Source: a virus
Lineage: Duplodnaviria > Caudoviricetes
Direction: 5' to 3' (one strand)
Virus record (IMG/VR): IMGVR_UViG_3300005805_007239
Coordinates: 6,121-70,120 of that record
DNA length: 64,000 bases
Under the pieces are notes generated by a model, which had not been told where the DNA came from, did no database searches, and saw nothing but the letters and a program-made list of their open reading frames with translations. The position numbers and the translations under genes are program-made. Numbering within the stretch: the stretch's first letter is position 1; each line of letters begins with the position of its first letter. Below, piece by piece: positions 1 to 64,000 of the stretch.

Positions 1-1633
1 TCGCAGCAGTACCAGTACCGACGTCAACTGTCAAGGCTCCGAACTGATTACCAGCATTACTAGCAGTAACAGTAGTGCCCGTGAAGCTAGTTGCTCCAGC
101 AGCGGAGATCTTAGCATCAGCAGCCTGCGTAATAAACGTGCTCGTGGTGACTGCAAGAGTACCAGAAGCAGTTACATTGCCGAGTACGAGCGGGCCAGTA
201 TTGGCTACCGTCACGTTACCGCCGTTAACCGTAAGGTTACCGATAGTATTAGCAGAGTTAGCAAGAGTTACGTTACCAGGCGTGTTAAGAACAGCAACAG
301 GGGTATTAATAGCCGCACCCGGGAGAACTTCAATAAAGCCCTCTTCAGAATTAGCTACAAGCTTGCCCACGTTAACGCGGTTGAAGTTAGTAGTAGCAGA
401 CTCAAACACTACAGCATCTCCAGCAGTCGTAAGACTAAGAGGTCCAAAACTACTATTACCCTTAGTGAGAGTAATATTACCACCGGTGGCGGTAAAACCA
501 GTAGGGCCATATACGAAAGTATCAGCCTGGCTATCAGTTACGCTTGAACCAATGAAGTTAGTATTACCTGTACCATTGTTTACAACCTTACCGAGGGTAA
601 GAGGGCCAGCAGCACTGACCAGAACATCTCCAGCACCAGACCCGGTATAGTTTACCGTAAGAGCGCCCGGAGCAGTCACAGTAGCGCTGCTAGTAGCGTT
701 ACCAGTAAAGGTAGAGTTGATACCCGAAGCATAACCTACGACAATGTTATTACCACTCGCGACTACATCAGTAACGTTGACCTTTCCGAGACCGACATCT
801 CCAGTAGTAGTAACAGTAAGCTTCTTTGCAGAAACATTACTCGCTGAGTTACTCTGAATGAATCCGGACGTAGAATTAACGGTAATATTACCAGTTACGA
901 TAAGCGAGTTACCAGGCGAACTAAGATTAGTAGTACCGGTAGGGTTATTGACAGTAACGTTTCCTGTCACAAAGCTAGTACCTGCAACCCCAAGGGCAAG
1001 CCCTCCATCTGCAGTTACAACAAGATTGCCTTGAGCGATAAGATTACCGATTTCAGCGGACTTAGTGTGAAACTTCACACCGCCTGGAGCAGAGATACTG
1101 CTACCATTTACGGTAATTGAACCTGCAGCCGGGTTAAGCCCGTCTTGCGAAGGCAACTTACCGTTAGCCTGGAAGTAAAACCCAGCAAATGCAGCGTTAT
1201 CAGACGTACTCACATACAATGAGTTAACATCGAAACGGCTACCATTGCCAAGTACTACTCCATTCGGGTTAAGAATGAAGACATTACCATTACTAGTAAT
1301 AGCACCATCGATAGTGGTCTTATTAGCTCCACCTACGATATTAAGTACAGAAGCGTCAGAGCCTGGAAGCACATATGAAATAGTGTCTCCAGCCGCGATC
1401 AAGTCAGCGCCACCTCCGAAGTTCTGCCACGAAAGGATTGACCGATCGGGTGCAGTGACGTTCAGTGTGGTACCGTTAACTGCGGTAACAACTCCTGTAG
1501 TTGACTGTAGGTTGGTAGCCGCAACACTTGGCAAAGCCCAAGTAGTTGCCGTTGCACCCAAAAGAAATGCAACGAGAAGGACCATCTTAGCGATAATGCT
1601 TCCGGTGTTATTATTGTAGTTATTATTATTCAT
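1..1633 (-). CDS. TpsA / filamentous-haemagglutinin-family exoprotein with signal peptide and TPS domain (partial, runs off left edge)
   Basis: Not in the ORF track. Manual translation from ATG at 1633 shows no stop down to base 1: MNNNNYNNNTGSIIAKMVLLVAFLLGATATTWA|LPSVAATNLQSTTG...SILSWQNF...SVLNIVGGANKTTIDGAITSNGNVFILNPNGVVLGNGSRFDVNSLYVST. The SNGNVFILNPNG motif (NPNG at about 1259-1270) is the TPS-domain signature. It is followed by Gly/Thr/Val/Asn-rich beta-helix-like sequence. Confidence 0.85.
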   Translation of the reverse strand, partial: MNNNNYNNNTGSIIAKMVLLVAFLLGATATTWALPSVAATNLQSTTGVVTAVNGTTLNVTAPDRSILSWQNFGGGADLIAAGDTISYVLPGSDASVLNIVGGANKTTIDGAITSNGNVFILNPNGVVLGNGSRFDVNSLYVSTSDNAAFAGFYFQANGKLPSQDGLNPAAGSITVNGSSISAPGGVKFHTKSAEIGNLIAQGNLVVTADGGLALGVAGTSFVTGNVTVNNPTGTTNLSSPGNSLIVTGNITVNSTSGFIQSNSASNVSAKKLTVTTTGDVGLGKVNVTDVVASGNNIVVGYASGINSTFTGNATSSATVTAPGALTVNYTGSGAGDVLVSAAGPLTLGKVVNNGTGNTNFIGSSVTDSQADTFVYGPTGFTATGGNITLTKGNSSFGPLSLTTAGDAVVFESATTNFNRVNVGKLVANSEEGFIEVLPGAAINTPVAVLNTPGNVTLANSANTIGNLTVNGGNVTVANTGPLVLGNVTASGTLAVTTSTFITQAADAKISAAGATSFTGTTVTASNAGNQFGALTVDVGTGTAA

Positions 1634-1666
1634 ACGCAAAATATATTAGTACTGTTACGGAGCTAA

Positions 1667-2101
1667 TCAACTCTTTTCTTTCAAAGGTACGGGCCATACA
1701 TACTCTAGATTATCTGGTACATCTGGCCACTGGGATTTGTAATAGGTTGGATCTTTCTGGATCAATTTAGATTTATGACTGAGATGAATATCCTCCCGGC
1801 CAATCCAGGACGGGTACGCAATTGGCTTAGAAGGGTCATGATAAATGCTAATCTTCTCATAGCAAGTATCTTTATAACCACGCTTCTTCCAGACTTCGCA
1901 AATAACTTTACCATACTCTATTAATCCGTTTTCATAACCACGCCACATCTCGCGAGCTGGATGGTTTTTCCAGCCCTTATAGTTAGGCTTATGAAACGAG
2001 TTAAGTAACTGAAGTACTTCAACGCGCTGCTTACCGAGGCGTTTAGTATCAAGAGACTCAGCTGACTTAGTAAAGTCAGAGTATGGTAGGAATGTTTGCA
2101 T
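1667..2101 (-). CDS. Pyrimidine-dimer DNA glycosylase / endonuclease V-like protein (MSMEG_6728-like family)
   Basis: Family-typical motifs MQTFLPY...LDxKRLGKQRVE...GWKNHPA..MWRGYE..L..YG..IC..W..RGY.DT and H.SH.S.L..KDP.YY...W..VP..L.YVWP. Confidence 0.8.
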   Translation of the reverse strand: MQTFLPYSDFTKSAESLDTKRLGKQRVEVLQLLNSFHKPNYKGWKNHPAREMWRGYENGLIEYGKVICEVWKKRGYKDTCYEKISIYHDPSKPIAYPSWIGREDIHLSHKSKLIQKDPTYYKSQWPDVPDNLEYVWPVPLKEKS

Positions 2102-2775
2102 TATTTCTTTTTCTTCTTACTAGCTTTTTTCTTATATGGGTTTTTCTTAATCTTTTTAAACTCCATTGTCTCAAGGTCAAGCTCAAAAAGATCTGTTTTG
2201 CCGTTTATTACATCGTCAATACGTTTATTGAGTTCTTCTTTAAAAGCTAAAGTTTCACTTTCTTCAAAACCATAGAACGTTTGCTCCCAGAGAATTTCTG
2301 CGGCGACTTTTTCGTAAAAGTTCTCACCATTTAGATGAATAACTACTTCGGGGGTAACAACTACATCAGAATCTATATAGTCGCCCCACGAACAGAGCCC
2401 GAATCCTGTAAACTTATGGTACTTCAGATCATTTGCATCTTCTGTGTCAGCGTCTTCTGGAAGCTTTTTCGCGCTGCTATTATAATAGTGTACCCCGATA
2501 TATTTGTATTTCTCTCCAGTATTCTCGAAAGTCTTCTCGTCGTACATTGCTTCCTCTTGAAGATCAAGAATAATAGAAAATTCAGCCCATTTAATCGGCT
2601 TACTCAGCATACTATCAATTACCCGATTATAGGCCTGGCCAGTAGCTGCAGCTTTTAGTTCGAGCTCTTCTAATGCAGCATCCTTATAAGAAAGATCTTT
2701 CAGAGTCTTTTCGAAAAGAATCTTGTTGAGTGTATTACGGTTACAATTAAGAAGTAGTTGTCGGTACGTGAGCAT
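2101..2775 (-). CDS. Hypothetical protein, acidic with a Lys-rich C-terminal tail
   Basis: 224-aa ORF translationally coupled to both neighbours. It has a W..Y....V....A.ILWE.TFYGF.E motif seen in conserved phage/bacterial hypotheticals. No function assignable. Confidence 0.6.
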   Translation of the reverse strand: MLTYRQLLLNCNRNTLNKILFEKTLKDLSYKDAALEELELKAAATGQAYNRVIDSMLSKPIKWAEFSIILDLQEEAMYDEKTFENTGEKYKYIGVHYYNSSAKKLPEDADTEDANDLKYHKFTGFGLCSWGDYIDSDVVVTPEVVIHLNGENFYEKVAAEILWEQTFYGFEESETLAFKEELNKRIDDVINGKTDLFELDLETMEFKKIKKNPYKKKASKKKKK

Positions 2776-3088
2776 AATTTTTTAGACTTTCACTAATTTT
2801 TTTGAACTCTGCATCCTCTCGTGCGCGCATAGTATCCATATACTTGAAGGTATGATTCTGAGCTTCTTCGAGAGTATCAAAGATAATAGTATCTGGATGG
2901 TTATATCTCCAACCTTCAATTTGAATATTATTGCTACCGTTTACAAGCGGTTTGTACTTACCTTCTTCAGTCTTAATAACTGTAAGAAGACAGCACTTAT
3001 AGTCTCCATACTGCCAAACAAATTCAGAAGTATGAAGCCACTTATTAGGTGTCTCAACAAGAAGAGACTTAGCTATCGAACGTTTCAT
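2747..3088 (-). CDS. Hypothetical protein
   Basis: 113-aa ORF in the same minus-strand run, with a short overlap with the downstream gene. Confidence 0.55.
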   Translation of the reverse strand: MKRSIAKSLLVETPNKWLHTSEFVWQYGDYKCCLLTVIKTEEGKYKPLVNGSNNIQIEGWRYNHPDTIIFDTLEEAQNHTFKYMDTMRAREDAEFKKISESLKNYAHVPTTTS

Positions 3089-3097
3089 GCGCCTATA

Positions 3098-3349
3098 TTA
3101 GGCGGTAGCGGAACCGAAGGCAACCTTATTACCACGGAAAGTAGTAATAATCCAATTGATATTGGAAGTACTCGACAAGCTACGAAGCGCAGGAAGAGCA
3201 GGAATAACATCCTTACCCTGCGTAGTAAAATGCTGAACATCAGCAACCAGGTAATACATCCCGGTGTAAATATCAGCGCCATCCGTATAGAGAGCCTTCT
3301 GTTCATTAGCAGTCAGCTCGTTAACATTACCAATAATGGTGATTTGCAT
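3098..3349 (-). CDS. Hypothetical protein
   Basis: 83-aa ATG-started ORF that fits between neighbours without overlap. Preferred over the overlapping 3085-3306 frame. Confidence 0.55.
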   Translation of the reverse strand: MQITIIGNVNELTANEQKALYTDGADIYTGMYYLVADVQHFTTQGKDVIPALPALRSLSSTSNINWIITTFRGNKVAFGSATA

Positions 3350-3428
3350 ATCTAGGTATTAATTTTTATTCAAAACGAATTGTCGTAATTTTAAGCATTT
3401 AAGCAAGTAAAAAAGTGAGTATTTTGAA

Positions 3429-3436
3429 TATTTATA
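3429..3436 (-). promoter_or_regulatory. TATAAATA, T4 late-promoter consensus, upstream of the 3349-1667 gene run
   Basis: Plus strand reads tatttata at 3429-3436. It is intergenic, just downstream of a terminator and about 80 nt upstream of ATG 3349. Confidence 0.4.
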
Positions 3437-3443
3437 AATCCGA

Positions 3444-3473
3444 TAACAAAAGAGGCCTATTGCTAGGCCTCTT
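3444..3473 (-). terminator. Rho-independent terminator
   Basis: Minus strand: AAGAGGCCTA-GCAA-TAGGCCTCTT followed by TTGTT. Perfect 10-bp stem with a GNRA loop, directly after the stop of 3479-3703. Confidence 0.75.
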
Positions 3474-3478
3474 AGTTA

Positions 3479-3703
3479 TTAACGTGACTGACGGATCTTA
3501 GCCCAGCGGCCCTTATCGTCGCGAACGTTATAAAAGCGAGGCTGCAGAACAACCTGGCTAGAACGATTCACGAATCCAAGAACAGTGTACTTATTGGATG
3601 GAAAGCGACGAGTCACGGCATTCATGCGAGTCTCGACACTCTCGTCACCAAGAGTACGGGTATAGATGTCCTTTACAATCACGTTTTCGGATACGGTATT
3701 CAT
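3479..3703 (-). CDS. Small basic hypothetical protein
   Basis: 74-aa ORF followed immediately by a terminator. Ends in an RDDKGRW motif. Confidence 0.65.
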   Translation of the reverse strand: MNTVSENVIVKDIYTRTLGDESVETRMNAVTRRFPSNKYTVLGFVNRSSQVVLQPRFYNVRDDKGRWAKIRQSR

Positions 3704-3809
3704 AATTACTCAAATATTCTAAAGGTAGTTTGTATTTAATCTACTTGTTTTACTAAGGATTTTAATAAATATTTGGAAACACCTTTATACAAACAATATA
3801 AAACAAAAG

Positions 3810-4028
3810 ATGACAAAACAATTCATTGCAGTACTTGGTAAAGTTGACGAAAATACAACGGAAGAGATCACATTAAAGGAAATAGCGGTAAATGCAAGAG
3901 ATTACTTAGAGGCTCATAAAATAGCTCTATTTAAATGTAATTTAGCTGAAGGAGAAATCGTATTTCAAATAAGAGAAGCTAGTACTCGTATTGTTAGATT
4001 TGATCACAAAAAGGGGTTTATTAATTAA
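3810..4028 (+). CDS. Hypothetical protein
   Basis: 72-aa ORF with an A-rich upstream region and TAAATA at 3766-3771. Its stop overlaps convergently with that of 4025-8560. Confidence 0.55.
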   Translation: MTKQFIAVLGKVDENTTEEITLKEIAVNARDYLEAHKIALFKCNLAEGEIVFQIREASTRIVRFDHKKGFIN

Positions 4029-7000
4029 TGTTGGAATGTCCCGATAATAGTTTTATCACCGTCAACAAAAGTTACAGCATTATTTAGAGCAGCCTGTACT
4101 TCAGGAACCCCTCCTATAATGATAGTCTGTAAAACTGGCGTACCGATAAAGCCATTGAATGTACCTGGAGTTGGGAAGACAATAGCACTTACAGGGGTTG
4201 TTTTTGAAGTTGTAGTACCCCACCAGCCGTCTAGTACCATGCCTGTTATATTAGCAAGAGTACCAGCTTTATAAACTCCTCCTCCATTAATAGTTCCGTT
4301 GCCAGGTCTTCTTGCCCCATCGGTACCTACCTTATATGTTTCTACTCGAGTAATTAATGTATACGTAGGTACTGCAGGAGCTGGCTGAGTATCTCTATGT
4401 ATAGCCAAAGTTAATTCTGTTTCTGCGCGAGGTAGATATGCAACAAAAGAAGGAGCGCTATAATTATATGTATTCCGGTATGCGCTTACAGTTATACTCG
4501 AGGTAGTTGGTGTAAAATTAACTATAGGATTAACCCCGGTAACCTCTCCGTTTATCGTCCAGGCATGAGGCTGATAATTATTATACTGTAAATAACCACC
4601 AAGAGTGTTATTTGCTATACCGGCATATTTTATAGTTGCATCATTTATATTGTAAACTGTAATACTGGTGCTTGGAAAATCAGATTCCATTAAACTGTTT
4701 CTTAGTTTAGCATTATACAATTTACCTTCGCTAGGTAGAACTGTTAGTATTGAAACAACTCCTGATACGCTCTGTATAGAACCTACCGATAAGTCTATTT
4801 CAAAATCAGCTCCAAATGTAGAGGCGCTACCGTCCGGAGCGATACTTGAGCTATCTACTGTTAGAAATTCTTGTAAGGGAAGTACAATTACAGAAGCACT
4901 AGCAGCAACAGTCGTAGATAGTATTTCTTCTCCTTTTCTTATAGTCACTAAAACAGGTAGACTAAAAGGGTTAACTGTTGCACTCAACACTACAGAAAGA
5001 TTACATGCAGTAGTAGCATTAATTAAACTAAATGAAGCGGTAAAATCATTGCCATATCTTGTACCAGATTTGTAAAAATCACTATAAACATTTCCTACAT
5101 ATTCAACCGATTCAAATGTAGAAAGTACCGGTAGAGGCGCTACGGTTGTGGTTGTAGTAGTAGTGGTTGTGGATGTATCGTAAATTATATTACCTACTGT
5201 TGTTGTTACTAACCCTATTGTATTAGTTAGATAAGATGTCGGGGTTCTAATTATTTCAGGTTTTAAAGTATTGAGTATGGTTTCTTGAGCATCATAAATT
5301 TTGTCAAGCGTTCTATTTATAACAGCAGAGCTTACAATTTCATTACTATAAATATAACTACTTTCATCAAAGTATAAAGAATTAATTAATTCTCCTGATG
5401 AAAGATCTCGTGTTCTAAAATCAGAAAGATTATTATTTTCATCGTATGTTAGAACATATTTGTTATTAATGCTTTTTGCAAGTAGTTCATGATTATATAA
5501 CAGAGGTTTAAGAGCTTTGTTATAAACCCAATCTGCAATAAATTCATTTTCATTAATTGTTATAGTAGAAAGCGAACTGTAGTAGTTATCAAGTAATGCA
5601 GTATCTACTATTTCTTCTGTAATAGGTATGTCTATAAATTTATATATTCTTCCGGTAGTAATTAGATAGAAATAATAATTATCATCTATAAAGCCTGTAA
5701 CTATTTCTTCATTTGTACCTAAAGATGTTGAGGATTTGCTTGGGGATAATAGTTTATTTACAAAGACTCCGTTACTTGTATATTTGTAAACATTTTCTGT
5801 AGTTACTATATATAAAAATTTACCCGCCGGGTCGAGTAAGATCTTTTTTATGTTTGCAGTTGAAGGTACATCTGGTAAACCATACGACGAAAGCAAAGTA
5901 TTGTTATTACTATATATCAACACTTTATACGGTGAAGGAAACTTGACATCGTTTGGTACTATTTTGCTTGAGCTCTTCTCGGAAGTTAACACTCCATCTA
6001 TACCTATTGCTTCTACCTTAAAAGACGTATACACTGAAGAACTAGAAAATACAAAGGTGGTTAGTTTAGGTAAGGTTGTATAGATAGAAAGATCAGAACT
6101 TAAAGAATTTATATACGTGTAAGTATCTGTCTCAGAAGTCGCGCCGTATAAATTAAAATTAGACGACACCCCGGGATAGTAATTTAGACGCTCTCCATCA
6201 TGGTTCCATTTTACTCTATACTGAATACCAATTTCATTTGCACTCGTCATAACTGACGTAATTACCGGGGTATTCGGTGCATATAAATTACCTAATATAA
6301 AGATATTGCCTGTAGTTTTATCTATATCAAAACGTTTTACCTCATACGCGCTAAGTTCTGGTGTGTATATAGTATTAACATAGGTCAGTGCAGAGTTATA
6401 TATTTTAATGCATCTATTACCTATATCTCCTACATATACTTGATTGTTATAAACTTTAATTTCGTTAGGTACTGGATTATTGTTGAAAGCATTTTCGTCA
6501 GTTAATCCTCCGTTACTGCCACCTATTTGATTAGTTGGTGTAAGAGCTACGTCAAGTTGATATCTGTAGATAGATACTAAAGAATTAGAACCGCCGAAAT
6601 TTAAGCTACCAAGTACGTAAAGATCTGTACTGTTACTGTCTATACTATAAACATTAAGCGGGGTAGAGTTTTTTGCTACCGCCGAAAGTTGATTAACAAT
6701 TGTATTATTGTAATCATTTTTTCTTATTTGTATTAAACCATTATCGAAAGCAATATAATTATTGTAGTCAGGAGCTGCTGAGCCGTTTTTGTAAGATCTA
6801 AAGTCTACTATACTTTCAGCAGGTATTACTCCCGTATAACTACCGGAAAGATTAAAATATGTATTTGACCCTGTTAAAGAAGTATTCCAGGTCGGATAAG
6901 CAACTAAATCTCTCAGCCATTCAACTAGAGTCATATTAGGACTCTTTTTAATTGCATCGGTAATTCTATTTAAATAATTAAAATTTTCTTTTAATTTATT

Positions 7001-8560
7001 ATATGCTGCGTTTATATTATCTGCAACCGCCCATTCATTAGAGCCGACATTTACTTCTTCTTTAGAATATGGTAGTGTTAAATTTATGCCTAACGTATCT
7101 TTATAGTCTTCAAGATTTAAATCAGAATAAGTATCTTGTATATAAAATCTCTGTGCAGCAGTTACAGTATAATTACTGCTACCATCATTACCAGTTACTA
7201 TAGCAGTATAAGGTATACTACTTGCTGCAGAATAAGTATGAGCAAAATAAAGAGTGGTACTAGTTGCTGTTGAATATGTATCAGTTTCTCCGTCGCCCCA
7301 ATTAACAGTTACACTTGTAATATTATTACTATCTGGTAATACAGTCTGTATCCACACAGGTACGCCAGTAACTGCAAATGTGTATGGTGAGTATATTTTA
7401 AAAGGTATCCGAGCACTCGTAAGAGTATCTGTAACAGTAAATCCTACCAATGCATCATAAATGACTTTATTATTAGCACCTGCTGTAGCGGCAAATGCAC
7501 TTCCAGGTACAACATAACCATATATAGGGTTAGTACTTGACACGCCGTTAAAAGCGTAACGGAAATTATTACCAGCGTTTAAGATTTGATAGCGACTCCC
7601 TGCAAGATATGAATTTATAAAGCGAGCGTCTTTTATATAGGTACCCGGGGTACAACCAACTCCAAATAAAGCAATATCATTTGGTCCATAGTAAGCCCCC
7701 CCACTTAACTCAATTGCAGAAGGACCTATTATAAACCCCCGACAGGATCCGTTTATAAAACGTACCCCGCCGGAGCATTCAAAAGAAGTACTAGGTACCC
7801 ATACAGCAGAGCCTGTAGTTGTTACTAATAGATTTAAAACCTCATACGGAGATGTAGTAATTGCGCTAGTAGTAACATATAAATTTATAGATGATAATAA
7901 TGCACCGCTTACGGAATAACCAGAAGCTGCAATAACACCTGATTTATAAAGGACCGCGCTTGTGTAAGAAGGAATCGCCCCTCCAGTACTGTTTTGTACT
8001 GTAGCTTTTATATAGTTTGAAGAAATATTAGTAGTATAAGACACTCCACCTAAAATGTGAGTATCCAAATAAACTGGTTCAGTACTTGCTTCAACTATAG
8101 TCGCAATACTGGGTATAATTACAGAGGTTCCATACAAGGCCGAAAAATTAGCGCTTAAGGCGCCGCGACCCATTGTAATAGGGTTTGCTGGCTGCACCCA
8201 AGGCACAGCTGTAACTGGCGGTATAGTCGTAGCGGTAGCCGGTACTGAAGTAGTCGTATTTGCACCGGGAGTATTAGTATCTATTTCTAAAAATATATAC
8301 GCATTAACTGTAGAAAAAGTTAGATCTCTATCTGCATAATAAGTTAAATAGACTCTATACCCGTTAGTACCTATTTCAGAAAAATAGCGACTTATAGATT
8401 CTACTGTTGGTTCGTAATCTTGAGTAACAAGGTCTAATACTTCAAGACAGTCTTGTTTTTGACGAATTGTTAAATCAGTACTTCTATTAATTAAATTAAC
8501 AATAACCCCTCTTGCAAGCGGTAGAGAATAAGAAGTATTTTCAAATCTAATTAAGCTCAT
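4025..8560 (-). CDS. Large virion structural protein (baseplate-like) with PKD-like and NHL/beta-propeller-like segments and a poly-Thr linker
   Basis: 1511 aa. VTVNWGDG is a PKD-type motif and VYVGDIGNRCIKIY is an NHL-like motif. It has three NE...N...K[LI] helical motifs, a TTTTTTTTT linker and a C-terminal InlB-B-like unit. Tail-operon context. Confidence 0.6.
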   Translation of the reverse strand: MSLIRFENTSYSLPLARGVIVNLINRSTDLTIRQKQDCLEVLDLVTQDYEPTVESISRYFSEIGTNGYRVYLTYYADRDLTFSTVNAYIFLEIDTNTPGANTTTSVPATATTIPPVTAVPWVQPANPITMGRGALSANFSALYGTSVIIPSIATIVEASTEPVYLDTHILGGVSYTTNISSNYIKATVQNSTGGAIPSYTSAVLYKSGVIAASGYSVSGALLSSINLYVTTSAITTSPYEVLNLLVTTTGSAVWVPSTSFECSGGVRFINGSCRGFIIGPSAIELSGGAYYGPNDIALFGVGCTPGTYIKDARFINSYLAGSRYQILNAGNNFRYAFNGVSSTNPIYGYVVPGSAFAATAGANNKVIYDALVGFTVTDTLTSARIPFKIYSPYTFAVTGVPVWIQTVLPDSNNITSVTVNWGDGETDTYSTATSTTLYFAHTYSAASSIPYTAIVTGNDGSSNYTVTAAQRFYIQDTYSDLNLEDYKDTLGINLTLPYSKEEVNVGSNEWAVADNINAAYNKLKENFNYLNRITDAIKKSPNMTLVEWLRDLVAYPTWNTSLTGSNTYFNLSGSYTGVIPAESIVDFRSYKNGSAAPDYNNYIAFDNGLIQIRKNDYNNTIVNQLSAVAKNSTPLNVYSIDSNSTDLYVLGSLNFGGSNSLVSIYRYQLDVALTPTNQIGGSNGGLTDENAFNNNPVPNEIKVYNNQVYVGDIGNRCIKIYNSALTYVNTIYTPELSAYEVKRFDIDKTTGNIFILGNLYAPNTPVITSVMTSANEIGIQYRVKWNHDGERLNYYPGVSSNFNLYGATSETDTYTYINSLSSDLSIYTTLPKLTTFVFSSSSVYTSFKVEAIGIDGVLTSEKSSSKIVPNDVKFPSPYKVLIYSNNNTLLSSYGLPDVPSTANIKKILLDPAGKFLYIVTTENVYKYTSNGVFVNKLLSPSKSSTSLGTNEEIVTGFIDDNYYFYLITTGRIYKFIDIPITEEIVDTALLDNYYSSLSTITINENEFIADWVYNKALKPLLYNHELLAKSINNKYVLTYDENNNLSDFRTRDLSSGELINSLYFDESSYIYSNEIVSSAVINRTLDKIYDAQETILNTLKPEIIRTPTSYLTNTIGLVTTTVGNIIYDTSTTTTTTTTTVAPLPVLSTFESVEYVGNVYSDFYKSGTRYGNDFTASFSLINATTACNLSVVLSATVNPFSLPVLVTIRKGEEILSTTVAASASVIVLPLQEFLTVDSSSIAPDGSASTFGADFEIDLSVGSIQSVSGVVSILTVLPSEGKLYNAKLRNSLMESDFPSTSITVYNINDATIKYAGIANNTLGGYLQYNNYQPHAWTINGEVTGVNPIVNFTPTTSSITVSAYRNTYNYSAPSFVAYLPRAETELTLAIHRDTQPAPAVPTYTLITRVETYKVGTDGARRPGNGTINGGGVYKAGTLANITGMVLDGWWGTTTSKTTPVSAIVFPTPGTFNGFIGTPVLQTIIIGGVPEVQAALNNAVTFVDGDKTIIGTFQH

Positions 8561-8561
8561 A

Positions 8562-11500
8562 TTATTCCCAAATTATATTGTTAAGTTGTGTATGAACAGG
8601 CACAACTTTATTTAATGAAGCTATTATGTTTTTCTCTATAATTTGTCTCACAGTAGTATTTGTAATGTTAGAATTTTTAATTTTTATGTTAAACATATTG
8701 GATTTTGCGCCAGGCAATCTATGTAAAAAGAATCTCTCTATTTGTTCTAAATAATATCTTTGTCCAGTAGGCACAGACCATTTTAAATCTGTGAAAGAAT
8801 TTCTTATAAATTGTTTTTGTATAGCTTTTATATCTGATTGCTCTAAAGCTTGAGAGTAAAACCTTACATCCGCTATTTTACCTTTATAATTATATACATC
8901 TAATTCTGTATACTCTGCTAAAGTTTGTTTTTTAAAGCTTGCGGTACCTATAATTAAATCTGGATTGTTTTTGTTGTTAAAAACCCTGTAAATACTAGAT
9001 GCACTACCTACATTTGTGCTTTTTACTACATTACCATCAATATAAAGTTTTAATAAATTATTATTATCTAATGTTGTTGCAAAATGATGCCAGCCCGGAG
9101 TTAAATAACTAACGTCATAGTTTAAATTAACATTTATATCTACATTATTATTTGTAACTATACTGCGCACAAAAGCTTTCACTGTTAAATCATTATCACT
9201 TTCAGCATTATAAATATATTTTCTTTGATAATCGTAACCTGTAGGGTCTCCAAATGTGCTGTTATTACTATCTTCAAGACTTGTAGTTGTAACTATATTA
9301 CCATTAGTAGAATTTATTTTAAATAAATTTTGTGTCTTAGGATCAATTACAATTCCGTAATGGACAGTGTTACCGGTTGTTTGATCTATTTCGGACACAA
9401 AAGTAATAGTTCTTAGTTTAGTATCTACAACGTCTTCTACTGCAGATGCGACTGGCGCGCTTGTTAAAAAGATATCCCAAAGAACTGTACCGTAACTATC
9501 TAATTTACAAAGATTGCGTTGAGCATATAATAACCAAATATTATTATTGTGATCACAGGCAATATATTCCCCGCTAACAGCTGAAATTATTGATGAAGAA
9601 GTACCCAAATATGGCTGTCTTGATAGTATATTATCTGCTAAAGTAAATCTAGTATTATTACTATCAACAACACTATTGCCTATAGACCCATTAAAATAAT
9701 AAGGCGTACCACTTAAATCTACGCCATAATTATTGTATCCAGCCTGAGTTCCACTTATAGTACCGGTAGTGGAAAAAGTACCATCTGTATTATATTTGTG
9801 CCAAACAAACGAAGAAGATGTAGGTTTTGCAAAAACTAATATTTGTTTTTTGTCGTTTTGTTTTATTAAATTAGCTCCAAAAATATCTCCTGAAATAGAT
9901 ATATTGTACGAATTTGTAATTAAATCATCTTGATCGTAAACAAGAATTTGCTTGTCTTGTGTTACTATATAATAGCTTGCATCATATTCCGCTTTCAATA
10001 TATAATTTTTTTCAGATAAACTTGCAGGAGTTGTTTTTATTGTGAATAAATTTGTGTTTGTTGTAATTATACTATTTCGTGCTATACTCAAAAATGGAGT
10101 TAATAAAGTATTATTTTTTCCTATACCTATACCACCATTATAATAATTACCTACAATTTGACTGCCTCGTATATTACTCCAATTAGTATTATATGCGTAT
10201 ACCGCTAGAGTAATTCCTGGGTTGTTTAATTGAAGATCTGAATATTGTGCCACTCCATAACAATTACTTGTATCAATTGATTCCTGAGTAGTGTTTTGAG
10301 AGATCTCTACCGCGCTTGTAGAAAAATTTTTAATAAAGCCTGAGTCTGTATTGTTAGCTTCATTTACAAGAGTTTCTGTCCAGTTTTTATAAAAATAAAC
10401 TAAAGAAGAAGAAAGTGCATCAACAACAGTAGTGTTATCTTCTGGGCCTATACGGTGATATATATACAGGCTCTCAGGGTTAAAGGTTTGTGTAGAAGGT
10501 GTATCCCAAATTAAGTTCGGTCGGTTGTTTGCTGCACTAGTTACAGCTGTAGAAGTTAAAACACTCGTCAAATTAATACGAGTCGGGTCGTAGTATCTAT
10601 CCATCCATACTGCTTCACCGCTTACCGGCGCTGCAGATAGCCAGGAACAAAAGTAAACGCCATTCTGCACCCCAGGATTGTTACCCCAATTAGTATATTT
10701 TCTATAACCAGCTTTTTTAACAAATAAACGATCAGATCGATACGGTGAAGAGCCTCCTAATGCGCCAGTTTTTACAAGTGTCGAAGCCGATAGCGCTAGA
10801 GAAGTAGCGCTTACTGGAAAATGAAAATACGTATCTCTATCTTTTACAAATACTTTTGCAATCTCTGATCCTTTATAGCTTAAATAAATCTTATCATTAC
10901 CATCAGTTGTATTTAAGCCTGTATATAATTTATTATAGGCTCTTAATTGAGTGCTTAAAGTAGGTGTTTGTATACCTTCTGGAGAGTAGTAATTCTTAAG
11001 AGGTGTTATGTTAACATTAGCATAATCTATTGTACTATCTAATGTAGTGTAAGGAGTAGAAATTAAGTAGTTGCTACTAAGCGCTCTTGTGGCTGTGCTT
11101 ATTGTTAAATCATTTGGAGTAGTAACGTATTTTGCTAAATTTGATTCTGCTTTATTAGGTATAGTATTATAATAAAAACGATTTAAGTAGAAAGTTTGTA
11201 CAGAACTAAAATTAGTATCTGAATAAGGTACTAACCCAACAGTGTTAATACCGGTATAAACATTAAATAAAGTGCTATAGTTAGTGAAAATAACTGCTTT
11301 ATCCTTAAAAAGAGCAACATTAAACTGTTGTGTTGCAGCCCCGGTGTATGTCTGAACACCTAAAGTAGTACTACCCGTTCTAGTAACGCACAAATTGCTA
11401 TCAACATTAGTAAAGAAAACAGTACCACTAGAAGTTTGATCTAAAGTAAAAACAGTAGCGCCAGATATATTACTAGTATAAGTTATATTTGTACTGGATA

Positions 11501-11786
11501 CAGCAAGATATAGCGGAGTACTACCAGATAAAAACGAAATAGTAGTATTAGTTATTACATTAGTTCTATCTACTTCTATGTAGTCAGCGACTTTATCGTT
11601 TAAATTAAAATTATCTGTGAGAAATAATAAGTTGTCTTGGTTAGCAGCAAAATCTTTTGCACCGGATAATACACCAGTTATATTAATATACGCCCCGTCT
11701 ACCGTGTAAAACGTAGTGCTGTCTATAGTTACATTTTGATCATAACCATATTGCAAACTAACCGGAGAAGGGCTGACAATTGCCAT
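8562..11786 (-). CDS. Baseplate-like structural protein with a C-terminal LamG (ConA-like) domain
   Basis: 1074 aa. GWHHFATTLD...LKLYIDG...YKGKIADVRFYSQALEQSDI is a LamG signature. The central region is propeller-like. Tail-operon context. Confidence 0.6.
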   Translation of the reverse strand: MAIVSPSPVSLQYGYDQNVTIDSTTFYTVDGAYINITGVLSGAKDFAANQDNLLFLTDNFNLNDKVADYIEVDRTNVITNTTISFLSGSTPLYLAVSSTNITYTSNISGATVFTLDQTSSGTVFFTNVDSNLCVTRTGSTTLGVQTYTGAATQQFNVALFKDKAVIFTNYSTLFNVYTGINTVGLVPYSDTNFSSVQTFYLNRFYYNTIPNKAESNLAKYVTTPNDLTISTATRALSSNYLISTPYTTLDSTIDYANVNITPLKNYYSPEGIQTPTLSTQLRAYNKLYTGLNTTDGNDKIYLSYKGSEIAKVFVKDRDTYFHFPVSATSLALSASTLVKTGALGGSSPYRSDRLFVKKAGYRKYTNWGNNPGVQNGVYFCSWLSAAPVSGEAVWMDRYYDPTRINLTSVLTSTAVTSAANNRPNLIWDTPSTQTFNPESLYIYHRIGPEDNTTVVDALSSSLVYFYKNWTETLVNEANNTDSGFIKNFSTSAVEISQNTTQESIDTSNCYGVAQYSDLQLNNPGITLAVYAYNTNWSNIRGSQIVGNYYNGGIGIGKNNTLLTPFLSIARNSIITTNTNLFTIKTTPASLSEKNYILKAEYDASYYIVTQDKQILVYDQDDLITNSYNISISGDIFGANLIKQNDKKQILVFAKPTSSSFVWHKYNTDGTFSTTGTISGTQAGYNNYGVDLSGTPYYFNGSIGNSVVDSNNTRFTLADNILSRQPYLGTSSSIISAVSGEYIACDHNNNIWLLYAQRNLCKLDSYGTVLWDIFLTSAPVASAVEDVVDTKLRTITFVSEIDQTTGNTVHYGIVIDPKTQNLFKINSTNGNIVTTTSLEDSNNSTFGDPTGYDYQRKYIYNAESDNDLTVKAFVRSIVTNNNVDINVNLNYDVSYLTPGWHHFATTLDNNNLLKLYIDGNVVKSTNVGSASSIYRVFNNKNNPDLIIGTASFKKQTLAEYTELDVYNYKGKIADVRFYSQALEQSDIKAIQKQFIRNSFTDLKWSVPTGQRYYLEQIERFFLHRLPGAKSNMFNIKIKNSNITNTTVRQIIEKNIIASLNKVVPVHTQLNNIIWE

Positions 11787-11791
11787 GAAAA

Positions 11792-11797
11792 TACTTA
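11792..11797 (-). promoter_or_regulatory. TAAGTA late-promoter-like motif
   Basis: 5 nt upstream of ATG 11786. Same motif class recurs before many genes. Confidence 0.5.
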
Positions 11798-11816
11798 GGA
11801 TTAGATAGCAAATAGT

Positions 11817-12017
11817 CTAATCAGCCGCAGAAGAAATATTAATTGTTCCTACAAATGAAGTTAATTCAAAATCAGTTAAATCCGTTATAGTCCCTATAGC
11901 TAGAATATTATCAGAATGAATAACTACTCCTTTTGTGAGGTTTTCTGTTACCATCCATAGTATTTGCTGTTTATTTGAGTTCTCCCATTTTACAATCTGG
12001 CCCTGCTTTAAATTCAT
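11817..12017 (-). CDS. Hypothetical protein
   Basis: 66-aa ORF with ATGA overlap with the upstream GT2 gene. Confidence 0.55.
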   Translation of the reverse strand: MNLKQGQIVKWENSNKQQILWMVTENLTKGVVIHSDNILAIGTITDLTDFELTSFVGTINISSAAD

Positions 12018-12862
12018 AGTATAGTTGTTTTAGCTTTTTCAAGAATATTCTTTATTACTGGTTCTGGAATTTTTTGTTTAAAGGCATCTACTATACTCAG
12101 TATAAATTCGTGATTAGGATCTTTTAATATTTCTAGCCAACCTACAAAATAGTTCCAAATACGGTCTTCAAGTATATTAGGATATGGTACCCCATTAGGC
12201 CTTCCAAATCTATGATTCCATTTTAATTGTGGTAAACAAATACATTTACCTCCGTTTCTCCTAAATTTTTCATGTATATAGCCCTCTTCCCCACCGAATC
12301 CTTTAAAATTTGGATTAAATCCTGGCCAAGCAGTAGTACGACATGAAAATAAACCTAATCCCATTAATGGTATTTTAAATGGCTCTCCTTTTTCATATTT
12401 TTCTTTATTAGTAGCCCATATACCAAACATAATATCTCGCCAGACTGGATCAAAGTGAGTAGAGTATGATTTCAAATCGTCATACCAAAGAGGTCCCTGT
12501 ACTAAATTATTAGTTTCAGGGTCATTTTCGTAATATTTGAGTAGAGACTGTATACCATCTTTTTCAATCAGCACATGAGGATCCAAACAGAGGGTATATT
12601 TGCCTGATGCGTTTCTAAAAATTTCATTACGTATAGAAGTGCTTTTTTTAGCAGTATACGGTATATATTTTTCTTTTGCCCAGTTAACTATAAAATTTTT
12701 TGTTTCTTTTCCATGCGCACTATCAGGATTATTATCTATCACAACAATTTCTGCATTATTTTTTAATTCTGCTAAGTGGTACATTTTTAATGCCTGTACT
12801 GTAAAGAATACACCGTCATAATCATCGTACACAGCCATACCAATAGTTAATTTTTTAGACAT
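12014..12862 (-). CDS. Glycosyltransferase family 2 (GT-A fold)
   Basis: LTIGMAVYD...EIVVIDNNP...SIRNEIFRNASGKYTLCLDPH (DxH/DxD position)...FNPNFKGFGGEEGYIHEKFRRNGG...WNHR. Typical GT2 order of motifs. Confidence 0.85.
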   Translation of the reverse strand: MSKKLTIGMAVYDDYDGVFFTVQALKMYHLAELKNNAEIVVIDNNPDSAHGKETKNFIVNWAKEKYIPYTAKKSTSIRNEIFRNASGKYTLCLDPHVLIEKDGIQSLLKYYENDPETNNLVQGPLWYDDLKSYSTHFDPVWRDIMFGIWATNKEKYEKGEPFKIPLMGLGLFSCRTTAWPGFNPNFKGFGGEEGYIHEKFRRNGGKCICLPQLKWNHRFGRPNGVPYPNILEDRIWNYFVGWLEILKDPNHEFILSIVDAFKQKIPEPVIKNILEKAKTTIL

Positions 12863-12901
12863 ACTATAATTTATACGCTAAATTATTTTATGCAAATAAT
12901 A

Positions 12902-15900
12902 CTATTCAGCTATAAAAATAGCACTTACCGAAACATTACCATTAGCGGTTACTATAACCGGGTTTGCAGTACTACTATCTAGAGTTGAAGGATGTGCAGG
13001 GTCATCATCAGAAACAATTTCCCAGTTATTAAATATATAGCCTGGATCAGCTGTAGCTGAAAGCTCGGCTGTAGTTTCGATTTCTATAGTACCACCTCCA
13101 GTTACTGTACCGTTAATTTCGCTTAATCCTGTAACAGTTACATCTCTCTTGGCAAAATTAGCCGTAATGGTCTGATTTCCAGCTACCATTACTATACGAG
13201 TCGTAATAGTCGTACTTGTATAGGGAGGATCTACAAAAGAATGCGCCCAATCCCAATTGACAAATTCATAATTCCAATCCGGGTCAGCAGTAATGTCACT
13301 ACTTTCATCTCCTACAGGTACATTTTGTGTACTTCCTGCAGTACCTCCGGTATTATATGCAACTGTTAATAGTGGGGCCGGGGTAGTTGTAGTAGTCGTT
13401 GTTGTGGTAGTCGTTGTTGTAGAAGTAAAATTAGCTGTAATAGTCTGAGGACCAGCTACCATTATTATACGAGTCGTAATAGATGTGCTTGTATATGAGG
13501 TTGCAAAGGTATGATCCCAGTTCCAGCTATCAAAAATATACCCCTCATCGGCAACAGCTGTAATATCTGTACTTTCATCTCCTACTGGTACATTTTGAGT
13601 AGGGCTTGCTGTACCACCAGTACCGGCTGCAACTGTTAATAATGGAGCCGGGGTAGTTGTCGTAGTAGTTGTTGTAGTAGTAGTAGTTGTAGTAGTTGTA
13701 GTAGTAGTTACAAATACATTAAAGCTGAGTGAAGTACCAGAGATTTCTGGATGGGCAGACATTGCAACTACTGCATACCATTCACCTTCTACGTCAGTAG
13801 CTGAAGCATAAACCGGGCTCCAGATAACTTGATATGTATCTCCAAGCTTGATTTCTGTTACATTACCTGATAGTGCGCCTGGCAGGTTAGCAATATTTCC
13901 GTCTCTGTACCAGGTAAATACCGGTAATTCTTCATCTTGGTAAGAGGTATAGTCTGCTATAACTTTTAATCCTGCTAATGTGTTATCTGCTAGGTAAACC
14001 GTACCCGTTACATCATTCCATCCATCTTGATAATACTGTACTGCAGAAGTAGCAGAGACAGATAAGGTCGGTGGCGGTGTCGTGGTAGTAGTTACAAATA
14101 CATTAAACTTGGTTGAAGTTTCAGAAATTAACGGGTGAGCAGACATTGCAGCCACTACATACCATTCCCCTTCAACATCGGTAGCTGAAGCATAGACTGG
14201 GTACCAAATAACCTGATAAGTGTCGCCAAGTTTACTTAGCGTTACATTACCTGATAGAGCCCCTGGTGGGTTAGCAATATTATCATTTCTATACCAAGTA
14301 AATACTGGTAATTCTTCATCTAGATAAGAAGTATAATTTACTATAGCTCGTAACCCTGCTAGTGTATCATCTGCCAGGTAGACATTGCTTCCTTCACCTC
14401 CTACATTATTCCATCCATCTTGGTAATATTCTACAGCAGAAATAGATAAGGTAGGCGCAGGAGTAGTGGTTGATGTTGTGGTAGTGTTATATACAAAAAC
14501 TGACCAGCCAAAATTTACGTCGTCTTGTGGATCTGTTAAACCAGCTACATTAGAGAGTTGGGCAGTGTAGTAAAAACGTGTTCCAGAGCCTTCTGCCATT
14601 CCTGTTCCTTTATATGCAGAAATTTCACTATTCCAAATAGCATAAGTAGTACCTGTTGCTGCTGCTCCTGCTGTTACATAAGTACCACCGTCCCAATTAT
14701 ACCATTGATATTTTACGGGCGTAGTTCCATCGTGACCTACAATTTCTATGTTTATATTAGTACCTGATAGTATTGGGTCAGCTGATGCAGGCCTACTAGG
14801 ACTGTTATCCCAAGGTGTAAAATCTACATAAGAAGGTAAGACAGGCCCGTTAAAAACAAGACCCCATTCAAATTTAGGAGATGTGCCGTATTGATTGAAT
14901 AGCTCTACAGCATATTTGTATGCGCTTACACCTGGTGTTCCTGTAGCGCTACCTGTACCTGGCGGATATGTGTTACCGAGATAATATGCAGACGTTGACG
15001 CTGTTTGACCAGTTGCTTGTACATAACTGGTACCGTCCCGGTTGTACCATTGATATGCTGTTACAGGGGCTGCAGCAGTATAACTGATTACATCAACCTG
15101 CATATTATCGGTATAATTAAATGTAGTACCTGATGGTGGGTTAAATGTTACGCTTTTAGCGGTGCCTTTTTCTAAATTAAATCCCCATTCTAATATTTGA
15201 GATGTACCGCCTAAATTAGTTAACTGTACGCCGTAATAATACGTGCTAACAGGGGGGCTTACTGTATTGTCTACATCAGGATCGCCTGGCGGGTAGCCAG
15301 TACCTAAATTATAAGCCGATACAGCCGAACCAGCCGGGGCGCTAGTAGGATTCCATGCACTAGCTACCCAATTATACCATTTATAATTTGATACTGGAGA
15401 GCAACCATCATGACCGGTTACTGTTACAGAAAGAGAACTACCTAAATAATAAGTACCCCCAGAGGCTGGACTAAACTGCGCTTCGCTAACAATACCTGGG
15501 GTTAAATTAACCCGCCATTCAAATATTGGTGATTGTCCAATTGCATTAGTTAATTGTACACCATAATAATATGTGCTTACCCCTGGAGTGAGTAGATCAA
15601 TATCGGGATTACCTGGAGGGTAACCGGTTCCTAGATTATAAGATGACACTGTAGCACCAGATACAGCATTATTCGGTACCCAAGCGCTTAATATCCAGTC
15701 ATACCATTGATAATTAGTAATAGGTGCAGTCCCACTAAAACCAGTCACCGTTACAGAAAGAGAATTACCTAAGCAATATGTACCATTAGAAGCCGGGCTA
15801 TAAAATACTTCTGTTACAGTACCGGCTGGTAAAAATACCGCACTTAAATTAAAACTACTAGGCGGAAATGAAAATACCAACGGATTGCCGCTAATAGGTG

Positions 15901-16450
15901 AAGATATATTTGTATCGTAACCACTGACCCAGTAACCGAATACTGAACCGGTATTTGCTCCGGCAGATACTTGTACGAGATTGGTATAGTTGTAAGGTCC
16001 TATATTTTCTGCAGATACTGGATCCGTTACACCACTACCAGGTCCTGCATAGTATAAATTATAGTAGAGATCGACAAGTGTATATATAGCAGATACGCTT
16101 GTTGTACCTGAATTTTGTATTGTTATGGTAAGTCCGTCTATGGTAGCGCCTTTATCAGCAGTTAAACTACTAAATTGATACCCAGCGCTAGTAGCCGTAA
16201 GTAGAGTAAATTGAAAACCTATACCAGATGCAGAGCCACTGGTAGTACCGTTATCCCTAGAAGTATAACCACCAGAAACTGGCACAGAAACAATACTATA
16301 ATTATAATTTACTCCGCCCGGCCAGAACTGCTCCCAGCTACCATCTTTTTTAACATAACCTTCAGTAATAGTTCTCCAAGAGTTACTGTGTTTAGTATAA
16401 AACTCAATAACTTCTTTCCAAGCACCGCTTACTTTAGTATAGATACTCAT
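12902..16450 (-). CDS. Modular tail-associated adhesin: KxxGxW N-terminal repeats, Ig-like repeats, duplicated domains, InlB-B-repeat-like units and poly-Thr linkers
   Basis: N-terminus TKVSGAWK..TKHSNSWR..VKKDGSWE. About four related 110-aa units (PITNYQWY / PVSNYKWY / PVTAYQWY / PVKYQWY), two near-identical 120-aa units, and GGT....ITA.AD.GY.F..W units separated by Thr runs. Confidence 0.7.
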   Translation of the reverse strand: MSIYTKVSGAWKEVIEFYTKHSNSWRTITEGYVKKDGSWEQFWPGGVNYNYSIVSVPVSGGYTSRDNGTTSGSASGIGFQFTLLTATSAGYQFSSLTADKGATIDGLTITIQNSGTTSVSAIYTLVDLYYNLYYAGPGSGVTDPVSAENIGPYNYTNLVQVSAGANTGSVFGYWVSGYDTNISSPISGNPLVFSFPPSSFNLSAVFLPAGTVTEVFYSPASNGTYCLGNSLSVTVTGFSGTAPITNYQWYDWILSAWVPNNAVSGATVSSYNLGTGYPPGNPDIDLLTPGVSTYYYGVQLTNAIGQSPIFEWRVNLTPGIVSEAQFSPASGGTYYLGSSLSVTVTGHDGCSPVSNYKWYNWVASAWNPTSAPAGSAVSAYNLGTGYPPGDPDVDNTVSPPVSTYYYGVQLTNLGGTSQILEWGFNLEKGTAKSVTFNPPSGTTFNYTDNMQVDVISYTAAAPVTAYQWYNRDGTSYVQATGQTASTSAYYLGNTYPPGTGSATGTPGVSAYKYAVELFNQYGTSPKFEWGLVFNGPVLPSYVDFTPWDNSPSRPASADPILSGTNINIEIVGHDGTTPVKYQWYNWDGGTYVTAGAAATGTTYAIWNSEISAYKGTGMAEGSGTRFYYTAQLSNVAGLTDPQDDVNFGWSVFVYNTTTTSTTTPAPTLSISAVEYYQDGWNNVGGEGSNVYLADDTLAGLRAIVNYTSYLDEELPVFTWYRNDNIANPPGALSGNVTLSKLGDTYQVIWYPVYASATDVEGEWYVVAAMSAHPLISETSTKFNVFVTTTTTPPPTLSVSATSAVQYYQDGWNDVTGTVYLADNTLAGLKVIADYTSYQDEELPVFTWYRDGNIANLPGALSGNVTEIKLGDTYQVIWSPVYASATDVEGEWYAVVAMSAHPEISGTSLSFNVFVTTTTTTTTTTTTTTTTTTTPAPLLTVAAGTGGTASPTQNVPVGDESTDITAVADEGYIFDSWNWDHTFATSYTSTSITTRIIMVAGPQTITANFTSTTTTTTTTTTTTTPAPLLTVAYNTGGTAGSTQNVPVGDESSDITADPDWNYEFVNWDWAHSFVDPPYTSTTITTRIVMVAGNQTITANFAKRDVTVTGLSEINGTVTGGGTIEIETTAELSATADPGYIFNNWEIVSDDDPAHPSTLDSSTANPVIVTANGNVSVSAIFIAE

Positions 16451-16456
16451 TCAGTA

Positions 16457-19400
16457 TTATGAATATACTAAGTAAATGTCCCCGTTATTTCCAGTACCTG
16501 AACCCGGTATACCAGGAGTATCTGTTACTGTGCGTTCGCCTTCTCCGTTAGTACCCATTCTTACAGATCTAGAACCATTATAATACCCTAAGAAACCTTC
16601 AGGGATTGGATCTCCTACACCATATGCGCTTATAACAGGCGATTGTACTCTACTTTGAGCATAAATTACACCTGTGTCTGCGTTTCCATCACTTGTACTT
16701 GCACCGAATGGCTCAGCAGACCATCCAACACCAAGATTACCTCTTGCCCATAATGAACCAGCTTGTTCGTTATATGCTGCAGATAAAGTGGTTACTAAAT
16801 ACTGTTCTCGAGATATAATTACACGGCCGGTATTTTCTATAAGCATTCTCTGTACGCCGAGCACTGAATCAGGTGTACTTGGGCCTGTACTTACAGATCT
16901 TGAATTATTTGTAAGAAAAGCTATAGAACCTCCTGCACCGTCTCCGGATTGTAATACAAGCTGTCCGCCAGAACCAATACCGGAAAAATTATTACCTATT
17001 AAGTCTATTTGAGCGCCATATTGCGCTCCGTTACCGGTACCACCTGTAATAGTAAAAGAGCCAGATGTGCTAAAATAACGTAAACCTAAACCAGATGTTA
17101 CTGTAATACCATCAGCTGTCTGTACGCCTTTAACCTGTACAGTATTAGTGATATCGCTGTATTTCAGCCAACTATCACTCGAGCCCACGCTAAAGAATGC
17201 CCGCGGCGCGTATGGTGGTGCTGCGTTAAGCCCGCTAACACCTAACCAAAATCCAGTTTTATTGTCATCATCTGGGCCGGTTTTATTTAAATAAACAGTA
17301 CCACTTGTTTCTAAGTTATTTGTAGCGCCATTAAGTACAAGTTCACTACCTGTCCATTTCATACTTCTACCATTTGGACTTACCAGAGACATTTTATATA
17401 CACCAGTAGTAGAATTACCGGCGCGCCCAAGCCAGATACCATTACCTTCATACGAGGAGGTATTCATACCAATATACATATCTGTTCCAGAAGAACCACT
17501 GTACATTAAAATACCGCTATTACCATAGGAAAGACTTAAAAATTCTCCATCCCAAACTAAATTGTTAGAGGTACTGCCTATTCTAAACTTAGCTTTATTA
17601 TCACTATCCATGCCTATCCAGAAACCGTCTTGCGGGCTTGCGGTAGGAATCCAATCACTTGTACCATAGCTCCTTATTACGCCACGATCAACATTATAAT
17701 CTGGTCTAACTTGATATCCCATTACAAGGGTCTTTAAAATAGTTGCATCTTCAGCAAGCAATAGCCCAGTTGCTACACTTGAAAACTGCTCCCCAAAAAG
17801 AGCCCAGCCACTAGCAGCTCCTGGTGTACCTAGGGTCGAGCCTAAACCACTAGTTACCGCTAAATAATAGCTACCAGCTGAGGCTGGGTATACAACAGCG
17901 TCAGCTCGAGTAGATGTTCTAAAATAAGATGTACCGGTATCATAAACACCTCTATAAACTATACCCGGTCCGACATCGCCAACAGGGCCAGCTTTTGATT
18001 TTGTTACGGAGAATACTTGTTCAAAACTGACCGGCGATCCCCCTACCGGGGAATACGTCGCAGTAAGTATTGTAGAACCTGTATTTAAAGAAGGATCAAA
18101 AGCAGTTAATACATAATAGCTTGCATTAGCATTAGGGTAATTTAGTACAGAAACCCCCATACCAGTAGTAGTACTTTTTATACCGTATACTACATATTGA
18201 TTGTTTACAAGGTTTGAACCTTGGTATATTCTAAAATAACCATTACCGGCTGATAAAGGCGTATTAACCGCCCCAGTACTATCAGCGCCTATAGTATGGT
18301 TTTGATTGGTTAAAAACGAAGTAAACCCCTGGCCGCCCGACGTAACTTTTACAATTCGTACTGAGTCAGATAAATTTGATTCAATATGAGTAGCGCTTAC
18401 TACAAAAGATGAAACCTCTTTACCGGGTGTTAATGCGCTAGCGAACTTAGTTACAGTAAGAAAGTTAGTAAGGGTAGAGCCTGTCGGGATACCTAATAAA
18501 TCTTTACCGTTAGTATTAAACGTACCATCAGTGTAATACTGTATACCATACCATTCTGGAAACCCTGTTAAAACAGATAAAACAGCTTGAAAATTTGCAG
18601 TCTGAGAAGACGGTGTCGGGGTACCTGTATTGTCAAAACTAAATACTTGAGTGTCTGCATTTAAAAATACTGCTTGCGCGCTGCCGGCCGGGCCGGTCAC
18701 GCCTTGTCTAGATTTAGAAAGCGTAACAACACGGTCAATATTTTGACCAAAGACCTGCGCTCTAAATATAGCTGAGGCCCCAATAACATTAGGGTCGATA
18801 CTGTTAAGAGCGTATATACCAGTATTTTCCCCTATAGTGAAATTTACTGTAGTAATACCCCCTGCAGAGACTGGAGTAATTAAACTCGTAGCGCCGTTGT
18901 TAACTACGCTGTATATTACCCCTGTAGTTACTTCGTTTAAGCCATAAAATACCTGAAATAAACCGGTAGCTTTAGCCTGTTCTCCTGGCCCTAAAACACC
19001 ATCTTGTTGAGAAGCTAATACTATAGCGGGGTTAGTTAAATACCCCTGTAACGCATTTGTAGCATCTTGCAGTCTGGTAATAGTGGTAATATCGTAATAT
19101 GTATCTGTACCGGAAACAAGACTTGCAGTTACTACACATGAAAAAGCTGAACCAAATTGAGTGTTCGTTATTGTACGGCTATTACCTGAACCTCCAAAAC
19201 TACCAGGAGCTATGGTACCTATTAAAGAGTTATTAATATTATATAGCTGACCGTTAAAAGTAGCTGTGCCTGTTAAATTCTGCAGTACTGCATTTAAAGT
19301 TATAGAGGTAGGCGCAAACGGCGTTGCTGTTAGAGATATTGCTCCGGTAGTAGGATTACTACTAGCTTGAAATACATAGCTTGACGCTACTAACTGTAGC

Positions 19401-19663
19401 CCATAAGCTGTTCTACCGTCTCCGCCTGCTCCACCTGAAGGGCCTACTGTACTAGTACCAGAAACGCCAGAGAATCCTGAAAACCCAGAATAACCAGAAT
19501 AACCACCGCCACCTAGACCATTACTCTGCAACCAAGCTAGAGTCTGACTTAATGTCATTTTGTAAGTTTTTGGATCGGTAGTAGTTTTAGCAACTGGTAT
19601 ACTTGTACTGCCGGTTATTGTACCTGCTGGAATTGACGGAAGTTGTGGAATCTTGATAGGCAT
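16457..19663 (-). CDS. Tail fibre / host-specificity-like protein
   Basis: 1068 aa. N-terminus IKIPQLP...IPV....TYKMTLSQ is typical of T4-like fibre N-termini. It has a short GYSGYSGFS tract, short collagen-like GxxGxx spacers, repeated GFWIG/GIWLG/GFWLG beta units, and a C-terminal SGTGNNGDIYLVYS. Confidence 0.6.
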   Translation of the reverse strand: MPIKIPQLPSIPAGTITGSTSIPVAKTTTDPKTYKMTLSQTLAWLQSNGLGGGGYSGYSGFSGFSGVSGTSTVGPSGGAGGDGRTAYGLQLVASSYVFQASSNPTTGAISLTATPFAPTSITLNAVLQNLTGTATFNGQLYNINNSLIGTIAPGSFGGSGNSRTITNTQFGSAFSCVVTASLVSGTDTYYDITTITRLQDATNALQGYLTNPAIVLASQQDGVLGPGEQAKATGLFQVFYGLNEVTTGVIYSVVNNGATSLITPVSAGGITTVNFTIGENTGIYALNSIDPNVIGASAIFRAQVFGQNIDRVVTLSKSRQGVTGPAGSAQAVFLNADTQVFSFDNTGTPTPSSQTANFQAVLSVLTGFPEWYGIQYYTDGTFNTNGKDLLGIPTGSTLTNFLTVTKFASALTPGKEVSSFVVSATHIESNLSDSVRIVKVTSGGQGFTSFLTNQNHTIGADSTGAVNTPLSAGNGYFRIYQGSNLVNNQYVVYGIKSTTTGMGVSVLNYPNANASYYVLTAFDPSLNTGSTILTATYSPVGGSPVSFEQVFSVTKSKAGPVGDVGPGIVYRGVYDTGTSYFRTSTRADAVVYPASAGSYYLAVTSGLGSTLGTPGAASGWALFGEQFSSVATGLLLAEDATILKTLVMGYQVRPDYNVDRGVIRSYGTSDWIPTASPQDGFWIGMDSDNKAKFRIGSTSNNLVWDGEFLSLSYGNSGILMYSGSSGTDMYIGMNTSSYEGNGIWLGRAGNSTTGVYKMSLVSPNGRSMKWTGSELVLNGATNNLETSGTVYLNKTGPDDDNKTGFWLGVSGLNAAPPYAPRAFFSVGSSDSWLKYSDITNTVQVKGVQTADGITVTSGLGLRYFSTSGSFTITGGTGNGAQYGAQIDLIGNNFSGIGSGGQLVLQSGDGAGGSIAFLTNNSRSVSTGPSTPDSVLGVQRMLIENTGRVIISREQYLVTTLSAAYNEQAGSLWARGNLGVGWSAEPFGASTSDGNADTGVIYAQSRVQSPVISAYGVGDPIPEGFLGYYNGSRSVRMGTNGEGERTVTDTPGIPGSGTGNNGDIYLVYS

Positions 19664-19676
19664 TTTAGTATACTAT

Positions 19677-19684
19677 TATTTATA
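19677..19684 (-). promoter_or_regulatory. TATAAATA, T4 late-promoter consensus
   Basis: Exact consensus directly after the stop of 19685-20218 and 13 nt upstream of ATG 19663. Confidence 0.6.
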
Positions 19685-20218
19685 CTATATTACAGTTGTT
19701 ACTGTAGGTATTTCATTACCTCCATTAAAACTTAATAACAGATAATTAGGATTTTTTGTCTCTAAAACAAATATCTGGGAATTGCCCGGGCCCCATACAC
19801 GAGTTTTTAATAAATTGATATCTTCGAATGTATAAGGCGCGGATGACCCTGTCGGGTTTTGGGTAAGATATTGTAAGATAATATTTGCAGAAAGGGTATA
19901 TACTACTGGTGTAAAGTTCGTTCCAGATATTGCAGTAATACTAACAGTTTGTATTGTAGTATTGTCATCAGCAACATCTAACCCAGAAAACGTATAAGTT
20001 ACAGGCGCTCTTACATCAACGTCTTTGTATGTAGTTAAAGCTTCTGCACTAGTCGCAAATGTGTACACTCGTGTTACAGTCTTATCAGGAAATCCGTATA
20101 TAAGTTTACTAACAAAGCCTAAAGCAGACGGATTAAATGTAATTGTAAAGGGAGAAGTACCTGAACAAGAAGTAGTAAGAGCAGCAAAATTATAAGTTAA
20201 AGATGACATATTATACAA
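19685..20218 (-). CDS. Hypothetical virion structural protein
   Basis: 177-aa beta-rich, Thr-rich ORF coupled to the upstream gene in the tail operon. Confidence 0.55.
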   Translation of the reverse strand: MYNMSSLTYNFAALTTSCSGTSPFTITFNPSALGFVSKLIYGFPDKTVTRVYTFATSAEALTTYKDVDVRAPVTYTFSGLDVADDNTTIQTVSITAISGTNFTPVVYTLSANIILQYLTQNPTGSSAPYTFEDINLLKTRVWGPGNSQIFVLETKNPNYLLLSFNGGNEIPTVTTVI

Positions 20219-21770
20219 CCAAAATGGTATTATTAGTTTCAGTTACTACTGGGTTATTTGTTTCTGTTGCAATTACATTACCAAATACAGTTGTGCCTGT
20301 ACTATAATTAATTATCTTATAATTTTGACCGCTAAAAGCGATAAAAGTAATAAAATACGAATTTGTATTTTTATTATAAGTTAGTACAGGGGGCTTAATA
20401 TAAGTTAAGTACAATTTATCAATATTTTCCCCGGAAGCCCCCTGATAGTAAATATACTCATTAAAATTAGTTTTATTTGTAGGCCATATTCTAACTCGTT
20501 CTGCTGGGTTATTAAGATTATATTCGTAAAGTACTGGTACAACTATACCTGAAGCAAACGGAGCAGTAGAAACTATACTTGCTGAAAGTAACAAGCAAGC
20601 AACAAATGTTTTTTCTGGTTCATTATACCATATGCCTCCATAATACTGAGTAGCGTTTCCACTTAAAGTAACCCCTGTCAATGACGTACTTGAAAGTACT
20701 CGGGTAGGTAAAGTTGTGGCTAAATTTAAATTAAAATAATCTGTACCTGTATTTGTTATTAATACATCATTATAATCAAAAGTAATTTTTTCAAACAAAG
20801 TATACCCGCTAAGTTGAATAACTAAAGTGTCAAAATATACTTCAAAATTTTTAATACTATTACCGGTTAATTGATTAAAAATTGTTGGTTGATTGCTATA
20901 CTTGTTGTAAACTGCTGATAAGGCATCTGGGCCTTTATACACTAAGCCATCAATAGTCTTTATCCATAACTGCCCGTAAGACTCTTGCATAGCATATATA
21001 CTTCGAGCGCTTAAAGTTGGTTTATAAACAGCGTATTGATTACCAAAAACATCAGCATGCCATGAATACAATTCTTTGTCTGGAGTTATAATAGTATACT
21101 CTGTTCTTAAATCTAAATCAAAATATTTTAACCAATCTAATTCGGTAAATTTATTATCCTGTACCCATATATTTTTTTGAGACCCAGTCCAATATTCAAA
21201 GTTATCTTTTATAGTGACTACCCCGTATGTATTATTTTTTTGAGATTCAATATTAGACTGATAGGGTATAAATTTTTGATATAAGTCTGAATTTCTTACC
21301 TGGCCGTCAAAAGCGGTATCTGTAAGAGATCCTTTCATCCAGTCTGTATTTTCAATATGGCTTATTATATTATCTTGATCTTTTTCAGTTAAACTTCTTC
21401 CTTTATTAAATACATTTGGTTCAATATACTTGTAAATTACATTAGGTAAAATTTTAGTAGTATCGATAAGAGGGGTTATATTTTTCGTTTGGTAAGTTGA
21501 AACCCCTATGTTATTAGGTGTAAAGTAGCCTCCTAAATCTTCCCGAGTAACTAAATTACCACTGATTTGAGGTAAAGTGGCTACAGTAGGGTAATAACGA
21601 TTTGCTAAATTAGTATACGGCGCTAATGGTGTAATTGTAGCTCCAATATACCCATTAGCAGTACCTGATAGAACAAATTCTCTATTACCTAGATATTTTT
21701 GAGTTAATGTTACTAACTGTAAATTAGTTTCATCAGCAGTAGTAAAAGCATCTGTTTGTACAATAGCCAT
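20211..21770 (-). CDS. Putative baseplate/structural protein
   Basis: 519-aa ORF translationally coupled on both sides. Assignment rests on context only. Confidence 0.5.
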   Translation of the reverse strand: MAIVQTDAFTTADETNLQLVTLTQKYLGNREFVLSGTANGYIGATITPLAPYTNLANRYYPTVATLPQISGNLVTREDLGGYFTPNNIGVSTYQTKNITPLIDTTKILPNVIYKYIEPNVFNKGRSLTEKDQDNIISHIENTDWMKGSLTDTAFDGQVRNSDLYQKFIPYQSNIESQKNNTYGVVTIKDNFEYWTGSQKNIWVQDNKFTELDWLKYFDLDLRTEYTIITPDKELYSWHADVFGNQYAVYKPTLSARSIYAMQESYGQLWIKTIDGLVYKGPDALSAVYNKYSNQPTIFNQLTGNSIKNFEVYFDTLVIQLSGYTLFEKITFDYNDVLITNTGTDYFNLNLATTLPTRVLSSTSLTGVTLSGNATQYYGGIWYNEPEKTFVACLLLSASIVSTAPFASGIVVPVLYEYNLNNPAERVRIWPTNKTNFNEYIYYQGASGENIDKLYLTYIKPPVLTYNKNTNSYFITFIAFSGQNYKIINYSTGTTVFGNVIATETNNPVVTETNNTILVV

Positions 21771-22798
21771 TAGTTTAATTGTTCAATTACTAAGATTTCA
21801 GTATTTATCGGAGGTACTCCGTTAAAAACTATATTTTGATTCTGTACACTAATTGTGAAAGCTGTAATTGGTGTTTGTGTAACACCGTCAATACTGACTC
21901 TATATTTAGAAATGTCTTGAGTAGTTATACCGTTTAAAGGAAATGTAGTTGAAGTGCCATCTGCAGTAAATGTATAGATATTACTTGGAGTCGAGGTTGG
22001 GGTTACAGCTGTACCTACAAACCCCGACACCCCATAACACGGATTGAGATCGTTTGCTTGAGCTAATGCATCTATAATTAATCCAAGTAAATACTCTGCC
22101 GGTATTTCGTATAAAGAAGTCTCGTATAAAGATGCGCTTACCCCGGAAGTAAAAGCTGTATAAGTTGAAATATCTACACCCGGGTCTCTATCAAAGTAGT
22201 TTTTTGTATCATATAACTCTTCTATTTCTATACTAAATGAACCAGATATATCGTTTAAATTAGGAAGGTAAGGTATTAAATCCCCATTACTAACTATTAA
22301 ACCTGAGTTATTTGAATCCGCTCTTTGCGTGAATACACTGAGAATATAGTTATAAAATAAACGCTCTAAGTAGCCACTAGTACCTTGTAAGTTGTATTTT
22401 AACTTGGAATAAACAATTTGTTTTCTACGTTCTGCTAGATATCGAGATACGTCTTTAAGTTTACGAGCAAAATAGATTATAGCAGACTGCAAATCATAAT
22501 CATTATTAAAATCTACTATACTAAAAAATTGCTGTTCTTCTTCTGTACGGGTAGTTAATCCTAACTGTTTAAGAAAGTTAATATACAGTTTTTTAACATA
22601 TGCTGTATTTGCACTAGTCTTTGCGGCATTAGTTTTATACCATCTTTTTAAATATGCATTATACTGTTCTATTTGAGCATTAGGATCTATATTAATATAC
22701 CTACTCTTCCATTCTTGGAAAGAATACGGATTGCCAGTATCCGTCTCTCTAGTAGAAGTGGTGGGCCGGGAAAGGTCGTTTATATTAAAAACTGGCAT
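21770..22798 (-). CDS. Putative baseplate/structural protein
   Basis: 342 aa with a helical N-terminal half. The C-terminal YTFTADGTSTTFPL...VSIDGVTQTP..AFTI....IVF...PP.N..I.V unit is a small domain common in phage structural proteins. Confidence 0.55.
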   Translation of the reverse strand: MPVFNINDLSRPTTSTRETDTGNPYSFQEWKSRYINIDPNAQIEQYNAYLKRWYKTNAAKTSANTAYVKKLYINFLKQLGLTTRTEEEQQFFSIVDFNNDYDLQSAIIYFARKLKDVSRYLAERRKQIVYSKLKYNLQGTSGYLERLFYNYILSVFTQRADSNNSGLIVSNGDLIPYLPNLNDISGSFSIEIEELYDTKNYFDRDPGVDISTYTAFTSGVSASLYETSLYEIPAEYLLGLIIDALAQANDLNPCYGVSGFVGTAVTPTSTPSNIYTFTADGTSTTFPLNGITTQDISKYRVSIDGVTQTPITAFTISVQNQNIVFNGVPPINTEILVIEQLN

Positions 22799-22804
22799 CT
22801 TTAA

Positions 22805-22810
22805 TATTTA
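22805..22810 (-). promoter_or_regulatory. TAAATA late-promoter-like motif
   Basis: 6 nt upstream of ATG 22798. Confidence 0.5.
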
Positions 22811-22826
22811 TGCCGAGGTTTTAATA

Positions 22827-23063
22827 TTACCATTTACCTTTTGGGCATTTAGCAGCTGCTAATTTAGTCTTAAGTATTAAATAACAACCACATAAATTAC
22901 ACCGCATATCTTCTTTTAATAAGTGCTCACATTTATTACATATTTCTCGTCTTTTAGTAATAATTTTATCTTCTGCTAATGTTTTTCCGGTTGCAGCTGC
23001 GTTAGTCGCAACATTAGCTACCTCTTTACCTAAATTAAGAGCCATTCTAATTAAATTAGGCAT
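22827..23063 (-). CDS. Small Cys-rich putative metal-binding protein (DUF6171-like)
   Basis: RREICNKCEHL....RCNLCGCYL..K......KCPKGKW cysteine pattern. Confidence 0.65.
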   Translation of the reverse strand: MPNLIRMALNLGKEVANVATNAAATGKTLAEDKIITKRREICNKCEHLLKEDMRCNLCGCYLILKTKLAAAKCPKGKW

Positions 23064-23065
23064 AG

Positions 23066-24262
23066 TTAAATTACTTTACTAGCAAAAGGATATGAGCGCC
23101 GGCCTAATAATATAAAGACGCCACTACCCCCGTTGGCTCCTAAATCGGTTCCGCCTCCTCCTCCTCCGCCGGTATTTATTACCCCTGCGCCAGCGCTTAA
23201 AGATGAAATCGGATTGCTACCGCTAAGAGATGCAGTATATATATAGCTCTCCCCTGATCCTCCGCTATAATAAGTTGTGCCATCATTTACAATTGATCCG
23301 CCAGATCCACCTGTGGCAATAAAATCAAATTCGTATGGTGGAGTCGGCGGGTCTGGCGGCGGATCTGGCTCAATATATGTCATATAAGCGCCTCCTCCTC
23401 CACCGCCGGCAATACAATATGCTATCATTACACCCTTATTATTTGGATACTTTATTAAACCACCGGCTCCGCCGGGCGCGCCGTGCGCACCGGTCAAGTC
23501 TCCTGCGCCTATAGGAATTCCACCTGTTAATCCATTAGAATTGGTACCAATCCCACCACCGCCACCTGCAAAACCATAAGTACTAGTTCCGGTTGGAACC
23601 GGAAGACTAATTATATTCCAGGCACCTCCTTTACTGCCTAAACTTTTATCTGCTACTTGTACTGTAGAAACTGATGAAACATGAGATGCGTATGAACTAC
23701 CACTTACAAGTACACTTGTTACAGGTGCTAATAAACTATAACCATATGTACCGTAACCAGCTGTAAACCTAGGGTTGCCACCCCCGCCCGGGAGCGGCGT
23801 GAACGGGCCGTCGGTATTACCACCAAAACCACCCTGAGAACCATTAGTTCCATATGTCGGGACAGTAGTCTGAAAGCCGCCGGCGCCGCCGCCTGTAATA
23901 AGATAAAAAAAATTTCCGTTAATATTAATTTGACTCGCGCCACCATCAGTACTAAACGCGCCGTAGCCGGAACCCGCGCCGCCAGCTCCTAATGTTATAG
24001 TTAGAGTATCTCCCGGCCGCGCCGGTAAATTCAAGACGGCGCAAGCTCCGGCGCCGCCGCCGGCACCACCTACGGTGTTATATGATGTGTACCCGATCCC
24101 GCCCCCACCACCACCAGAAACCAGAATACCCGTAAGAGAATAATACCAGCCAGGAACAATAATACTACTAGAAGTAGTTACAATATCTATAAGTTCAATT
24201 TTATTACTAAAAGGTATTACCGAATTAGATAATGTTTTATTAGATAATAAATTAGAAGACAT
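23066..24262 (-). CDS. Glycine-rich (polyglycine-II-type) adhesin-like protein
   Basis: LVSGGGGGG...GGAGGGAG...ITLGAGGAG...GGGGGG...GANGGSGVFIL is a glycine-rich domain. Start placed at ATG 24262 (MSSNLL) to avoid overlap with 24276-24659. Confidence 0.7.
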   Translation of the reverse strand: MSSNLLSNKTLSNSVIPFSNKIELIDIVTTSSSIIVPGWYYSLTGILVSGGGGGGIGYTSYNTVGGAGGGAGACAVLNLPARPGDTLTITLGAGGAGSGYGAFSTDGGASQININGNFFYLITGGGAGGFQTTVPTYGTNGSQGGFGGNTDGPFTPLPGGGGNPRFTAGYGTYGYSLLAPVTSVLVSGSSYASHVSSVSTVQVADKSLGSKGGAWNIISLPVPTGTSTYGFAGGGGGIGTNSNGLTGGIPIGAGDLTGAHGAPGGAGGLIKYPNNKGVMIAYCIAGGGGGGAYMTYIEPDPPPDPPTPPYEFDFIATGGSGGSIVNDGTTYYSGGSGESYIYTASLSGSNPISSLSAGAGVINTGGGGGGGTDLGANGGSGVFILLGRRSYPFASKVI

Positions 24263-24275
24263 TTTAATAAAAAAA

Positions 24276-24659
24276 TTATGTTTCTTTGCTAGCCCAGGAA
24301 AGTGTAAGTTCATCCCAATAATAAACTTTACCATCATTAGGATAGAGCACTGGGGCTACCCAGACCCATTTTTGATACTTTTCACTATATACCAAAATCC
24401 ATGATGGATATGGTTGAGCAGGGTAAAATATGTCTCTAATAGAGTCATACCAGTATCCTATACCGGCATATTCATTTCTTATATTATTATTATATGAAGT
24501 CTGTATCCAGTAAGCGGAGTCTCCAACTGCTCCGGAATCAATAAAATCTTGTTCAGCTCTAATAACATTAATCACAACACCACGATACCCAGATAGCGTA
24601 GTACCGCTTACATCTAGCGTAATTGCAGATAAATTTGCTATATTTGCGTAATGACCCAT
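24276..24659 (-). CDS. Conserved small phage tail-associated (adapter/chaperone-like) protein
   Basis: MGHYA...VI.AEQDFIDS...WIQTSYN...R..YAGIGY.YD..RD.F.P.QPYPSW.L....W.APV.YP.DG..Y.WDE....W. This family typically sits next to glycine-rich genes. Confidence 0.7.
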   Translation of the reverse strand: MGHYANIANLSAITLDVSGTTLSGYRGVVINVIRAEQDFIDSGAVGDSAYWIQTSYNNNIRNEYAGIGYWYDSIRDIFYPAQPYPSWILVYSEKYQKWVWVAPVLYPNDGKVYYWDELTLSWASKET

Positions 24660-24660
24660 A

Positions 24661-24990
24661 TTATGTTACTTGTGCGCCAAATGCATTAAATACTAGATTA
24701 GCTGTGCTTGCAGAAACTGAAACAACATCTGTTGCAGAGACCGTCATACCTATAGTAATAATTGTTGTATCATTACCTGGCACTGTGGTAGAATAGGCTA
24801 TATAATGTTTATTTGCTATAGTTTCCCCGGTAGGGCGTACTGCTATACCATAAGTTGCATTAGCTGAAGCTAAATTACACACAGTTAAAGTTGAAATAAC
24901 TGCTGTAGTTGCAGCCGGTACAGTGTACAAAGTTGTAAGTGTGTTAGCAGCAGGATTACTTTGACCTAAGACTTTATATGATGAAGGCAT
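24661..24990 (-). CDS. Small beta-sandwich virion structural protein
   Basis: YKVLGQSNPAANTLTTLYTVPAATTAVISTLTVCN...VPGNDT...FNAFG. Recognisable small phage structural family. Confidence 0.7.
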   Translation of the reverse strand: MPSSYKVLGQSNPAANTLTTLYTVPAATTAVISTLTVCNLASANATYGIAVRPTGETIANKHYIAYSTTVPGNDTTIITIGMTVSATDVVSVSASTANLVFNAFGAQVT

Positions 24991-25000
24991 TGTTATAAAT

Positions 25001-25006
25001 TATTTA
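25001..25006 (-). promoter_or_regulatory. TAAATA late-promoter-like motif
   Basis: 10 nt upstream of ATG 24990, directly after the stop of the GYS gene. Confidence 0.45.
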
Positions 25007-28000
25007 TTAACCACCCATTAAAAGGAAAATAGGATCGAAAGGAACTGTTGTACCGTCAAACGTACCAGTAGCACCAGAATAGCCGCTATAACCAGAGAAG
25101 CCGCTTGTACCTGAATAGCCGCTATAGCCAGAATATCCTGATGAGCCGGTTGTGCCTGTTGTACCGCTATAACCTGAATAGCCGCTGTAACCAGAGTAAC
25201 CGCTGTATCCGCTTATACCGCCAGTACCACTATAACCGGAATAGCCTGAATAACCACTTCTGCCTGAATAACCACTATAGCCAGAATAACCAGATATACC
25301 ACCAGTACCACTATAGCCGCTATAACCACTAAATCCACTTATTCCAGAATAACCAGAGTAACCGCTATAACCGCTTATGCCGCCGGTTCCGCTGTAACCG
25401 CTATAACCGGAGAAGCCACTTATACCAGAGTAGCCACTGTAACCGGAATAACCTGAAATGCCGCCTGTGCCTGAGTAACCAGAATACCCACTGAAACCAC
25501 TTATTCCAGAATAACCTGAGTACCCGGAGTAGCCTGAAATACCACCAGTACCAGAATAGCCAGAGTAACCACTAAAGCCTGACACGCCAGAGTAGCCACT
25601 ATACCCAGAATAGCCAGATATACCACCGGTACCTGAATAGCCACTATAGCCAGAGTAACCGCTTCTACCAGAGTAGCCACTATAACCAGAGTAACCTGAA
25701 ATACCGCCAGTACCACTATAGCCTGAGTACCCGCTAAAGCCGCTTATACCACTATAGCCAGAATACCCGCTGTAGCCGCTTATACCGCCAGTGCCGCTGT
25801 AACCACTATACCCACTAAAGCCGCTTATACCGCTATAACCCGAGTAGCCGGAATAACCTGATGTACCGCCAGTGCCAGAGTATCCTGAATAGCCACTAAA
25901 GCCGCTTATACCACTATAACCTGAATATCCACTGTAACCGCTAATACCCCCTGTGCCAGAATAGCCGGAATAGCCGCTATAGCCACTTCTACCAGAATAG
26001 CCGCTATAGCCTGAATAGCCACTTGTACCTCCAGTGCCAGAGTACCCTGAGTAGCCACTAAACCCACTTATACCACTATAACCTGAATAACCAGAATAGC
26101 CTGATGTACCACCGGTACCACTATAGCCACTGTAACCAGAGAAACCGCTTATACCAGAATAACCAGAATAACCGGAGTATCCACTTATACCTCCAGTACC
26201 AGAGTAGCCAGAGTAACCGCTAAACCCGCTTATACCGGAGTAACCTGAATAGCCTGAATACCCAGAAGTGCCACCTGTACCGGAATAACCGCTATAACCA
26301 GAAAACCCACTTATTCCGCTATAACCTGAATACCCTGAGTAGCCGGAAACCCCTCCAGTACCACTATAACCAGAATACCCACTATAACCTGAAGTACCTA
26401 CGCCAGAGTAGCCACTATAACCTGAGTATCCACTTCTACCTGAATAACCGGAATACCCACTAAAACCACTTATACCGCTATAACCAGAATAGCCTGACGT
26501 ACCTACACCGCTATAGCCAGAATACCCGCTGAACCCACTCACTCCGCTATAGCCACTGTAACCAGAATACCCACTAATACCGCCTACACCGCTATAGCCA
26601 GAATAACCACTGAAGCCACTTGTACCTGAGTAACCACTGTAGCCTGAATAACCGCTCAAACCACCAGTACCGCTATACCCTGAGTAACCGGAGTAGCCGC
26701 TAAACCCACTTATACCTGAATAACCAGAATAACCGCTGTAGCCTGAAGTACCTGTTCCGGAATAGCCTGAGTACCCGCTATAGCCTGAAAAACCACTTAT
26801 TCCGCTATAGCCACTGTAACCACTATATCCTGAATAACCAGATGTGCCTTGACCGCTATAACCAGAATAGCCTGAGAACCCGCTTACTCCTGAATAGCCG
26901 GAATAGCCACTATAGCCCGATACACCACCGGTTCCACTGTATCCACTATAGCCGGAATAACCTGACGTACCTACACCAGAGTAGCCACTGTAACCGGAGT
27001 AGCCGCTAAATCCACTTATACCAGAATAACCGCTATAACCAGAATAACCTGAAGTACCTTGACCACTATAACCGGAATAGCCTGAGAACCCGCTTACTCC
27101 GCTATAGCCAGAATACCCGCTGTAACCTGATGAGCCTCCTACACCGGAGTAGCCACTGTAGCCAGACGTACCGATACCAGAGTAACCAGAATACCCAGAC
27201 GTTCCAATACCGGAGTAACCGCTATAGCCTGAGTAGCCACTGAAACCGCTTATACCTGAATAACCAGAATAACCGCTATAGCCTGAAGTACCTATACCAC
27301 TATAACCGCTATAACCAGAGAAACCGCTAGTACCGCTGTAACCACTATAACCAGAATAGCCTGAGATACCACCAGTACCAGAATAACCGCTATAACCAGA
27401 GTATCCGGAAGTGCCTACTCCAGAGTACCCGCTATAACCTGAATACCCACTAAAGCCTGACACCCCAGAATAGCCGCTATAACCAGAATAACCTGATACA
27501 CCGCCTGTACCTGAATAGCCTGAGTAACCAGAATACCCACTAAAGCCGCTTACTCCACTATAACCGCTATAACCAGAGTACCCGCTTAAGCCGCCAGTAC
27601 CCGAGTAGCCACTATAGCCAGAATAACCACTGAAGCCACTTATACCGGAATAGCCAGAGTAGCCACTGTACCCTGACGTACCACCTGTACCTGTTGCACC
27701 GGAATAACCTGAATATCCTGAGAAACCGCTAATGCCGCTATAACCTGAATACCCCGAGTAACCACTAAAGCCGCTTATGCCAGAATAGCCGCTATAGCCA
27801 GAATAGCCACTTGTACCTACTCCAGAGTAGCCGCTATAGCCAGAATAACCACTAAAGCCGCTTATGCCTGAATACCCACTATAACCAGAATAGCCTGATA
27901 CACCGCCTACACCTGAATAGCCTGAATAACCGGAGTAACCTGAAGTACCTCCTGTCCCAGAATAACCAGAATAGCCACTAAAGCCGCTTACACCGGAATA

Positions 28001-31000
28001 ACCAGAATAACCACTATAACCAGATGTACCAATACCTGAATAACCACTATAACCTGACGTACCTACACCAGAATAGCCGCTATACCCCGAGTATCCGCTT
28101 CTACCTGAGTAACCACTGTACCCGCTATAACCTGATGACCCGTCAATTGCAGATGCCCCGGAATAACCGCTATAGCCAGAAGTACCCCCGCCACCTGTTG
28201 CTCCGGAGTAGCCTGAGTAGCCACTAAAACCGCTTACACCTGAGTAACCAGAGTAGCCAGAATAACCGCTAAAGCCACTAATACCAGAATACCCGCTATA
28301 GCCTGAATATCCTGAAGCACCTATACCTGAGTAGCCACTATAACCTGAATAACCACTAAACCCACTTATACCGGAGTAGCCAGAATAGCCTGAAAAACCG
28401 CTTATACCACTATACCCGGAATACCCGCTATAGCCTGATACACCGCCTGTACCGGTAGCACCGGAATAACCGGAGTAGCCTGAAAAACCACTTATGCCAG
28501 AGTAGCCTGAATACCCGCTGTAACCTGAAAAACCACTTATGCCAGAATAGCCACTGTACCCGCTATAGCCTGATGTGCCACCCGTACCAGCTGCTCCTGA
28601 ATAGCCTGAGTAACCACTAAAACCGCTTACTCCAGAATACCCACTATAACCAGAATAACCGCTAAAGCCGCTTATACCGGAATAGCCTGAATACCCACTG
28701 TAACCTGAAGCACCTATACCAGAATACCCGCTGTAGCCTGAATACCCAGAAGTACCTATACCAGAATAGCCGCTATATCCTGAATACCCACTAAAACCGC
28801 TTATACCACTATAACCAGAGTACCCGCTGTATCCTGATGTACCACCTGTACCAGCTGCACCTGAATAACCACTATAACCGGAAGTACCTACCCCGGAATA
28901 GCCTGAGTAACCTGAATAGCCGCTAAAACCACTTATACCAGAATAACCACTATAGCCAGAATAACCACTAAAGCCGCTTATGCCTGAGTAACCACTATAG
29001 CCAGAATAACCACTTCTACCGGAATAACCAGAATAGCCTGAAAAACCAGATTGGCCGTATGCAACAAGATATGCACTAAAATGTGTACCGGCACTATCTG
29101 CAGTCCCTCCTTGCTGTATATCTACATTAGCTGAGTTACCACTGTAAACAGTAAAGTCAATATAGTCTGTAGTACCGTTTAAATAAATTACCCTACTACC
29201 ACCCTGACTCTGGCCTACCGACGTATTAATAACATCTTGATATATAGCAAATGTATTATTATTCTTTCTTACTTGGGTATTGTATTGATTATTGTTTACA
29301 GCTCCTGTAGCCCACCAAACGCTTATTTCAATATTATAATACCCAGCAACTGTTGGGGTAAGTCTTTTTGTAGTAGCATTCCACCAGCTCTTAGCGTCGT
29401 GATATGCAACAAATGGTATTAATGTATCAGCTCCGTTAGCGATAGAGTAGTTAGCACTTAAAGTACCTACAGTTAAATAATCGCTTGGAGACAGTACGTT
29501 TGCAGCTCCAGAGTATCCTGAATACCCACTAAAACCAACAGCTCCAGAATAACCACTATAACCTGATGTGCCGGAATAGCCTGAGTAACCTGAAAAACCA
29601 CTTACCCCAGAATACCCACTATAGCCTGAGTACCCACTACCACCAATAGTACCAGAATAACCGCTATAGCCAGAATAGCCTGATTCTCCTTTACCAGAAT
29701 AACCTGAGTAACCAGAAGTACCTACACCTGAATAACCACTGTAACCAGAAAACCCACTTATACCTGAGTAACCACTATAGCCTGAGTAACCACTATAACC
29801 AGAACTGCCTGTACCAGAGTACCCGCTATAACCAGAAAAACCGCTAGTACCGCTGTACCCGGAATAACCTGAATAGCCAGAGGTGCCTACACCAGAGTAG
29901 CCACTATAGCCCGAATACCCGCTTCTACCAGAGTAGCCACTATAACCAGAGTAACCACTTACACCACCAGTACCGGAGTAGCCGCTATAACCACTGTAAC
30001 CTGAAAAACCGATTGTACCAGAGTACCCGCTATAACCTGAGTAACCACTTGCACCACCTACTCCGCTATAACCTGAATAACCACTATACCCAGAAAAACC
30101 ACTTATACCTGAATACCCAGAGTAGCCTGAAAACCCGCTTGTACCAGAATAACCACTGTAGCCGGAATAACCACTTATACCTCCAGTACCGGAATACCCA
30201 GAATACCCACTAAAACCACTTACTCCACTGTAACCGCTATATCCTGAATAACCAGAAGTGCCTGTACCAGAGTATCCTGAGTAGCCACTGAAGCCTGAAA
30301 CCCCGGAGTAGCCCGAATAGCCACTATAACCTGAATACCCAGAAGAACCTGTTCCGCTATAACCCGAGTAACCGCTAAAGCCACTTGTACCAGAATAGCC
30401 ACTATAGCCAGAATAACCGCTGCCACCAGTAGTACCAGAGTACCCACTATAGCCGGAATAGCCTGAGGTGCCTATACCACTATAGCCGGAATAGCCTGAA
30501 AAACCACTTATACCAGAGTATCCACTATAGCCGGAATAGCCTGATGTGCCTCCTGTTCCAGAATAACCAGAATAGCCACTTCTACCACTGTAGCCGGAGT
30601 AGCCTGAGAAACCACTTATACCGCTATAGCCTGAATAACCAGAATAGCCTGATGTACCGGTACCAGAATAACCACTATAACCGCTAAAGCCGCTTATACC
30701 ACTATAGCCAGAATACCCGCTGTAGCCTGACGTACCACCCGTACCAGAATAGCCCGAGTAACCACTAAAACCAGATATACCGGAGTAGCCACTATAACCA
30801 GAATAGCCGGAACTACCTTGACCACTATAACCCGAGTAACCGCTAAAGCCGCTTATACCGCTATACCCGCTATAACCAGAGTAACCTGAGATACCACCGG
30901 TGCCGGAGTAGCCTGAGTAGCCACTGAAGCCTGACACGCCAGAGTAACCACTATAACCAGAATAACCAGAACTACCTTGTCCACTGTAACCAGAATAACC

Positions 31001-32152
31001 TGAAAACCCGCTTACCCCACTATAGCCCGAATAGCCAGAGTAGCCTGATACACCACCTACGCCTGAGTAGCCAGAATACCCAGAAAAACCGCTTATACCT
31101 GAATACCCGCTGTAGCCCGAATACCCGGAACTGCCTTGACCACTATAACCAGAGTAGCCACTAAAACCACTTACACCGCTATAGCCAGAATAACCTGAGT
31201 AACCCGAAATACCACCGAATCCAGAATAACCTGAGTAACCAGAGAACCCGCTTATACCAGAATAGCCGCTGTACCCTGAATAACCAGAACTACCTTGACC
31301 GCTATACCCGGAGTAGCCACTTGTACCAGAGTATCCGCTATAACCAGAATAACCAGACTGTCCATCAATACCTGAATACCCGGAGTAGCCGCTTATTCCA
31401 GAATACCCTGAATAACCACTATAACCTGAAACTCCATCAAACCCAGAGTAACCGGAGTAACCGGAGTAGCCAGAATAACCAGATTCTCCCATGTAGCCAG
31501 AGTATCCACTGTAACCAGATTCTCCTTTTCCGGAATAACCACTATAACCGGAATAACCAGAGAACCCGCTTGTACCGCTGTAACCAGAATACCCGCTATA
31601 ACCGGAAGCTCCATTAGTACCCGGTACACCCCCACCTATTTCATACCAAGACGTACCATCACTAATTAAAGTAAAGCTAGCATTAGTACTAACAGTTTTA
31701 GTAGTAACCATTCCATTAAGGTTACCAGTTAAATCTATACTACTTGCGCCTTTATTAACTAAAGTTAAAAATCTACCACTATATGTAGACGGGTCTGGTA
31801 ATTGAGCAGTTGTACTACCTGGAGTATCAAAAAACGCAACAGAAGTATCTCCTAACGGATATGTCCCAGAAGAAGTGTATTGTTCAAGGGCATACGCTAA
31901 TGTTTGCGCGCTTAAACCAGATACTTGTATAGTATTAGTGTTGTCTATGAAAATATTATTTTCACTCGACCAATACCGGGTACCGGATACATCAGAAGTA
32001 GCAATGTATCTATATGCATTATTACCTGAAGGAGCTCCTAAGTTAGGCTCAGCGTTGCTTTGCCCTAAAAACGCATAACGACCTGGATCAGAACTTAACG
32101 GGGGTGTTGTTTTTACCCGGCCACTTAAAAACTGTGGAGTATAATTACTCAT
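25007..32152 (-). CDS. Giant (Gly-X-Ser)n repeat fibre protein with an internal C1q-like domain
   Basis: 2381 aa: an N-terminal domain of about 175 aa, then about 2000 aa of GYS/GFS/GIS/GTS triplets, interrupted by a globular insert at about 29056-29505. Ends in PFDPIFLLMGG. Confidence 0.85.
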   Translation of the reverse strand: MSNYTPQFLSGRVKTTPPLSSDPGRYAFLGQSNAEPNLGAPSGNNAYRYIATSDVSGTRYWSSENNIFIDNTNTIQVSGLSAQTLAYALEQYTSSGTYPLGDTSVAFFDTPGSTTAQLPDPSTYSGRFLTLVNKGASSIDLTGNLNGMVTTKTVSTNASFTLISDGTSWYEIGGGVPGTNGASGYSGYSGYSGTSGFSGYSGYSGYSGKGESGYSGYSGYMGESGYSGYSGYSGYSGFDGVSGYSGYSGYSGISGYSGYSGIDGQSGYSGYSGYSGTSGYSGYSGQGSSGYSGYSGYSGISGFSGYSGYSGFGGISGYSGYSGYSGVSGFSGYSGYSGQGSSGYSGYSGYSGISGFSGYSGYSGVGGVSGYSGYSGYSGVSGFSGYSGYSGQGSSGYSGYSGYSGVSGFSGYSGYSGTGGISGYSGYSGYSGISGFSGYSGYSGQGSSGYSGYSGYSGISGFSGYSGYSGTGGTSGYSGYSGYSGISGFSGYSGYSGTGTSGYSGYSGYSGISGFSGYSGYSGRSGYSGYSGTGGTSGYSGYSGYSGISGFSGYSGYSGIGTSGYSGYSGYSGTTGGSGYSGYSGYSGTSGFSGYSGYSGTGSSGYSGYSGYSGYSGVSGFSGYSGYSGTGTSGYSGYSGYSGVSGFSGYSGYSGTGGISGYSGYSGYSGTSGFSGYSGYSGISGFSGYSGYSGYSGVGGASGYSGYSGYSGTIGFSGYSGYSGYSGTGGVSGYSGYSGYSGRSGYSGYSGYSGVGTSGYSGYSGYSGTSGFSGYSGYSGTGSSGYSGYSGYSGYSGISGFSGYSGYSGVGTSGYSGYSGKGESGYSGYSGYSGTIGGSGYSGYSGYSGVSGFSGYSGYSGTSGYSGYSGAVGFSGYSGYSGAANVLSPSDYLTVGTLSANYSIANGADTLIPFVAYHDAKSWWNATTKRLTPTVAGYYNIEISVWWATGAVNNNQYNTQVRKNNNTFAIYQDVINTSVGQSQGGSRVIYLNGTTDYIDFTVYSGNSANVDIQQGGTADSAGTHFSAYLVAYGQSGFSGYSGYSGRSGYSGYSGYSGISGFSGYSGYSGYSGISGFSGYSGYSGYSGVGTSGYSGYSGAAGTGGTSGYSGYSGYSGISGFSGYSGYSGYSGIGTSGYSGYSGYSGIGASGYSGYSGYSGISGFSGYSGYSGYSGVSGFSGYSGYSGAAGTGGTSGYSGYSGYSGISGFSGYSGYSGYSGISGFSGYSGYSGATGTGGVSGYSGYSGYSGISGFSGYSGYSGISGFSGYSGYSGYSGIGASGYSGYSGYSGISGFSGYSGYSGYSGVSGFSGYSGYSGATGGGGTSGYSGYSGASAIDGSSGYSGYSGYSGRSGYSGYSGYSGVGTSGYSGYSGIGTSGYSGYSGYSGVSGFSGYSGYSGTGGTSGYSGYSGYSGVGGVSGYSGYSGYSGISGFSGYSGYSGYSGVGTSGYSGYSGYSGISGFSGYSGYSGYSGISGFSGYSGYSGATGTGGTSGYSGYSGYSGISGFSGYSGYSGYSGTGGLSGYSGYSGYSGVSGFSGYSGYSGYSGTGGVSGYSGYSGYSGVSGFSGYSGYSGYSGVGTSGYSGYSGYSGTGGISGYSGYSGYSGTSGFSGYSGYSGIGTSGYSGYSGYSGISGFSGYSGYSGYSGIGTSGYSGYSGIGTSGYSGYSGVGGSSGYSGYSGYSGVSGFSGYSGYSGQGTSGYSGYSGYSGISGFSGYSGYSGYSGVGTSGYSGYSGYSGTGGVSGYSGYSGYSGVSGFSGYSGYSGQGTSGYSGYSGYSGYSGISGFSGYSGYSGYSGTGTSGYSGYSGYSGISGFSGYSGYSGYSGTGGLSGYSGYSGYSGTSGFSGYSGYSGVGGISGYSGYSGYSGVSGFSGYSGYSGVGTSGYSGYSGISGFSGYSGYSGRSGYSGYSGYSGVGTSGYSGYSGYSGTGGVSGYSGYSGYSGISGFSGYSGYSGTGGTSGYSGYSGYSGISGFSGYSGYSGTGGISGYSGYSGYSGISGFSGYSGYSGTGGTSGYSGYSGYSGISGFSGYSGYSGTGGTSGYSGYSGYSGRSGYSGYSGYSGTGGISGYSGYSGYSGISGFSGYSGYSGTGGTSGYSGYSGYSGISGFSGYSGYSGTGGISGYSGYSGYSGISGFSGYSGYSGTGGISGYSGYSGYSGRSGYSGYSGYSGTGGISGYSGYSGYSGVSGFSGYSGYSGTGGISGYSGYSGYSGISGFSGYSGYSGTGGISGYSGYSGYSGISGFSGYSGYSGTGGISGYSGYSGYSGISGFSGYSGYSGTGGISGYSGYSGYSGRSGYSGYSGYSGTGGISGYSGYSGYSGYSGYSGTTGTTGSSGYSGYSGYSGTSGFSGYSGYSGATGTFDGTTVPFDPIFLLMGG
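25216..26350 (-). repeat. Higher-order tandem repeat, 14 x 81 bp (27 aa)
   Basis: The GTG-G(I/T/V)S anchor recurs at exact 81-bp spacing from 25216 (25216, 25297, 25378 ... 26269, 26350). Copies differ mainly at synonymous positions. Confidence 0.9.
30814..31291 (-). repeat. Higher-order tandem repeat, 159-bp (53-aa) period
   Basis: The GQGSS anchor recurs at 30814, 30973, 31132 and 31291. Confidence 0.85.
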
Positions 32153-32505
32153 TATTGCGTATTAAGAGCTTCTAGAACCGAGAATGTAATGGTTATACCG
32201 GAAGCGCTACTATAAGCAAGTAGTTGATCAAATTCTTCTAAAACTAACTTACCAATAGTTAAGTTGACTGTATCGTTACCTGGAACCTGAAAGTTTTTAA
32301 CAATATCAAAGTACTCTTTACCAGTAACAGTATAATTATTACCAGATAATCCTAAAGAAACCGTTAAAGTACTAGTAGTTGTATTACTTGCTAAAGCTGT
32401 AAGAATAATGGCGGCGCGGTCGAACGGAGCTTCATAGTAAACTGTAGCAGAGGTATCCAGTTTAGCGGATACTCTTCTAAAAAAATTCAGTGGTGTTTGC
32501 GCCAT
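32152..32505 (-). CDS. Small beta-sandwich virion structural protein (distant paralogue of 24661-24990)
   Basis: Y.AP...AAII.TAL.SN...VPGNDTV.L..GKLVLE..D.L. Shares the VPGND motif and size with 24661-24990. Confidence 0.65.
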   Translation of the reverse strand: MAQTPLNFFRRVSAKLDTSATVYYEAPFDRAAIILTALASNTTTSTLTVSLGLSGNNYTVTGKEYFDIVKNFQVPGNDTVNLTIGKLVLEEFDQLLAYSSASGITITFSVLEALNTQ

Positions 32506-32512
32506 AAATTAA

Positions 32513-32518
32513 TACTTA
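32513..32518 (-). promoter_or_regulatory. TAAGTA late-promoter-like motif
   Basis: 7 nt upstream of ATG 32505. Confidence 0.5.
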
Positions 32519-34072
32519 TTCTAGAGCTAATGTTAGCGGAGTTACTAAAGCTAGAATTGATCGATTAAATGTCTCACCTTCAATTACACCAGTTTGCTGT
32601 ACAATTGTAAATTCTGGCCCCACTCTAAAGTTACCACTTTCATTTGTACTTGTTACGTATACAGCTCCTCCAGAAAGAGATACGGCTTCATTAGCAGTAT
32701 TGGATTTACCGCCTAAAGACGGTACTGCTGCTGAAAGTTGAATACCAGAACCTACATATTCCATTGTATGGGAACTAGAAGTAATGGTACTGCGTATATA
32801 AAAACGTACTAAACTACCAGCAGATAGAGTTTGCTGTACATTAGTAAGAGATTGGATTTCATAATGATATGCAGTAACCGGAGACGCAGTAACCGGTGCT
32901 ACAGTTTGTAAGGTCCATAAAGTGTTGGTAGGATCGTTTTCTATTTCTAAAATTAATCCAAGATACGGTTCAACAACTGGTGGATCATAAAACGGAAACG
33001 GTCTTGGAGTTACACCGCTTACTGAAAGTATATCTGTACCAGGTGTAGCATTTTGTACAAGTCTGCCTGTTAATACCGGGGATAAAGATTTACCAGAAGC
33101 TACTAAGCCGTATGTACCGAACGAGCAATTCGAGGTATTAATAGAGCAAGTTCCACCAGATTCAGCATAAACCCCAATAGTACAGCAAATTGTAAATGTA
33201 CTAACAAGCTGAGCATAACCATCTTTAATAATATGTATACCTAAACCACCTTGATTGAACTGAGTAAAGGAGTCAGTAACAAAGCTTCTTAAATAACCAG
33301 CTGCTAAGGAACCATCTACTCTAATACCACAGCCTGCATTATAGCCACTAACAGCAGAGGTAATAGAACTACAACCTTGTATATATGGACTAGTTACAAT
33401 AAAAGGTCTACTAGTTAAAGGTGTAACCAGGCAGCCAGGAGTATTAAACGCGATGGCGGTAAGCGCAGCAGCACTTAAATTAGGAAAAGCTGCAGCTGCT
33501 GATGGTTCTAAGTGATCTCTAAAAGTAAAGCCCCAAACGTAAACACTATTTGTGCACCAAAATATATCATAAAAAGGGTTGGTTGGTCGTATAGTAGTTC
33601 TTCTTAAGTTATCACCAATAACTGAACATGTCGGAGGTAAATAAATCGGGTTTATTTCTGTATAATCTCCAGTTGAGACAAAAATTGTATAGCGTGTTGG
33701 GGCATTTGCTGCAGCTATTGCAGCTGCTTTTTTAATTGTAAGTAAGGAATCAGAAATTGAACCTCCCGAGTTACTATCATTACCATCTTTTGAGACAAAT
33801 AGACGATTTGTTTCAGTCGTGGTTTCGGCAATAAATGGCACTAAATGTACATCTAAAGTACCGTTTTTATACCAATATTTGTATGGGATACCTGCTATTA
33901 AAAGACGTACTTCTAAAGATTGAAAACGTACCCCTGCTGGTATAGAAGCATTTGCTACTGCCTTAGCTGTAGCTTCATCTGCACCTTCATAAGGCCCGGA
34001 CCAAGCATCGACCGGTACAGCATTAACTGGCTGTATTCCATAAGGTAATTGTAGTCCAGGTGTTAGTGCCAT
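32516..34072 (-). CDS. Virion structural protein with a pectin-lyase-like beta-helix
   Basis: LFVSKDGNDSNSG.S......TIKKAA..A...TIFVSTGDYTE.NPI...VIGDNLRRT is a beta-helix N-terminal motif. C-terminal SHTMEYVGSG...TSTNESGNFRVG resembles structural proteins of T4-like aquatic phages. Confidence 0.7.
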   Translation of the reverse strand: MALTPGLQLPYGIQPVNAVPVDAWSGPYEGADEATAKAVANASIPAGVRFQSLEVRLLIAGIPYKYWYKNGTLDVHLVPFIAETTTETNRLFVSKDGNDSNSGGSISDSLLTIKKAAAIAAANAPTRYTIFVSTGDYTEINPIYLPPTCSVIGDNLRRTTIRPTNPFYDIFWCTNSVYVWGFTFRDHLEPSAAAAFPNLSAAALTAIAFNTPGCLVTPLTSRPFIVTSPYIQGCSSITSAVSGYNAGCGIRVDGSLAAGYLRSFVTDSFTQFNQGGLGIHIIKDGYAQLVSTFTICCTIGVYAESGGTCSINTSNCSFGTYGLVASGKSLSPVLTGRLVQNATPGTDILSVSGVTPRPFPFYDPPVVEPYLGLILEIENDPTNTLWTLQTVAPVTASPVTAYHYEIQSLTNVQQTLSAGSLVRFYIRSTITSSSHTMEYVGSGIQLSAAVPSLGGKSNTANEAVSLSGGAVYVTSTNESGNFRVGPEFTIVQQTGVIEGETFNRSILALVTPLTLALE

Positions 34073-34073
34073 A

Positions 34074-35417
34074 TTATGAGCGTGTTACTTGATGTCTATG
34101 AGATAAAGAATAAGGTACAGCATTATTCATTGTATAAATTTTATAACTTACAGGGGTTCCTAAATAATCATTTACCCCAAAAGATGATAAAGTATAGTTA
34201 GATGTAATGTTTACATTAAGAGCATCTAAATCTAAAACTTGAGTAAGGGTATTGCTCGTAGGCATTGCTACTACAAATATATTATAAGCAGTACCAGTGT
34301 TTAAAATAAAAGGATTGCTTAAATTAGACGTAAACCCGCGGGAACTTAAAGCGCGAACCGTCGCTGAATTACCCGGCTGTGCAGAAGCAGCTCCATAAAA
34401 TATAAGATTATTAAAGTTTATAGTCGCTGTCGCAATTACATTCTGTCCAATATAGTCTTGATACGTATCAGTAACTAGGGCTCTGTAAGCTATGCTAGTC
34501 GAGGCGCTTAACCCTGGGTTATCATGAGTAAAGCCACCTATAGCAGCAGTACCACCATAACCTGTAAGAGATACAGCTGTTAAAGACGTCCATGCTGTCC
34601 AGGTACCTGTAAATGCGCGGTATTGTAATGTATAATTAGTAAGAGACACTAATGGGCTGTTGCGCGTTATACTACCACTAATAATTGATCCGACATTGCC
34701 TTTTTCTCTTAAAGCATTAGTTTCAGGTACGTAAAGAGTTGAAAGGGCTACTACTGGTATATTAATAGTTGGGGCTATATATGGGGTTGGTGTAATATTA
34801 AGATAACCAGTACCTATACCACCGGCACTATCTGTAACAGTATATCTATAATTAAAAGGAGCTGAATTAAAATTCGTATCAGTAAAGATGTGTACAGCTG
34901 AAGGTATAAGACCAGCTGAAAGAGTTGTCCAGCTACCGGTATTGTTTCTTCTCCATGATAAGAGACCGCTAGAAAGAGAAGGTACAGGAAACGAACTTGG
35001 GTTGATTGTATAGCTGGTAAAAATTTGATTACTAATAGCAGTTTGATTAAACTGTATATTACTTGTAGAAGAAAGAGAAACGATTGGACCTAAAGGTTCA
35101 TTTGTTGCTAATAGTATAACTTGATTAGGTGTCTTGCCTGTTGCTGGTATTACATCTCCGTTTACATAACGCCCAAAAGTTTTATTATCATTTAAAACAA
35201 CTGTTATATCTTCAGTAAAAACTGCACCACCTCCTGAATAACCTGAAAATCCGGAATAACCTGAATACCCAGAAAGTCCTGATGCTCCTTGTGCTCCTGA
35301 AAAGCCTGATTGTCCTTGCGGGCCCGGATCGCCCTTTGCTCCAGAATACCCGGAAAAAGCAAGTGCCCCTGCTTCAATCAGGTCCTTGATCATCGACTTG
35401 GAGACTTTGGTAATCAT
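34074..35417 (-). CDS. Fibre-like structural protein with a short collagen/GYS tract
   Basis: GAKGDPGPQGQSGFSGAQGASGLSGYSGYS near the N-terminus, followed by Ig-like beta-rich domains. Confidence 0.6.
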   Translation of the reverse strand: MITKVSKSMIKDLIEAGALAFSGYSGAKGDPGPQGQSGFSGAQGASGLSGYSGYSGFSGYSGGGAVFTEDITVVLNDNKTFGRYVNGDVIPATGKTPNQVILLATNEPLGPIVSLSSTSNIQFNQTAISNQIFTSYTINPSSFPVPSLSSGLLSWRRNNTGSWTTLSAGLIPSAVHIFTDTNFNSAPFNYRYTVTDSAGGIGTGYLNITPTPYIAPTINIPVVALSTLYVPETNALREKGNVGSIISGSITRNSPLVSLTNYTLQYRAFTGTWTAWTSLTAVSLTGYGGTAAIGGFTHDNPGLSASTSIAYRALVTDTYQDYIGQNVIATATINFNNLIFYGAASAQPGNSATVRALSSRGFTSNLSNPFILNTGTAYNIFVVAMPTSNTLTQVLDLDALNVNITSNYTLSSFGVNDYLGTPVSYKIYTMNNAVPYSLSHRHQVTRS

Positions 35418-35495
35418 TAAGTTAAAATATCAGATTTAATACTAAACCTGTATATATTTACACTTAGTTAACAGTATTAGGTATGCAAAAATACC

Positions 35496-36206
35496 TTAGT
35501 AAATTAATCCATCATTTCGTTTTCTATTACTATTATCAAACATTTTTCTATTAGTAATAGTAGTGTTCTGTTCATGATCTGGCATATCATCATAGGCATA
35601 CAGACCTTGGTGTGTTATATTAAATATATCCGCTCTAACAAGGTAATCCGGAGCAGCGGTAATACCGTATTTAACACAATGTGCAATTAAGTTCTTAGCC
35701 ATAGTAGGATCAACAGCATACGAATGAGTACGCAATAGAAAATGGTAGTTGTTACCATCAGATCCATGTAAAGGTATTTTACCTATAGGCCAGCCTCGTT
35801 TAGCCCATTCTATACAGCCTAGATAAACTATTGAATTAAAATGTTCAAATTGCTCGAACTTCTTAACCATAATAGCATCATGTTCTAATACTACTATTGG
35901 TTTATCTATCTTAGCACATTCTAACCAAAGACTAAAATGACTTAACGTACATGCAACTTCAGATTTAGTTTTATAATGATCTGTTACTTTAAGTATCTTA
36001 AAAATAGATTCATCTTTAAACCTTTCTGGAGTCTTTATACCCTCTCCGGTGCCATCGAAGGCATCCCAGACTTCATATTCCATGCCTACGTTTTTGCATG
36101 ATTCTTGGCACCGAAGAGAGTACTTTTCTGACTTCTCGTTACCTTTAATAGTAACAATATAAGCCTTTTCTACATTAGTTTGGTAAGAATAATTAAGATT
36201 TAGCAT
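35496..36206 (-). CDS. Glycosyltransferase family 25-like
   Basis: AYIVTI...S......S......E.WDA.DG...EVACTLSHFSLW......KPIVVLEHDA is a GT25-type motif set. Start placed at ATG 36206. Confidence 0.7.
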   Translation of the reverse strand: MLNLNYSYQTNVEKAYIVTIKGNEKSEKYSLRCQESCKNVGMEYEVWDAFDGTGEGIKTPERFKDESIFKILKVTDHYKTKSEVACTLSHFSLWLECAKIDKPIVVLEHDAIMVKKFEQFEHFNSIVYLGCIEWAKRGWPIGKIPLHGSDGNNYHFLLRTHSYAVDPTMAKNLIAHCVKYGITAAPDYLVRADIFNITHQGLYAYDDMPDHEQNTTITNRKMFDNSNRKRNDGLIY

Positions 36207-37926
36207 CTTCTTCTCTAGCAGCAATTACAGCTTCCAAGTCCTTATGGTCATAACGACCAGCCTTATGTACTTGTATCAGTATTCTAGTTGCTAGAGCCAC
36301 GTTATTAAGGTGGTTAATAGAATAGTCTAGTTCTTCTTGAGTAATCTTACCCTGCTTCATTCTTGCTTCATAAGGAGCGGTATATTCAAACTGAATATCG
36401 CATACCTCAATATCAATATCATGTTCAAAACCAAGTAATGATTCAGTATCTCCATTCTGTGCTTTCTGTATAAGATTTCTCTTATTAAACAGATGGAACA
36501 TACCTACAGTAATAGCTCTCTTATGAGTAGGATCATCTAGAGCGGTATCACATCTCCAGTGCGGTACAACAATTTCCCAGATTGCACCATTACCGCTGAT
36601 TCTATACATTTCTTTTATGACTTTAATAAAGTCATCTCCAGTAGTACCTAGATGCTCTAGAATGTCTTTAGCTACAATGTGGTCAAACTCACTGTCTTTC
36701 CAAGGCCAAGGAAACTGCTCAAGATCTACTACTTGATCTGGTTTTACTACTGCATACTTGTCGACGTTAAGGAAGTTCTTAAACTTCTTTAGACCGCAAC
36801 CAAGATTAATTCTCTTCTTTTCTCTATCTTCATTAGGTAGATCGATATGAGCAAGTTTATATTTTTCTTCTAGCTCTTTATAGATCTTCTGGAAAGGCTC
36901 ATTCCACTTTTCAAAGATCTTCTGACGGAAAACTCTGACTGTCTTATAGTATGGACTGCTCTCACTATTCGGAGAACCCGGAGTCCAAGTATGGTAAGGT
37001 AGTACCGGTACAAGTACCCATACCTCTTTACCCATAGCACCTGCAAGATGGGCAATACTTGTACATGAAGTAATTACTAAGTCTAAGTTAGCAATTGCTC
37101 CCATAGTATCTTCCCACGAAATAAGAAGATGCTGTAAATCAGTAATGCCTTCCGGTAGTTGAATAGTATTATGGTCTCTCTGTAAGCTATAAACCTGTAG
37201 TTCTGGGTACTTTGCTAGGTTGGTAATAAAGTTCTCTGGAAAGCGCCGGAACTGTTGATGTTCAAACTTAGGATTACCAGCCCAACGTATACCAACTTTA
37301 ATCTTATCTGACTTTATAATTGTCTTCCAGATGTCTACGGTTTCAGGTCTTGGGGTGAGATAAGGATCATTCGGAAACTTATCAAAAGTATGACCAGCAA
37401 TCCAACCAGCACTAAAACCAGGTATCCAGAAATCGTGTTGTACAAGGTGAGTCTGGTTTCTTGCAATTACTTTATCTACTCCCTTAATACGAGAGAAAAT
37501 AGATATCATTTCCGGTACAGTTGCAATATATACCTTTTCTGCGCCTAGTTCTTTATAGGTAGTAGCAAAGCGAGAATGAATAATTTCATCTCCATACCCG
37601 CCTTCAAGGGAAATAATAATAGACTTACCCTTTAGAGTATGTGTTTCTGGGTTATAAATTGGAGCATCGGTTCTAAGAGGTGGAGAACCATAAACATTCA
37701 AAAATCTTCCATGTTCTAGTAAGCGACATCCGGCTTGGTAATCTCCGTCTTGAATAAGAAACCACCCTCTATTAAAGCAATGACGGAACCATATATCTTG
37801 AGTGGCTTTACCGTTCATATCTAACACTTTATCGGGACCGAGCTTTTCTAATTTGTCTGAAATAGCCCGGGCTTCTTTGTTCTTACCTTCAATCTGAAGT
37901 TTTAACATTAAGTCAATGTCATGCAT
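36193..37926 (-). CDS. GT9-like (GT-B) glycosyltransferase fused to a class I SAM-dependent methyltransferase
   Basis: EGGYGDEIIHSRF...KVGIRWAGNP...LDLVITSCTSIAHLAGAMGKEVWVL is GT9/heptosyltransferase-like. INLGCG...VD...DLEQFPWPWKDSEFDHIVAKDILEHL is Methyltransf_11-like. Confidence 0.8.
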   Translation of the reverse strand: MHDIDLMLKLQIEGKNKEARAISDKLEKLGPDKVLDMNGKATQDIWFRHCFNRGWFLIQDGDYQAGCRLLEHGRFLNVYGSPPLRTDAPIYNPETHTLKGKSIIISLEGGYGDEIIHSRFATTYKELGAEKVYIATVPEMISIFSRIKGVDKVIARNQTHLVQHDFWIPGFSAGWIAGHTFDKFPNDPYLTPRPETVDIWKTIIKSDKIKVGIRWAGNPKFEHQQFRRFPENFITNLAKYPELQVYSLQRDHNTIQLPEGITDLQHLLISWEDTMGAIANLDLVITSCTSIAHLAGAMGKEVWVLVPVLPYHTWTPGSPNSESSPYYKTVRVFRQKIFEKWNEPFQKIYKELEEKYKLAHIDLPNEDREKKRINLGCGLKKFKNFLNVDKYAVVKPDQVVDLEQFPWPWKDSEFDHIVAKDILEHLGTTGDDFIKVIKEMYRISGNGAIWEIVVPHWRCDTALDDPTHKRAITVGMFHLFNKRNLIQKAQNGDTESLLGFEHDIDIEVCDIQFEYTAPYEARMKQGKITQEELDYSINHLNNVALATRILIQVHKAGRYDHKDLEAVIAAREEDAKS

Positions 37927-37933
37927 ATAACTG

Positions 37934-37939
37934 TATTTA
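37934..37939 (-). promoter_or_regulatory. TAAATA late-promoter-like motif
   Basis: 7 nt upstream of ATG 37926. Confidence 0.5.
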
Positions 37940-37962
37940 ACAGACTTAAAAAGAAAAACAAC

Positions 37963-40900
37963 TTATTTTTTAATATATCCTCTTACACCATTAAAGTCTT
38001 TATTTGCACCAGCATCATCAATATCAGCAGTAATAGCTGATAGAGCGTAATCGTAATTAATTACATAGTTATTCTTCAAACTAGATCCCCAACTATATAA
38101 AACATTGGCATTATTAATTAGATAGTTTTGAGCTGCACCTGCAGATACTTTTTTCCAAGTACCTCCTATTCCTATTTGAGTAGGTGACGGATAAGAAGCT
38201 ATATTAGGAAATTCAGTTAATGTAGTATAATACGTATTGTTATTATTACCGGCAACTACTATTCTATTTGCATTTTCTAGAGTCGCGCTTTCCCCGGATA
38301 TAGGTACTGCCGGCCCTAACCGGCCACTATTTATCATAAAGACTTTATTATCATTACGTCTTGCTATTATACCACCAAAACCAAAAGCTGCTAAATGTAT
38401 TTGAGTCCAAGATAAACCTGTACCTAGTTGAACCGGGGACAAATTATAAATACTTTGACCGTTTTCGTTGAACGTATAAACACTACCACTACTAGTACCC
38501 CAACCCCAAATTGGGGTGCCTGGAAGAGCCTGAGGGCCTACCCAAGTAAATAAGGCTCCATCAGCTCTTATTGCCGCGCCGCCTTGTTTGATAAAACTCA
38601 TAACTTGGGTCCAGCTACTTGTACCGATCTGTATTGGGGACGATTGATTTATATACGTACCATCCCCTATACTACCATTACTATTATTACCCCAACCAAA
38701 TAAAGCTCCATCTGAACGTATAGCGTGACAACCAGTTACTTGAGTCCAGCTACTTGTACCGATTTGTACCGGAGATGATCTGCTAATTACAGTGTTATCT
38801 CCTACCTCTCCTGCAGTATTAATGCCCCAACAAAACAAGGAGCCGTCAAAACGAATAGCTTTTGTTGAATTACCAGTGTGGGTTACTTGAGTCCAGCTGC
38901 TTGTACCGATTTGTACCGGAGATGATCTGCTAATTACAGTATTGTCTCCTATTTGCCCACTAGTATTAGTCGCCCCCCAGCCGAATAAAGCCTTATCGCT
39001 TCTTATAGCAAACGCAGCTGTACCGCCTATACCTGTATACGTTGGAAGCATGCTCCAGCTACTAGATCCAATTTGTACCGGGGAAGATTTAGCAACTGTA
39101 GTACCGTCTCCAATACTCCCGCCACCGGCACCCCAGCCGAATAAAGCTCCGTCTGATCTTATTGCGTGTACAACTGCTGGCCCAACACAAACCTGAGACC
39201 AACTACTTGTACCGATTTGAACTGGAGATGATTTATTAACAGTAGTACCGTCCCCGATAGCCCCGGCAGTATTCAAACCCCAAGCAAATAACATTCCATC
39301 AGAACGTATTGCAGCTATAGGGCTACCGCCACTGATAGTAGTCCAACTATATGTATTAGTTCTATTATACCCCCAAGCATATGCTCTGTTGTTTATATCT
39401 ACCCCTAATCCATTATCATAACCAGCGCTTGCAAAGTTCCATGAGTTACCATCTACAAGTACTGGGCTTGTAATTAAACTACCAGTTAGTACAGGTGAGC
39501 TTCTACTAATAGTTGTACCGTCTCCAAAAGTGCCGCTAGCATTAAGTTCGTTTATTCCCCAGACAAGCATTGCACCATCATTACGTATCGCAAAAGTTGT
39601 ATTTGCTTTAGCATATACTTCTCTCCAAGGATTTGCGCCTATTTGTACTGGAGAGGATCTTGGTATAAGAGTTCCATCCCCGACTGTGAGGAGATTAGTA
39701 CCCCAGGCAAATAATAGATTAGCCCTAGTAATACCATATGTATTATTCTGGCCGGTGGTTAGCATAGACCAACTACTTGATCCAATTTGTACCGGAGATG
39801 ATTTATTTACTGTAGTATTATCTCCTATTTGGCCTTGAGCATTATTACCCCACGTAAATAAACCACCGTCAGAGCGTAAAGCTACTGTATGGGTATGTCC
39901 CGCATAAACCTGTGACCAACTACTGGTACCAATTTGTGTTGGAGATTTAACTACTGGATAAGAACCTAATTGTACTGGAGAACTCTTTGTAACTACAGTA
40001 CCATCACCGGTTGCACCTTGCGCGTTTTCACCCTGACCGAATAATACATAATCAGAACGTATTTCATGAGCGCTACTAACTTGTATCCAGCTACTTGTAC
40101 CAATTTGTACTGGAGATGATTTATCTGTAGTAGTACTATCTCCTATTACACCAGCTGGGCTGTTATTACGGCCCCAAGCAAATAGAGAACCACCTGAACG
40201 TATAGCGCGATTATGGTTAAAAAGTGCACCTGTTGCTATTTGCGTCCAGCTACTTGTACCGATCTGTACTGGAGATGAGGTAGAGGAAAGAGAACCTAAT
40301 AAGACCGGAGAGCTTCTTGAAATTAATGAAAATGTCGGTTGCCAAAAACCGGCATTACTACTATTGGTACTACCATCTACCACATTACCACCGGCCCAAT
40401 AAATTAAATTATCACTTCTTAATATTTGTGTACCGGCTACCCCTGTAATAACTTGTGTCCAACTACTTGTACCGATTTGTACCGCAGAAGATCTAGACAC
40501 TGTAGTATTATCTCCTAGAGCACCAGAGCCGCCATTTCCCCACGTAAATAATGCTCCATCAGTACGAATAGCCGCGGCATTAGCATACCCTAAAGATGCA
40601 GTTTTACTAGCAGTACTCCATGGCCCGTTATTGCCGATTTGTACCGGAGACGATCTACTTATTGCTGTAGTAGTAAGTCCAAGTACTCTATTTCCTGCGC
40701 CCCAGCTCCATAGAGTGCCATCACTTCTACGAGCAAAAGTTTGAACAACAGCAAAACCACCATAATCGTTTAAACCCTGCACTTGGGTCCAGCTACTTGT
40801 ACCGACTTGTATTGGAGAGGAACTATTAATTGTAGTATTGTATCCGAGCTGCCCGCCACCGTCTGCGAGTGACCCGTAGTTACTGCCCCAAGTAAATAGA

Positions 40901-43900
40901 GCACCATCTATACGTATTGCAGCTCCTGCGGCTGTTCCTGCTAAGACTTGCGACCAGCTACTTGTACCAATTTGTACTGGAGAAAAATAACACGATATCA
41001 ATCCAACTTGTACCGGGGAAGAGTTGTAACCTATATCAAGGGTATTACCGAAAACTGATCTAGCTATACCTATTTGTATGTAGTTTAAATCTCCTAATGT
41101 AGCCCCACCGGCTTCTCTGCCCCATGTAAATAATCCGCCATCTGTACGTATTGCCGCCCCGGTTATTTCATTACTGTTATCTCTGTAAGACGTGCCAAGT
41201 TGAGACCAGCTACTACTACCAATTTGTACCGGAGAAGATTTAGACACTGTAGTATTATCACCAATATTATAATTTGCACCGGAGCCCCATGCAAATAATG
41301 CACCGTCAGAACGTATCCCGTAGCTAGTATTACCGGACCGTACTTGAGTCCAGCTACTAGTACCGATTTGTACTGGAGAAGATTTATCTACAGTAGTACT
41401 ATCTCCTAATTGACCTAAACTATTAGACCCCCATGCAAATAAAGCCCCGTCGGACCGAATAGCATGTCTTGTTGAAATAAATGTCCAGCTGCTAGTACCG
41501 ATTTGTACTGGAGAGGACTTGTTAATAGTAGTATTATCTCCAAGCCATCCAAGCTGATTATACCCCCAAGCAAATAAGCTGCCGCCATTTCTTATTGCAA
41601 AAACAGTAGTATTACCGCCTCGTATTTGAGTCCAACTACTTGTACCTACTTGTACCGGAGATGAACGAGCAGTAGTTGCATTACTACCTAATGCTCCGTT
41701 AGTTCCGGATCCCCAAGTAAATAAACCGCCATCAGTACGTATTGCAACTGTTGTACCAGCCGATCCATCGACCTGGGTCCAGCTGCTGGTGCCGATCTGT
41801 ACTGGAGATAATCTGTTTATAACAGTATTATCTCCGAGAGCACCTGATCCATTGTTTCCCCAAGCAAATAATGCTCCATCAGTACGTATAGCGAAAGACT
41901 GATATTCTCCGGCGCCTACTTTTGTCCAACTACTTGTACCGATTTGTAGCGGAGAGTAATACTTACTAGAAATTGTATTGTCCCCCAAAACTCCGGAGCC
42001 GTTTATATCATATCCCCAAGTAAAAAGTAACCCATCAGAACGGACCCCTACAGCATGGCTAAAGCCAAACGCTACTTGAGCCCAAGATTTAGTATAATTT
42101 TTACGATCATTCCAGCTTTCATTAGTACCAAGTTGACCGGCATTAAACATACCCCAACCAAATAATGCACCGTCTGAACGTATCGCTAAAGTATTATATA
42201 AATTAGTACTAACTTGAGTCCAGCTACTTGTACCAATTTGAACCGGAGAAGAACGGACTGGCTCAGAATTATTTCCAGTCGCGTATAACCCTGCAGAAAC
42301 ATACGGGCCAGAATACTGACCGGACCAGGCAAATAAAGCTCCGTCTTCTCGTATAGCATATGTTGCAAGGTATGAATTAATGTCTCGCCATTTACTTGTT
42401 CCTATATAAACAGGAGAGGATCTACTAATAACAGTACCGTCTCCTAGGTTTCCGTTACCATTAAAGCCCCATGCGACTAATGCATTAGACCATTTTTCTA
42501 TAGCAAACGTAGAGCCTGGGGCATGCGTTATTTTTTCAGCTTTTAATGTACCAATTTGTACCGGAGATGATCTCTGTATTGTAGTATTATCTCCCACTTG
42601 CCCTAGAGAATTCCACCCCCAGCCAAAAACTGCATAATCAAAGTCTCTAATAGCATTAGCACTTCTAGAACCGTCGGAATCGACCATTATCCAGCTACTT
42701 GTTCCAACTTGTACAGGAGAAGATGTAGAATTGATAGTATTATTACCTAATGGCCCGTTAAGACCTTGACCCCACATAAATAAAGCTCCATCATTTCTAA
42801 TTGCGCCTGTGGTATCATTTAAGGTATTACCTACCCATTTCCAACTACGGGCATGTAAGTCTCTTGGAGATAGTACGACTTCAGATGTATTAGAACTTCC
42901 GAGTTCTCCTGAAGAACCAGAACGCCAAGTATATAATTTATTATCAGTTGATACTCCTAAATTAGCTTCAAGACCTGCATGCACCTGAGACCAGCTTATA
43001 TTAGTAATCTGGGTAGGAGTTCTATAAACCTTATCTAAACCGATTTGTACTGGAGAAGATCTCGGGGCTGTAGTACCATCACCGATCGGAAATGCTGCAC
43101 CTCCATCATAACCGTTATATCCCCAATGGTATATCTTAGAATTTCTTATACCGTAAGCAGTAGTATTTCCGCCTGTAGTAATTAAGGTCCAGCTATCTGT
43201 TCCTATTTGTACAGGGGAAGCATAAAATGGGTAGTAACCTATTGCAGTAGGAGTATTAGGAAGATTACCAGGTTGAAATTGTATACCGGCGTTATATGGA
43301 TAAGGGCCACCTGCAGAAACAAGCGGTACAGTGGCATTCCATAGGGTTTGACCGGCGCCAGGTCCCCACCCATAAAGAGTCTTATCGGAACGTATTGCAA
43401 CAACACCTACTTGGTCTATGATAGAACCAAAACCAAATAACGGGTAATTATGTACAAACGACCAACTACTACCAATGCCAATTTGTACAGGAGAGCTAGT
43501 GTTGTATCTTGAAGCATTACCTACATTATAAGTAATGCTACTTGATATTGAATTGAGGCCCCAACCAAATAAAGCACCATCTACCCGTATAGCAAAATTA
43601 GCTAAGCTACCCATAGTGGATATAAACGTCCAGCTACTTGTACCAATTTGTACCGGTGACGATTTAGCTACTGTAGTACCATCTCCTAACTGACCATTAG
43701 AGTTAGCTCCCCAGGTAAATAAGGCGCCGTCAGATCTTATAGCGGCGTTACCACTGACAATCGTCCAGCTACTTGTGCCAATTTGTACCGGAGAAGATCT
43801 CTGTATTGTAGTGCCATCTCCTAACTGACCGTCCTGATTAACCCCCCAAGTAAATAAAGCACCGTCAGACCTTATAGCAGAAAAAGCAGGAAGAGAGTTA

Positions 43901-46900
43901 CCTGTTCTATACCCTGCTACCTGTATCCAGCTACTTGTACCTACCTGCACTGGTGAAGACCGAGACACGGTAGCATTTGATCCTAAAGCGCCTGCAACAC
44001 CGTGACCCCAAGTAAATAAAGCACCGTCAGATCTAATGGCCGCGTATGTATTATTAAAAGTAGATGAAGTAAGCGCAACCTGTATCCAGCTGCTTGTACC
44101 AATTTGTACCGGGGAAGATTTATTTATTGTAGTGTTATCACCTAACTGACCGGAATTATTAGCTCCCCAAGTAAATAAGGCACCGTCAGATCTTATAGCG
44201 GCGCTATTATTTGGACATGCGTCTATCTGGGTCCAGCTACTTGTACCTATTTGTAAAGGGTATATTATACTACTAAAACCTGCGAATTCAGGTATACCAC
44301 CACTCCCGGAAGAGCTGTTCCCTAAAAAGAACAGACCACCATCATTTCTCAGGGCTAAAATCTGTCCAGTGCCAAAGCCATTGCTACCGCCGCCCTTAAT
44401 TTGCGTCCAAGATTGTCTATAGTCATTATAACTAATATTGTTAATACCTAAACCTCCAGGGTCAATATTACTAGTTTGATTAAGTCCCCAGCCAAACAGG
44501 GCACCATCAGATCGTATTGCAAAACTATTTCTACCAGCTCGTACCTGAGACCAACTACTTGTACCTACCTGTACCGGGGAAGAACGAGGCTGAAAAGTAC
44601 CATCCCCGAGAATGCCTGAAAATGCAATATTAGGCCCCCAGGTAAACAACCTTCCATCTGAGCGGATTGCAGCGGTATAGCTGAGCATTGAAACTTGCGT
44701 CCAGCTACTTGTGCCGATTTGTACTGGGGATGATCTGTTTATAATAGTATTATCTCCAATACTACCAAAATTGTTATACCCCCAGGTAAATAACCCGCCA
44801 TCAGATCTTATAGCCCCGGTTATACTAGTACCAATAGCTACTTGAGTCCAACTACTTGTACCTATTTGTACGGGTGAGGACTTATTTATAGTGGTATTGT
44901 CTCCTAACTGTCCAACATTATTATATCCCCATGTAAATAGACTACCACCAGTTCTTATAGCTATACTACTATCAGCACGAGAGCTAATTTGAGTCCAGCT
45001 ACTTGTACCGACTTGCACTGGAGAAGACCGTGACACAGTAGTACCCGCCCCTAGTTGACCAAAATTATTTAATCCCCAAGTAAATAAAGCACCATCACTA
45101 CGCATTGCGAGTGTATGCCTATCACTCGCTACTACTTGAGACCAATTACTAGTACCGATCTGCACCGGAGAGGATTTAGTAACGGTCGTACTATCACCTA
45201 ACTGACCGTTAGCATTAATTCCCCAAGTATATAATTTACTATTCGAGTCTATTGCAGCAACGTGATTTGTTCCAGCACTTATCTGAGTCCAAGAAATATT
45301 ATCTCCTGCAAAGAAGGTACCGTTACCCGGGCCTGTGTCTCCGTACGCACCCCAAGTAAACAAGGATCCGTCTGAACGAATCGCATAGCTTCTTCCTGTA
45401 GGAGAGTTTACTCCAATACCAAGACCATATGTAACTTGTGTAAAACTAGTTGAACCGCCGATTAATACAGGAGACGATCTATTAATTGTCGTTCCGTCTC
45501 CAATTTGATAAAGATCATTTCTACCCCATGCAAATAAAGCGCCATCTTTACGAATTGCTATAGGTGTGTACGCGTAACCATAAGTTTGACCCGATGCCGC
45601 GATGGCCATCCCTGCAGCAAGTTGAATCCAGCTACTTGTACCAATCTGTACCGGTGAAGATTTTTTGACTGTAGTGTTATCGCCAAGCGCGCCAAAATCA
45701 TTAAGACCCCAAGCAAACAAGGCTCCGTCTGAACGTATTGCGTATGTAGAAGCTCCTTGTGCGCATACAACTTGAGTCCAGCTACTTGTACCGACCTGTA
45801 CCGGGGAATAGGTATTAATTGTACTGTTTATACCTAATTGCCCATCAAGATTAGGCCCGAAAATAAATAATGCACCATCAGTTCTTATGTCTGCACCATG
45901 CCAAGTATTTGAATATGTACCGAGGGAAGACCAAGATTGAGCAGCATTAGTAATATTAATACTATTTTGTCCAAGCTCACCATAAAGATTGGATCCCCAA
46001 GCAAATAGCCCTCCATCCGACCGTATTGCTATAGTATGCGCAAAACCCTGGCCAACTTGAGTCCAGCTACTTGTACCAACTTGTACCGGGGAAGATCTAT
46101 TTAAATAAGGGTATACACTTTCTCCGAGTACTCCATAATCTCCTTTACCCCAGGTAAACAGTCTACCATCAGAACGTATTGCTGCGGCATTATTATTACC
46201 AGCTGCAACAACTGTCCAACTACTTGAGCCAAGTTGAACTGGAGAGGATCTATTTAAAGTACTATTATCTCCTGCAGCACCATATACATTATAACCCCAA
46301 GCAAACAGAGCACCGTCTGAACGTATAGCAACGCTATGATCCGCGCCTGCCCCTACTTTACTCCAGCTACTTGTACCGATCTGCACTGGAGAAGATTTAG
46401 ATATAATAGTATTATCTCCAAGAGCGCCACCATTATCGTTACGACCCCAAGCAAATAACGCACCATCTGTTCGTATTGCTAAAGCATGAAACTGCCCGGC
46501 TGCAACCTGAGACCAGCTACTTGTACCAAGTTGTACCGGGGATGAACGAAAACCGAATACACCTATACCTAATTCACCGTAATTATTACCAGCGCCCCAA
46601 GCTAATAATGCTCCATCCGAACGTATACCAAAAGTACGGAACTGGGTAGCACTTGCAAAACCGTTCGCAACTTGGGTCCAAGATAAAGTGCCATCCACGT
46701 TAACTGTGTTATTACCTATTTGCCCGACAGAGTTATCTCCCCAGCCAAATAAACCACCATCAGATCTAATTGCATGGGTTGTAAGATTATTAGTACCAAT
46801 TTGAATCCAGCTACTCGTGCCGACTTGCACAGGAGAAGAGAAATTAGCAGTAAAAGAATTTATATTTAATCCTAATTGGGCATTAGAGTTACTACCCCAG

Positions 46901-49900
46901 GCAAATAAGGCACCGTCTGTACGTAATGCCATAGTATGGGATAAACCTAATCTAACCTGTGTCCAGCTACTGGTACTAATTAGTACCGGGGACGATCTAT
47001 TTATTGAAGTATTGTCTCCAAGCTGACCGCTAGTATTCAGACCCCAGGCATAAAGTTGACCGATACTATTGATAGCTGCTGTATGAGATGCACCGCCATG
47101 AACTTGACTCCAACTACTTGTACCAATTTGTACCGGCCAGCTCTTGTTTACAGTAGTACCATCTCCTATTGTTCCAGCCACATTATATCCCCATGCATAT
47201 AATCTACCATTACGAGATACTATAGCAGTACTATTCCAACCTGGTCCTACAGAAACTGGACTAACGAAATCCGAGACGCCTGTTGCAAAGTTTTCGTTGT
47301 TACCCCATCCAAATAGGCTGCGATTACTCGTAATACCTACAGTAGTTCTCTCCCCGGCATTAACAAGAGCCCAGCTACTAGTACCGATTTGTACTGGGGA
47401 AGACCGATTAATAGTAGTACCATCTCCTAATTGATAGGTATTATTAAGACCCCATGCAAATAACCCACCATCGGTACGTATAGCAGATGCATAGCTTTTT
47501 CCGGCTGTTACAGCTGTCCAACTACTTGTACCAATTTGCACCGGGGATTGTACAAAAGTATTGAAGCCTATTTGTACCGGAGATGAACGAGATAAAGTCG
47601 TTCCATCCCCTACAGAGTCAAGAGGGGAGATTAATGCGCCGCCGCCCCAAGCGAATAAAGCTCCATCCCCTCTAATAGCTATTACATTAGCAGTAGAGTC
47701 TTCTGAAGCAATAGCAGTCCAACTACTTGTACCGACCTGAACCGGAGACGATCTATAAATAGTACTATTTTGTGCTAATTGCCCTACACCGCCATCACCC
47801 CATGCAAACAGTGCACCATCTAAACGAATTGCTGCGGAGGTATAAGTTGGAAGAGAGAATACCTTAGTCCAACTACTTGTACCAATTTGTACCGGGGAGG
47901 ATTTATCTACAGTAGTACCGTCGCCTATTTGGCCTGCACTATTACCGCCCCAAACAAATAAACTTTTATCGTTTCTTATTGCTATAGCATTATAAGGCCC
48001 TAAAACGATTTGGGACCAGCTACTTGTACCTATTTGAACCGGAGATGAAAATGCACTAGTCTGAATCTGTACCGGAGAGGAAAGATTTCGAGGCCCAGTA
48101 TTATCTACATTAAGACCTCCCCAATAAAATAAAAGACGGTCACTACGCAAAGCAGAAAAAGTCAAAAGACCTGGAGTAGCATAAACTTGAATCCAGCTAC
48201 TTGTACCAATTTGTACCGGAGATGATTTGTTTACTGTAGTATTATCTCCAATACCACCGGTTGAGGCTTGGCCCCATGTAAAAAGAGCTCCATCAGTACG
48301 CAAAGCAATAGTAGTAGTTCTAGAAGATATAACTTGTGTCCAACTACTAGTTCCGATTTGTACCGGGGAAGATTTATTCGTAGTGGTACCATCTCCAAGT
48401 ACCCCGGTAGTGTTACTACCCCATGCAAATAACCCTCCATCCGAGCGTATTGCTAAAGTTAAAACTATATTAGTTACAGTCTGCGTTGCGCCATACACCA
48501 ATGTCCAGCTACTTGTACCAATTTGTACCGGTGAAGACTTACTTACTGTAGTACCGTCTCCTAATTGCCCGGTACTGTTAAGACCCCAAGCAAAAAGCGC
48601 TCCATCAGTACGCACTGCAAAACTAACTTGATTACCATTTCCAGATTTTAACTGAGACCAACTACTCGTGCCAATCTGTACCGGGGATGACCTATTCAGA
48701 GTGGTTCCGTCGCCAAGTTCTCCAGAGGTATTTACTCCCCAAGTAAATAACGCGCCATCAGTACGTAAGGCTAAAATATGACCCGGATTTAAATTAATTT
48801 GCGACCAACTACTTGTACCAATTTGTACCGGGGAATATTGAGCCGTAGTAGAATTGTTGCCAAGTTGACCTGCAGTACCTGTTCCCCAAGTAAATAGTCT
48901 ACCATCAGAGCGTATTGCAGCTGCAATTGAGGTACTTACACTTAAATAGACTTGAGTCCAACTACTCGTGCCTATTTGTACTGGAGATAAATACATTCCA
49001 GGGCTAGTGCCTACTGTAGGTGGTATTCCACCGGAAAAGTTATCCCCCCAACCAAATAAAGCTCCATCTGAACGTATTGCAAGTCTTGCGTAGTCTCCTG
49101 TAGCCACTTGAGTCCAGCTTTGGTCTCCAATTTTTTGTAAAAACCGTGGTCCACCTAAAGCGTTAGGATCAACTCCGGTAAAACCGTCTCCGGTGTAACC
49201 ACCGTACCCTGTATATAATTTATTATCTACACTAATTAGAGCGTTAAGATGATACCCTCTGCCGACTTGAGACCACGAAATATTTAAATTAGATGTAGCA
49301 CCATTATTACCAAAAGCTCCACCTGTATAAAGAATATCACTATCTCCCCAAGCAAATAAAGCGCCATCAGATCGTATGGCAGCGCCGAACATAGAGGCAT
49401 TATATAAAGATCTTTTTAAAGCTACTTGGCTCCAGCTACTAGTGCCTACTTGCACTGGAGATGAACAGTGATTATCCCCGGGGTATAAGCTTTGTCCTAA
49501 TGCTCCGTATGAATTAACACCCCATGTAAATAAAGCTCCATCTGACCGTATTGCAGCTCCGTTTGCCCCTTCAATACAAACTTGAGTCCAACTACTTGTA
49601 CCTATTTGAGCGTAAGAAAAATTATCAATAGTACTATTGGTACCTAACTCTCCATACGAGTTTCTCCCTCTTAAAAAAAGAGCACCGTCAGATCTTATAT
49701 AAGCCGTATTTCTTTCATAACTGTAAGTATCATTCGCTGCTACTTCTTGATAAATGCTTTGCGCGCTATTAACATAAAACTGATTATAATTTTCATCACT
49801 ATATTGAGCCGGAATTTTAATAGTCTTAGGCCATAAATTACTATATACCGATGTATTATTGGCTATTGAGTTTGTATACGGGCCTAAAATAACCGGGGCG

Positions 49901-50379
49901 CCATTATTACGTAATGCAAATCTTGTAAAATAGCCAGCACCTACCGAAGTATATGAATAACCAGCAATAGTACCATTTATAGTAGTATTATTACCAATTT
50001 GACCGGCTGTATTATCTCCCCAGGCAAATAGACCACCGTCTTTACGTATTGCATAAGAATTTGAGTTACTAGCGGCAACCGAAACCCAACTACTTGTACC
50101 AATCTGTACAGGAGAAGAAACAAATCTAAAAGCAAGATTATTTCCTACTTGGCCGAAGTCGTTACTACCCCAAGCAAACAGAGCGCCGTCAGAACGTATT
50201 GCAACAACATGGCTTGTACCTTCTGCAACTGCTGACCAATAGCTTGTACCGACTAAAACTGGAGAGCTTTTATATACAAAAGTACCGTCCCCTATTTGTC
50301 CGTATACATTATCTCCTCCAAGGTACAGTTTAGATGCACCTTTGAGCGGAGAAGCCATTAGCCATCTTACTAGATTCAT
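37963..50379 (-). CDS. Giant RCC1/BLIP-II repeat protein (about 78 blades, about 11 beta-propellers)
   Basis: 4138 aa of about 50-aa repeats SSPVQIGTSSW.QV..G.....AIRSDGALF.WG.N..GQLGD.TT, which match the RCC1 repeat consensus. Blades counted by hand. Confidence 0.9.
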   Translation of the reverse strand: MNLVRWLMASPLKGASKLYLGGDNVYGQIGDGTFVYKSSPVLVGTSYWSAVAEGTSHVVAIRSDGALFAWGSNDFGQVGNNLAFRFVSSPVQIGTSSWVSVAASNSNSYAIRKDGGLFAWGDNTAGQIGNNTTINGTIAGYSYTSVGAGYFTRFALRNNGAPVILGPYTNSIANNTSVYSNLWPKTIKIPAQYSDENYNQFYVNSAQSIYQEVAANDTYSYERNTAYIRSDGALFLRGRNSYGELGTNSTIDNFSYAQIGTSSWTQVCIEGANGAAIRSDGALFTWGVNSYGALGQSLYPGDNHCSSPVQVGTSSWSQVALKRSLYNASMFGAAIRSDGALFAWGDSDILYTGGAFGNNGATSNLNISWSQVGRGYHLNALISVDNKLYTGYGGYTGDGFTGVDPNALGGPRFLQKIGDQSWTQVATGDYARLAIRSDGALFGWGDNFSGGIPPTVGTSPGMYLSPVQIGTSSWTQVYLSVSTSIAAAIRSDGRLFTWGTGTAGQLGNNSTTAQYSPVQIGTSSWSQINLNPGHILALRTDGALFTWGVNTSGELGDGTTLNRSSPVQIGTSSWSQLKSGNGNQVSFAVRTDGALFAWGLNSTGQLGDGTTVSKSSPVQIGTSSWTLVYGATQTVTNIVLTLAIRSDGGLFAWGSNTTGVLGDGTTTNKSSPVQIGTSSWTQVISSRTTTIALRTDGALFTWGQASTGGIGDNTTVNKSSPVQIGTSSWIQVYATPGLLTFSALRSDRLLFYWGGLNVDNTGPRNLSSPVQIQTSAFSSPVQIGTSSWSQIVLGPYNAIAIRNDKSLFVWGGNSAGQIGDGTTVDKSSPVQIGTSSWTKVFSLPTYTSAAIRLDGALFAWGDGGVGQLAQNSTIYRSSPVQVGTSSWTAIASEDSTANVIAIRGDGALFAWGGGALISPLDSVGDGTTLSRSSPVQIGFNTFVQSPVQIGTSSWTAVTAGKSYASAIRTDGGLFAWGLNNTYQLGDGTTINRSSPVQIGTSSWALVNAGERTTVGITSNRSLFGWGNNENFATGVSDFVSPVSVGPGWNSTAIVSRNGRLYAWGYNVAGTIGDGTTVNKSWPVQIGTSSWSQVHGGASHTAAINSIGQLYAWGLNTSGQLGDNTSINRSSPVLISTSSWTQVRLGLSHTMALRTDGALFAWGSNSNAQLGLNINSFTANFSSPVQVGTSSWIQIGTNNLTTHAIRSDGGLFGWGDNSVGQIGNNTVNVDGTLSWTQVANGFASATQFRTFGIRSDGALLAWGAGNNYGELGIGVFGFRSSPVQLGTSSWSQVAAGQFHALAIRTDGALFAWGRNDNGGALGDNTIISKSSPVQIGTSSWSKVGAGADHSVAIRSDGALFAWGYNVYGAAGDNSTLNRSSPVQLGSSSWTVVAAGNNNAAAIRSDGRLFTWGKGDYGVLGESVYPYLNRSSPVQVGTSSWTQVGQGFAHTIAIRSDGGLFAWGSNLYGELGQNSINITNAAQSWSSLGTYSNTWHGADIRTDGALFIFGPNLDGQLGINSTINTYSPVQVGTSSWTQVVCAQGASTYAIRSDGALFAWGLNDFGALGDNTTVKKSSPVQIGTSSWIQLAAGMAIAASGQTYGYAYTPIAIRKDGALFAWGRNDLYQIGDGTTINRSSPVLIGGSTSFTQVTYGLGIGVNSPTGRSYAIRSDGSLFTWGAYGDTGPGNGTFFAGDNISWTQISAGTNHVAAIDSNSKLYTWGINANGQLGDSTTVTKSSPVQIGTSNWSQVVASDRHTLAMRSDGALFTWGLNNFGQLGAGTTVSRSSPVQVGTSSWTQISSRADSSIAIRTGGSLFTWGYNNVGQLGDNTTINKSSPVQIGTSSWTQVAIGTSITGAIRSDGGLFTWGYNNFGSIGDNTIINRSSPVQIGTSSWTQVSMLSYTAAIRSDGRLFTWGPNIAFSGILGDGTFQPRSSPVQVGTSSWSQVRAGRNSFAIRSDGALFGWGLNQTSNIDPGGLGINNISYNDYRQSWTQIKGGGSNGFGTGQILALRNDGGLFFLGNSSSGSGGIPEFAGFSSIIYPLQIGTSSWTQIDACPNNSAAIRSDGALFTWGANNSGQLGDNTTINKSSPVQIGTSSWIQVALTSSTFNNTYAAIRSDGALFTWGHGVAGALGSNATVSRSSPVQVGTSSWIQVAGYRTGNSLPAFSAIRSDGALFTWGVNQDGQLGDGTTIQRSSPVQIGTSSWTIVSGNAAIRSDGALFTWGANSNGQLGDGTTVAKSSPVQIGTSSWTFISTMGSLANFAIRVDGALFGWGLNSISSSITYNVGNASRYNTSSPVQIGIGSSWSFVHNYPLFGFGSIIDQVGVVAIRSDKTLYGWGPGAGQTLWNATVPLVSAGGPYPYNAGIQFQPGNLPNTPTAIGYYPFYASPVQIGTDSWTLITTGGNTTAYGIRNSKIYHWGYNGYDGGAAFPIGDGTTAPRSSPVQIGLDKVYRTPTQITNISWSQVHAGLEANLGVSTDNKLYTWRSGSSGELGSSNTSEVVLSPRDLHARSWKWVGNTLNDTTGAIRNDGALFMWGQGLNGPLGNNTINSTSSPVQVGTSSWIMVDSDGSRSANAIRDFDYAVFGWGWNSLGQVGDNTTIQRSSPVQIGTLKAEKITHAPGSTFAIEKWSNALVAWGFNGNGNLGDGTVISRSSPVYIGTSKWRDINSYLATYAIREDGALFAWSGQYSGPYVSAGLYATGNNSEPVRSSPVQIGTSSWTQVSTNLYNTLAIRSDGALFGWGMFNAGQLGTNESWNDRKNYTKSWAQVAFGFSHAVGVRSDGLLFTWGYDINGSGVLGDNTISSKYYSPLQIGTSSWTKVGAGEYQSFAIRTDGALFAWGNNGSGALGDNTVINRLSPVQIGTSSWTQVDGSAGTTVAIRTDGGLFTWGSGTNGALGSNATTARSSPVQVGTSSWTQIRGGNTTVFAIRNGGSLFAWGYNQLGWLGDNTTINKSSPVQIGTSSWTFISTRHAIRSDGALFAWGSNSLGQLGDSTTVDKSSPVQIGTSSWTQVRSGNTSYGIRSDGALFAWGSGANYNIGDNTTVSKSSPVQIGSSSWSQLGTSYRDNSNEITGAAIRTDGGLFTWGREAGGATLGDLNYIQIGIARSVFGNTLDIGYNSSPVQVGLISCYFSPVQIGTSSWSQVLAGTAAGAAIRIDGALFTWGSNYGSLADGGGQLGYNTTINSSSPIQVGTSSWTQVQGLNDYGGFAVVQTFARRSDGTLWSWGAGNRVLGLTTTAISRSSPVQIGNNGPWSTASKTASLGYANAAAIRTDGALFTWGNGGSGALGDNTTVSRSSAVQIGTSSWTQVITGVAGTQILRSDNLIYWAGGNVVDGSTNSSNAGFWQPTFSLISRSSPVLLGSLSSTSSPVQIGTSSWTQIATGALFNHNRAIRSGGSLFAWGRNNSPAGVIGDSTTTDKSSPVQIGTSSWIQVSSAHEIRSDYVLFGQGENAQGATGDGTVVTKSSPVQLGSYPVVKSPTQIGTSSWSQVYAGHTHTVALRSDGGLFTWGNNAQGQIGDNTTVNKSSPVQIGSSSWSMLTTGQNNTYGITRANLLFAWGTNLLTVGDGTLIPRSSPVQIGANPWREVYAKANTTFAIRNDGAMLVWGINELNASGTFGDGTTISRSSPVLTGSLITSPVLVDGNSWNFASAGYDNGLGVDINNRAYAWGYNRTNTYSWTTISGGSPIAAIRSDGMLFAWGLNTAGAIGDGTTVNKSSPVQIGTSSWSQVCVGPAVVHAIRSDGALFGWGAGGGSIGDGTTVAKSSPVQIGSSSWSMLPTYTGIGGTAAFAIRSDKALFGWGATNTSGQIGDNTVISRSSPVQIGTSSWTQVTHTGNSTKAIRFDGSLFCWGINTAGEVGDNTVISRSSPVQIGTSSWTQVTGCHAIRSDGALFGWGNNSNGSIGDGTYINQSSPIQIGTSSWTQVMSFIKQGGAAIRADGALFTWVGPQALPGTPIWGWGTSSGSVYTFNENGQSIYNLSPVQLGTGLSWTQIHLAAFGFGGIIARRNDNKVFMINSGRLGPAVPISGESATLENANRIVVAGNNNNTYYTTLTEFPNIASYPSPTQIGIGGTWKKVSAGAAQNYLINNANVLYSWGSSLKNNYVINYDYALSAITADIDDAGANKDFNGVRGYIKK

Positions 50380-50975
50380 ATTACCGGTGCTTCAGTAGTA
50401 GTGGTAGTACTTGTAGTAGTACTAGTTGTGGTTGTTGGTTCGGGTTGTACGTATACTGGCCAGACTATATTAAATGGGTCTTCTTGTAGAGTTATATCTG
50501 CAAGAGCAGACATATGCGCATCTAACGCTTCTATAGTATCAGGTTGAGGTAAAGATAATCTTTCATGTCTATAATATCTATTATACCTCCATTCAAAATC
50601 TTTCATAAACTGATCTCTAATACCTCTTATTACAGACCATTGGAATTGTTTATTTTCATATTCTAGTACTTCTGGTGTTAAAGGGGCCGCTCCACCACCT
50701 CCACCACCAGGACTTGGTTCAGGAGTAGGTAGATTTTCTATAACTGGCTCTTCATAGACTACTCCATCAATTACGGTATAACTGTAATCAACTATTTTTT
50801 GCGTAGCCGGATTAAAATAATACGGATTTTTTATTACTGTCTTCCACCCTAAAGCATCTAGCTCAGCCGGATAATTTAACAAATTAGGTAGATTACTAAT
50901 ATTTCTCCAATTAGTTGGTAAAATGTCGCATGTTTCTTTAACTATATTGTCTTCTACGTAAGCAAAATTTGCCAT
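50376..50975 (-). CDS. Tail fibre assembly chaperone / adapter-like protein
   Basis: WSVIRGIRD.....EW........ALADIT.Q.DPF.I.WP resembles the phage tail-assembly-chaperone domain. N-terminus MANFAYVEDNIV. C-terminal poly-Thr tail. Confidence 0.7.
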   Translation of the reverse strand: MANFAYVEDNIVKETCDILPTNWRNISNLPNLLNYPAELDALGWKTVIKNPYYFNPATQKIVDYSYTVIDGVVYEEPVIENLPTPEPSPGGGGGGAAPLTPEVLEYENKQFQWSVIRGIRDQFMKDFEWRYNRYYRHERLSLPQPDTIEALDAHMSALADITLQEDPFNIVWPVYVQPEPTTTTSTTTSTTTTTEAPVI

Positions 50976-50986
50976 GGTGCTATAGA

Positions 50987-52012
50987 TTATTTACTATCGG
51001 CCATAGATAATAAAGCTCTCCAATCAGCACCATTATCATTAGTAGAGAATACTATTATATCCGTACCAGAAGTAGTTAATGTCGAAGCAACTCCACCAGG
51101 CCATCTTGTAGTTGTAGGCCAGATCATAGTATAGGAACCGCCATTAGTTAATTCTAATATAAATCCGCCAGCATATCCAGCTGAAGGAGAGTTACTAATA
51201 GTCCACGTTACGTTACCGGTTGCGGTTGCTGAGAAATAATTTGCTGTGCTATAATTTATATTTGTTGTTCCGGTAACACTACCTAAACTTATCGCACTTA
51301 CATTAGGGCCTGAAACGCCACCACCACCGCCGGCGGCACCACTAAAACCACTAAAGCCACTAAAGCCAGACGTACCTATACCGCTGTACCCTGAATAACC
51401 ACTAAAACCGCTTATGCCTGAATACCCAGAGTAGCCTGAAAACCCGCTTATACCTGAATATCCGCTATACCCACTAAAGCCACTTATACCGGAATAACCG
51501 GAATAACCACTTATGCCTGAATACCCTGAATATCCAGAATAACCAGATGTACCTATACCAGAATAACCACTATAACCACTTCTTCCGCTATACCCGCTAT
51601 AGCCTGAAGTACCTGCTCCACCGCTTGCGTATATTGTTCCAGTAGCAGAAATATTACCAACAACAGTTAAAGCTTCATTTGGACTACTAGTGCCTATACC
51701 GACTTTAGTACCGGATACTACTAAAGCATTAGTACCATACGTACCCATTACAACACTGTCATTACTGTTTACTTCTAATATAGGTAAACCAGTAATATCC
51801 CCAACAGACATAACAACACCAGTAAGAGCATCTGTTATACTAAATAAGGAACCAGCTGAACCTATAAATGCTACTTGACCTTCAGGTAGTACCTGTAAGG
51901 TTATAGATGACGCAGAAGGATTTAACGCGCTTAACCCAGCTGATAAGCCTACAAACCGGATACTCGGATTGGTTGTTGTGTTGCGATTAGGTGTTATGAT
52001 CAGGTCTGGCAT
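50987..52012 (-). CDS. Short tail-fibre-like protein with a GYS tract
   Basis: VGIGTSSPNEALTVVGNISATG fibre motif, about 95 aa of GYS repeats, then a C-terminal beta domain (ILELTNGG...WP....WPGG....LT..GTDI..F). Confidence 0.7.
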   Translation of the reverse strand: MPDLIITPNRNTTTNPSIRFVGLSAGLSALNPSASSITLQVLPEGQVAFIGSAGSLFSITDALTGVVMSVGDITGLPILEVNSNDSVVMGTYGTNALVVSGTKVGIGTSSPNEALTVVGNISATGTIYASGGAGTSGYSGYSGRSGYSGYSGIGTSGYSGYSGYSGISGYSGYSGISGFSGYSGYSGISGFSGYSGYSGISGFSGYSGYSGIGTSGFSGFSGFSGAAGGGGGVSGPNVSAISLGSVTGTTNINYSTANYFSATATGNVTWTISNSPSAGYAGGFILELTNGGSYTMIWPTTTRWPGGVASTLTTSGTDIIVFSTNDNGADWRALLSMADSK

Positions 52013-52019
52013 CTGTTAT

Positions 52020-52025
52020 TATTTA
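52020..52025 (-). promoter_or_regulatory. TAAATA late-promoter-like motif
   Basis: 7 nt upstream of ATG 52012. Confidence 0.5.
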
Positions 52026-52032
52026 TTAAAAG

Positions 52033-52728
52033 CTATAAGCCGTATCTTCCTCTTAATGCGTTAAAGTTTTGGAGTATTTCTTGGTCTGACAATGATTTGT
52101 TATATACCATAAAGGATGATAAGTCTATTCCTGGACTTCTATAGTTATATCCTCCAATATGCAATGGTTCGCTGTTGACCGTTCTGTCGGCTAAGGCCAA
52201 TGTAACACTATCACGTACAGTATTTTTGTATACCATCATCGTACCATTTCTTGATTGAAATACCCAATTTGCCCAAACTCCTATTGGCGTTGTTATTGGA
52301 TCGGTTGTATCCATATGTTGTTGAGAACCTCCCACGTTGTTCCAAGTGCAATGAAATCTACTAGTCGCGCCAGCATAAAACCATATACCTGGTCTTCTGT
52401 TTCCATTATCGTTTCCTTTTAGGAATAACTGCGTCCAAGTACCATTATCATCAAAATTTATTTTCATCCAAAGAGAATATGCCCAGTTTAAATATGAATA
52501 GTTTAAATCCGAACTGTGAGCAATATCTATATACTCATTTGCAGAATCCAACGTAAAATTCAAAGAGCCATTTGCAAATGTTACTCCTGATTTAATGTCC
52601 CCATTGTTCCCTCGTTTTGTTAAATCAGTCCACACTGTACCTGTACCAGGGTAACTTTTAGTATTACCTGCATCTAAGCAAACTACTAAACCATCTGTAA
52701 TAATATCTGGACCACCGGCTACACTCAT
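52033..52728 (-). CDS. LamG/ConA-like lectin-fold virion protein (paralogue 3)
   Basis: P.I.TDGLV.CLDAGN.KSYPGTGT.W.DL...GN...YNKSLS..EILQNFNA.RGRY.L. Confidence 0.8.
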   Translation of the reverse strand: MSVAGGPDIITDGLVVCLDAGNTKSYPGTGTVWTDLTKRGNNGDIKSGVTFANGSLNFTLDSANEYIDIAHSSDLNYSYLNWAYSLWMKINFDDNGTWTQLFLKGNDNGNRRPGIWFYAGATSRFHCTWNNVGGSQQHMDTTDPITTPIGVWANWVFQSRNGTMMVYKNTVRDSVTLALADRTVNSEPLHIGGYNYRSPGIDLSSFMVYNKSLSDQEILQNFNALRGRYGL

Positions 52729-53435
52729 AAATTATACCTTCCTTTATTTGCATTAAAATTTTGAAGTACTTCTGTCGCGGCTAATGCTCTATTATATACT
52801 CGGACTATAGGTATAGCGCCATCAATCATATTATTCGCGGTGAGCGTGGAGTCCCATCTACGAGCTATACGTATTGCCCCTCCAGATGCGGCAGTACCTA
52901 CATAAGCAGTAGAAGAAAAAAGAGTACCATTAACATATAGTTTTATTGATGCACCGTCATAGGTACCACAATATTGATACCATACTCCAGCTGAAGGCAC
53001 ATGCGGGGACGTGTGTCTCCAATTACCATTAAAAAAAGCTGCATAAATACCTGGAAAAGTAACACCATCTACAGATGTCGTGAGAGCAAAATTTAAATTA
53101 AAAGTAACTGCATTATATATATTAGTTACTAAAGCAGATACGGTAGAATTAGCTGATGGTACTGTAGTAAATTTTACCCAAGCTTCAGCAGTCCAGTTAG
53201 GGGTATTAGCTAGACTTGTTGATGTTTCACCGTATTGAACTCCCGTACGGCTAAAAGTTAATATACCGTTATTTGCAGTGCTAAATGTTGGGGTATTTGT
53301 TAGAGTTACAGTGTTACTATTTCTACTTATATCAGTCCATGTAGCTCCAGTACCTGGGTAGCTTTTAGTATTACCCGAATCTACGCAAAGTATTAAACCA
53401 TTAGTAGCTATTTTTGGACTGTTAAAATAACTCAT
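52725..53435 (-). CDS. LamG/ConA-like lectin-fold virion protein (paralogue 2)
   Basis: Same terminal motifs, plus WYQYCGTYDG..IKLYVNG...YNRAL. Confidence 0.8.
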   Translation of the reverse strand: MSYFNSPKIATNGLILCVDSGNTKSYPGTGATWTDISRNSNTVTLTNTPTFSTANNGILTFSRTGVQYGETSTSLANTPNWTAEAWVKFTTVPSANSTVSALVTNIYNAVTFNLNFALTTSVDGVTFPGIYAAFFNGNWRHTSPHVPSAGVWYQYCGTYDGASIKLYVNGTLFSSTAYVGTAASGGAIRIARRWDSTLTANNMIDGAIPIVRVYNRALAATEVLQNFNANKGRYNL

Positions 53436-54157
53436 AGGTTGTATCTTCCTTTTGTTGCGTTAAAGTTTTGGAGTATTTCAGATTCAGATAAAGCACGGTT
53501 GTATATTTGAATTAAAGAAACACTGCCGGCAAAATATCTTTCTGAAGTAACGACGAGGCTAAAACCTCTTCCAATATTTAAATTATTCATTGTTCCAATA
53601 AATCCCGTTGGACTTCCAGCCGAACCTCTAGATATGCCAGTTGGCATTCCATTATAATAAGTAGTTGAACTATTTGGAACGTAAGTAATTGCAGCACAAT
53701 GCCAAGTATTTGCTGCAAGGCCACTTGCAACCACAGCATGTCCATAAAAAGAATTATTATTGTTGGTTATGTTTGAATAGTCCCACCCAAGCTCGCCGAG
53801 GGCGTTTAATTCTAATCTCGGGCCTATATTTCCTGTAGTTGCATTATAAGCATAATTACAGTCTAAAACATTTGCATAATTCTTAATTGAAGTAGGATAA
53901 AACCATACAATTACAGTAAATGAGGCAAAAGACCCTGATAAACTTCCAGAGACTGAATATTGGTTTGTTCCGTTGAAAACAATACTTCCTCTACTAGCGT
54001 TACTATATGTTGGTCCGCCGGTTAAAGTACCATTATACCCATTTCTACTTAAATCAGTCCAAGTAGTACCTGTACCGGGATAGCTTTTAGAGTTACCCGC
54101 ATCGAGGCAAAGTACTAAACCATTAGTTACTATGCGTGGCGTATAAAACGTAGCCAT
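53432..54157 (-). CDS. LamG/ConA-like lectin-fold virion protein (paralogue 1)
   Basis: Same terminal motifs, plus WHCAAITY....TYYNG...IQIYNRALS. Confidence 0.8.
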   Translation of the reverse strand: MATFYTPRIVTNGLVLCLDAGNSKSYPGTGTTWTDLSRNGYNGTLTGGPTYSNASRGSIVFNGTNQYSVSGSLSGSFASFTVIVWFYPTSIKNYANVLDCNYAYNATTGNIGPRLELNALGELGWDYSNITNNNNSFYGHAVVASGLAANTWHCAAITYVPNSSTTYYNGMPTGISRGSAGSPTGFIGTMNNLNIGRGFSLVVTSERYFAGSVSLIQIYNRALSESEILQNFNATKGRYNL

Positions 54158-54158
54158 G

Positions 54159-57100
54159 TTAATACTCCACTTTTAATTTAGGTATGTCTTTACGTTCAGC
54201 CTGTATAAAGAAATAACTATTTATATCTTTATTAAAAATATTTTCGTTTTTAATATACACTTCCGTAGGGGTAATTCTATCTACAATTAATTTTTGGAAA
54301 TGCCCAATTGGTGTAAGCTGTACTGTTACAGTACTTTCATCTACTAGTTGAGGCCAATATTCAGGTAAAGGAATTATACTTTCTTTAGTTATACCTCTTA
54401 TGAATACTGAATGCTCAGGTCCTTCTGCTACACCGTATTCAAGTTTCTTGTAAGGCTTTGTTGGGTGCTTAATAACAAAGCTCTTAGTAGTAGCTGCAAA
54501 TGACCCGCTTACTTCTAGAGAGTAACTCGGGGTAACAGTATTAATACCAACAAAACCACCGCTTGTAGCGTAGAATCTTACGTTACCAGCTCCATCAGAA
54601 ATTACTATATTACGACTAGAGCTTGTAAGATTAAGACCTCCGGCATTACCATTAAAATTACCAATTACTACGTTTTCATTGCCTGGAGCAACTGCACTTA
54701 ATGCTCCAAAACCTACAGCAATGTTATTAGTAGAAGTAGTAGTATTAAAGAGAGCGTTTGTACCTATACCTATATTACCAGTACCGGTGCTTATAGAATT
54801 ACCTGCTTGATAACCGATCCCGATATTATTAGTACCGGTATTAACTGTTGAAAGAGCATTATACCCTACTGCAGTATTTCTTACATCAGTGTTACTAACA
54901 CTGTTTAGACTGTTCCATCCTAGTGAAACGTTAGTATTAGTTGCAGAAGCTGTATAACCATATACTGTACCAAGAGCTCTTGCGCTTGCAGGTGCAGATG
55001 CGCTACTTGAACCACTATAACCGGAGTAACCTGAAGTACCGATACCGCTATAACCAGAGTAGCCACTTATCCCTGAATAACCAGAGTAACCTGAAAACCC
55101 ACTTATACCGCTATAGCCAGAGTAACCACTCGTACCACCACTGCCAGCATCTCCTGCACGTGTAAAGGAAATAACAATACTACCATTGTTGCTTAAAGTA
55201 TTATTACCTTCTACGTATGTTACATTAACCTTATAGTAGCCCGTTGCAGCAACAATACTGTTAATCTGGAAAGTTAAATATGTCGCACTCGAAACTCTGT
55301 TAAATACTCTTAGAGTGCCTTTTACGGTATTAGTAGAATCATCTAATGCAGCTAACCAACTTGCTGTTGAGGCACTATCTCCATTAGTGTTACTGACGTA
55401 AATTTGAGTAGTACTTGTTTGAGTTAAATTATTAAACCGTAAAAACCCAGCGCCTGGATCAGAATCAGTAACTGTTGTTGAGAATGTGTATGGTTGACTA
55501 TCTCCGCCAAATATACCTTGATATCCACTGTAACCGCTAATACCAGAGAAGCCACTTGCACCGGAATAACCAGAGTAGCCACTAAAGCCAGATACACCTG
55601 AGTAGCCGCTGTAGCCTGAAAAACCTGATATACCAGAGTAACCTGAATAACCTGATACCCCGCTATAACCCGAATAGCCTGAGTAACCGCTTACGCCAGA
55701 ATAGCCACTGTAACCAGAATAGCCACTTCTGCCGCTATAGCCAGAATAACCGCTAAAGCCGCTTATACCGGAATAGCCTGAATAGCCCGATACCCCGCTA
55801 TAGCCTGAATAACCGCTTACTCCACTATAACCGGAATAACCGGAGAAGCCACTTATGCCACTGTAACCAGAATAACCGCTAAAACCGCTTATACCTGAAT
55901 ACCCACTATACCCGCTAAAACCACTTATACCGCTGTAGCCAGAGTAACCGCTAAAACCACTTATACCGCTGTAGCCTGAATACCCGCTAACCCCGCTAGC
56001 CCCACTATAACCAGAATAGCCTGAAATACCACTTGCTCCACTATACCCAGAATAGCCTGAAAGACCGGAATAACCTGAATAGCCGCTAAAACCGCTTGTA
56101 CCGGAGTAGCCTGAATAACCACTAAAACCGCTTATACCGGAATAGCCTGAATACCCGCTAAAGCCGCTTGTACCACTATAGCCACTGTAACCGCTAAAGC
56201 CGCTTATTCCGCTATAGCCAGAATAGCCTGAGGTACCAGAATAGCCTGAGTAACCACTAAAACCGCTTGTACCGCTGTAACCTGAATAGCCACTAAAACC
56301 AGAAATACCTGAATAGCCGGAATAGCCTGAATAACCGGAGAAGCCGCTTACCCCTGAATAACCAGAGTAACCGCTATACCCTGAAGTACCTACTGCTCCG
56401 GAATAACCACTATAACCCGAAAAACCACTAATACCACTATAGCCAGAGTAGCCACTTATACCGGAGTAGCCTGAGTAACCAGATTGCCCGCTGTATCCTG
56501 AATAACCGCTAAACCCGCTTATACCTGAGTAGCCTGAGTAACCAGAGAAGCCACTAATACCACTGTAACCGGAATAGCCGCTTAAACCTGAATAGCCAGA
56601 ATAGCCACTTATGCCAGAATAACCGCTATAACCAGATTGGCCACTATAACCGGAGTAACCGCTTAAACCAGAGTAACCACTATAACCTGAGAATCCGCTT
56701 ATACCACTATAGCCACTATAGCCTGAAAAGCCTGATAGCCCGCTATAACCGGAATAACCACTTGTACCAGAATAACCAGAGTAGCCACTCGTTCCAGAAT
56801 ACCCCGAGTAACCACTTATACCGGAATAGCCTGAGTAGCCAGAGAAGCCACTAATACCGCTGTATCCGGAGTAGCCACTTATACCAGAGTAGCCAGAGTA
56901 GCCAGACTCTCCACTATAACCGGAATAACCTGAATAACCAGATTGACCGCTATAGCCACTATAACCAGACCGGCCACTATACCCACTATAGCCTGATAAA
57001 CCAGAATAGCCTGAGTACCCGCTTTCCCCAGAATAACCAGAGTAGCCACTTATACCAGAGTAACCACTATAGCCAGATTGCCCGCTATAACCTGAGTAAC

Positions 57101-60100
57101 CACTTGTGCCTTGATAGCCAGAATAGCCAGATGAACCTTGACCACTATAACCAGAGAACCCGGAAATACCTACTGCTCCTCTATATATACCTGTAGAAAT
57201 ATAACTATAGTGCTGAGTGCCTTCATAGTACATGCGCACTGTTCTACTATTAGAAGATGTATTTCTTACATCAACTTCAACCATTATACGATCCGTTAGA
57301 GAAAGAACTATAGCATTAGCTAATGTGTATGATGTAACTTGTAATAACGGGTTGTTAATGTCCGTATTAGTAAGAGGGTCTCCAACAGCACTAAATAAAA
57401 ATGTTTGAGTGCTACCATCATATTTGTAAACACTATAAATAAAGTTTAAATCGTTTGCACTGCTTACATAATAATATGTGCTGAACAGCCAAGTACCTGG
57501 AGGTAATTGATCCGTATTAGGCTGACCAGCAGGGGTAATTGCGTCGAAAAGCGGCGCAGTAGATAAACCTAAAGTAACTGTAGCATATGTTTCCGGGTCA
57601 CCGTCTGGAGCATCGTCAAGCACATAATGCGACGGTACATCAGATGCGCTACTTGTATAGTAGAATGTTAAGCCTACTGCCGGCGCGCCAGAAAAACCAC
57701 TCGTACCACTATAACCAGAGTAACCGCTTACCCCGCTATAGCCGGAATAACCGCTTAAGCCTGAGTACCCACTGTAGCCAGATTCACCACTATAACCGCT
57801 ATAACCAGACCGGCCGCTATAACCGCTGTATCCTGATTGCCCACTGTAGCCGCTATAGCCTGATTCCCCTGAATAGCCGCTATACCCCGATTCTCCTGAG
57901 TAACCACTATAGCCTGAAAACCCGCTAATACCAGAATAGCCTGAATAGCCCGATGCACCGCTGTAACCACTATATCCACTGAAGCCACTTATACCTGAGT
58001 ACCCGCTATAACCGGACTGACCACTATAGCCGCTGTAACCTGATTCTCCAGAATAACCACTATAACCGGACTGGCCGCTATACCCACTATAACCGGACTC
58101 TCCAGAGTAACCACTATAGCCTGATGTCCCTACACCAGAGTAGCCACTATAACCTGATTGCCCAGAATAACCGCTGTAACCAGATTGTCCAGAATAACCT
58201 GAATAGCCACTTTCTCCGCTATAGCCAGAGTAGCCTGAAAAACCACTTATACCAGAATACCCACTATAGCCAGACTCCCCGCTATACCCGCTATAACCTG
58301 AATACCCTGAAGCGCCTGAGTAGCCACTGTAGCCGGATGCACCACTATAACCGCTATACCCGCTATAGCCTGATAAACCAGAATAGCCTGAGTACCCGCT
58401 TTCCCCGCTGTAACCAGAATAACCTGAGAACCCGCTTATACCAGAATACCCACTGTAACCACTATAACCGCTTATACCTACTTCTCCTGAATAACCGCTG
58501 TAGCCGCTATAACCGGAATACCCACTTGTGCCAGAATAACCAGAATAGCCTGAAAAGCCGCTTTCTCCACTGTAACCAGAATAACCTGAAAACCCGCTAA
58601 TACCTGAGTATCCAGAATAGCCTGACTCTCCAGAATAACCACTATAACCGCTTATACCTACTTCTCCAGAGTACCCACTGTAACCACTAAAGCCAGACAA
58701 GCCTGAATAACCACTGTACCCGCTAAAGCCAGACAAGCCTGAATAGCCGCTGTAACCACTAAAACCGCTTATACCACTGTAACCACTATAACCGGACTCT
58801 CCAGAGTAACCGCTATAACCTGAAAAACCACTTGTACCAGAATACCCGCTATAACCTGAATAACCACTGGCGCCAGAGTAACCGCTATAACCGCTATAGC
58901 CAGATAGACCTGAATAACCGCTATACCCGCTATAGCCACTAAGACCGCTATAGCCACTATATCCGGAAAAACCTGAAATACCTGAGTATCCAGAATAGCC
59001 TGAATAGCCTGATATACCTGAGTAACCGCTATAGCCTGACTCTCCAGAATACCCACTATAGCCTGAATAACCACTGGCGCCAGAATAACCGCTATAACCG
59101 CTGAGACCGCTATAGCCACTATACCCGGAAAAGCCGGATTCTCCGGAATAGCCTGAATACCCTGACTGACCGCTATAGCCTGAATATCCTGAATAACCGC
59201 TTTCCCCGCTATAGCCAGAGTAACCTGAATAACCAAGCTCTCCAGAATAACCTGAGTAACCACTCGCTCCAGAATAACCAGAATAGCCACTTATACCACT
59301 GTAGCCAGAATAACCTGATATACCGCTATAGCCGGAATAACCACTATAGCCAGAATCTCCTGTACGTGAAAAAGAAATAATTACTTGGTCATTATCTGAC
59401 AAAGCATTATTGCTAATAATATATTCTAGATCAATAGTTTGATATGTAGAATTATCTGTACTACTAAAAATAAAAAAGTCAAAAAATGTGTTAGAGTCTG
59501 AAAGTTTAGTTATTCTAATAGTGCCTCGTTTAGGGCTTGTAGACTGTATAAACGTTTGTAACCAAGTAAAAAGATTCGTACTGTAATAATCATAATTGTT
59601 TATATAAACAATAGTAGTACTAGTTTGTAAAATATTATTAAATTTTAAATACCCTGAACCTGGATCACTACCTGAAGTATTAGTTGAAAAGGTATATAAG
59701 AAACTATTACCGCCAAAATCTCCCTTATACCCAGAGTACCCACTATAACCTGACTCCCCAGAATAACCACTATATCCAGAGTAGCCACTAATACCTATCT
59801 CTCCAGAATACCCGCTATAACCAGAATACCCTGAGTACCCGCTTTCCCCGCTGTAGCCTGAATAACCGCTCATACCATCCACACCACTATACCCAGAATA
59901 ACCACTCATACCGTCTACTCCGCTATACCCAGAATAACCACTTGAACCTTGATAGCCTGAGTACCCGCTTTCCCCTTGACCGGAATAGCCGCTATAACCT
60001 GAAATACCTACCCCAGAATAACCGGAATAACCACTAATACCAGAATACCCTGAATAACCGCTCCTACCTGAATACCCACTATAACCTGATTCGCCAATAA

Positions 60101-60332
60101 AGCCGTCTTGACCACTATAGCCGGAATACCCGCTAAAACCTGAGCGTCCACTAAAACCTGAAAATCCCATTACCCCTTGCGCGGATAATGCAGAAATAGT
60201 AATAGAGTACGAGGTGTACGTACCGTTATTATTATTTCTTTCTAAGAATAAAAGATCAGTACCAGAAAGAGGGCCAACTGGTACTGAAGGTAGTTCGTGT
60301 GGAAATATTAATGTCGGGAAATCAGCGGACAT
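54159..60332 (-). CDS. Long (Gly-X-Ser)n tail fibre with inserted globular domains, YadA-head-like repeats and a conserved C-terminal domain
   Basis: 2057 aa. GYS tracts are separated by three inserts. N.A[VI]G..AL repeats lie at about 54700-54950. C-terminal KSFVIKHP...EGPE...RG...LP.YW..LV.....VQLTPIG...AERKD is a domain common at phage fibre ends, possibly an intramolecular chaperone. Confidence 0.8.
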   Translation of the reverse strand: MSADFPTLIFPHELPSVPVGPLSGTDLLFLERNNNNGTYTSYSITISALSAQGVMGFSGFSGRSGFSGYSGYSGQDGFIGESGYSGYSGRSGYSGYSGISGYSGYSGVGISGYSGYSGQGESGYSGYQGSSGYSGYSGVDGMSGYSGYSGVDGMSGYSGYSGESGYSGYSGYSGYSGEIGISGYSGYSGYSGESGYSGYSGYKGDFGGNSFLYTFSTNTSGSDPGSGYLKFNNILQTSTTIVYINNYDYYSTNLFTWLQTFIQSTSPKRGTIRITKLSDSNTFFDFFIFSSTDNSTYQTIDLEYIISNNALSDNDQVIISFSRTGDSGYSGYSGYSGISGYSGYSGISGYSGYSGASGYSGYSGELGYSGYSGYSGESGYSGYSGYSGQSGYSGYSGESGFSGYSGYSGLSGYSGYSGASGYSGYSGYSGESGYSGYSGISGYSGYSGYSGISGFSGYSGYSGLSGYSGYSGYSGLSGYSGYSGYSGASGYSGYSGYSGTSGFSGYSGYSGESGYSGYSGISGFSGYSGYSGLSGFSGYSGYSGLSGFSGYSGYSGEVGISGYSGYSGESGYSGYSGISGFSGYSGYSGESGFSGYSGYSGTSGYSGYSGYSGYSGEVGISGYSGYSGYSGISGFSGYSGYSGESGYSGYSGLSGYSGYSGYSGASGYSGYSGASGYSGYSGYSGESGYSGYSGISGFSGYSGYSGESGYSGYSGQSGYSGYSGQSGYSGYSGVGTSGYSGYSGESGYSGYSGQSGYSGYSGESGYSGYSGQSGYSGYSGISGFSGYSGYSGASGYSGYSGISGFSGYSGYSGESGYSGYSGESGYSGYSGQSGYSGYSGRSGYSGYSGESGYSGYSGLSGYSGYSGVSGYSGYSGTSGFSGAPAVGLTFYYTSSASDVPSHYVLDDAPDGDPETYATVTLGLSTAPLFDAITPAGQPNTDQLPPGTWLFSTYYYVSSANDLNFIYSVYKYDGSTQTFLFSAVGDPLTNTDINNPLLQVTSYTLANAIVLSLTDRIMVEVDVRNTSSNSRTVRMYYEGTQHYSYISTGIYRGAVGISGFSGYSGQGSSGYSGYQGTSGYSGYSGQSGYSGYSGISGYSGYSGESGYSGYSGLSGYSGYSGRSGYSGYSGQSGYSGYSGYSGESGYSGYSGISGYSGYSGISGFSGYSGYSGISGYSGYSGTSGYSGYSGTSGYSGYSGLSGFSGYSGYSGISGFSGYSGYSGLSGYSGYSGQSGYSGYSGISGYSGYSGLSGYSGYSGISGFSGYSGYSGISGFSGYSGYSGQSGYSGYSGISGYSGYSGISGFSGYSGYSGAVGTSGYSGYSGYSGVSGFSGYSGYSGYSGISGFSGYSGYSGTSGFSGYSGYSGTSGYSGYSGISGFSGYSGYSGTSGFSGYSGYSGISGFSGYSGYSGTSGFSGYSGYSGLSGYSGYSGASGISGYSGYSGASGVSGYSGYSGISGFSGYSGYSGISGFSGYSGYSGISGFSGYSGYSGISGFSGYSGYSGVSGYSGYSGVSGYSGYSGISGFSGYSGYSGRSGYSGYSGYSGVSGYSGYSGYSGVSGYSGYSGISGFSGYSGYSGVSGFSGYSGYSGASGFSGISGYSGYQGIFGGDSQPYTFSTTVTDSDPGAGFLRFNNLTQTSTTQIYVSNTNGDSASTASWLAALDDSTNTVKGTLRVFNRVSSATYLTFQINSIVAATGYYKVNVTYVEGNNTLSNNGSIVISFTRAGDAGSGGTSGYSGYSGISGFSGYSGYSGISGYSGYSGIGTSGYSGYSGSSSASAPASARALGTVYGYTASATNTNVSLGWNSLNSVSNTDVRNTAVGYNALSTVNTGTNNIGIGYQAGNSISTGTGNIGIGTNALFNTTTSTNNIAVGFGALSAVAPGNENVVIGNFNGNAGGLNLTSSSRNIVISDGAGNVRFYATSGGFVGINTVTPSYSLEVSGSFAATTKSFVIKHPTKPYKKLEYGVAEGPEHSVFIRGITKESIIPLPEYWPQLVDESTVTVQLTPIGHFQKLIVDRITPTEVYIKNENIFNKDINSYFFIQAERKDIPKLKVEY

Positions 60333-60338
60333 CTTATA

Positions 60339-60344
60339 TACTTA
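60339..60344 (-). promoter_or_regulatory. TAAGTA late-promoter-like motif
   Basis: 6 nt upstream of ATG 60332. Confidence 0.5.
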
Positions 60345-61469
60345 TTAACCGCTAAGCGGTATCGATCCGAGTGCTGAAATTAAGTCGGATAGATTTGTTA
60401 ATATAGGGAAATTTGGTCCCTGTATACTTGCAGCTACCGTCTCTATTGTAGGCATGATAGGTACAAGAGAACTTAAAGCTGGGTTATAAGAAGAAAGTAA
60501 GGAGTAAAGTGTTTGTAGAGCAACTGCATTTGCAGAAGTAATTGTTGTACCGGTACTTGTTGAGTAGTTGCTCGGGCTTTGTACAACGACATATGTATTA
60601 GAAGCTGAAGCACCTAATGCACCCACAGTCTGTCCTGCCGTATTAGCTACACCAATAAGATTAACGAGTATATTTGTATCTTCGTAATCCCCATACACAT
60701 TAGTATTAGATTGCGGATTTTCTGCATAATCAAATATACGGGCAGAGTCTTTATCAACAAATTGTGTATATTCCTTAGTTTCAAGTATTTTTGGTAAATT
60801 ATTAAGATAGCCATCGCTTTTATTATCATATACTTGATCCATCTTAGCTTCGCGAGGAGCTTGTGGTTCGTAGCTATAATCAAAGCGTTTAGCTTGTATC
60901 ATCCATATATAATGTCCAAGTAATTGATTACCAGTGCCGCCTTTTTGATCAACACGTTCGGTTATTTCGTATATTTGACCACTTCTTCCATTAGGTCTAG
61001 ATTGTCCGTATTCTGAAAGCTCTATTAAATCCCCTGCTTTTGGTTCATATTGATATATATTAGTTACACCGCTTAAAGCAGATCCTGTTAACGTATTGGT
61101 AAATGTTTTAATTGCAATTAATGCAGTTAAATCTGCCGTACCTTGTAGACCAAATTTACTTAAAATAACACTATCATTACTTAATGTTATTGCAAAAATC
61201 ATAGAAACCGGAGAAGCAAATCCAGCTAACGGCTGTTCTCCATAAAAATAATCATGTGCGGATAAAGAATATAAATTAACATAATAGTTAACTTTCATTC
61301 CATATTGGTTTATTTGTTCTGTCCACCAATTTTGCCATAATGTTTGTTCTAGAACATTATTAGCTGTATCACTATAGCGCAAACTACCAGATAAACACTC
61401 TGTCCGGCCATTAGTAGTGGTTGGAGCTATATACTGACCGGTATCAACACAGTAACTTGCAATAGACAT
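60345..61469 (-). CDS. Neck / head-completion protein, T4 gp14-like
   Basis: EQINQYGM.V.Y...D.FYGE....F......LSKFG.....D.T..I....F...PKAGDLI...YEIT.......Y.W.I....F.YS.E resembles gp14. Located near the terminase. Confidence 0.7.
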   Translation of the reverse strand: MSIASYCVDTGQYIAPTTTNGRTECLSGSLRYSDTANNVLEQTLWQNWWTEQINQYGMKVNYYVNLYSLSAHDYFYGEQPLAGFASPVSMIFAITLSNDSVILSKFGLQGTADLTALIAIKTFTNTLTGSALSGVTNIYQYEPKAGDLIELSEYGQSRPNGRSGQIYEITERVDQKGGTGNQLLGHYIWMIQAKRFDYSYEPQAPREAKMDQVYDNKSDGYLNNLPKILETKEYTQFVDKDSARIFDYAENPQSNTNVYGDYEDTNILVNLIGVANTAGQTVGALGASASNTYVVVQSPSNYSTSTGTTITSANAVALQTLYSLLSSYNPALSSLVPIMPTIETVAASIQGPNFPILTNLSDLISALGSIPLSG

Positions 61470-61477
61470 TATAAAAA

Positions 61478-61483
61478 TATTTA
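61478..61483 (-). promoter_or_regulatory. TAAATA late-promoter-like motif (divergent pair, minus)
   Basis: 8 nt upstream of ATG 61469. Confidence 0.5.
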
Positions 61484-61514
61484 CAGTTATTGTTACTTTT
61501 AAACAGAAGTAAGC

Positions 61515-61520
61515 TAAATA
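61515..61520 (+). promoter_or_regulatory. TAAATA late-promoter-like motif (divergent pair, plus)
   Basis: 8 nt upstream of ATG 61529. Confidence 0.5.
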
Positions 61521-61528
61521 TAATTACA

Positions 61529-62584
61529 ATGGCAAAATTAAAGAATTTAAGCGAGCTCGGTGATATCTATACTTCTAGTATACAGTCTACTGTTGTTGAA
61601 AAAGAAAAAGTACGGGATTACAACGATATACTACTTACCGATACTACTAATTATTTGCCAGAAAGCACCATGCCTAAGGTAGGTGAAGGCTTTGGTAAGC
61701 AAAAAGAAGAGCTTGCTAAAGGCACGGGTCCACAGGCTGCAGATAATTTTAAGAAAGTCACAGAAGAACAAGATCCTGGCGCATCAAAGAAAACAATGAA
61801 GAAAGATGAGAAAGATGATGCAAAAGACACTGACAAGTCTGAAGAAGGCGAAGAGCAAGAAGCCGGGGAAACAGAAAAAGAAATTAACGACGATGCTAAG
61901 AAGCATGTCAAAGCAGAAAAAGCAAGATTAACTACCCCTAAAGAAAAATTGCAAGAAGAGGTAGAATCTGGGTCAAAAAATACTAAATATAAGAAACAAA
62001 CATTTACTATGTCAAAGTCAAAATTCGATAAACTATACGAAGACGCCCTTAACGGCGCTCCTTTTGCAAAAGACGACGAAGCAACACCTGTTGCTCCTGC
62101 TGACGATATGGGCGGTGAAGAGCCTGTAACAGATACTGATACCGATATGGGAGGTGATTCTGTTACTATTACCCTTGATCGTGCACTTGCACAAAAGTTA
62201 CATGACGCTCTTATGGGTCAACTTGGTGGCGCTGAAGAGCCAGCTCCTGACATGGGAGACGCTGGTGCAGATGTAGGCGACGAAGCCCCAATGGCAGAAG
62301 AAGGGGATGATGATGCAATGAGCGAAGCAGTTGATGCTGAAGATCTTGGACATCCAGGACCAGGCCATCATGCAAAGTCTGAACAGCTTAAAGACGGTCA
62401 CAAGATCCACAAGGTTGGCGCTTTAAAGGCAGCCGGTGCTGCCTCTGAACAAGGCGGACCAAAGGGCGGCGACGGCACCGTAAATAAGGCTAAAGACTTC
62501 GACAAGGGTCTTCAAAAGCCAACCGGTAGCAATCAGGTCGGTAACCTCAAGGTAAGCAAGGGTACTGGCAACGCTTTCGAATAA
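61529..62584 (+). CDS. Acidic low-complexity protein, possibly a prohead core/internal head protein
   Basis: 351 aa, very D/E/K-rich and probably largely disordered. Own promoter motif and terminator. Located in the head-packaging region. Function inferred from composition only. Confidence 0.6.
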   Translation: MAKLKNLSELGDIYTSSIQSTVVEKEKVRDYNDILLTDTTNYLPESTMPKVGEGFGKQKEELAKGTGPQAADNFKKVTEEQDPGASKKTMKKDEKDDAKDTDKSEEGEEQEAGETEKEINDDAKKHVKAEKARLTTPKEKLQEEVESGSKNTKYKKQTFTMSKSKFDKLYEDALNGAPFAKDDEATPVAPADDMGGEEPVTDTDTDMGGDSVTITLDRALAQKLHDALMGQLGGAEEPAPDMGDAGADVGDEAPMAEEGDDDAMSEAVDAEDLGHPGPGHHAKSEQLKDGHKIHKVGALKAAGAASEQGGPKGGDGTVNKAKDFDKGLQKPTGSNQVGNLKVSKGTGNAFE

Positions 62585-62605
62585 GATAAATTGACATAGA
62601 ACTCT

Positions 62606-62634
62606 AAAGCTCGTTAGCAATAACGAGCTTTTTT
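62606..62634 (+). terminator. Rho-independent terminator
   Basis: AAAGCTCGTTA-GCAA-TAACGAGCTTT followed by further T residues. 11-bp stem with a GNRA loop, just after the stop at 62584. Confidence 0.8.
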
Positions 62635-62638
62635 ATTG

Positions 62639-64000
62639 TCAATATTTTATATAGCCTGGATTACTTAAATTAGGTAACATTCTGGTTGCTGTTGAATAAT
62701 TTGGCTGCTCCCAGCCTAGAGCTCTCAGCTCTTCTAGATCTTCTATTTCGTTTTCTTTAGTAGGAATAAATACAGGACTAAACGGTAATTCAACGTTTTT
62801 GTCTTTATTAAATTTATTATATAGTTCTGAAGGCTTAGGCATACTAACGATAAACGGATCCCAATTCGTAGGTACTATCTTTAAGGGTTTACCGTTATTA
62901 TCTTTTTGACTTACTTCAAAAAATTGCTCTACTACTTTAGTGTCTAAAATAAAAATAGCCCATATTAATGCCTCTACTCTATCATCTAGATATCTTTCAT
63001 CCTGCTTTTTCCATACGCCATTGTCTTGTCTAATATAAGTTTTAAATTCTTCTACGGTTTGTTTATCATTTATTTTTAAACATCTTAATACGTTCATCCA
63101 ATATCTAAAATTGGACATACTGTTAAACTTACTATTAGTATGAGAATATACTCCCATACGATTATCTTTTTCAGCTTTTTCAGTATATGAACCCATACTA
63201 GGAGTGTATTTTACAATATTAGAATATTGATGGGTATGTATTAATGCATCGATAACTTGCGCGCCGCAATTATTACGCTCAACGAGTAAAGGAGGGTTAC
63301 CCCATTGACTAGCTATTTCAATAAGCTTACCAGCAAAATTAAATGGGTCTAATTTATTATAAGCATAGGTAGCAACTTGCTCTATAGCAGTTAAATCAGT
63401 TATATCTATAACTTGTATTACAGAGTTAGCTCTAGCAATACCCTCTCCAACATCGACCCCTATACTATAATAATGCCCATCTTCTTTATCTTTATATATT
63501 TTATAATGACCTTCTTCATCAACAAAAATAGGATCCGGGGCAATTCTACTTAATTCATCGAGCTGATCTTTATCAAATACACTTTCTCCTACCGATCTAA
63601 ATTCATTACCATACTCTTGATCAAAAGCGTCCTGGGAGCCAAGTGCTCTCACAGTCATTTCTTTCCATTTTTCATCTCTACCGGGCACTTCCCACCAATC
63701 AACTCTCTCATAATGCCAACCGTTTTTATCCTCTACTGCTTCACTATATATATTATAAAATAAATTACCTACACCATTCGGGGTCGATAACATAAAAATC
63801 TTAGACTTTTTAGATGAAGAAATTACCGGGAATACTGACTCCCAAAAATCATTCATAAACTCTGAAGGAATAAATGCAGCTTCGTCTATAAGAAGACAAT
63901 TAATAGATTCACCACGAGCTGCATCAGAAGTAGTAGTACTAATACCAATAGAACTACCATTAGCTAGTTCCATACCTTCTTTAGCGTAATTTATAACACC
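62639..64000 (-). CDS. terL: Terminase large subunit, T4 gp17-like (partial, start beyond right edge)
   Basis: ELANGS....T....A.RG.SIN.LLIDEAAFIP (Walker B), STPNG coupling motif, W...PGRDE.WK...F.QEY..EF, and nuclease GVDVGEG. The frame stays open to base 64000. Confidence 0.95.
   Translation of the reverse strand, partial: GVINYAKEGMELANGSSIGISTTTSDAARGESINCLLIDEAAFIPSEFMNDFWESVFPVISSSKKSKIFMLSTPNGVGNLFYNIYSEAVEDKNGWHYERVDWWEVPGRDEKWKEMTVRALGSQDAFDQEYGNEFRSVGESVFDKDQLDELSRIAPDPIFVDEEGHYKIYKDKEDGHYYSIGVDVGEGIARANSVIQVIDITDLTAIEQVATYAYNKLDPFNFAGKLIEIASQWGNPPLLVERNNCGAQVIDALIHTHQYSNIVKYTPSMGSYTEKAEKDNRMGVYSHTNSKFNSMSNFRYWMNVLRCLKINDKQTVEEFKTYIRQDNGVWKKQDERYLDDRVEALIWAIFILDTKVVEQFFEVSQKDNNGKPLKIVPTNWDPFIVSMPKPSELYNKFNKDKNVELPFSPVFIPTKENEIEDLEELRALGWEQPNYSTATRMLPNLSNPGYIKY

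Follow-up and report, generated by a model that had tools for sequence, protein, structure and literature searches.

A 4138-residue RCC1-repeat protein of an uncultured T4-like phage is probably built as a tree of nested beta-propellers

The giant protein described here probably forms eleven RCC1-type beta-propellers from one chain and arranges them as a tree, the nesting being about 80% likely. In the proposed architecture, whole propellers, each beginning with an A strand and ending with a D strand, would be spliced into the loop of a host blade between its GQLG motif and its strand D, and some of these inserts would carry inserts of their own. At the sequence level, the evidence lies in the grammar of the junctions and their conservation, in the arithmetic of seven blades per propeller and in the way in which the brackets formed by the junctions behave as cassettes. 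Judged by it, the nested and branching parse is the only reading that would close every ring.

The gene is located in the window, i.e., the whole stretch of 64 kb that was analyzed, in whose ORF list it appears as a reading frame at 37963..50379 (minus strand) that is open over 12.4 kb and encodes 4138 amino acids. The source genome belongs to an uncultured T4-like tailed phage with a T4-like terminase. The giant ORF sits in the tail/fibre module: around it lie genes for collagen-like giants, for a tail-fibre protein (phrog_9017 and others) and for a protein resembling tail-fibre assembly proteins, and a head-closure gene and the T4-like terminase gene are located further away. Upstream lies a smaller gene:

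50376..50975, minus strand: gene of 199 amino acids, weakly similar to tail-fibre assembly proteins

Its matches are phrog_4912 (E 1e-4) and PF16778 (E 0.0036, below the cut-off), and its stop codon and the giant ORF's start codon share bases (ATGA). In the giant protein, Pfam profiles of RCC1-type families alone were matched, covering 38 stretches, with bit scores of 1544 for PF25390 (cut-off 150), 1054 for PF00415 (cut-off 21.7) and 687 for PF13540, which exceeds the curated thresholds for RCC1-like repeats. An attachment-type N-terminal domain, to the baseplate or another fibre, is absent from the Pfam matches, and the chain opens directly with the part assigned to the root propeller.

The protein was cut at every SPVQI-type motif and the blades were then assigned by hand. 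The repeats follow the order D (SPVQIG), A (SSWTQV), B (AIRSDG), C (LFAWG) and GQLGDGT loop, and 78 RCC1 blades were counted by the WG anchors of their C strands, about ten degenerate ones being assigned by eye (WG anchors 163, 390, 1505, 2015, 3445, 4010 and others). Automatic parsers, based on HMM domains, on a semi-Markov Viterbi over strand blocks and on regex tokens, over- or under-called junctions at the degenerate blades, did not reproduce the hand parse and were dropped. The regular order is broken by two kinds of junction. At an open junction, the GQLG loop passes directly to an A strand and the D strand is missing (n = 9); at a close junction, two D motifs stand 10–12 aa apart (n = 9), the first being degenerate in two of the nine cases (TPTAIG, TLTEF). 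Motif splitting of the ORF recovered all nine open and nine close junctions that an earlier, sequence-only reading had placed in it. Their positions in the hand parse are:

Open junction 1: aa about 133, nt 49975, minus strand
Open junction 2: aa about 363, nt 49290, minus strand
Open junction 3: aa about 1036, nt 47270, minus strand
Open junction 4: aa about 1230, nt 46695, minus strand
Open junction 5: aa about 1478, nt 45945, minus strand
Open junction 6: aa about 1693, nt 45300, minus strand
Open junction 7: aa about 1985, nt 44425, minus strand
Open junction 8: aa about 2760, nt 42100, minus strand
Open junction 9: aa about 3675, nt 39355, minus strand
Close junction 1: D motifs aa 768/779, nt about 48060, minus strand
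Close junction 2: D motifs aa 933/945, nt about 47560, minus strand
Close junction 3: D motifs aa 2376/2388, nt about 43230, minus strand
Close junction 4: D motifs aa 2442/2454, nt about 43030, minus strand
Close junction 5: D motifs aa 3121/3133, nt about 40995, minus strand
Close junction 6: D motifs aa 3357/3369, nt about 40285, minus strand
Close junction 7: D motifs aa 3467/3479, nt about 39955, minus strand
Close junction 8: D motifs aa 3628/3638, nt about 39475, minus strand
Close junction 9: D motifs aa about 4053/4065, nt about 38195, minus strand

A hidden tenth open junction at aa about 2500 was considered and rejected, because the length of the blade there is canonical and its D strand is degenerate (LSPRDL; QYNIQER in the relative P0003).

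The order of the junctions gives the balanced brackets (())((((())())))(), the same string as had been claimed before. Read as propellers, they would form the tree Root[ B1[B2], B3[ B4[ B5a[B6[B7]] + B5b[B8] ] ], B9 ] with five levels below the root. The segments are as follows, with identities given to the relative P0002:

49981..50379, minus strand: root piece 1, aa 1-133, half blade C0-D0, blade 1 and strands A-C of blade 2, to open 1; 82% identity
49291..49980, minus strand: B1 N part, aa 134-363, 4 blades, the first two degenerate, to open 2; 39% identity
48046..49290, minus strand: B2, aa 364-778, leaf insert of 8 blades with its own D strand at close 1
47548..48045, minus strand: B1 C part, aa 779-944, D of the interrupted blade and 3 blades (4+3=7), to close 2
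47269..47547, minus strand: root piece 2, aa 945-1037, D of blade 2, blade 3 and A-C of blade 4, to open 3
46690..47268, minus strand: B3 N part, aa 1038-1230, 4 blades, first A strand SPVSVGPG, to open 4
45943..46689, minus strand: B4 N part, aa 1231-1479, 5 blades, to open 5
45301..45942, minus strand: B5a N part, aa 1480-1693, 4 blades, to open 6
44422..45300, minus strand: B6 N part, aa 1694-1986, 6 blades, to open 7
43219..44421, minus strand: B7, aa 1987-2387, deepest leaf insert, 7 blades, long C7-D7 loop and degenerate D7 (TPTAIG), to close 3
43021..43218, minus strand: B6 C part, aa 2388-2453, D of blade 6 and blade 7 (6+1=7), to close 4
42550..43020, minus strand: B5a C part, aa 2454-2610, D of the interrupted blade and 3 blades (4+3=7), seamless presumed border to B5b
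42097..42549, minus strand: B5b N part, aa 2611-2761, 3 blades, the first with a deviant A strand (TLKAEKITH) kept in P0003, to open 8
40984..42096, minus strand: B8, aa 2762-3132, leaf insert of 7 blades, to close 5
40276..40983, minus strand: B5b C part, aa 3133-3368, D and 4 blades (3+4=7), to close 6
39946..40275, minus strand: B4 C part, aa 3369-3478, D and 2 blades (5+2=7), to close 7
39469..39945, minus strand: B3 C part, aa 3479-3637, D and 3 blades (4+3=7), starting about 2250 residues past the B3 N part, to close 8
39352..39468, minus strand: root piece 3, aa 3638-3676, D of blade 4 and A-C of blade 5, to open 9; 100% identity
38188..39351, minus strand: B9, aa 3677-4064, leaf insert of 7 blades, hypervariable, to close 9
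37963..38187, minus strand: root piece 4, aa 4065-4138 and stop, D of blade 5, blade 6 and the C-terminal tail

The WG anchors number 7 in the root and then 7, 8, 7, 7, 14, 7, 7, 7 and 7 in the bracket levels, i.e., exactly seven blades in eight of ten levels. This agrees with the earlier count, including its two exceptions, one level with eight blades (B2) and one with 14. The latter is read as two seamless tandem propellers, B5a and B5b, whose boundary we infer. With the bracket string fixed, none of 2,000,000 random placements of the 18 junctions gave eight levels of seven (p<5e-7), and the best one, seen once, gave seven levels with exactly seven blades. The parts of the hosts complement each other as 4+3, 4+3, 5+2, 6+1, 4+3 and 3+4, with 3+2+1+1 for the root. 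The strands do so as well, since at all nine inserts the host chain breaks off after A-B-C and resumes with D. By this count of blades and strands, the host is complete without its insert in 9 of 9 cases, as well as in two orthologues and in five smaller relatives.

The root propeller would be assembled from four pieces (aa 1-133, 945-1037, 3638-3676 and 4065-4138) and closed in velcro fashion, the C-D half blade at the N terminus pairing with an A-B half blade at the C terminus. Both ends of the sequence fit this closure, which the sequence-only reading had also proposed: the N terminus reads KLYLGG-GQIGDGT-SPVLV, corresponding to C0 and D0, and human RCC1 likewise begins with a C-D half blade. 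The C-terminal tail (..ITADIDDAG..FNGVRGYI), which is conserved in P0002, P0003 and P0241, is A-B-like and may represent the strands A0-B0 that would pair with C0-D0.

Two independent relatives from other samples, P0002 (77% identity) and P0003 (49%), have the same architecture and keep all 18 junctions. Both D motifs are conserved at their close junctions, and the linker between them, 5-13 aa long, varies in sequence and length. B2 has seven blades in both, compared with eight in the 4138-aa protein. The identity to P0002 amounts to 82, 90, 100 and 73% in the root pieces and 78-99% in B3-B8, to 39-49% in the bracket open1..close2 and to 56% in open9..close9. Precisely at open 1 and open 9 it falls from some 95% to some 45%, and it recovers precisely at the second D strand of the paired close junction, with about 97% at the D strand with which root piece 2 starts. 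As the divergence is bounded by matched pairs of junctions, these two brackets behave as cassettes in a conserved root, and the insert appears as a separable evolutionary unit. B9 shares 29% identity with P0003, which keeps only about four of its blades.

Five smaller relatives of 700-1100 aa were parsed by hand. All of them follow the rule of seven, and each has a C-D half blade at its start and an A-B half blade at its end:

P0129: layout 1(4(7)3)6
P0236: layout 2(7)5
P0209: layout 1(7)4(7)2
P0145: layout 3(7)2(7)2
P0146: layout 5(7)1(7)1

This design is common among metagenomic phage RCC1 proteins and not unique to the 4138-aa protein. The sequence-only reading had suggested looking for homologues with fewer or different inserts; a k-mer search for relatives differing by one whole insert found none. 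The difference of 418 aa between P0008 and P0072 was considered as the excision of an insert and rejected, as it is an in-register deletion between repeats and does not run from junction to junction. A search for shorter proteins sharing the C-terminal tail returned only the fragment P0241 and P0209, and a comparison of blade registers between propellers for whole-propeller duplication across a split gave a weak signal (z about 1-2).

The host-plus-insert unit aa 1694-2449 (B6[B7]) was modelled with AF2, using an alignment of proteins of other topologies, and its topology was read indirectly from the ranges aligned by VIA-align and not from coordinates. The mean pLDDT is 80.5, with values >90 in the B6 N part and 63-73 in the B6 C part. 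The six B6 host blades superpose on six of the seven blades of UVR8, HERC2, RPGR and RCC1 (Z 31-38, rmsd 2.0-2.9 A, 277-292 residues), and the B6 N part reaches Z 37 against UVR8/HERC2 and Z 23 against BLIP-II; in the model, this part has four-stranded blades of the RLD type with 7-fold propeller geometry. The RCC1-like superposition ends at open junction 7 and no RCC1-like match reaches the returning blade (aa 2388-2449), so the next blade in sequence does not close the B6 ring. WD40 and 8-bladed templates cover the model residues 294..727-756, and the model seems to pack the returning blade with the insert, giving an open arc of six blades and a ring of eight. The sequence-only reading had expected a closed 7-bladed propeller for such a unit: the six host blades do form an open 7-fold arc which ends at the open junction, but the closed ring with the returning blade was not obtained. 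Its tree of eleven propellers with five levels below the root is supported by the parse, the conserved junctions, the cassette-like divergence and the rule of seven in the relatives, whereas ring closure was not reproduced by AF2. Another run, on aa 1581-2559 with a 3-row alignment, reached a pLDDT of 27.

This modelled topology resembles the main alternative, a linear string of propellers of irregular size, in that a 6-blade arc is followed by a ring (294-756) which includes the blade that nesting gives to the host. In such a string, which we regard as unlikely, the open junctions would be domain boundaries and the doubled D strands loops or decoration, the rings would have 6, 8 or other numbers of blades, and some blades would be three-stranded. 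The eight blades of B2 in the 4138-aa protein fit it, as do natural 8-bladed propellers, of which NirF, BamB and Sqt1 are among the structural matches. However, the 6-blade arc retains 7-fold geometry (rmsd 2.0-2.7 A to six UVR8 blades), as in an unfinished ring and not a 6-bladed one. When the blades are simply counted along the chain, just 3 of the 18 junctions coincide with a multiple of seven, and the groups between open junctions contain 3, 4, 13, 4, 5, 4, 6, 14, 17 and 8 blades, so that such rings cannot close. We know of no rings of 3 to 6 RCC1 blades with a strand missing. A linear string also fails to explain why missing and extra D strands are equal in number and nest properly with complementary counts, why the D pair is conserved at every close junction, and where the cassette boundaries lie. 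Genuine linear tandems are joined without seams.

An open, non-closing beta-sheet superhelix or fibre of RCC1-like blades, with the junction motifs as kinks, is improbable. The extreme length of the 4138-aa protein, its lack of other domains and its fibre gene cluster would suit it, but the RCC1 profile matches are strong, six consecutive blades model as a 7-fold propeller arc, and strict sevens per level, here and in five relatives, would have no reason in an open helix. An artefact, i.e., misassembly, repeat collapse or a pseudogene-like array with no defined fold, as a metagenomic contig, a repetitive protein and blade-level indels among relatives (P0003 B9; P0008 vs P0072) might suggest, is very improbable, since the frame is open over its full length, the DNA copies are synonymously scrambled (longest exact repeat 41 bp; 23 copies of SSPVQIGTSSW, each encoded by different DNA), the protein-level motifs are strongly conserved and two independent relatives of other samples share the architecture.

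Nested propellers were not found described in the literature searched, in agreement with the sequence-only reading, which knew the architecture from no described protein; an apparent match (PMC12906663) was rejected because it concerned only RCC strain numbers. The RCC1-like domains of human RCC1, plant UVR8, HERC1/HERC2 (RLDs), RPGR, RCC2 and BLIP-II belong to the same repeat family (PF00415/PF25390). They are single 7-bladed propellers or stand in a row, whereas in the nested reading propellers would lie inside the C-D connection of others, up to five deep, with inserted ones running from A to D without strand exchange. The RCC1 likeness does not imply a GEF, photoreceptor or inhibitor function for the 4138-aa protein.

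A further parallel is offered by propellers whose loop carries a foreign domain. In the RCC1-like domain of UBR5 (PDB 8p82; PMC10830417), such a domain emerges from a propeller loop, after which the chain comes back to complete the propeller, and the integrin alpha I domain is likewise inserted in a propeller loop (PMC12422189). The match of the UBR5 domain to the AF2 model spans its chain residues 45..835 with only 224 aligned (Z 14), which shows that an interrupted RLD exists in a solved structure. Those inserts have other folds and occur once, one level deep; here, they would have the same fold and be recursive, branching and always in the same type of loop. Tandem multi-propeller proteins (Aip1, 1nr0; IFT/WDR proteins) have many propellers per chain in common with the 4138-aa protein, but their rings consist of consecutive blades with no missing or doubled strands. 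A linear case from a cultured phage is UTS52180.1 of Synechococcus phage BUCT-ZZ01, a seamless RCC1 protein of 14 blades without junction motifs, which is 45% identical to aa 1694-2449 and whose gene adjoins a tail-fibre gene.

RCC1 propellers in or near fibre genes of tailed phages, as here, are found in an annotated fibre of Pseudomonas phage PollyC, which combines a T7 tail-fibre N-terminal domain with RCC1, and in jumbo coliphage phAPEC6 with eleven RCC1-like proteins (PMC7247149); none of them has been described as nested. The 4138-aa protein has no fibre N-terminal domain, unlike the PollyC fibre. Thirteen matching places occur in the cultured Synechococcus phage S-SRM01. For phAPEC6, a DNA-condensing role was proposed, the phage function of RCC1-like proteins being stated as unknown (PMC7247149).

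Based on its locus, the 4138-aa protein probably belongs to the tail-fibre apparatus and acts there as a multivalent, virion-associated adhesin, although its lack of a recognisable domain for attachment to the virion counts against this role. Its conserved root and deep branch would serve as scaffold, and the fast-diverging B1[B2] and B9, which are seated directly on the root, would be host-specific binding modules. The whole may act as a dendritic, multivalent binding scaffold, for which folding order would pose a problem, as outer rings would have to wait for inner residues.

Domain insertion is known, but it is usually single, one level deep and between different folds. If the nested reading is true, the protein would be an extreme case of topology and folding, in which the outer rings have to await the synthesis of thousands of residues inside them before they can close. 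For structure predictors, the arrangement is a test that they failed here, and with the smaller relatives (700-1100 aa) nesting becomes directly testable. Nesting would also explain why blade numbers in multiples of seven are so frequent in the giant 'RCC1 family' proteins of viromes. We consider it fairly likely that tailed phages evolved single-chain dendrimers, in which RCC1 propellers are recursively spliced into one type of loop, the chain ends meet in a root blade 4100 residues apart, and whole brackets serve as specificity cassettes that can be exchanged on a conserved scaffold. Such a design would be a general, oligomerisation-free route to branched adhesins that is widespread in metagenomic phage RCC1 proteins. 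If so, it would provide a natural design for branched, multivalent binders and a new phage route to diversity in host recognition by swapping whole brackets.

The 4138-residue product of the giant RCC1 ORF (P0001) was cut at each SPVQI-type motif, which exposed a very regular repeat in the order D (SPVQIG), A (SSWTQV), B (AIRSDG), C (LFAWG) and GQLGDGT loop. The blades themselves are RCC1-like repeats of the ordinary kind. Nine open sites have no D strand, the GQLG loop being followed directly by an A strand, and nine close sites each carry a pair of D motifs spaced 10–12 residues apart.

Junctions of P0001, in gene order (aa)
Open sites: ~133, 363, 1036, 1230, 1478, 1693, 1985, 2760, 3675
Close sites: 768/779, 933/945, 2376/2388, 2442/2454, 3121/3133, 3357/3369, 3467/3479, 3628/3638, ~4053/4065

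The motif SPVSV at aa 1036 was rejected as a D strand; it is an A strand, and the unit that follows lacks exactly one strand. At this junction SPVSVGPGWNSTAIVSRNGRLYAWG aligns with SWTQVAAGFAHTIAIRSDGGLFAWG residue for residue. All 18 coordinates match those of the sequence-only reading, and its bracket string (())((((())())))() was recovered from the junctions in gene order.

With one C strand counted as one blade, the root propeller has 7 blades and the inserted levels have 7, 8, 7, 7, 14, 7, 7, 7 and 7 (78 in total), which confirms the earlier count of seven per bracket except for one 8 and one 14. The parts of interrupted hosts are complementary in blade number (4+3, 4+3, 5+2 and 6+1, with 3+2+1+1 for the root). 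When the 18 junctions were placed randomly among 78 blades with the bracket string held fixed, 2,000,000 trials never produced exactly seven blades in eight levels, and produced them in seven levels once. In the 14-blade level no hidden junction was found, the candidate at aa ~2500 being a normal-length blade with a degenerate D strand. The level is read as a pair of propellers, B5a and B5b, that follow each other seamlessly in one bracket and carry one insert each; their boundary was placed at TLKAEKITH (aa ~2611), a conserved blade of deviant sequence. Given this split, the sequence would describe the tree Root[B1[B2], B3[B4[B5a[B6[B7]] + B5b[B8]]], B9], where B1 to B9 are the inserted propellers; the approximately 11 propellers and five levels below the root proposed earlier are thereby reached.

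Nesting of whole propellers seems to be the best explanation, with a probability of about 0.78, judged from sequence arithmetic, conservation, cassette boundaries and relatives. Each insert would begin with strand A of its first blade and end with strand D of its final blade. Linkers would join it to the host on both sides, ~8–14 residues long after the GQLG loop and 5–13 residues long ahead of the host D strand. The root may close in an RCC1-like manner, by pairing the N-terminal C0-D0 with a C-terminal tail readable as A0-B0. This tail is conserved in the relatives P0002 and P0003 and in the fragment P0241.

A linear series of propellers was considered as the alternative. In a plain linear count, multiples of 7 fall at only 3 of the 18 junctions. 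The control UTS52180.1 (L007:6131–8233), a 700-aa RCC1 protein of the cultured Synechococcus phage BUCT-ZZ01 with 45% identity to aa 1694–2449, consists of 14 seamless blades with no missing or doubled strand; its annotation as BNR repeat domain protein looks wrong, and its gene adjoins a tail-fibre gene. Junction motifs are not required in a linear tandem that closes in the RCC1-type 2+2 manner, so their presence in P0001 calls for another explanation. Opens as ordinary domain boundaries were rejected, since the resulting groups of 3, 4, 13, 4, 5, 4, 6, 14, 17 and 8 blades cannot close.

The repeats are common to more than 880 proteins of 2275–7242 aa and to thousands of 415–1323 aa. Five smaller relatives were parsed by hand. 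Their blades sum to seven at every level, and all five start with a C-D half blade and end with an A-B half blade.

Blade numbers in smaller relatives, inserts in parentheses
P0129: 1(4(7)3)6
P0236: 2(7)5
P0209: 1(7)4(7)2
P0145: 3(7)2(7)2
P0146: 5(7)1(7)1

All 18 junctions are kept in both P0002 (4062 aa, 77% identity to P0001, IMG/VR contig, locus L001) and P0003 (3894 aa, 49% identity). At their close junctions both D motifs are conserved, and the linker that separates them is variable both in length and in sequence. B2 (aa 364–778, window 48046–49290) has 8 blades in P0001; P0002 and P0003 are without one of these (~48 aa at P0001 aa 481–535), so that this level has 7 in both. The extra blade did not arise by recent duplication of the adjacent one, and B2 of P0001 could be an 8-bladed ring or have one blade looped out. 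In P0003, B9 (the region matching window 38188–39351) retains ~4 of 7 blades through four deletions of 28–50 aa, either a breach of the seven-blade rule or an assembly collapse in that contig.

The distribution of identity to P0002, an independent test of nesting, is uneven. Identity amounts to 82, 90, 100 and 73% in the four root pieces (aa 1–133, 945–1037, 3638–3676 and 4065–4138) and to 78–99% in the B3–B8 block, and is 39–49% from open 1 to close 2 (B1 with B2 inside) and 56% from open 9 to close 9 (B9). The change is abrupt: identity is ~95% until the GQIGNN loop before open 1 and until ...YNRTNTYSWT at open 9, and returns to ~97% precisely at the second of the two D strands in close 2 and in close 9. 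Matched brackets, including an outer pair around a nested one, thus behave as cassettes in a conserved root. In the comparison with P0003, too, conservation is highest in the root and lowest in B9. Such a mosaic is what insertion would predict, and a grouping into rings that ignores the junctions gives no reason for it.

In P0014 (4328 aa) one open-junction sequence (GNEPITPTRLNLDSWSDTDAG...) occurs at least three times, which suggests that an insert may have been duplicated along with its junction. In giant RCC1 pairs of 80–86% identity (P0091 versus P0074/P0093, P0075 versus P0084, P0082 versus P0088) domains of ~170–215 aa are present or absent between blade strands D and A, and LamG-type Pfam families are found in these proteins; the D-A position is a second insertion site, with a different fold. 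P0008:2534–2951 (418 aa, ~8 blades, flanked by direct repeats within canonical blades) is absent from the near-identical P0072. Insert excision was rejected here in favour of in-register recombination or assembly collapse.

AlphaFold2 gave a pLDDT of 27 for aa 1581–2559 with a three-row alignment and of 80.5 for aa 1694–2449 (B6 with B7 inside), where the 81 rows are generic 14- and 21-blade relatives that differ in topology and bias the prediction towards contacts between segments adjacent in sequence. Confidence in the latter model is low at the open-junction loop and at the long loop with B7's own D strand, and middling (63–73) in the returning host blade. Topology was read from VIA-align aligned ranges, not from coordinates. 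UVR8, HERC2, RPGR and RCC1 match with Z 31–38 and rmsd 2.0–2.9 Å over 277–292 residues, and all RCC1-like structures span model residues 1 to 282–295, six of seven template blades. In the model the six host blades therefore keep seven-fold geometry and the next blade in sequence does not close the ring, which argues against simple linear sevens. No RCC1-like alignment extends to model residues 695–756, and WD40 and 8-bladed templates span 294 to 727–756, so the returning blade appears to be packed together with the insert in the model. Of the closed propeller expected for this bracketed unit, the host arc does stop at the open junction, but the returning blade seemingly lies outside the host ring; neither nested closure nor consecutive seven-blade groups regardless of junctions were seen.

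The giant RCC1 ORF is not an artefact. Its longest exact DNA repeat is 41 bp, recurrence is limited to 30 of 12,387 31-mers, and no two of the 23 SSPVQIGTSSW copies share the same coding DNA. Since the copies are scrambled in DNA, the array is old, maintained by selection on the protein and safe from repeat collapse in assembly.

Foreign domains interrupt the propeller in the UBR5 RLD, which matches the aa 1694–2449 model across chain residues 45–835 (224 aligned), and in integrins with an alpha I domain (PMC12422189). Propellers in tandem are common, and eleven RCC1-like proteins of unknown role occur in the jumbo phage phAPEC6 (PMC7247149). In the PDB, close relatives are limited to single RLDs. 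In a full-text literature search no account of one propeller set within another, whether recursively or only once, was found, in agreement with the earlier remark that this architecture is not known from any described protein. The architecture would push the known principle of domain insertion to an extreme without precedent in the literature searched.

The window derives from an uncultured tailed phage with a T4-like large terminase (31–33% identity to cyanophage and other T4-like terminases), a head-closure protein, tail-fibre and fibre-assembly-like genes and two collagen-like giants.

Features of the window
25007–32152: collagen-like giant ORF, 2381 aa (collagen triple-helix repeat, E 5.5e-201)
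34074–35417 and 50987–52012: smaller fibre genes with collagen
36193–37926: 577-aa protein with methyltransferase domain (phrog_6636, E 1e-11; Pfam Methyltransf_11 just under cut-off), immediately downstream of the giant RCC1 ORF
37963–50379, minus strand: giant RCC1 ORF, 4138 open codons
52033–54157: three tandem paralogous genes (231, 236, 241 aa), C-terminal part match to PHROG 24074/8510 virion structural proteins
54159–60332: collagen-like giant ORF, 2057 aa (collagen triple-helix repeat, E 4.4e-176)
62639–64000: terminase ORF, whose match to T4-like large terminases is confined to their C-terminal (nuclease) half; its frame runs off the window end, which probably just cuts the gene

The start of the giant RCC1 ORF overlaps the stop of a fibre-assembly-like gene. 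RCC1-type families are all that Pfam detects in P0001, and the lack of a recognisable attachment domain counts against a role in adhesion. However, its gene position, the RCC1 domains on annotated phage fibres (e.g., PollyC) and the rapid divergence of two cassettes against a conserved scaffold speak for such a role. P0001 is thus probably a virion-borne, multivalent adhesin, whose specificity would reside in B1[B2] and B9.
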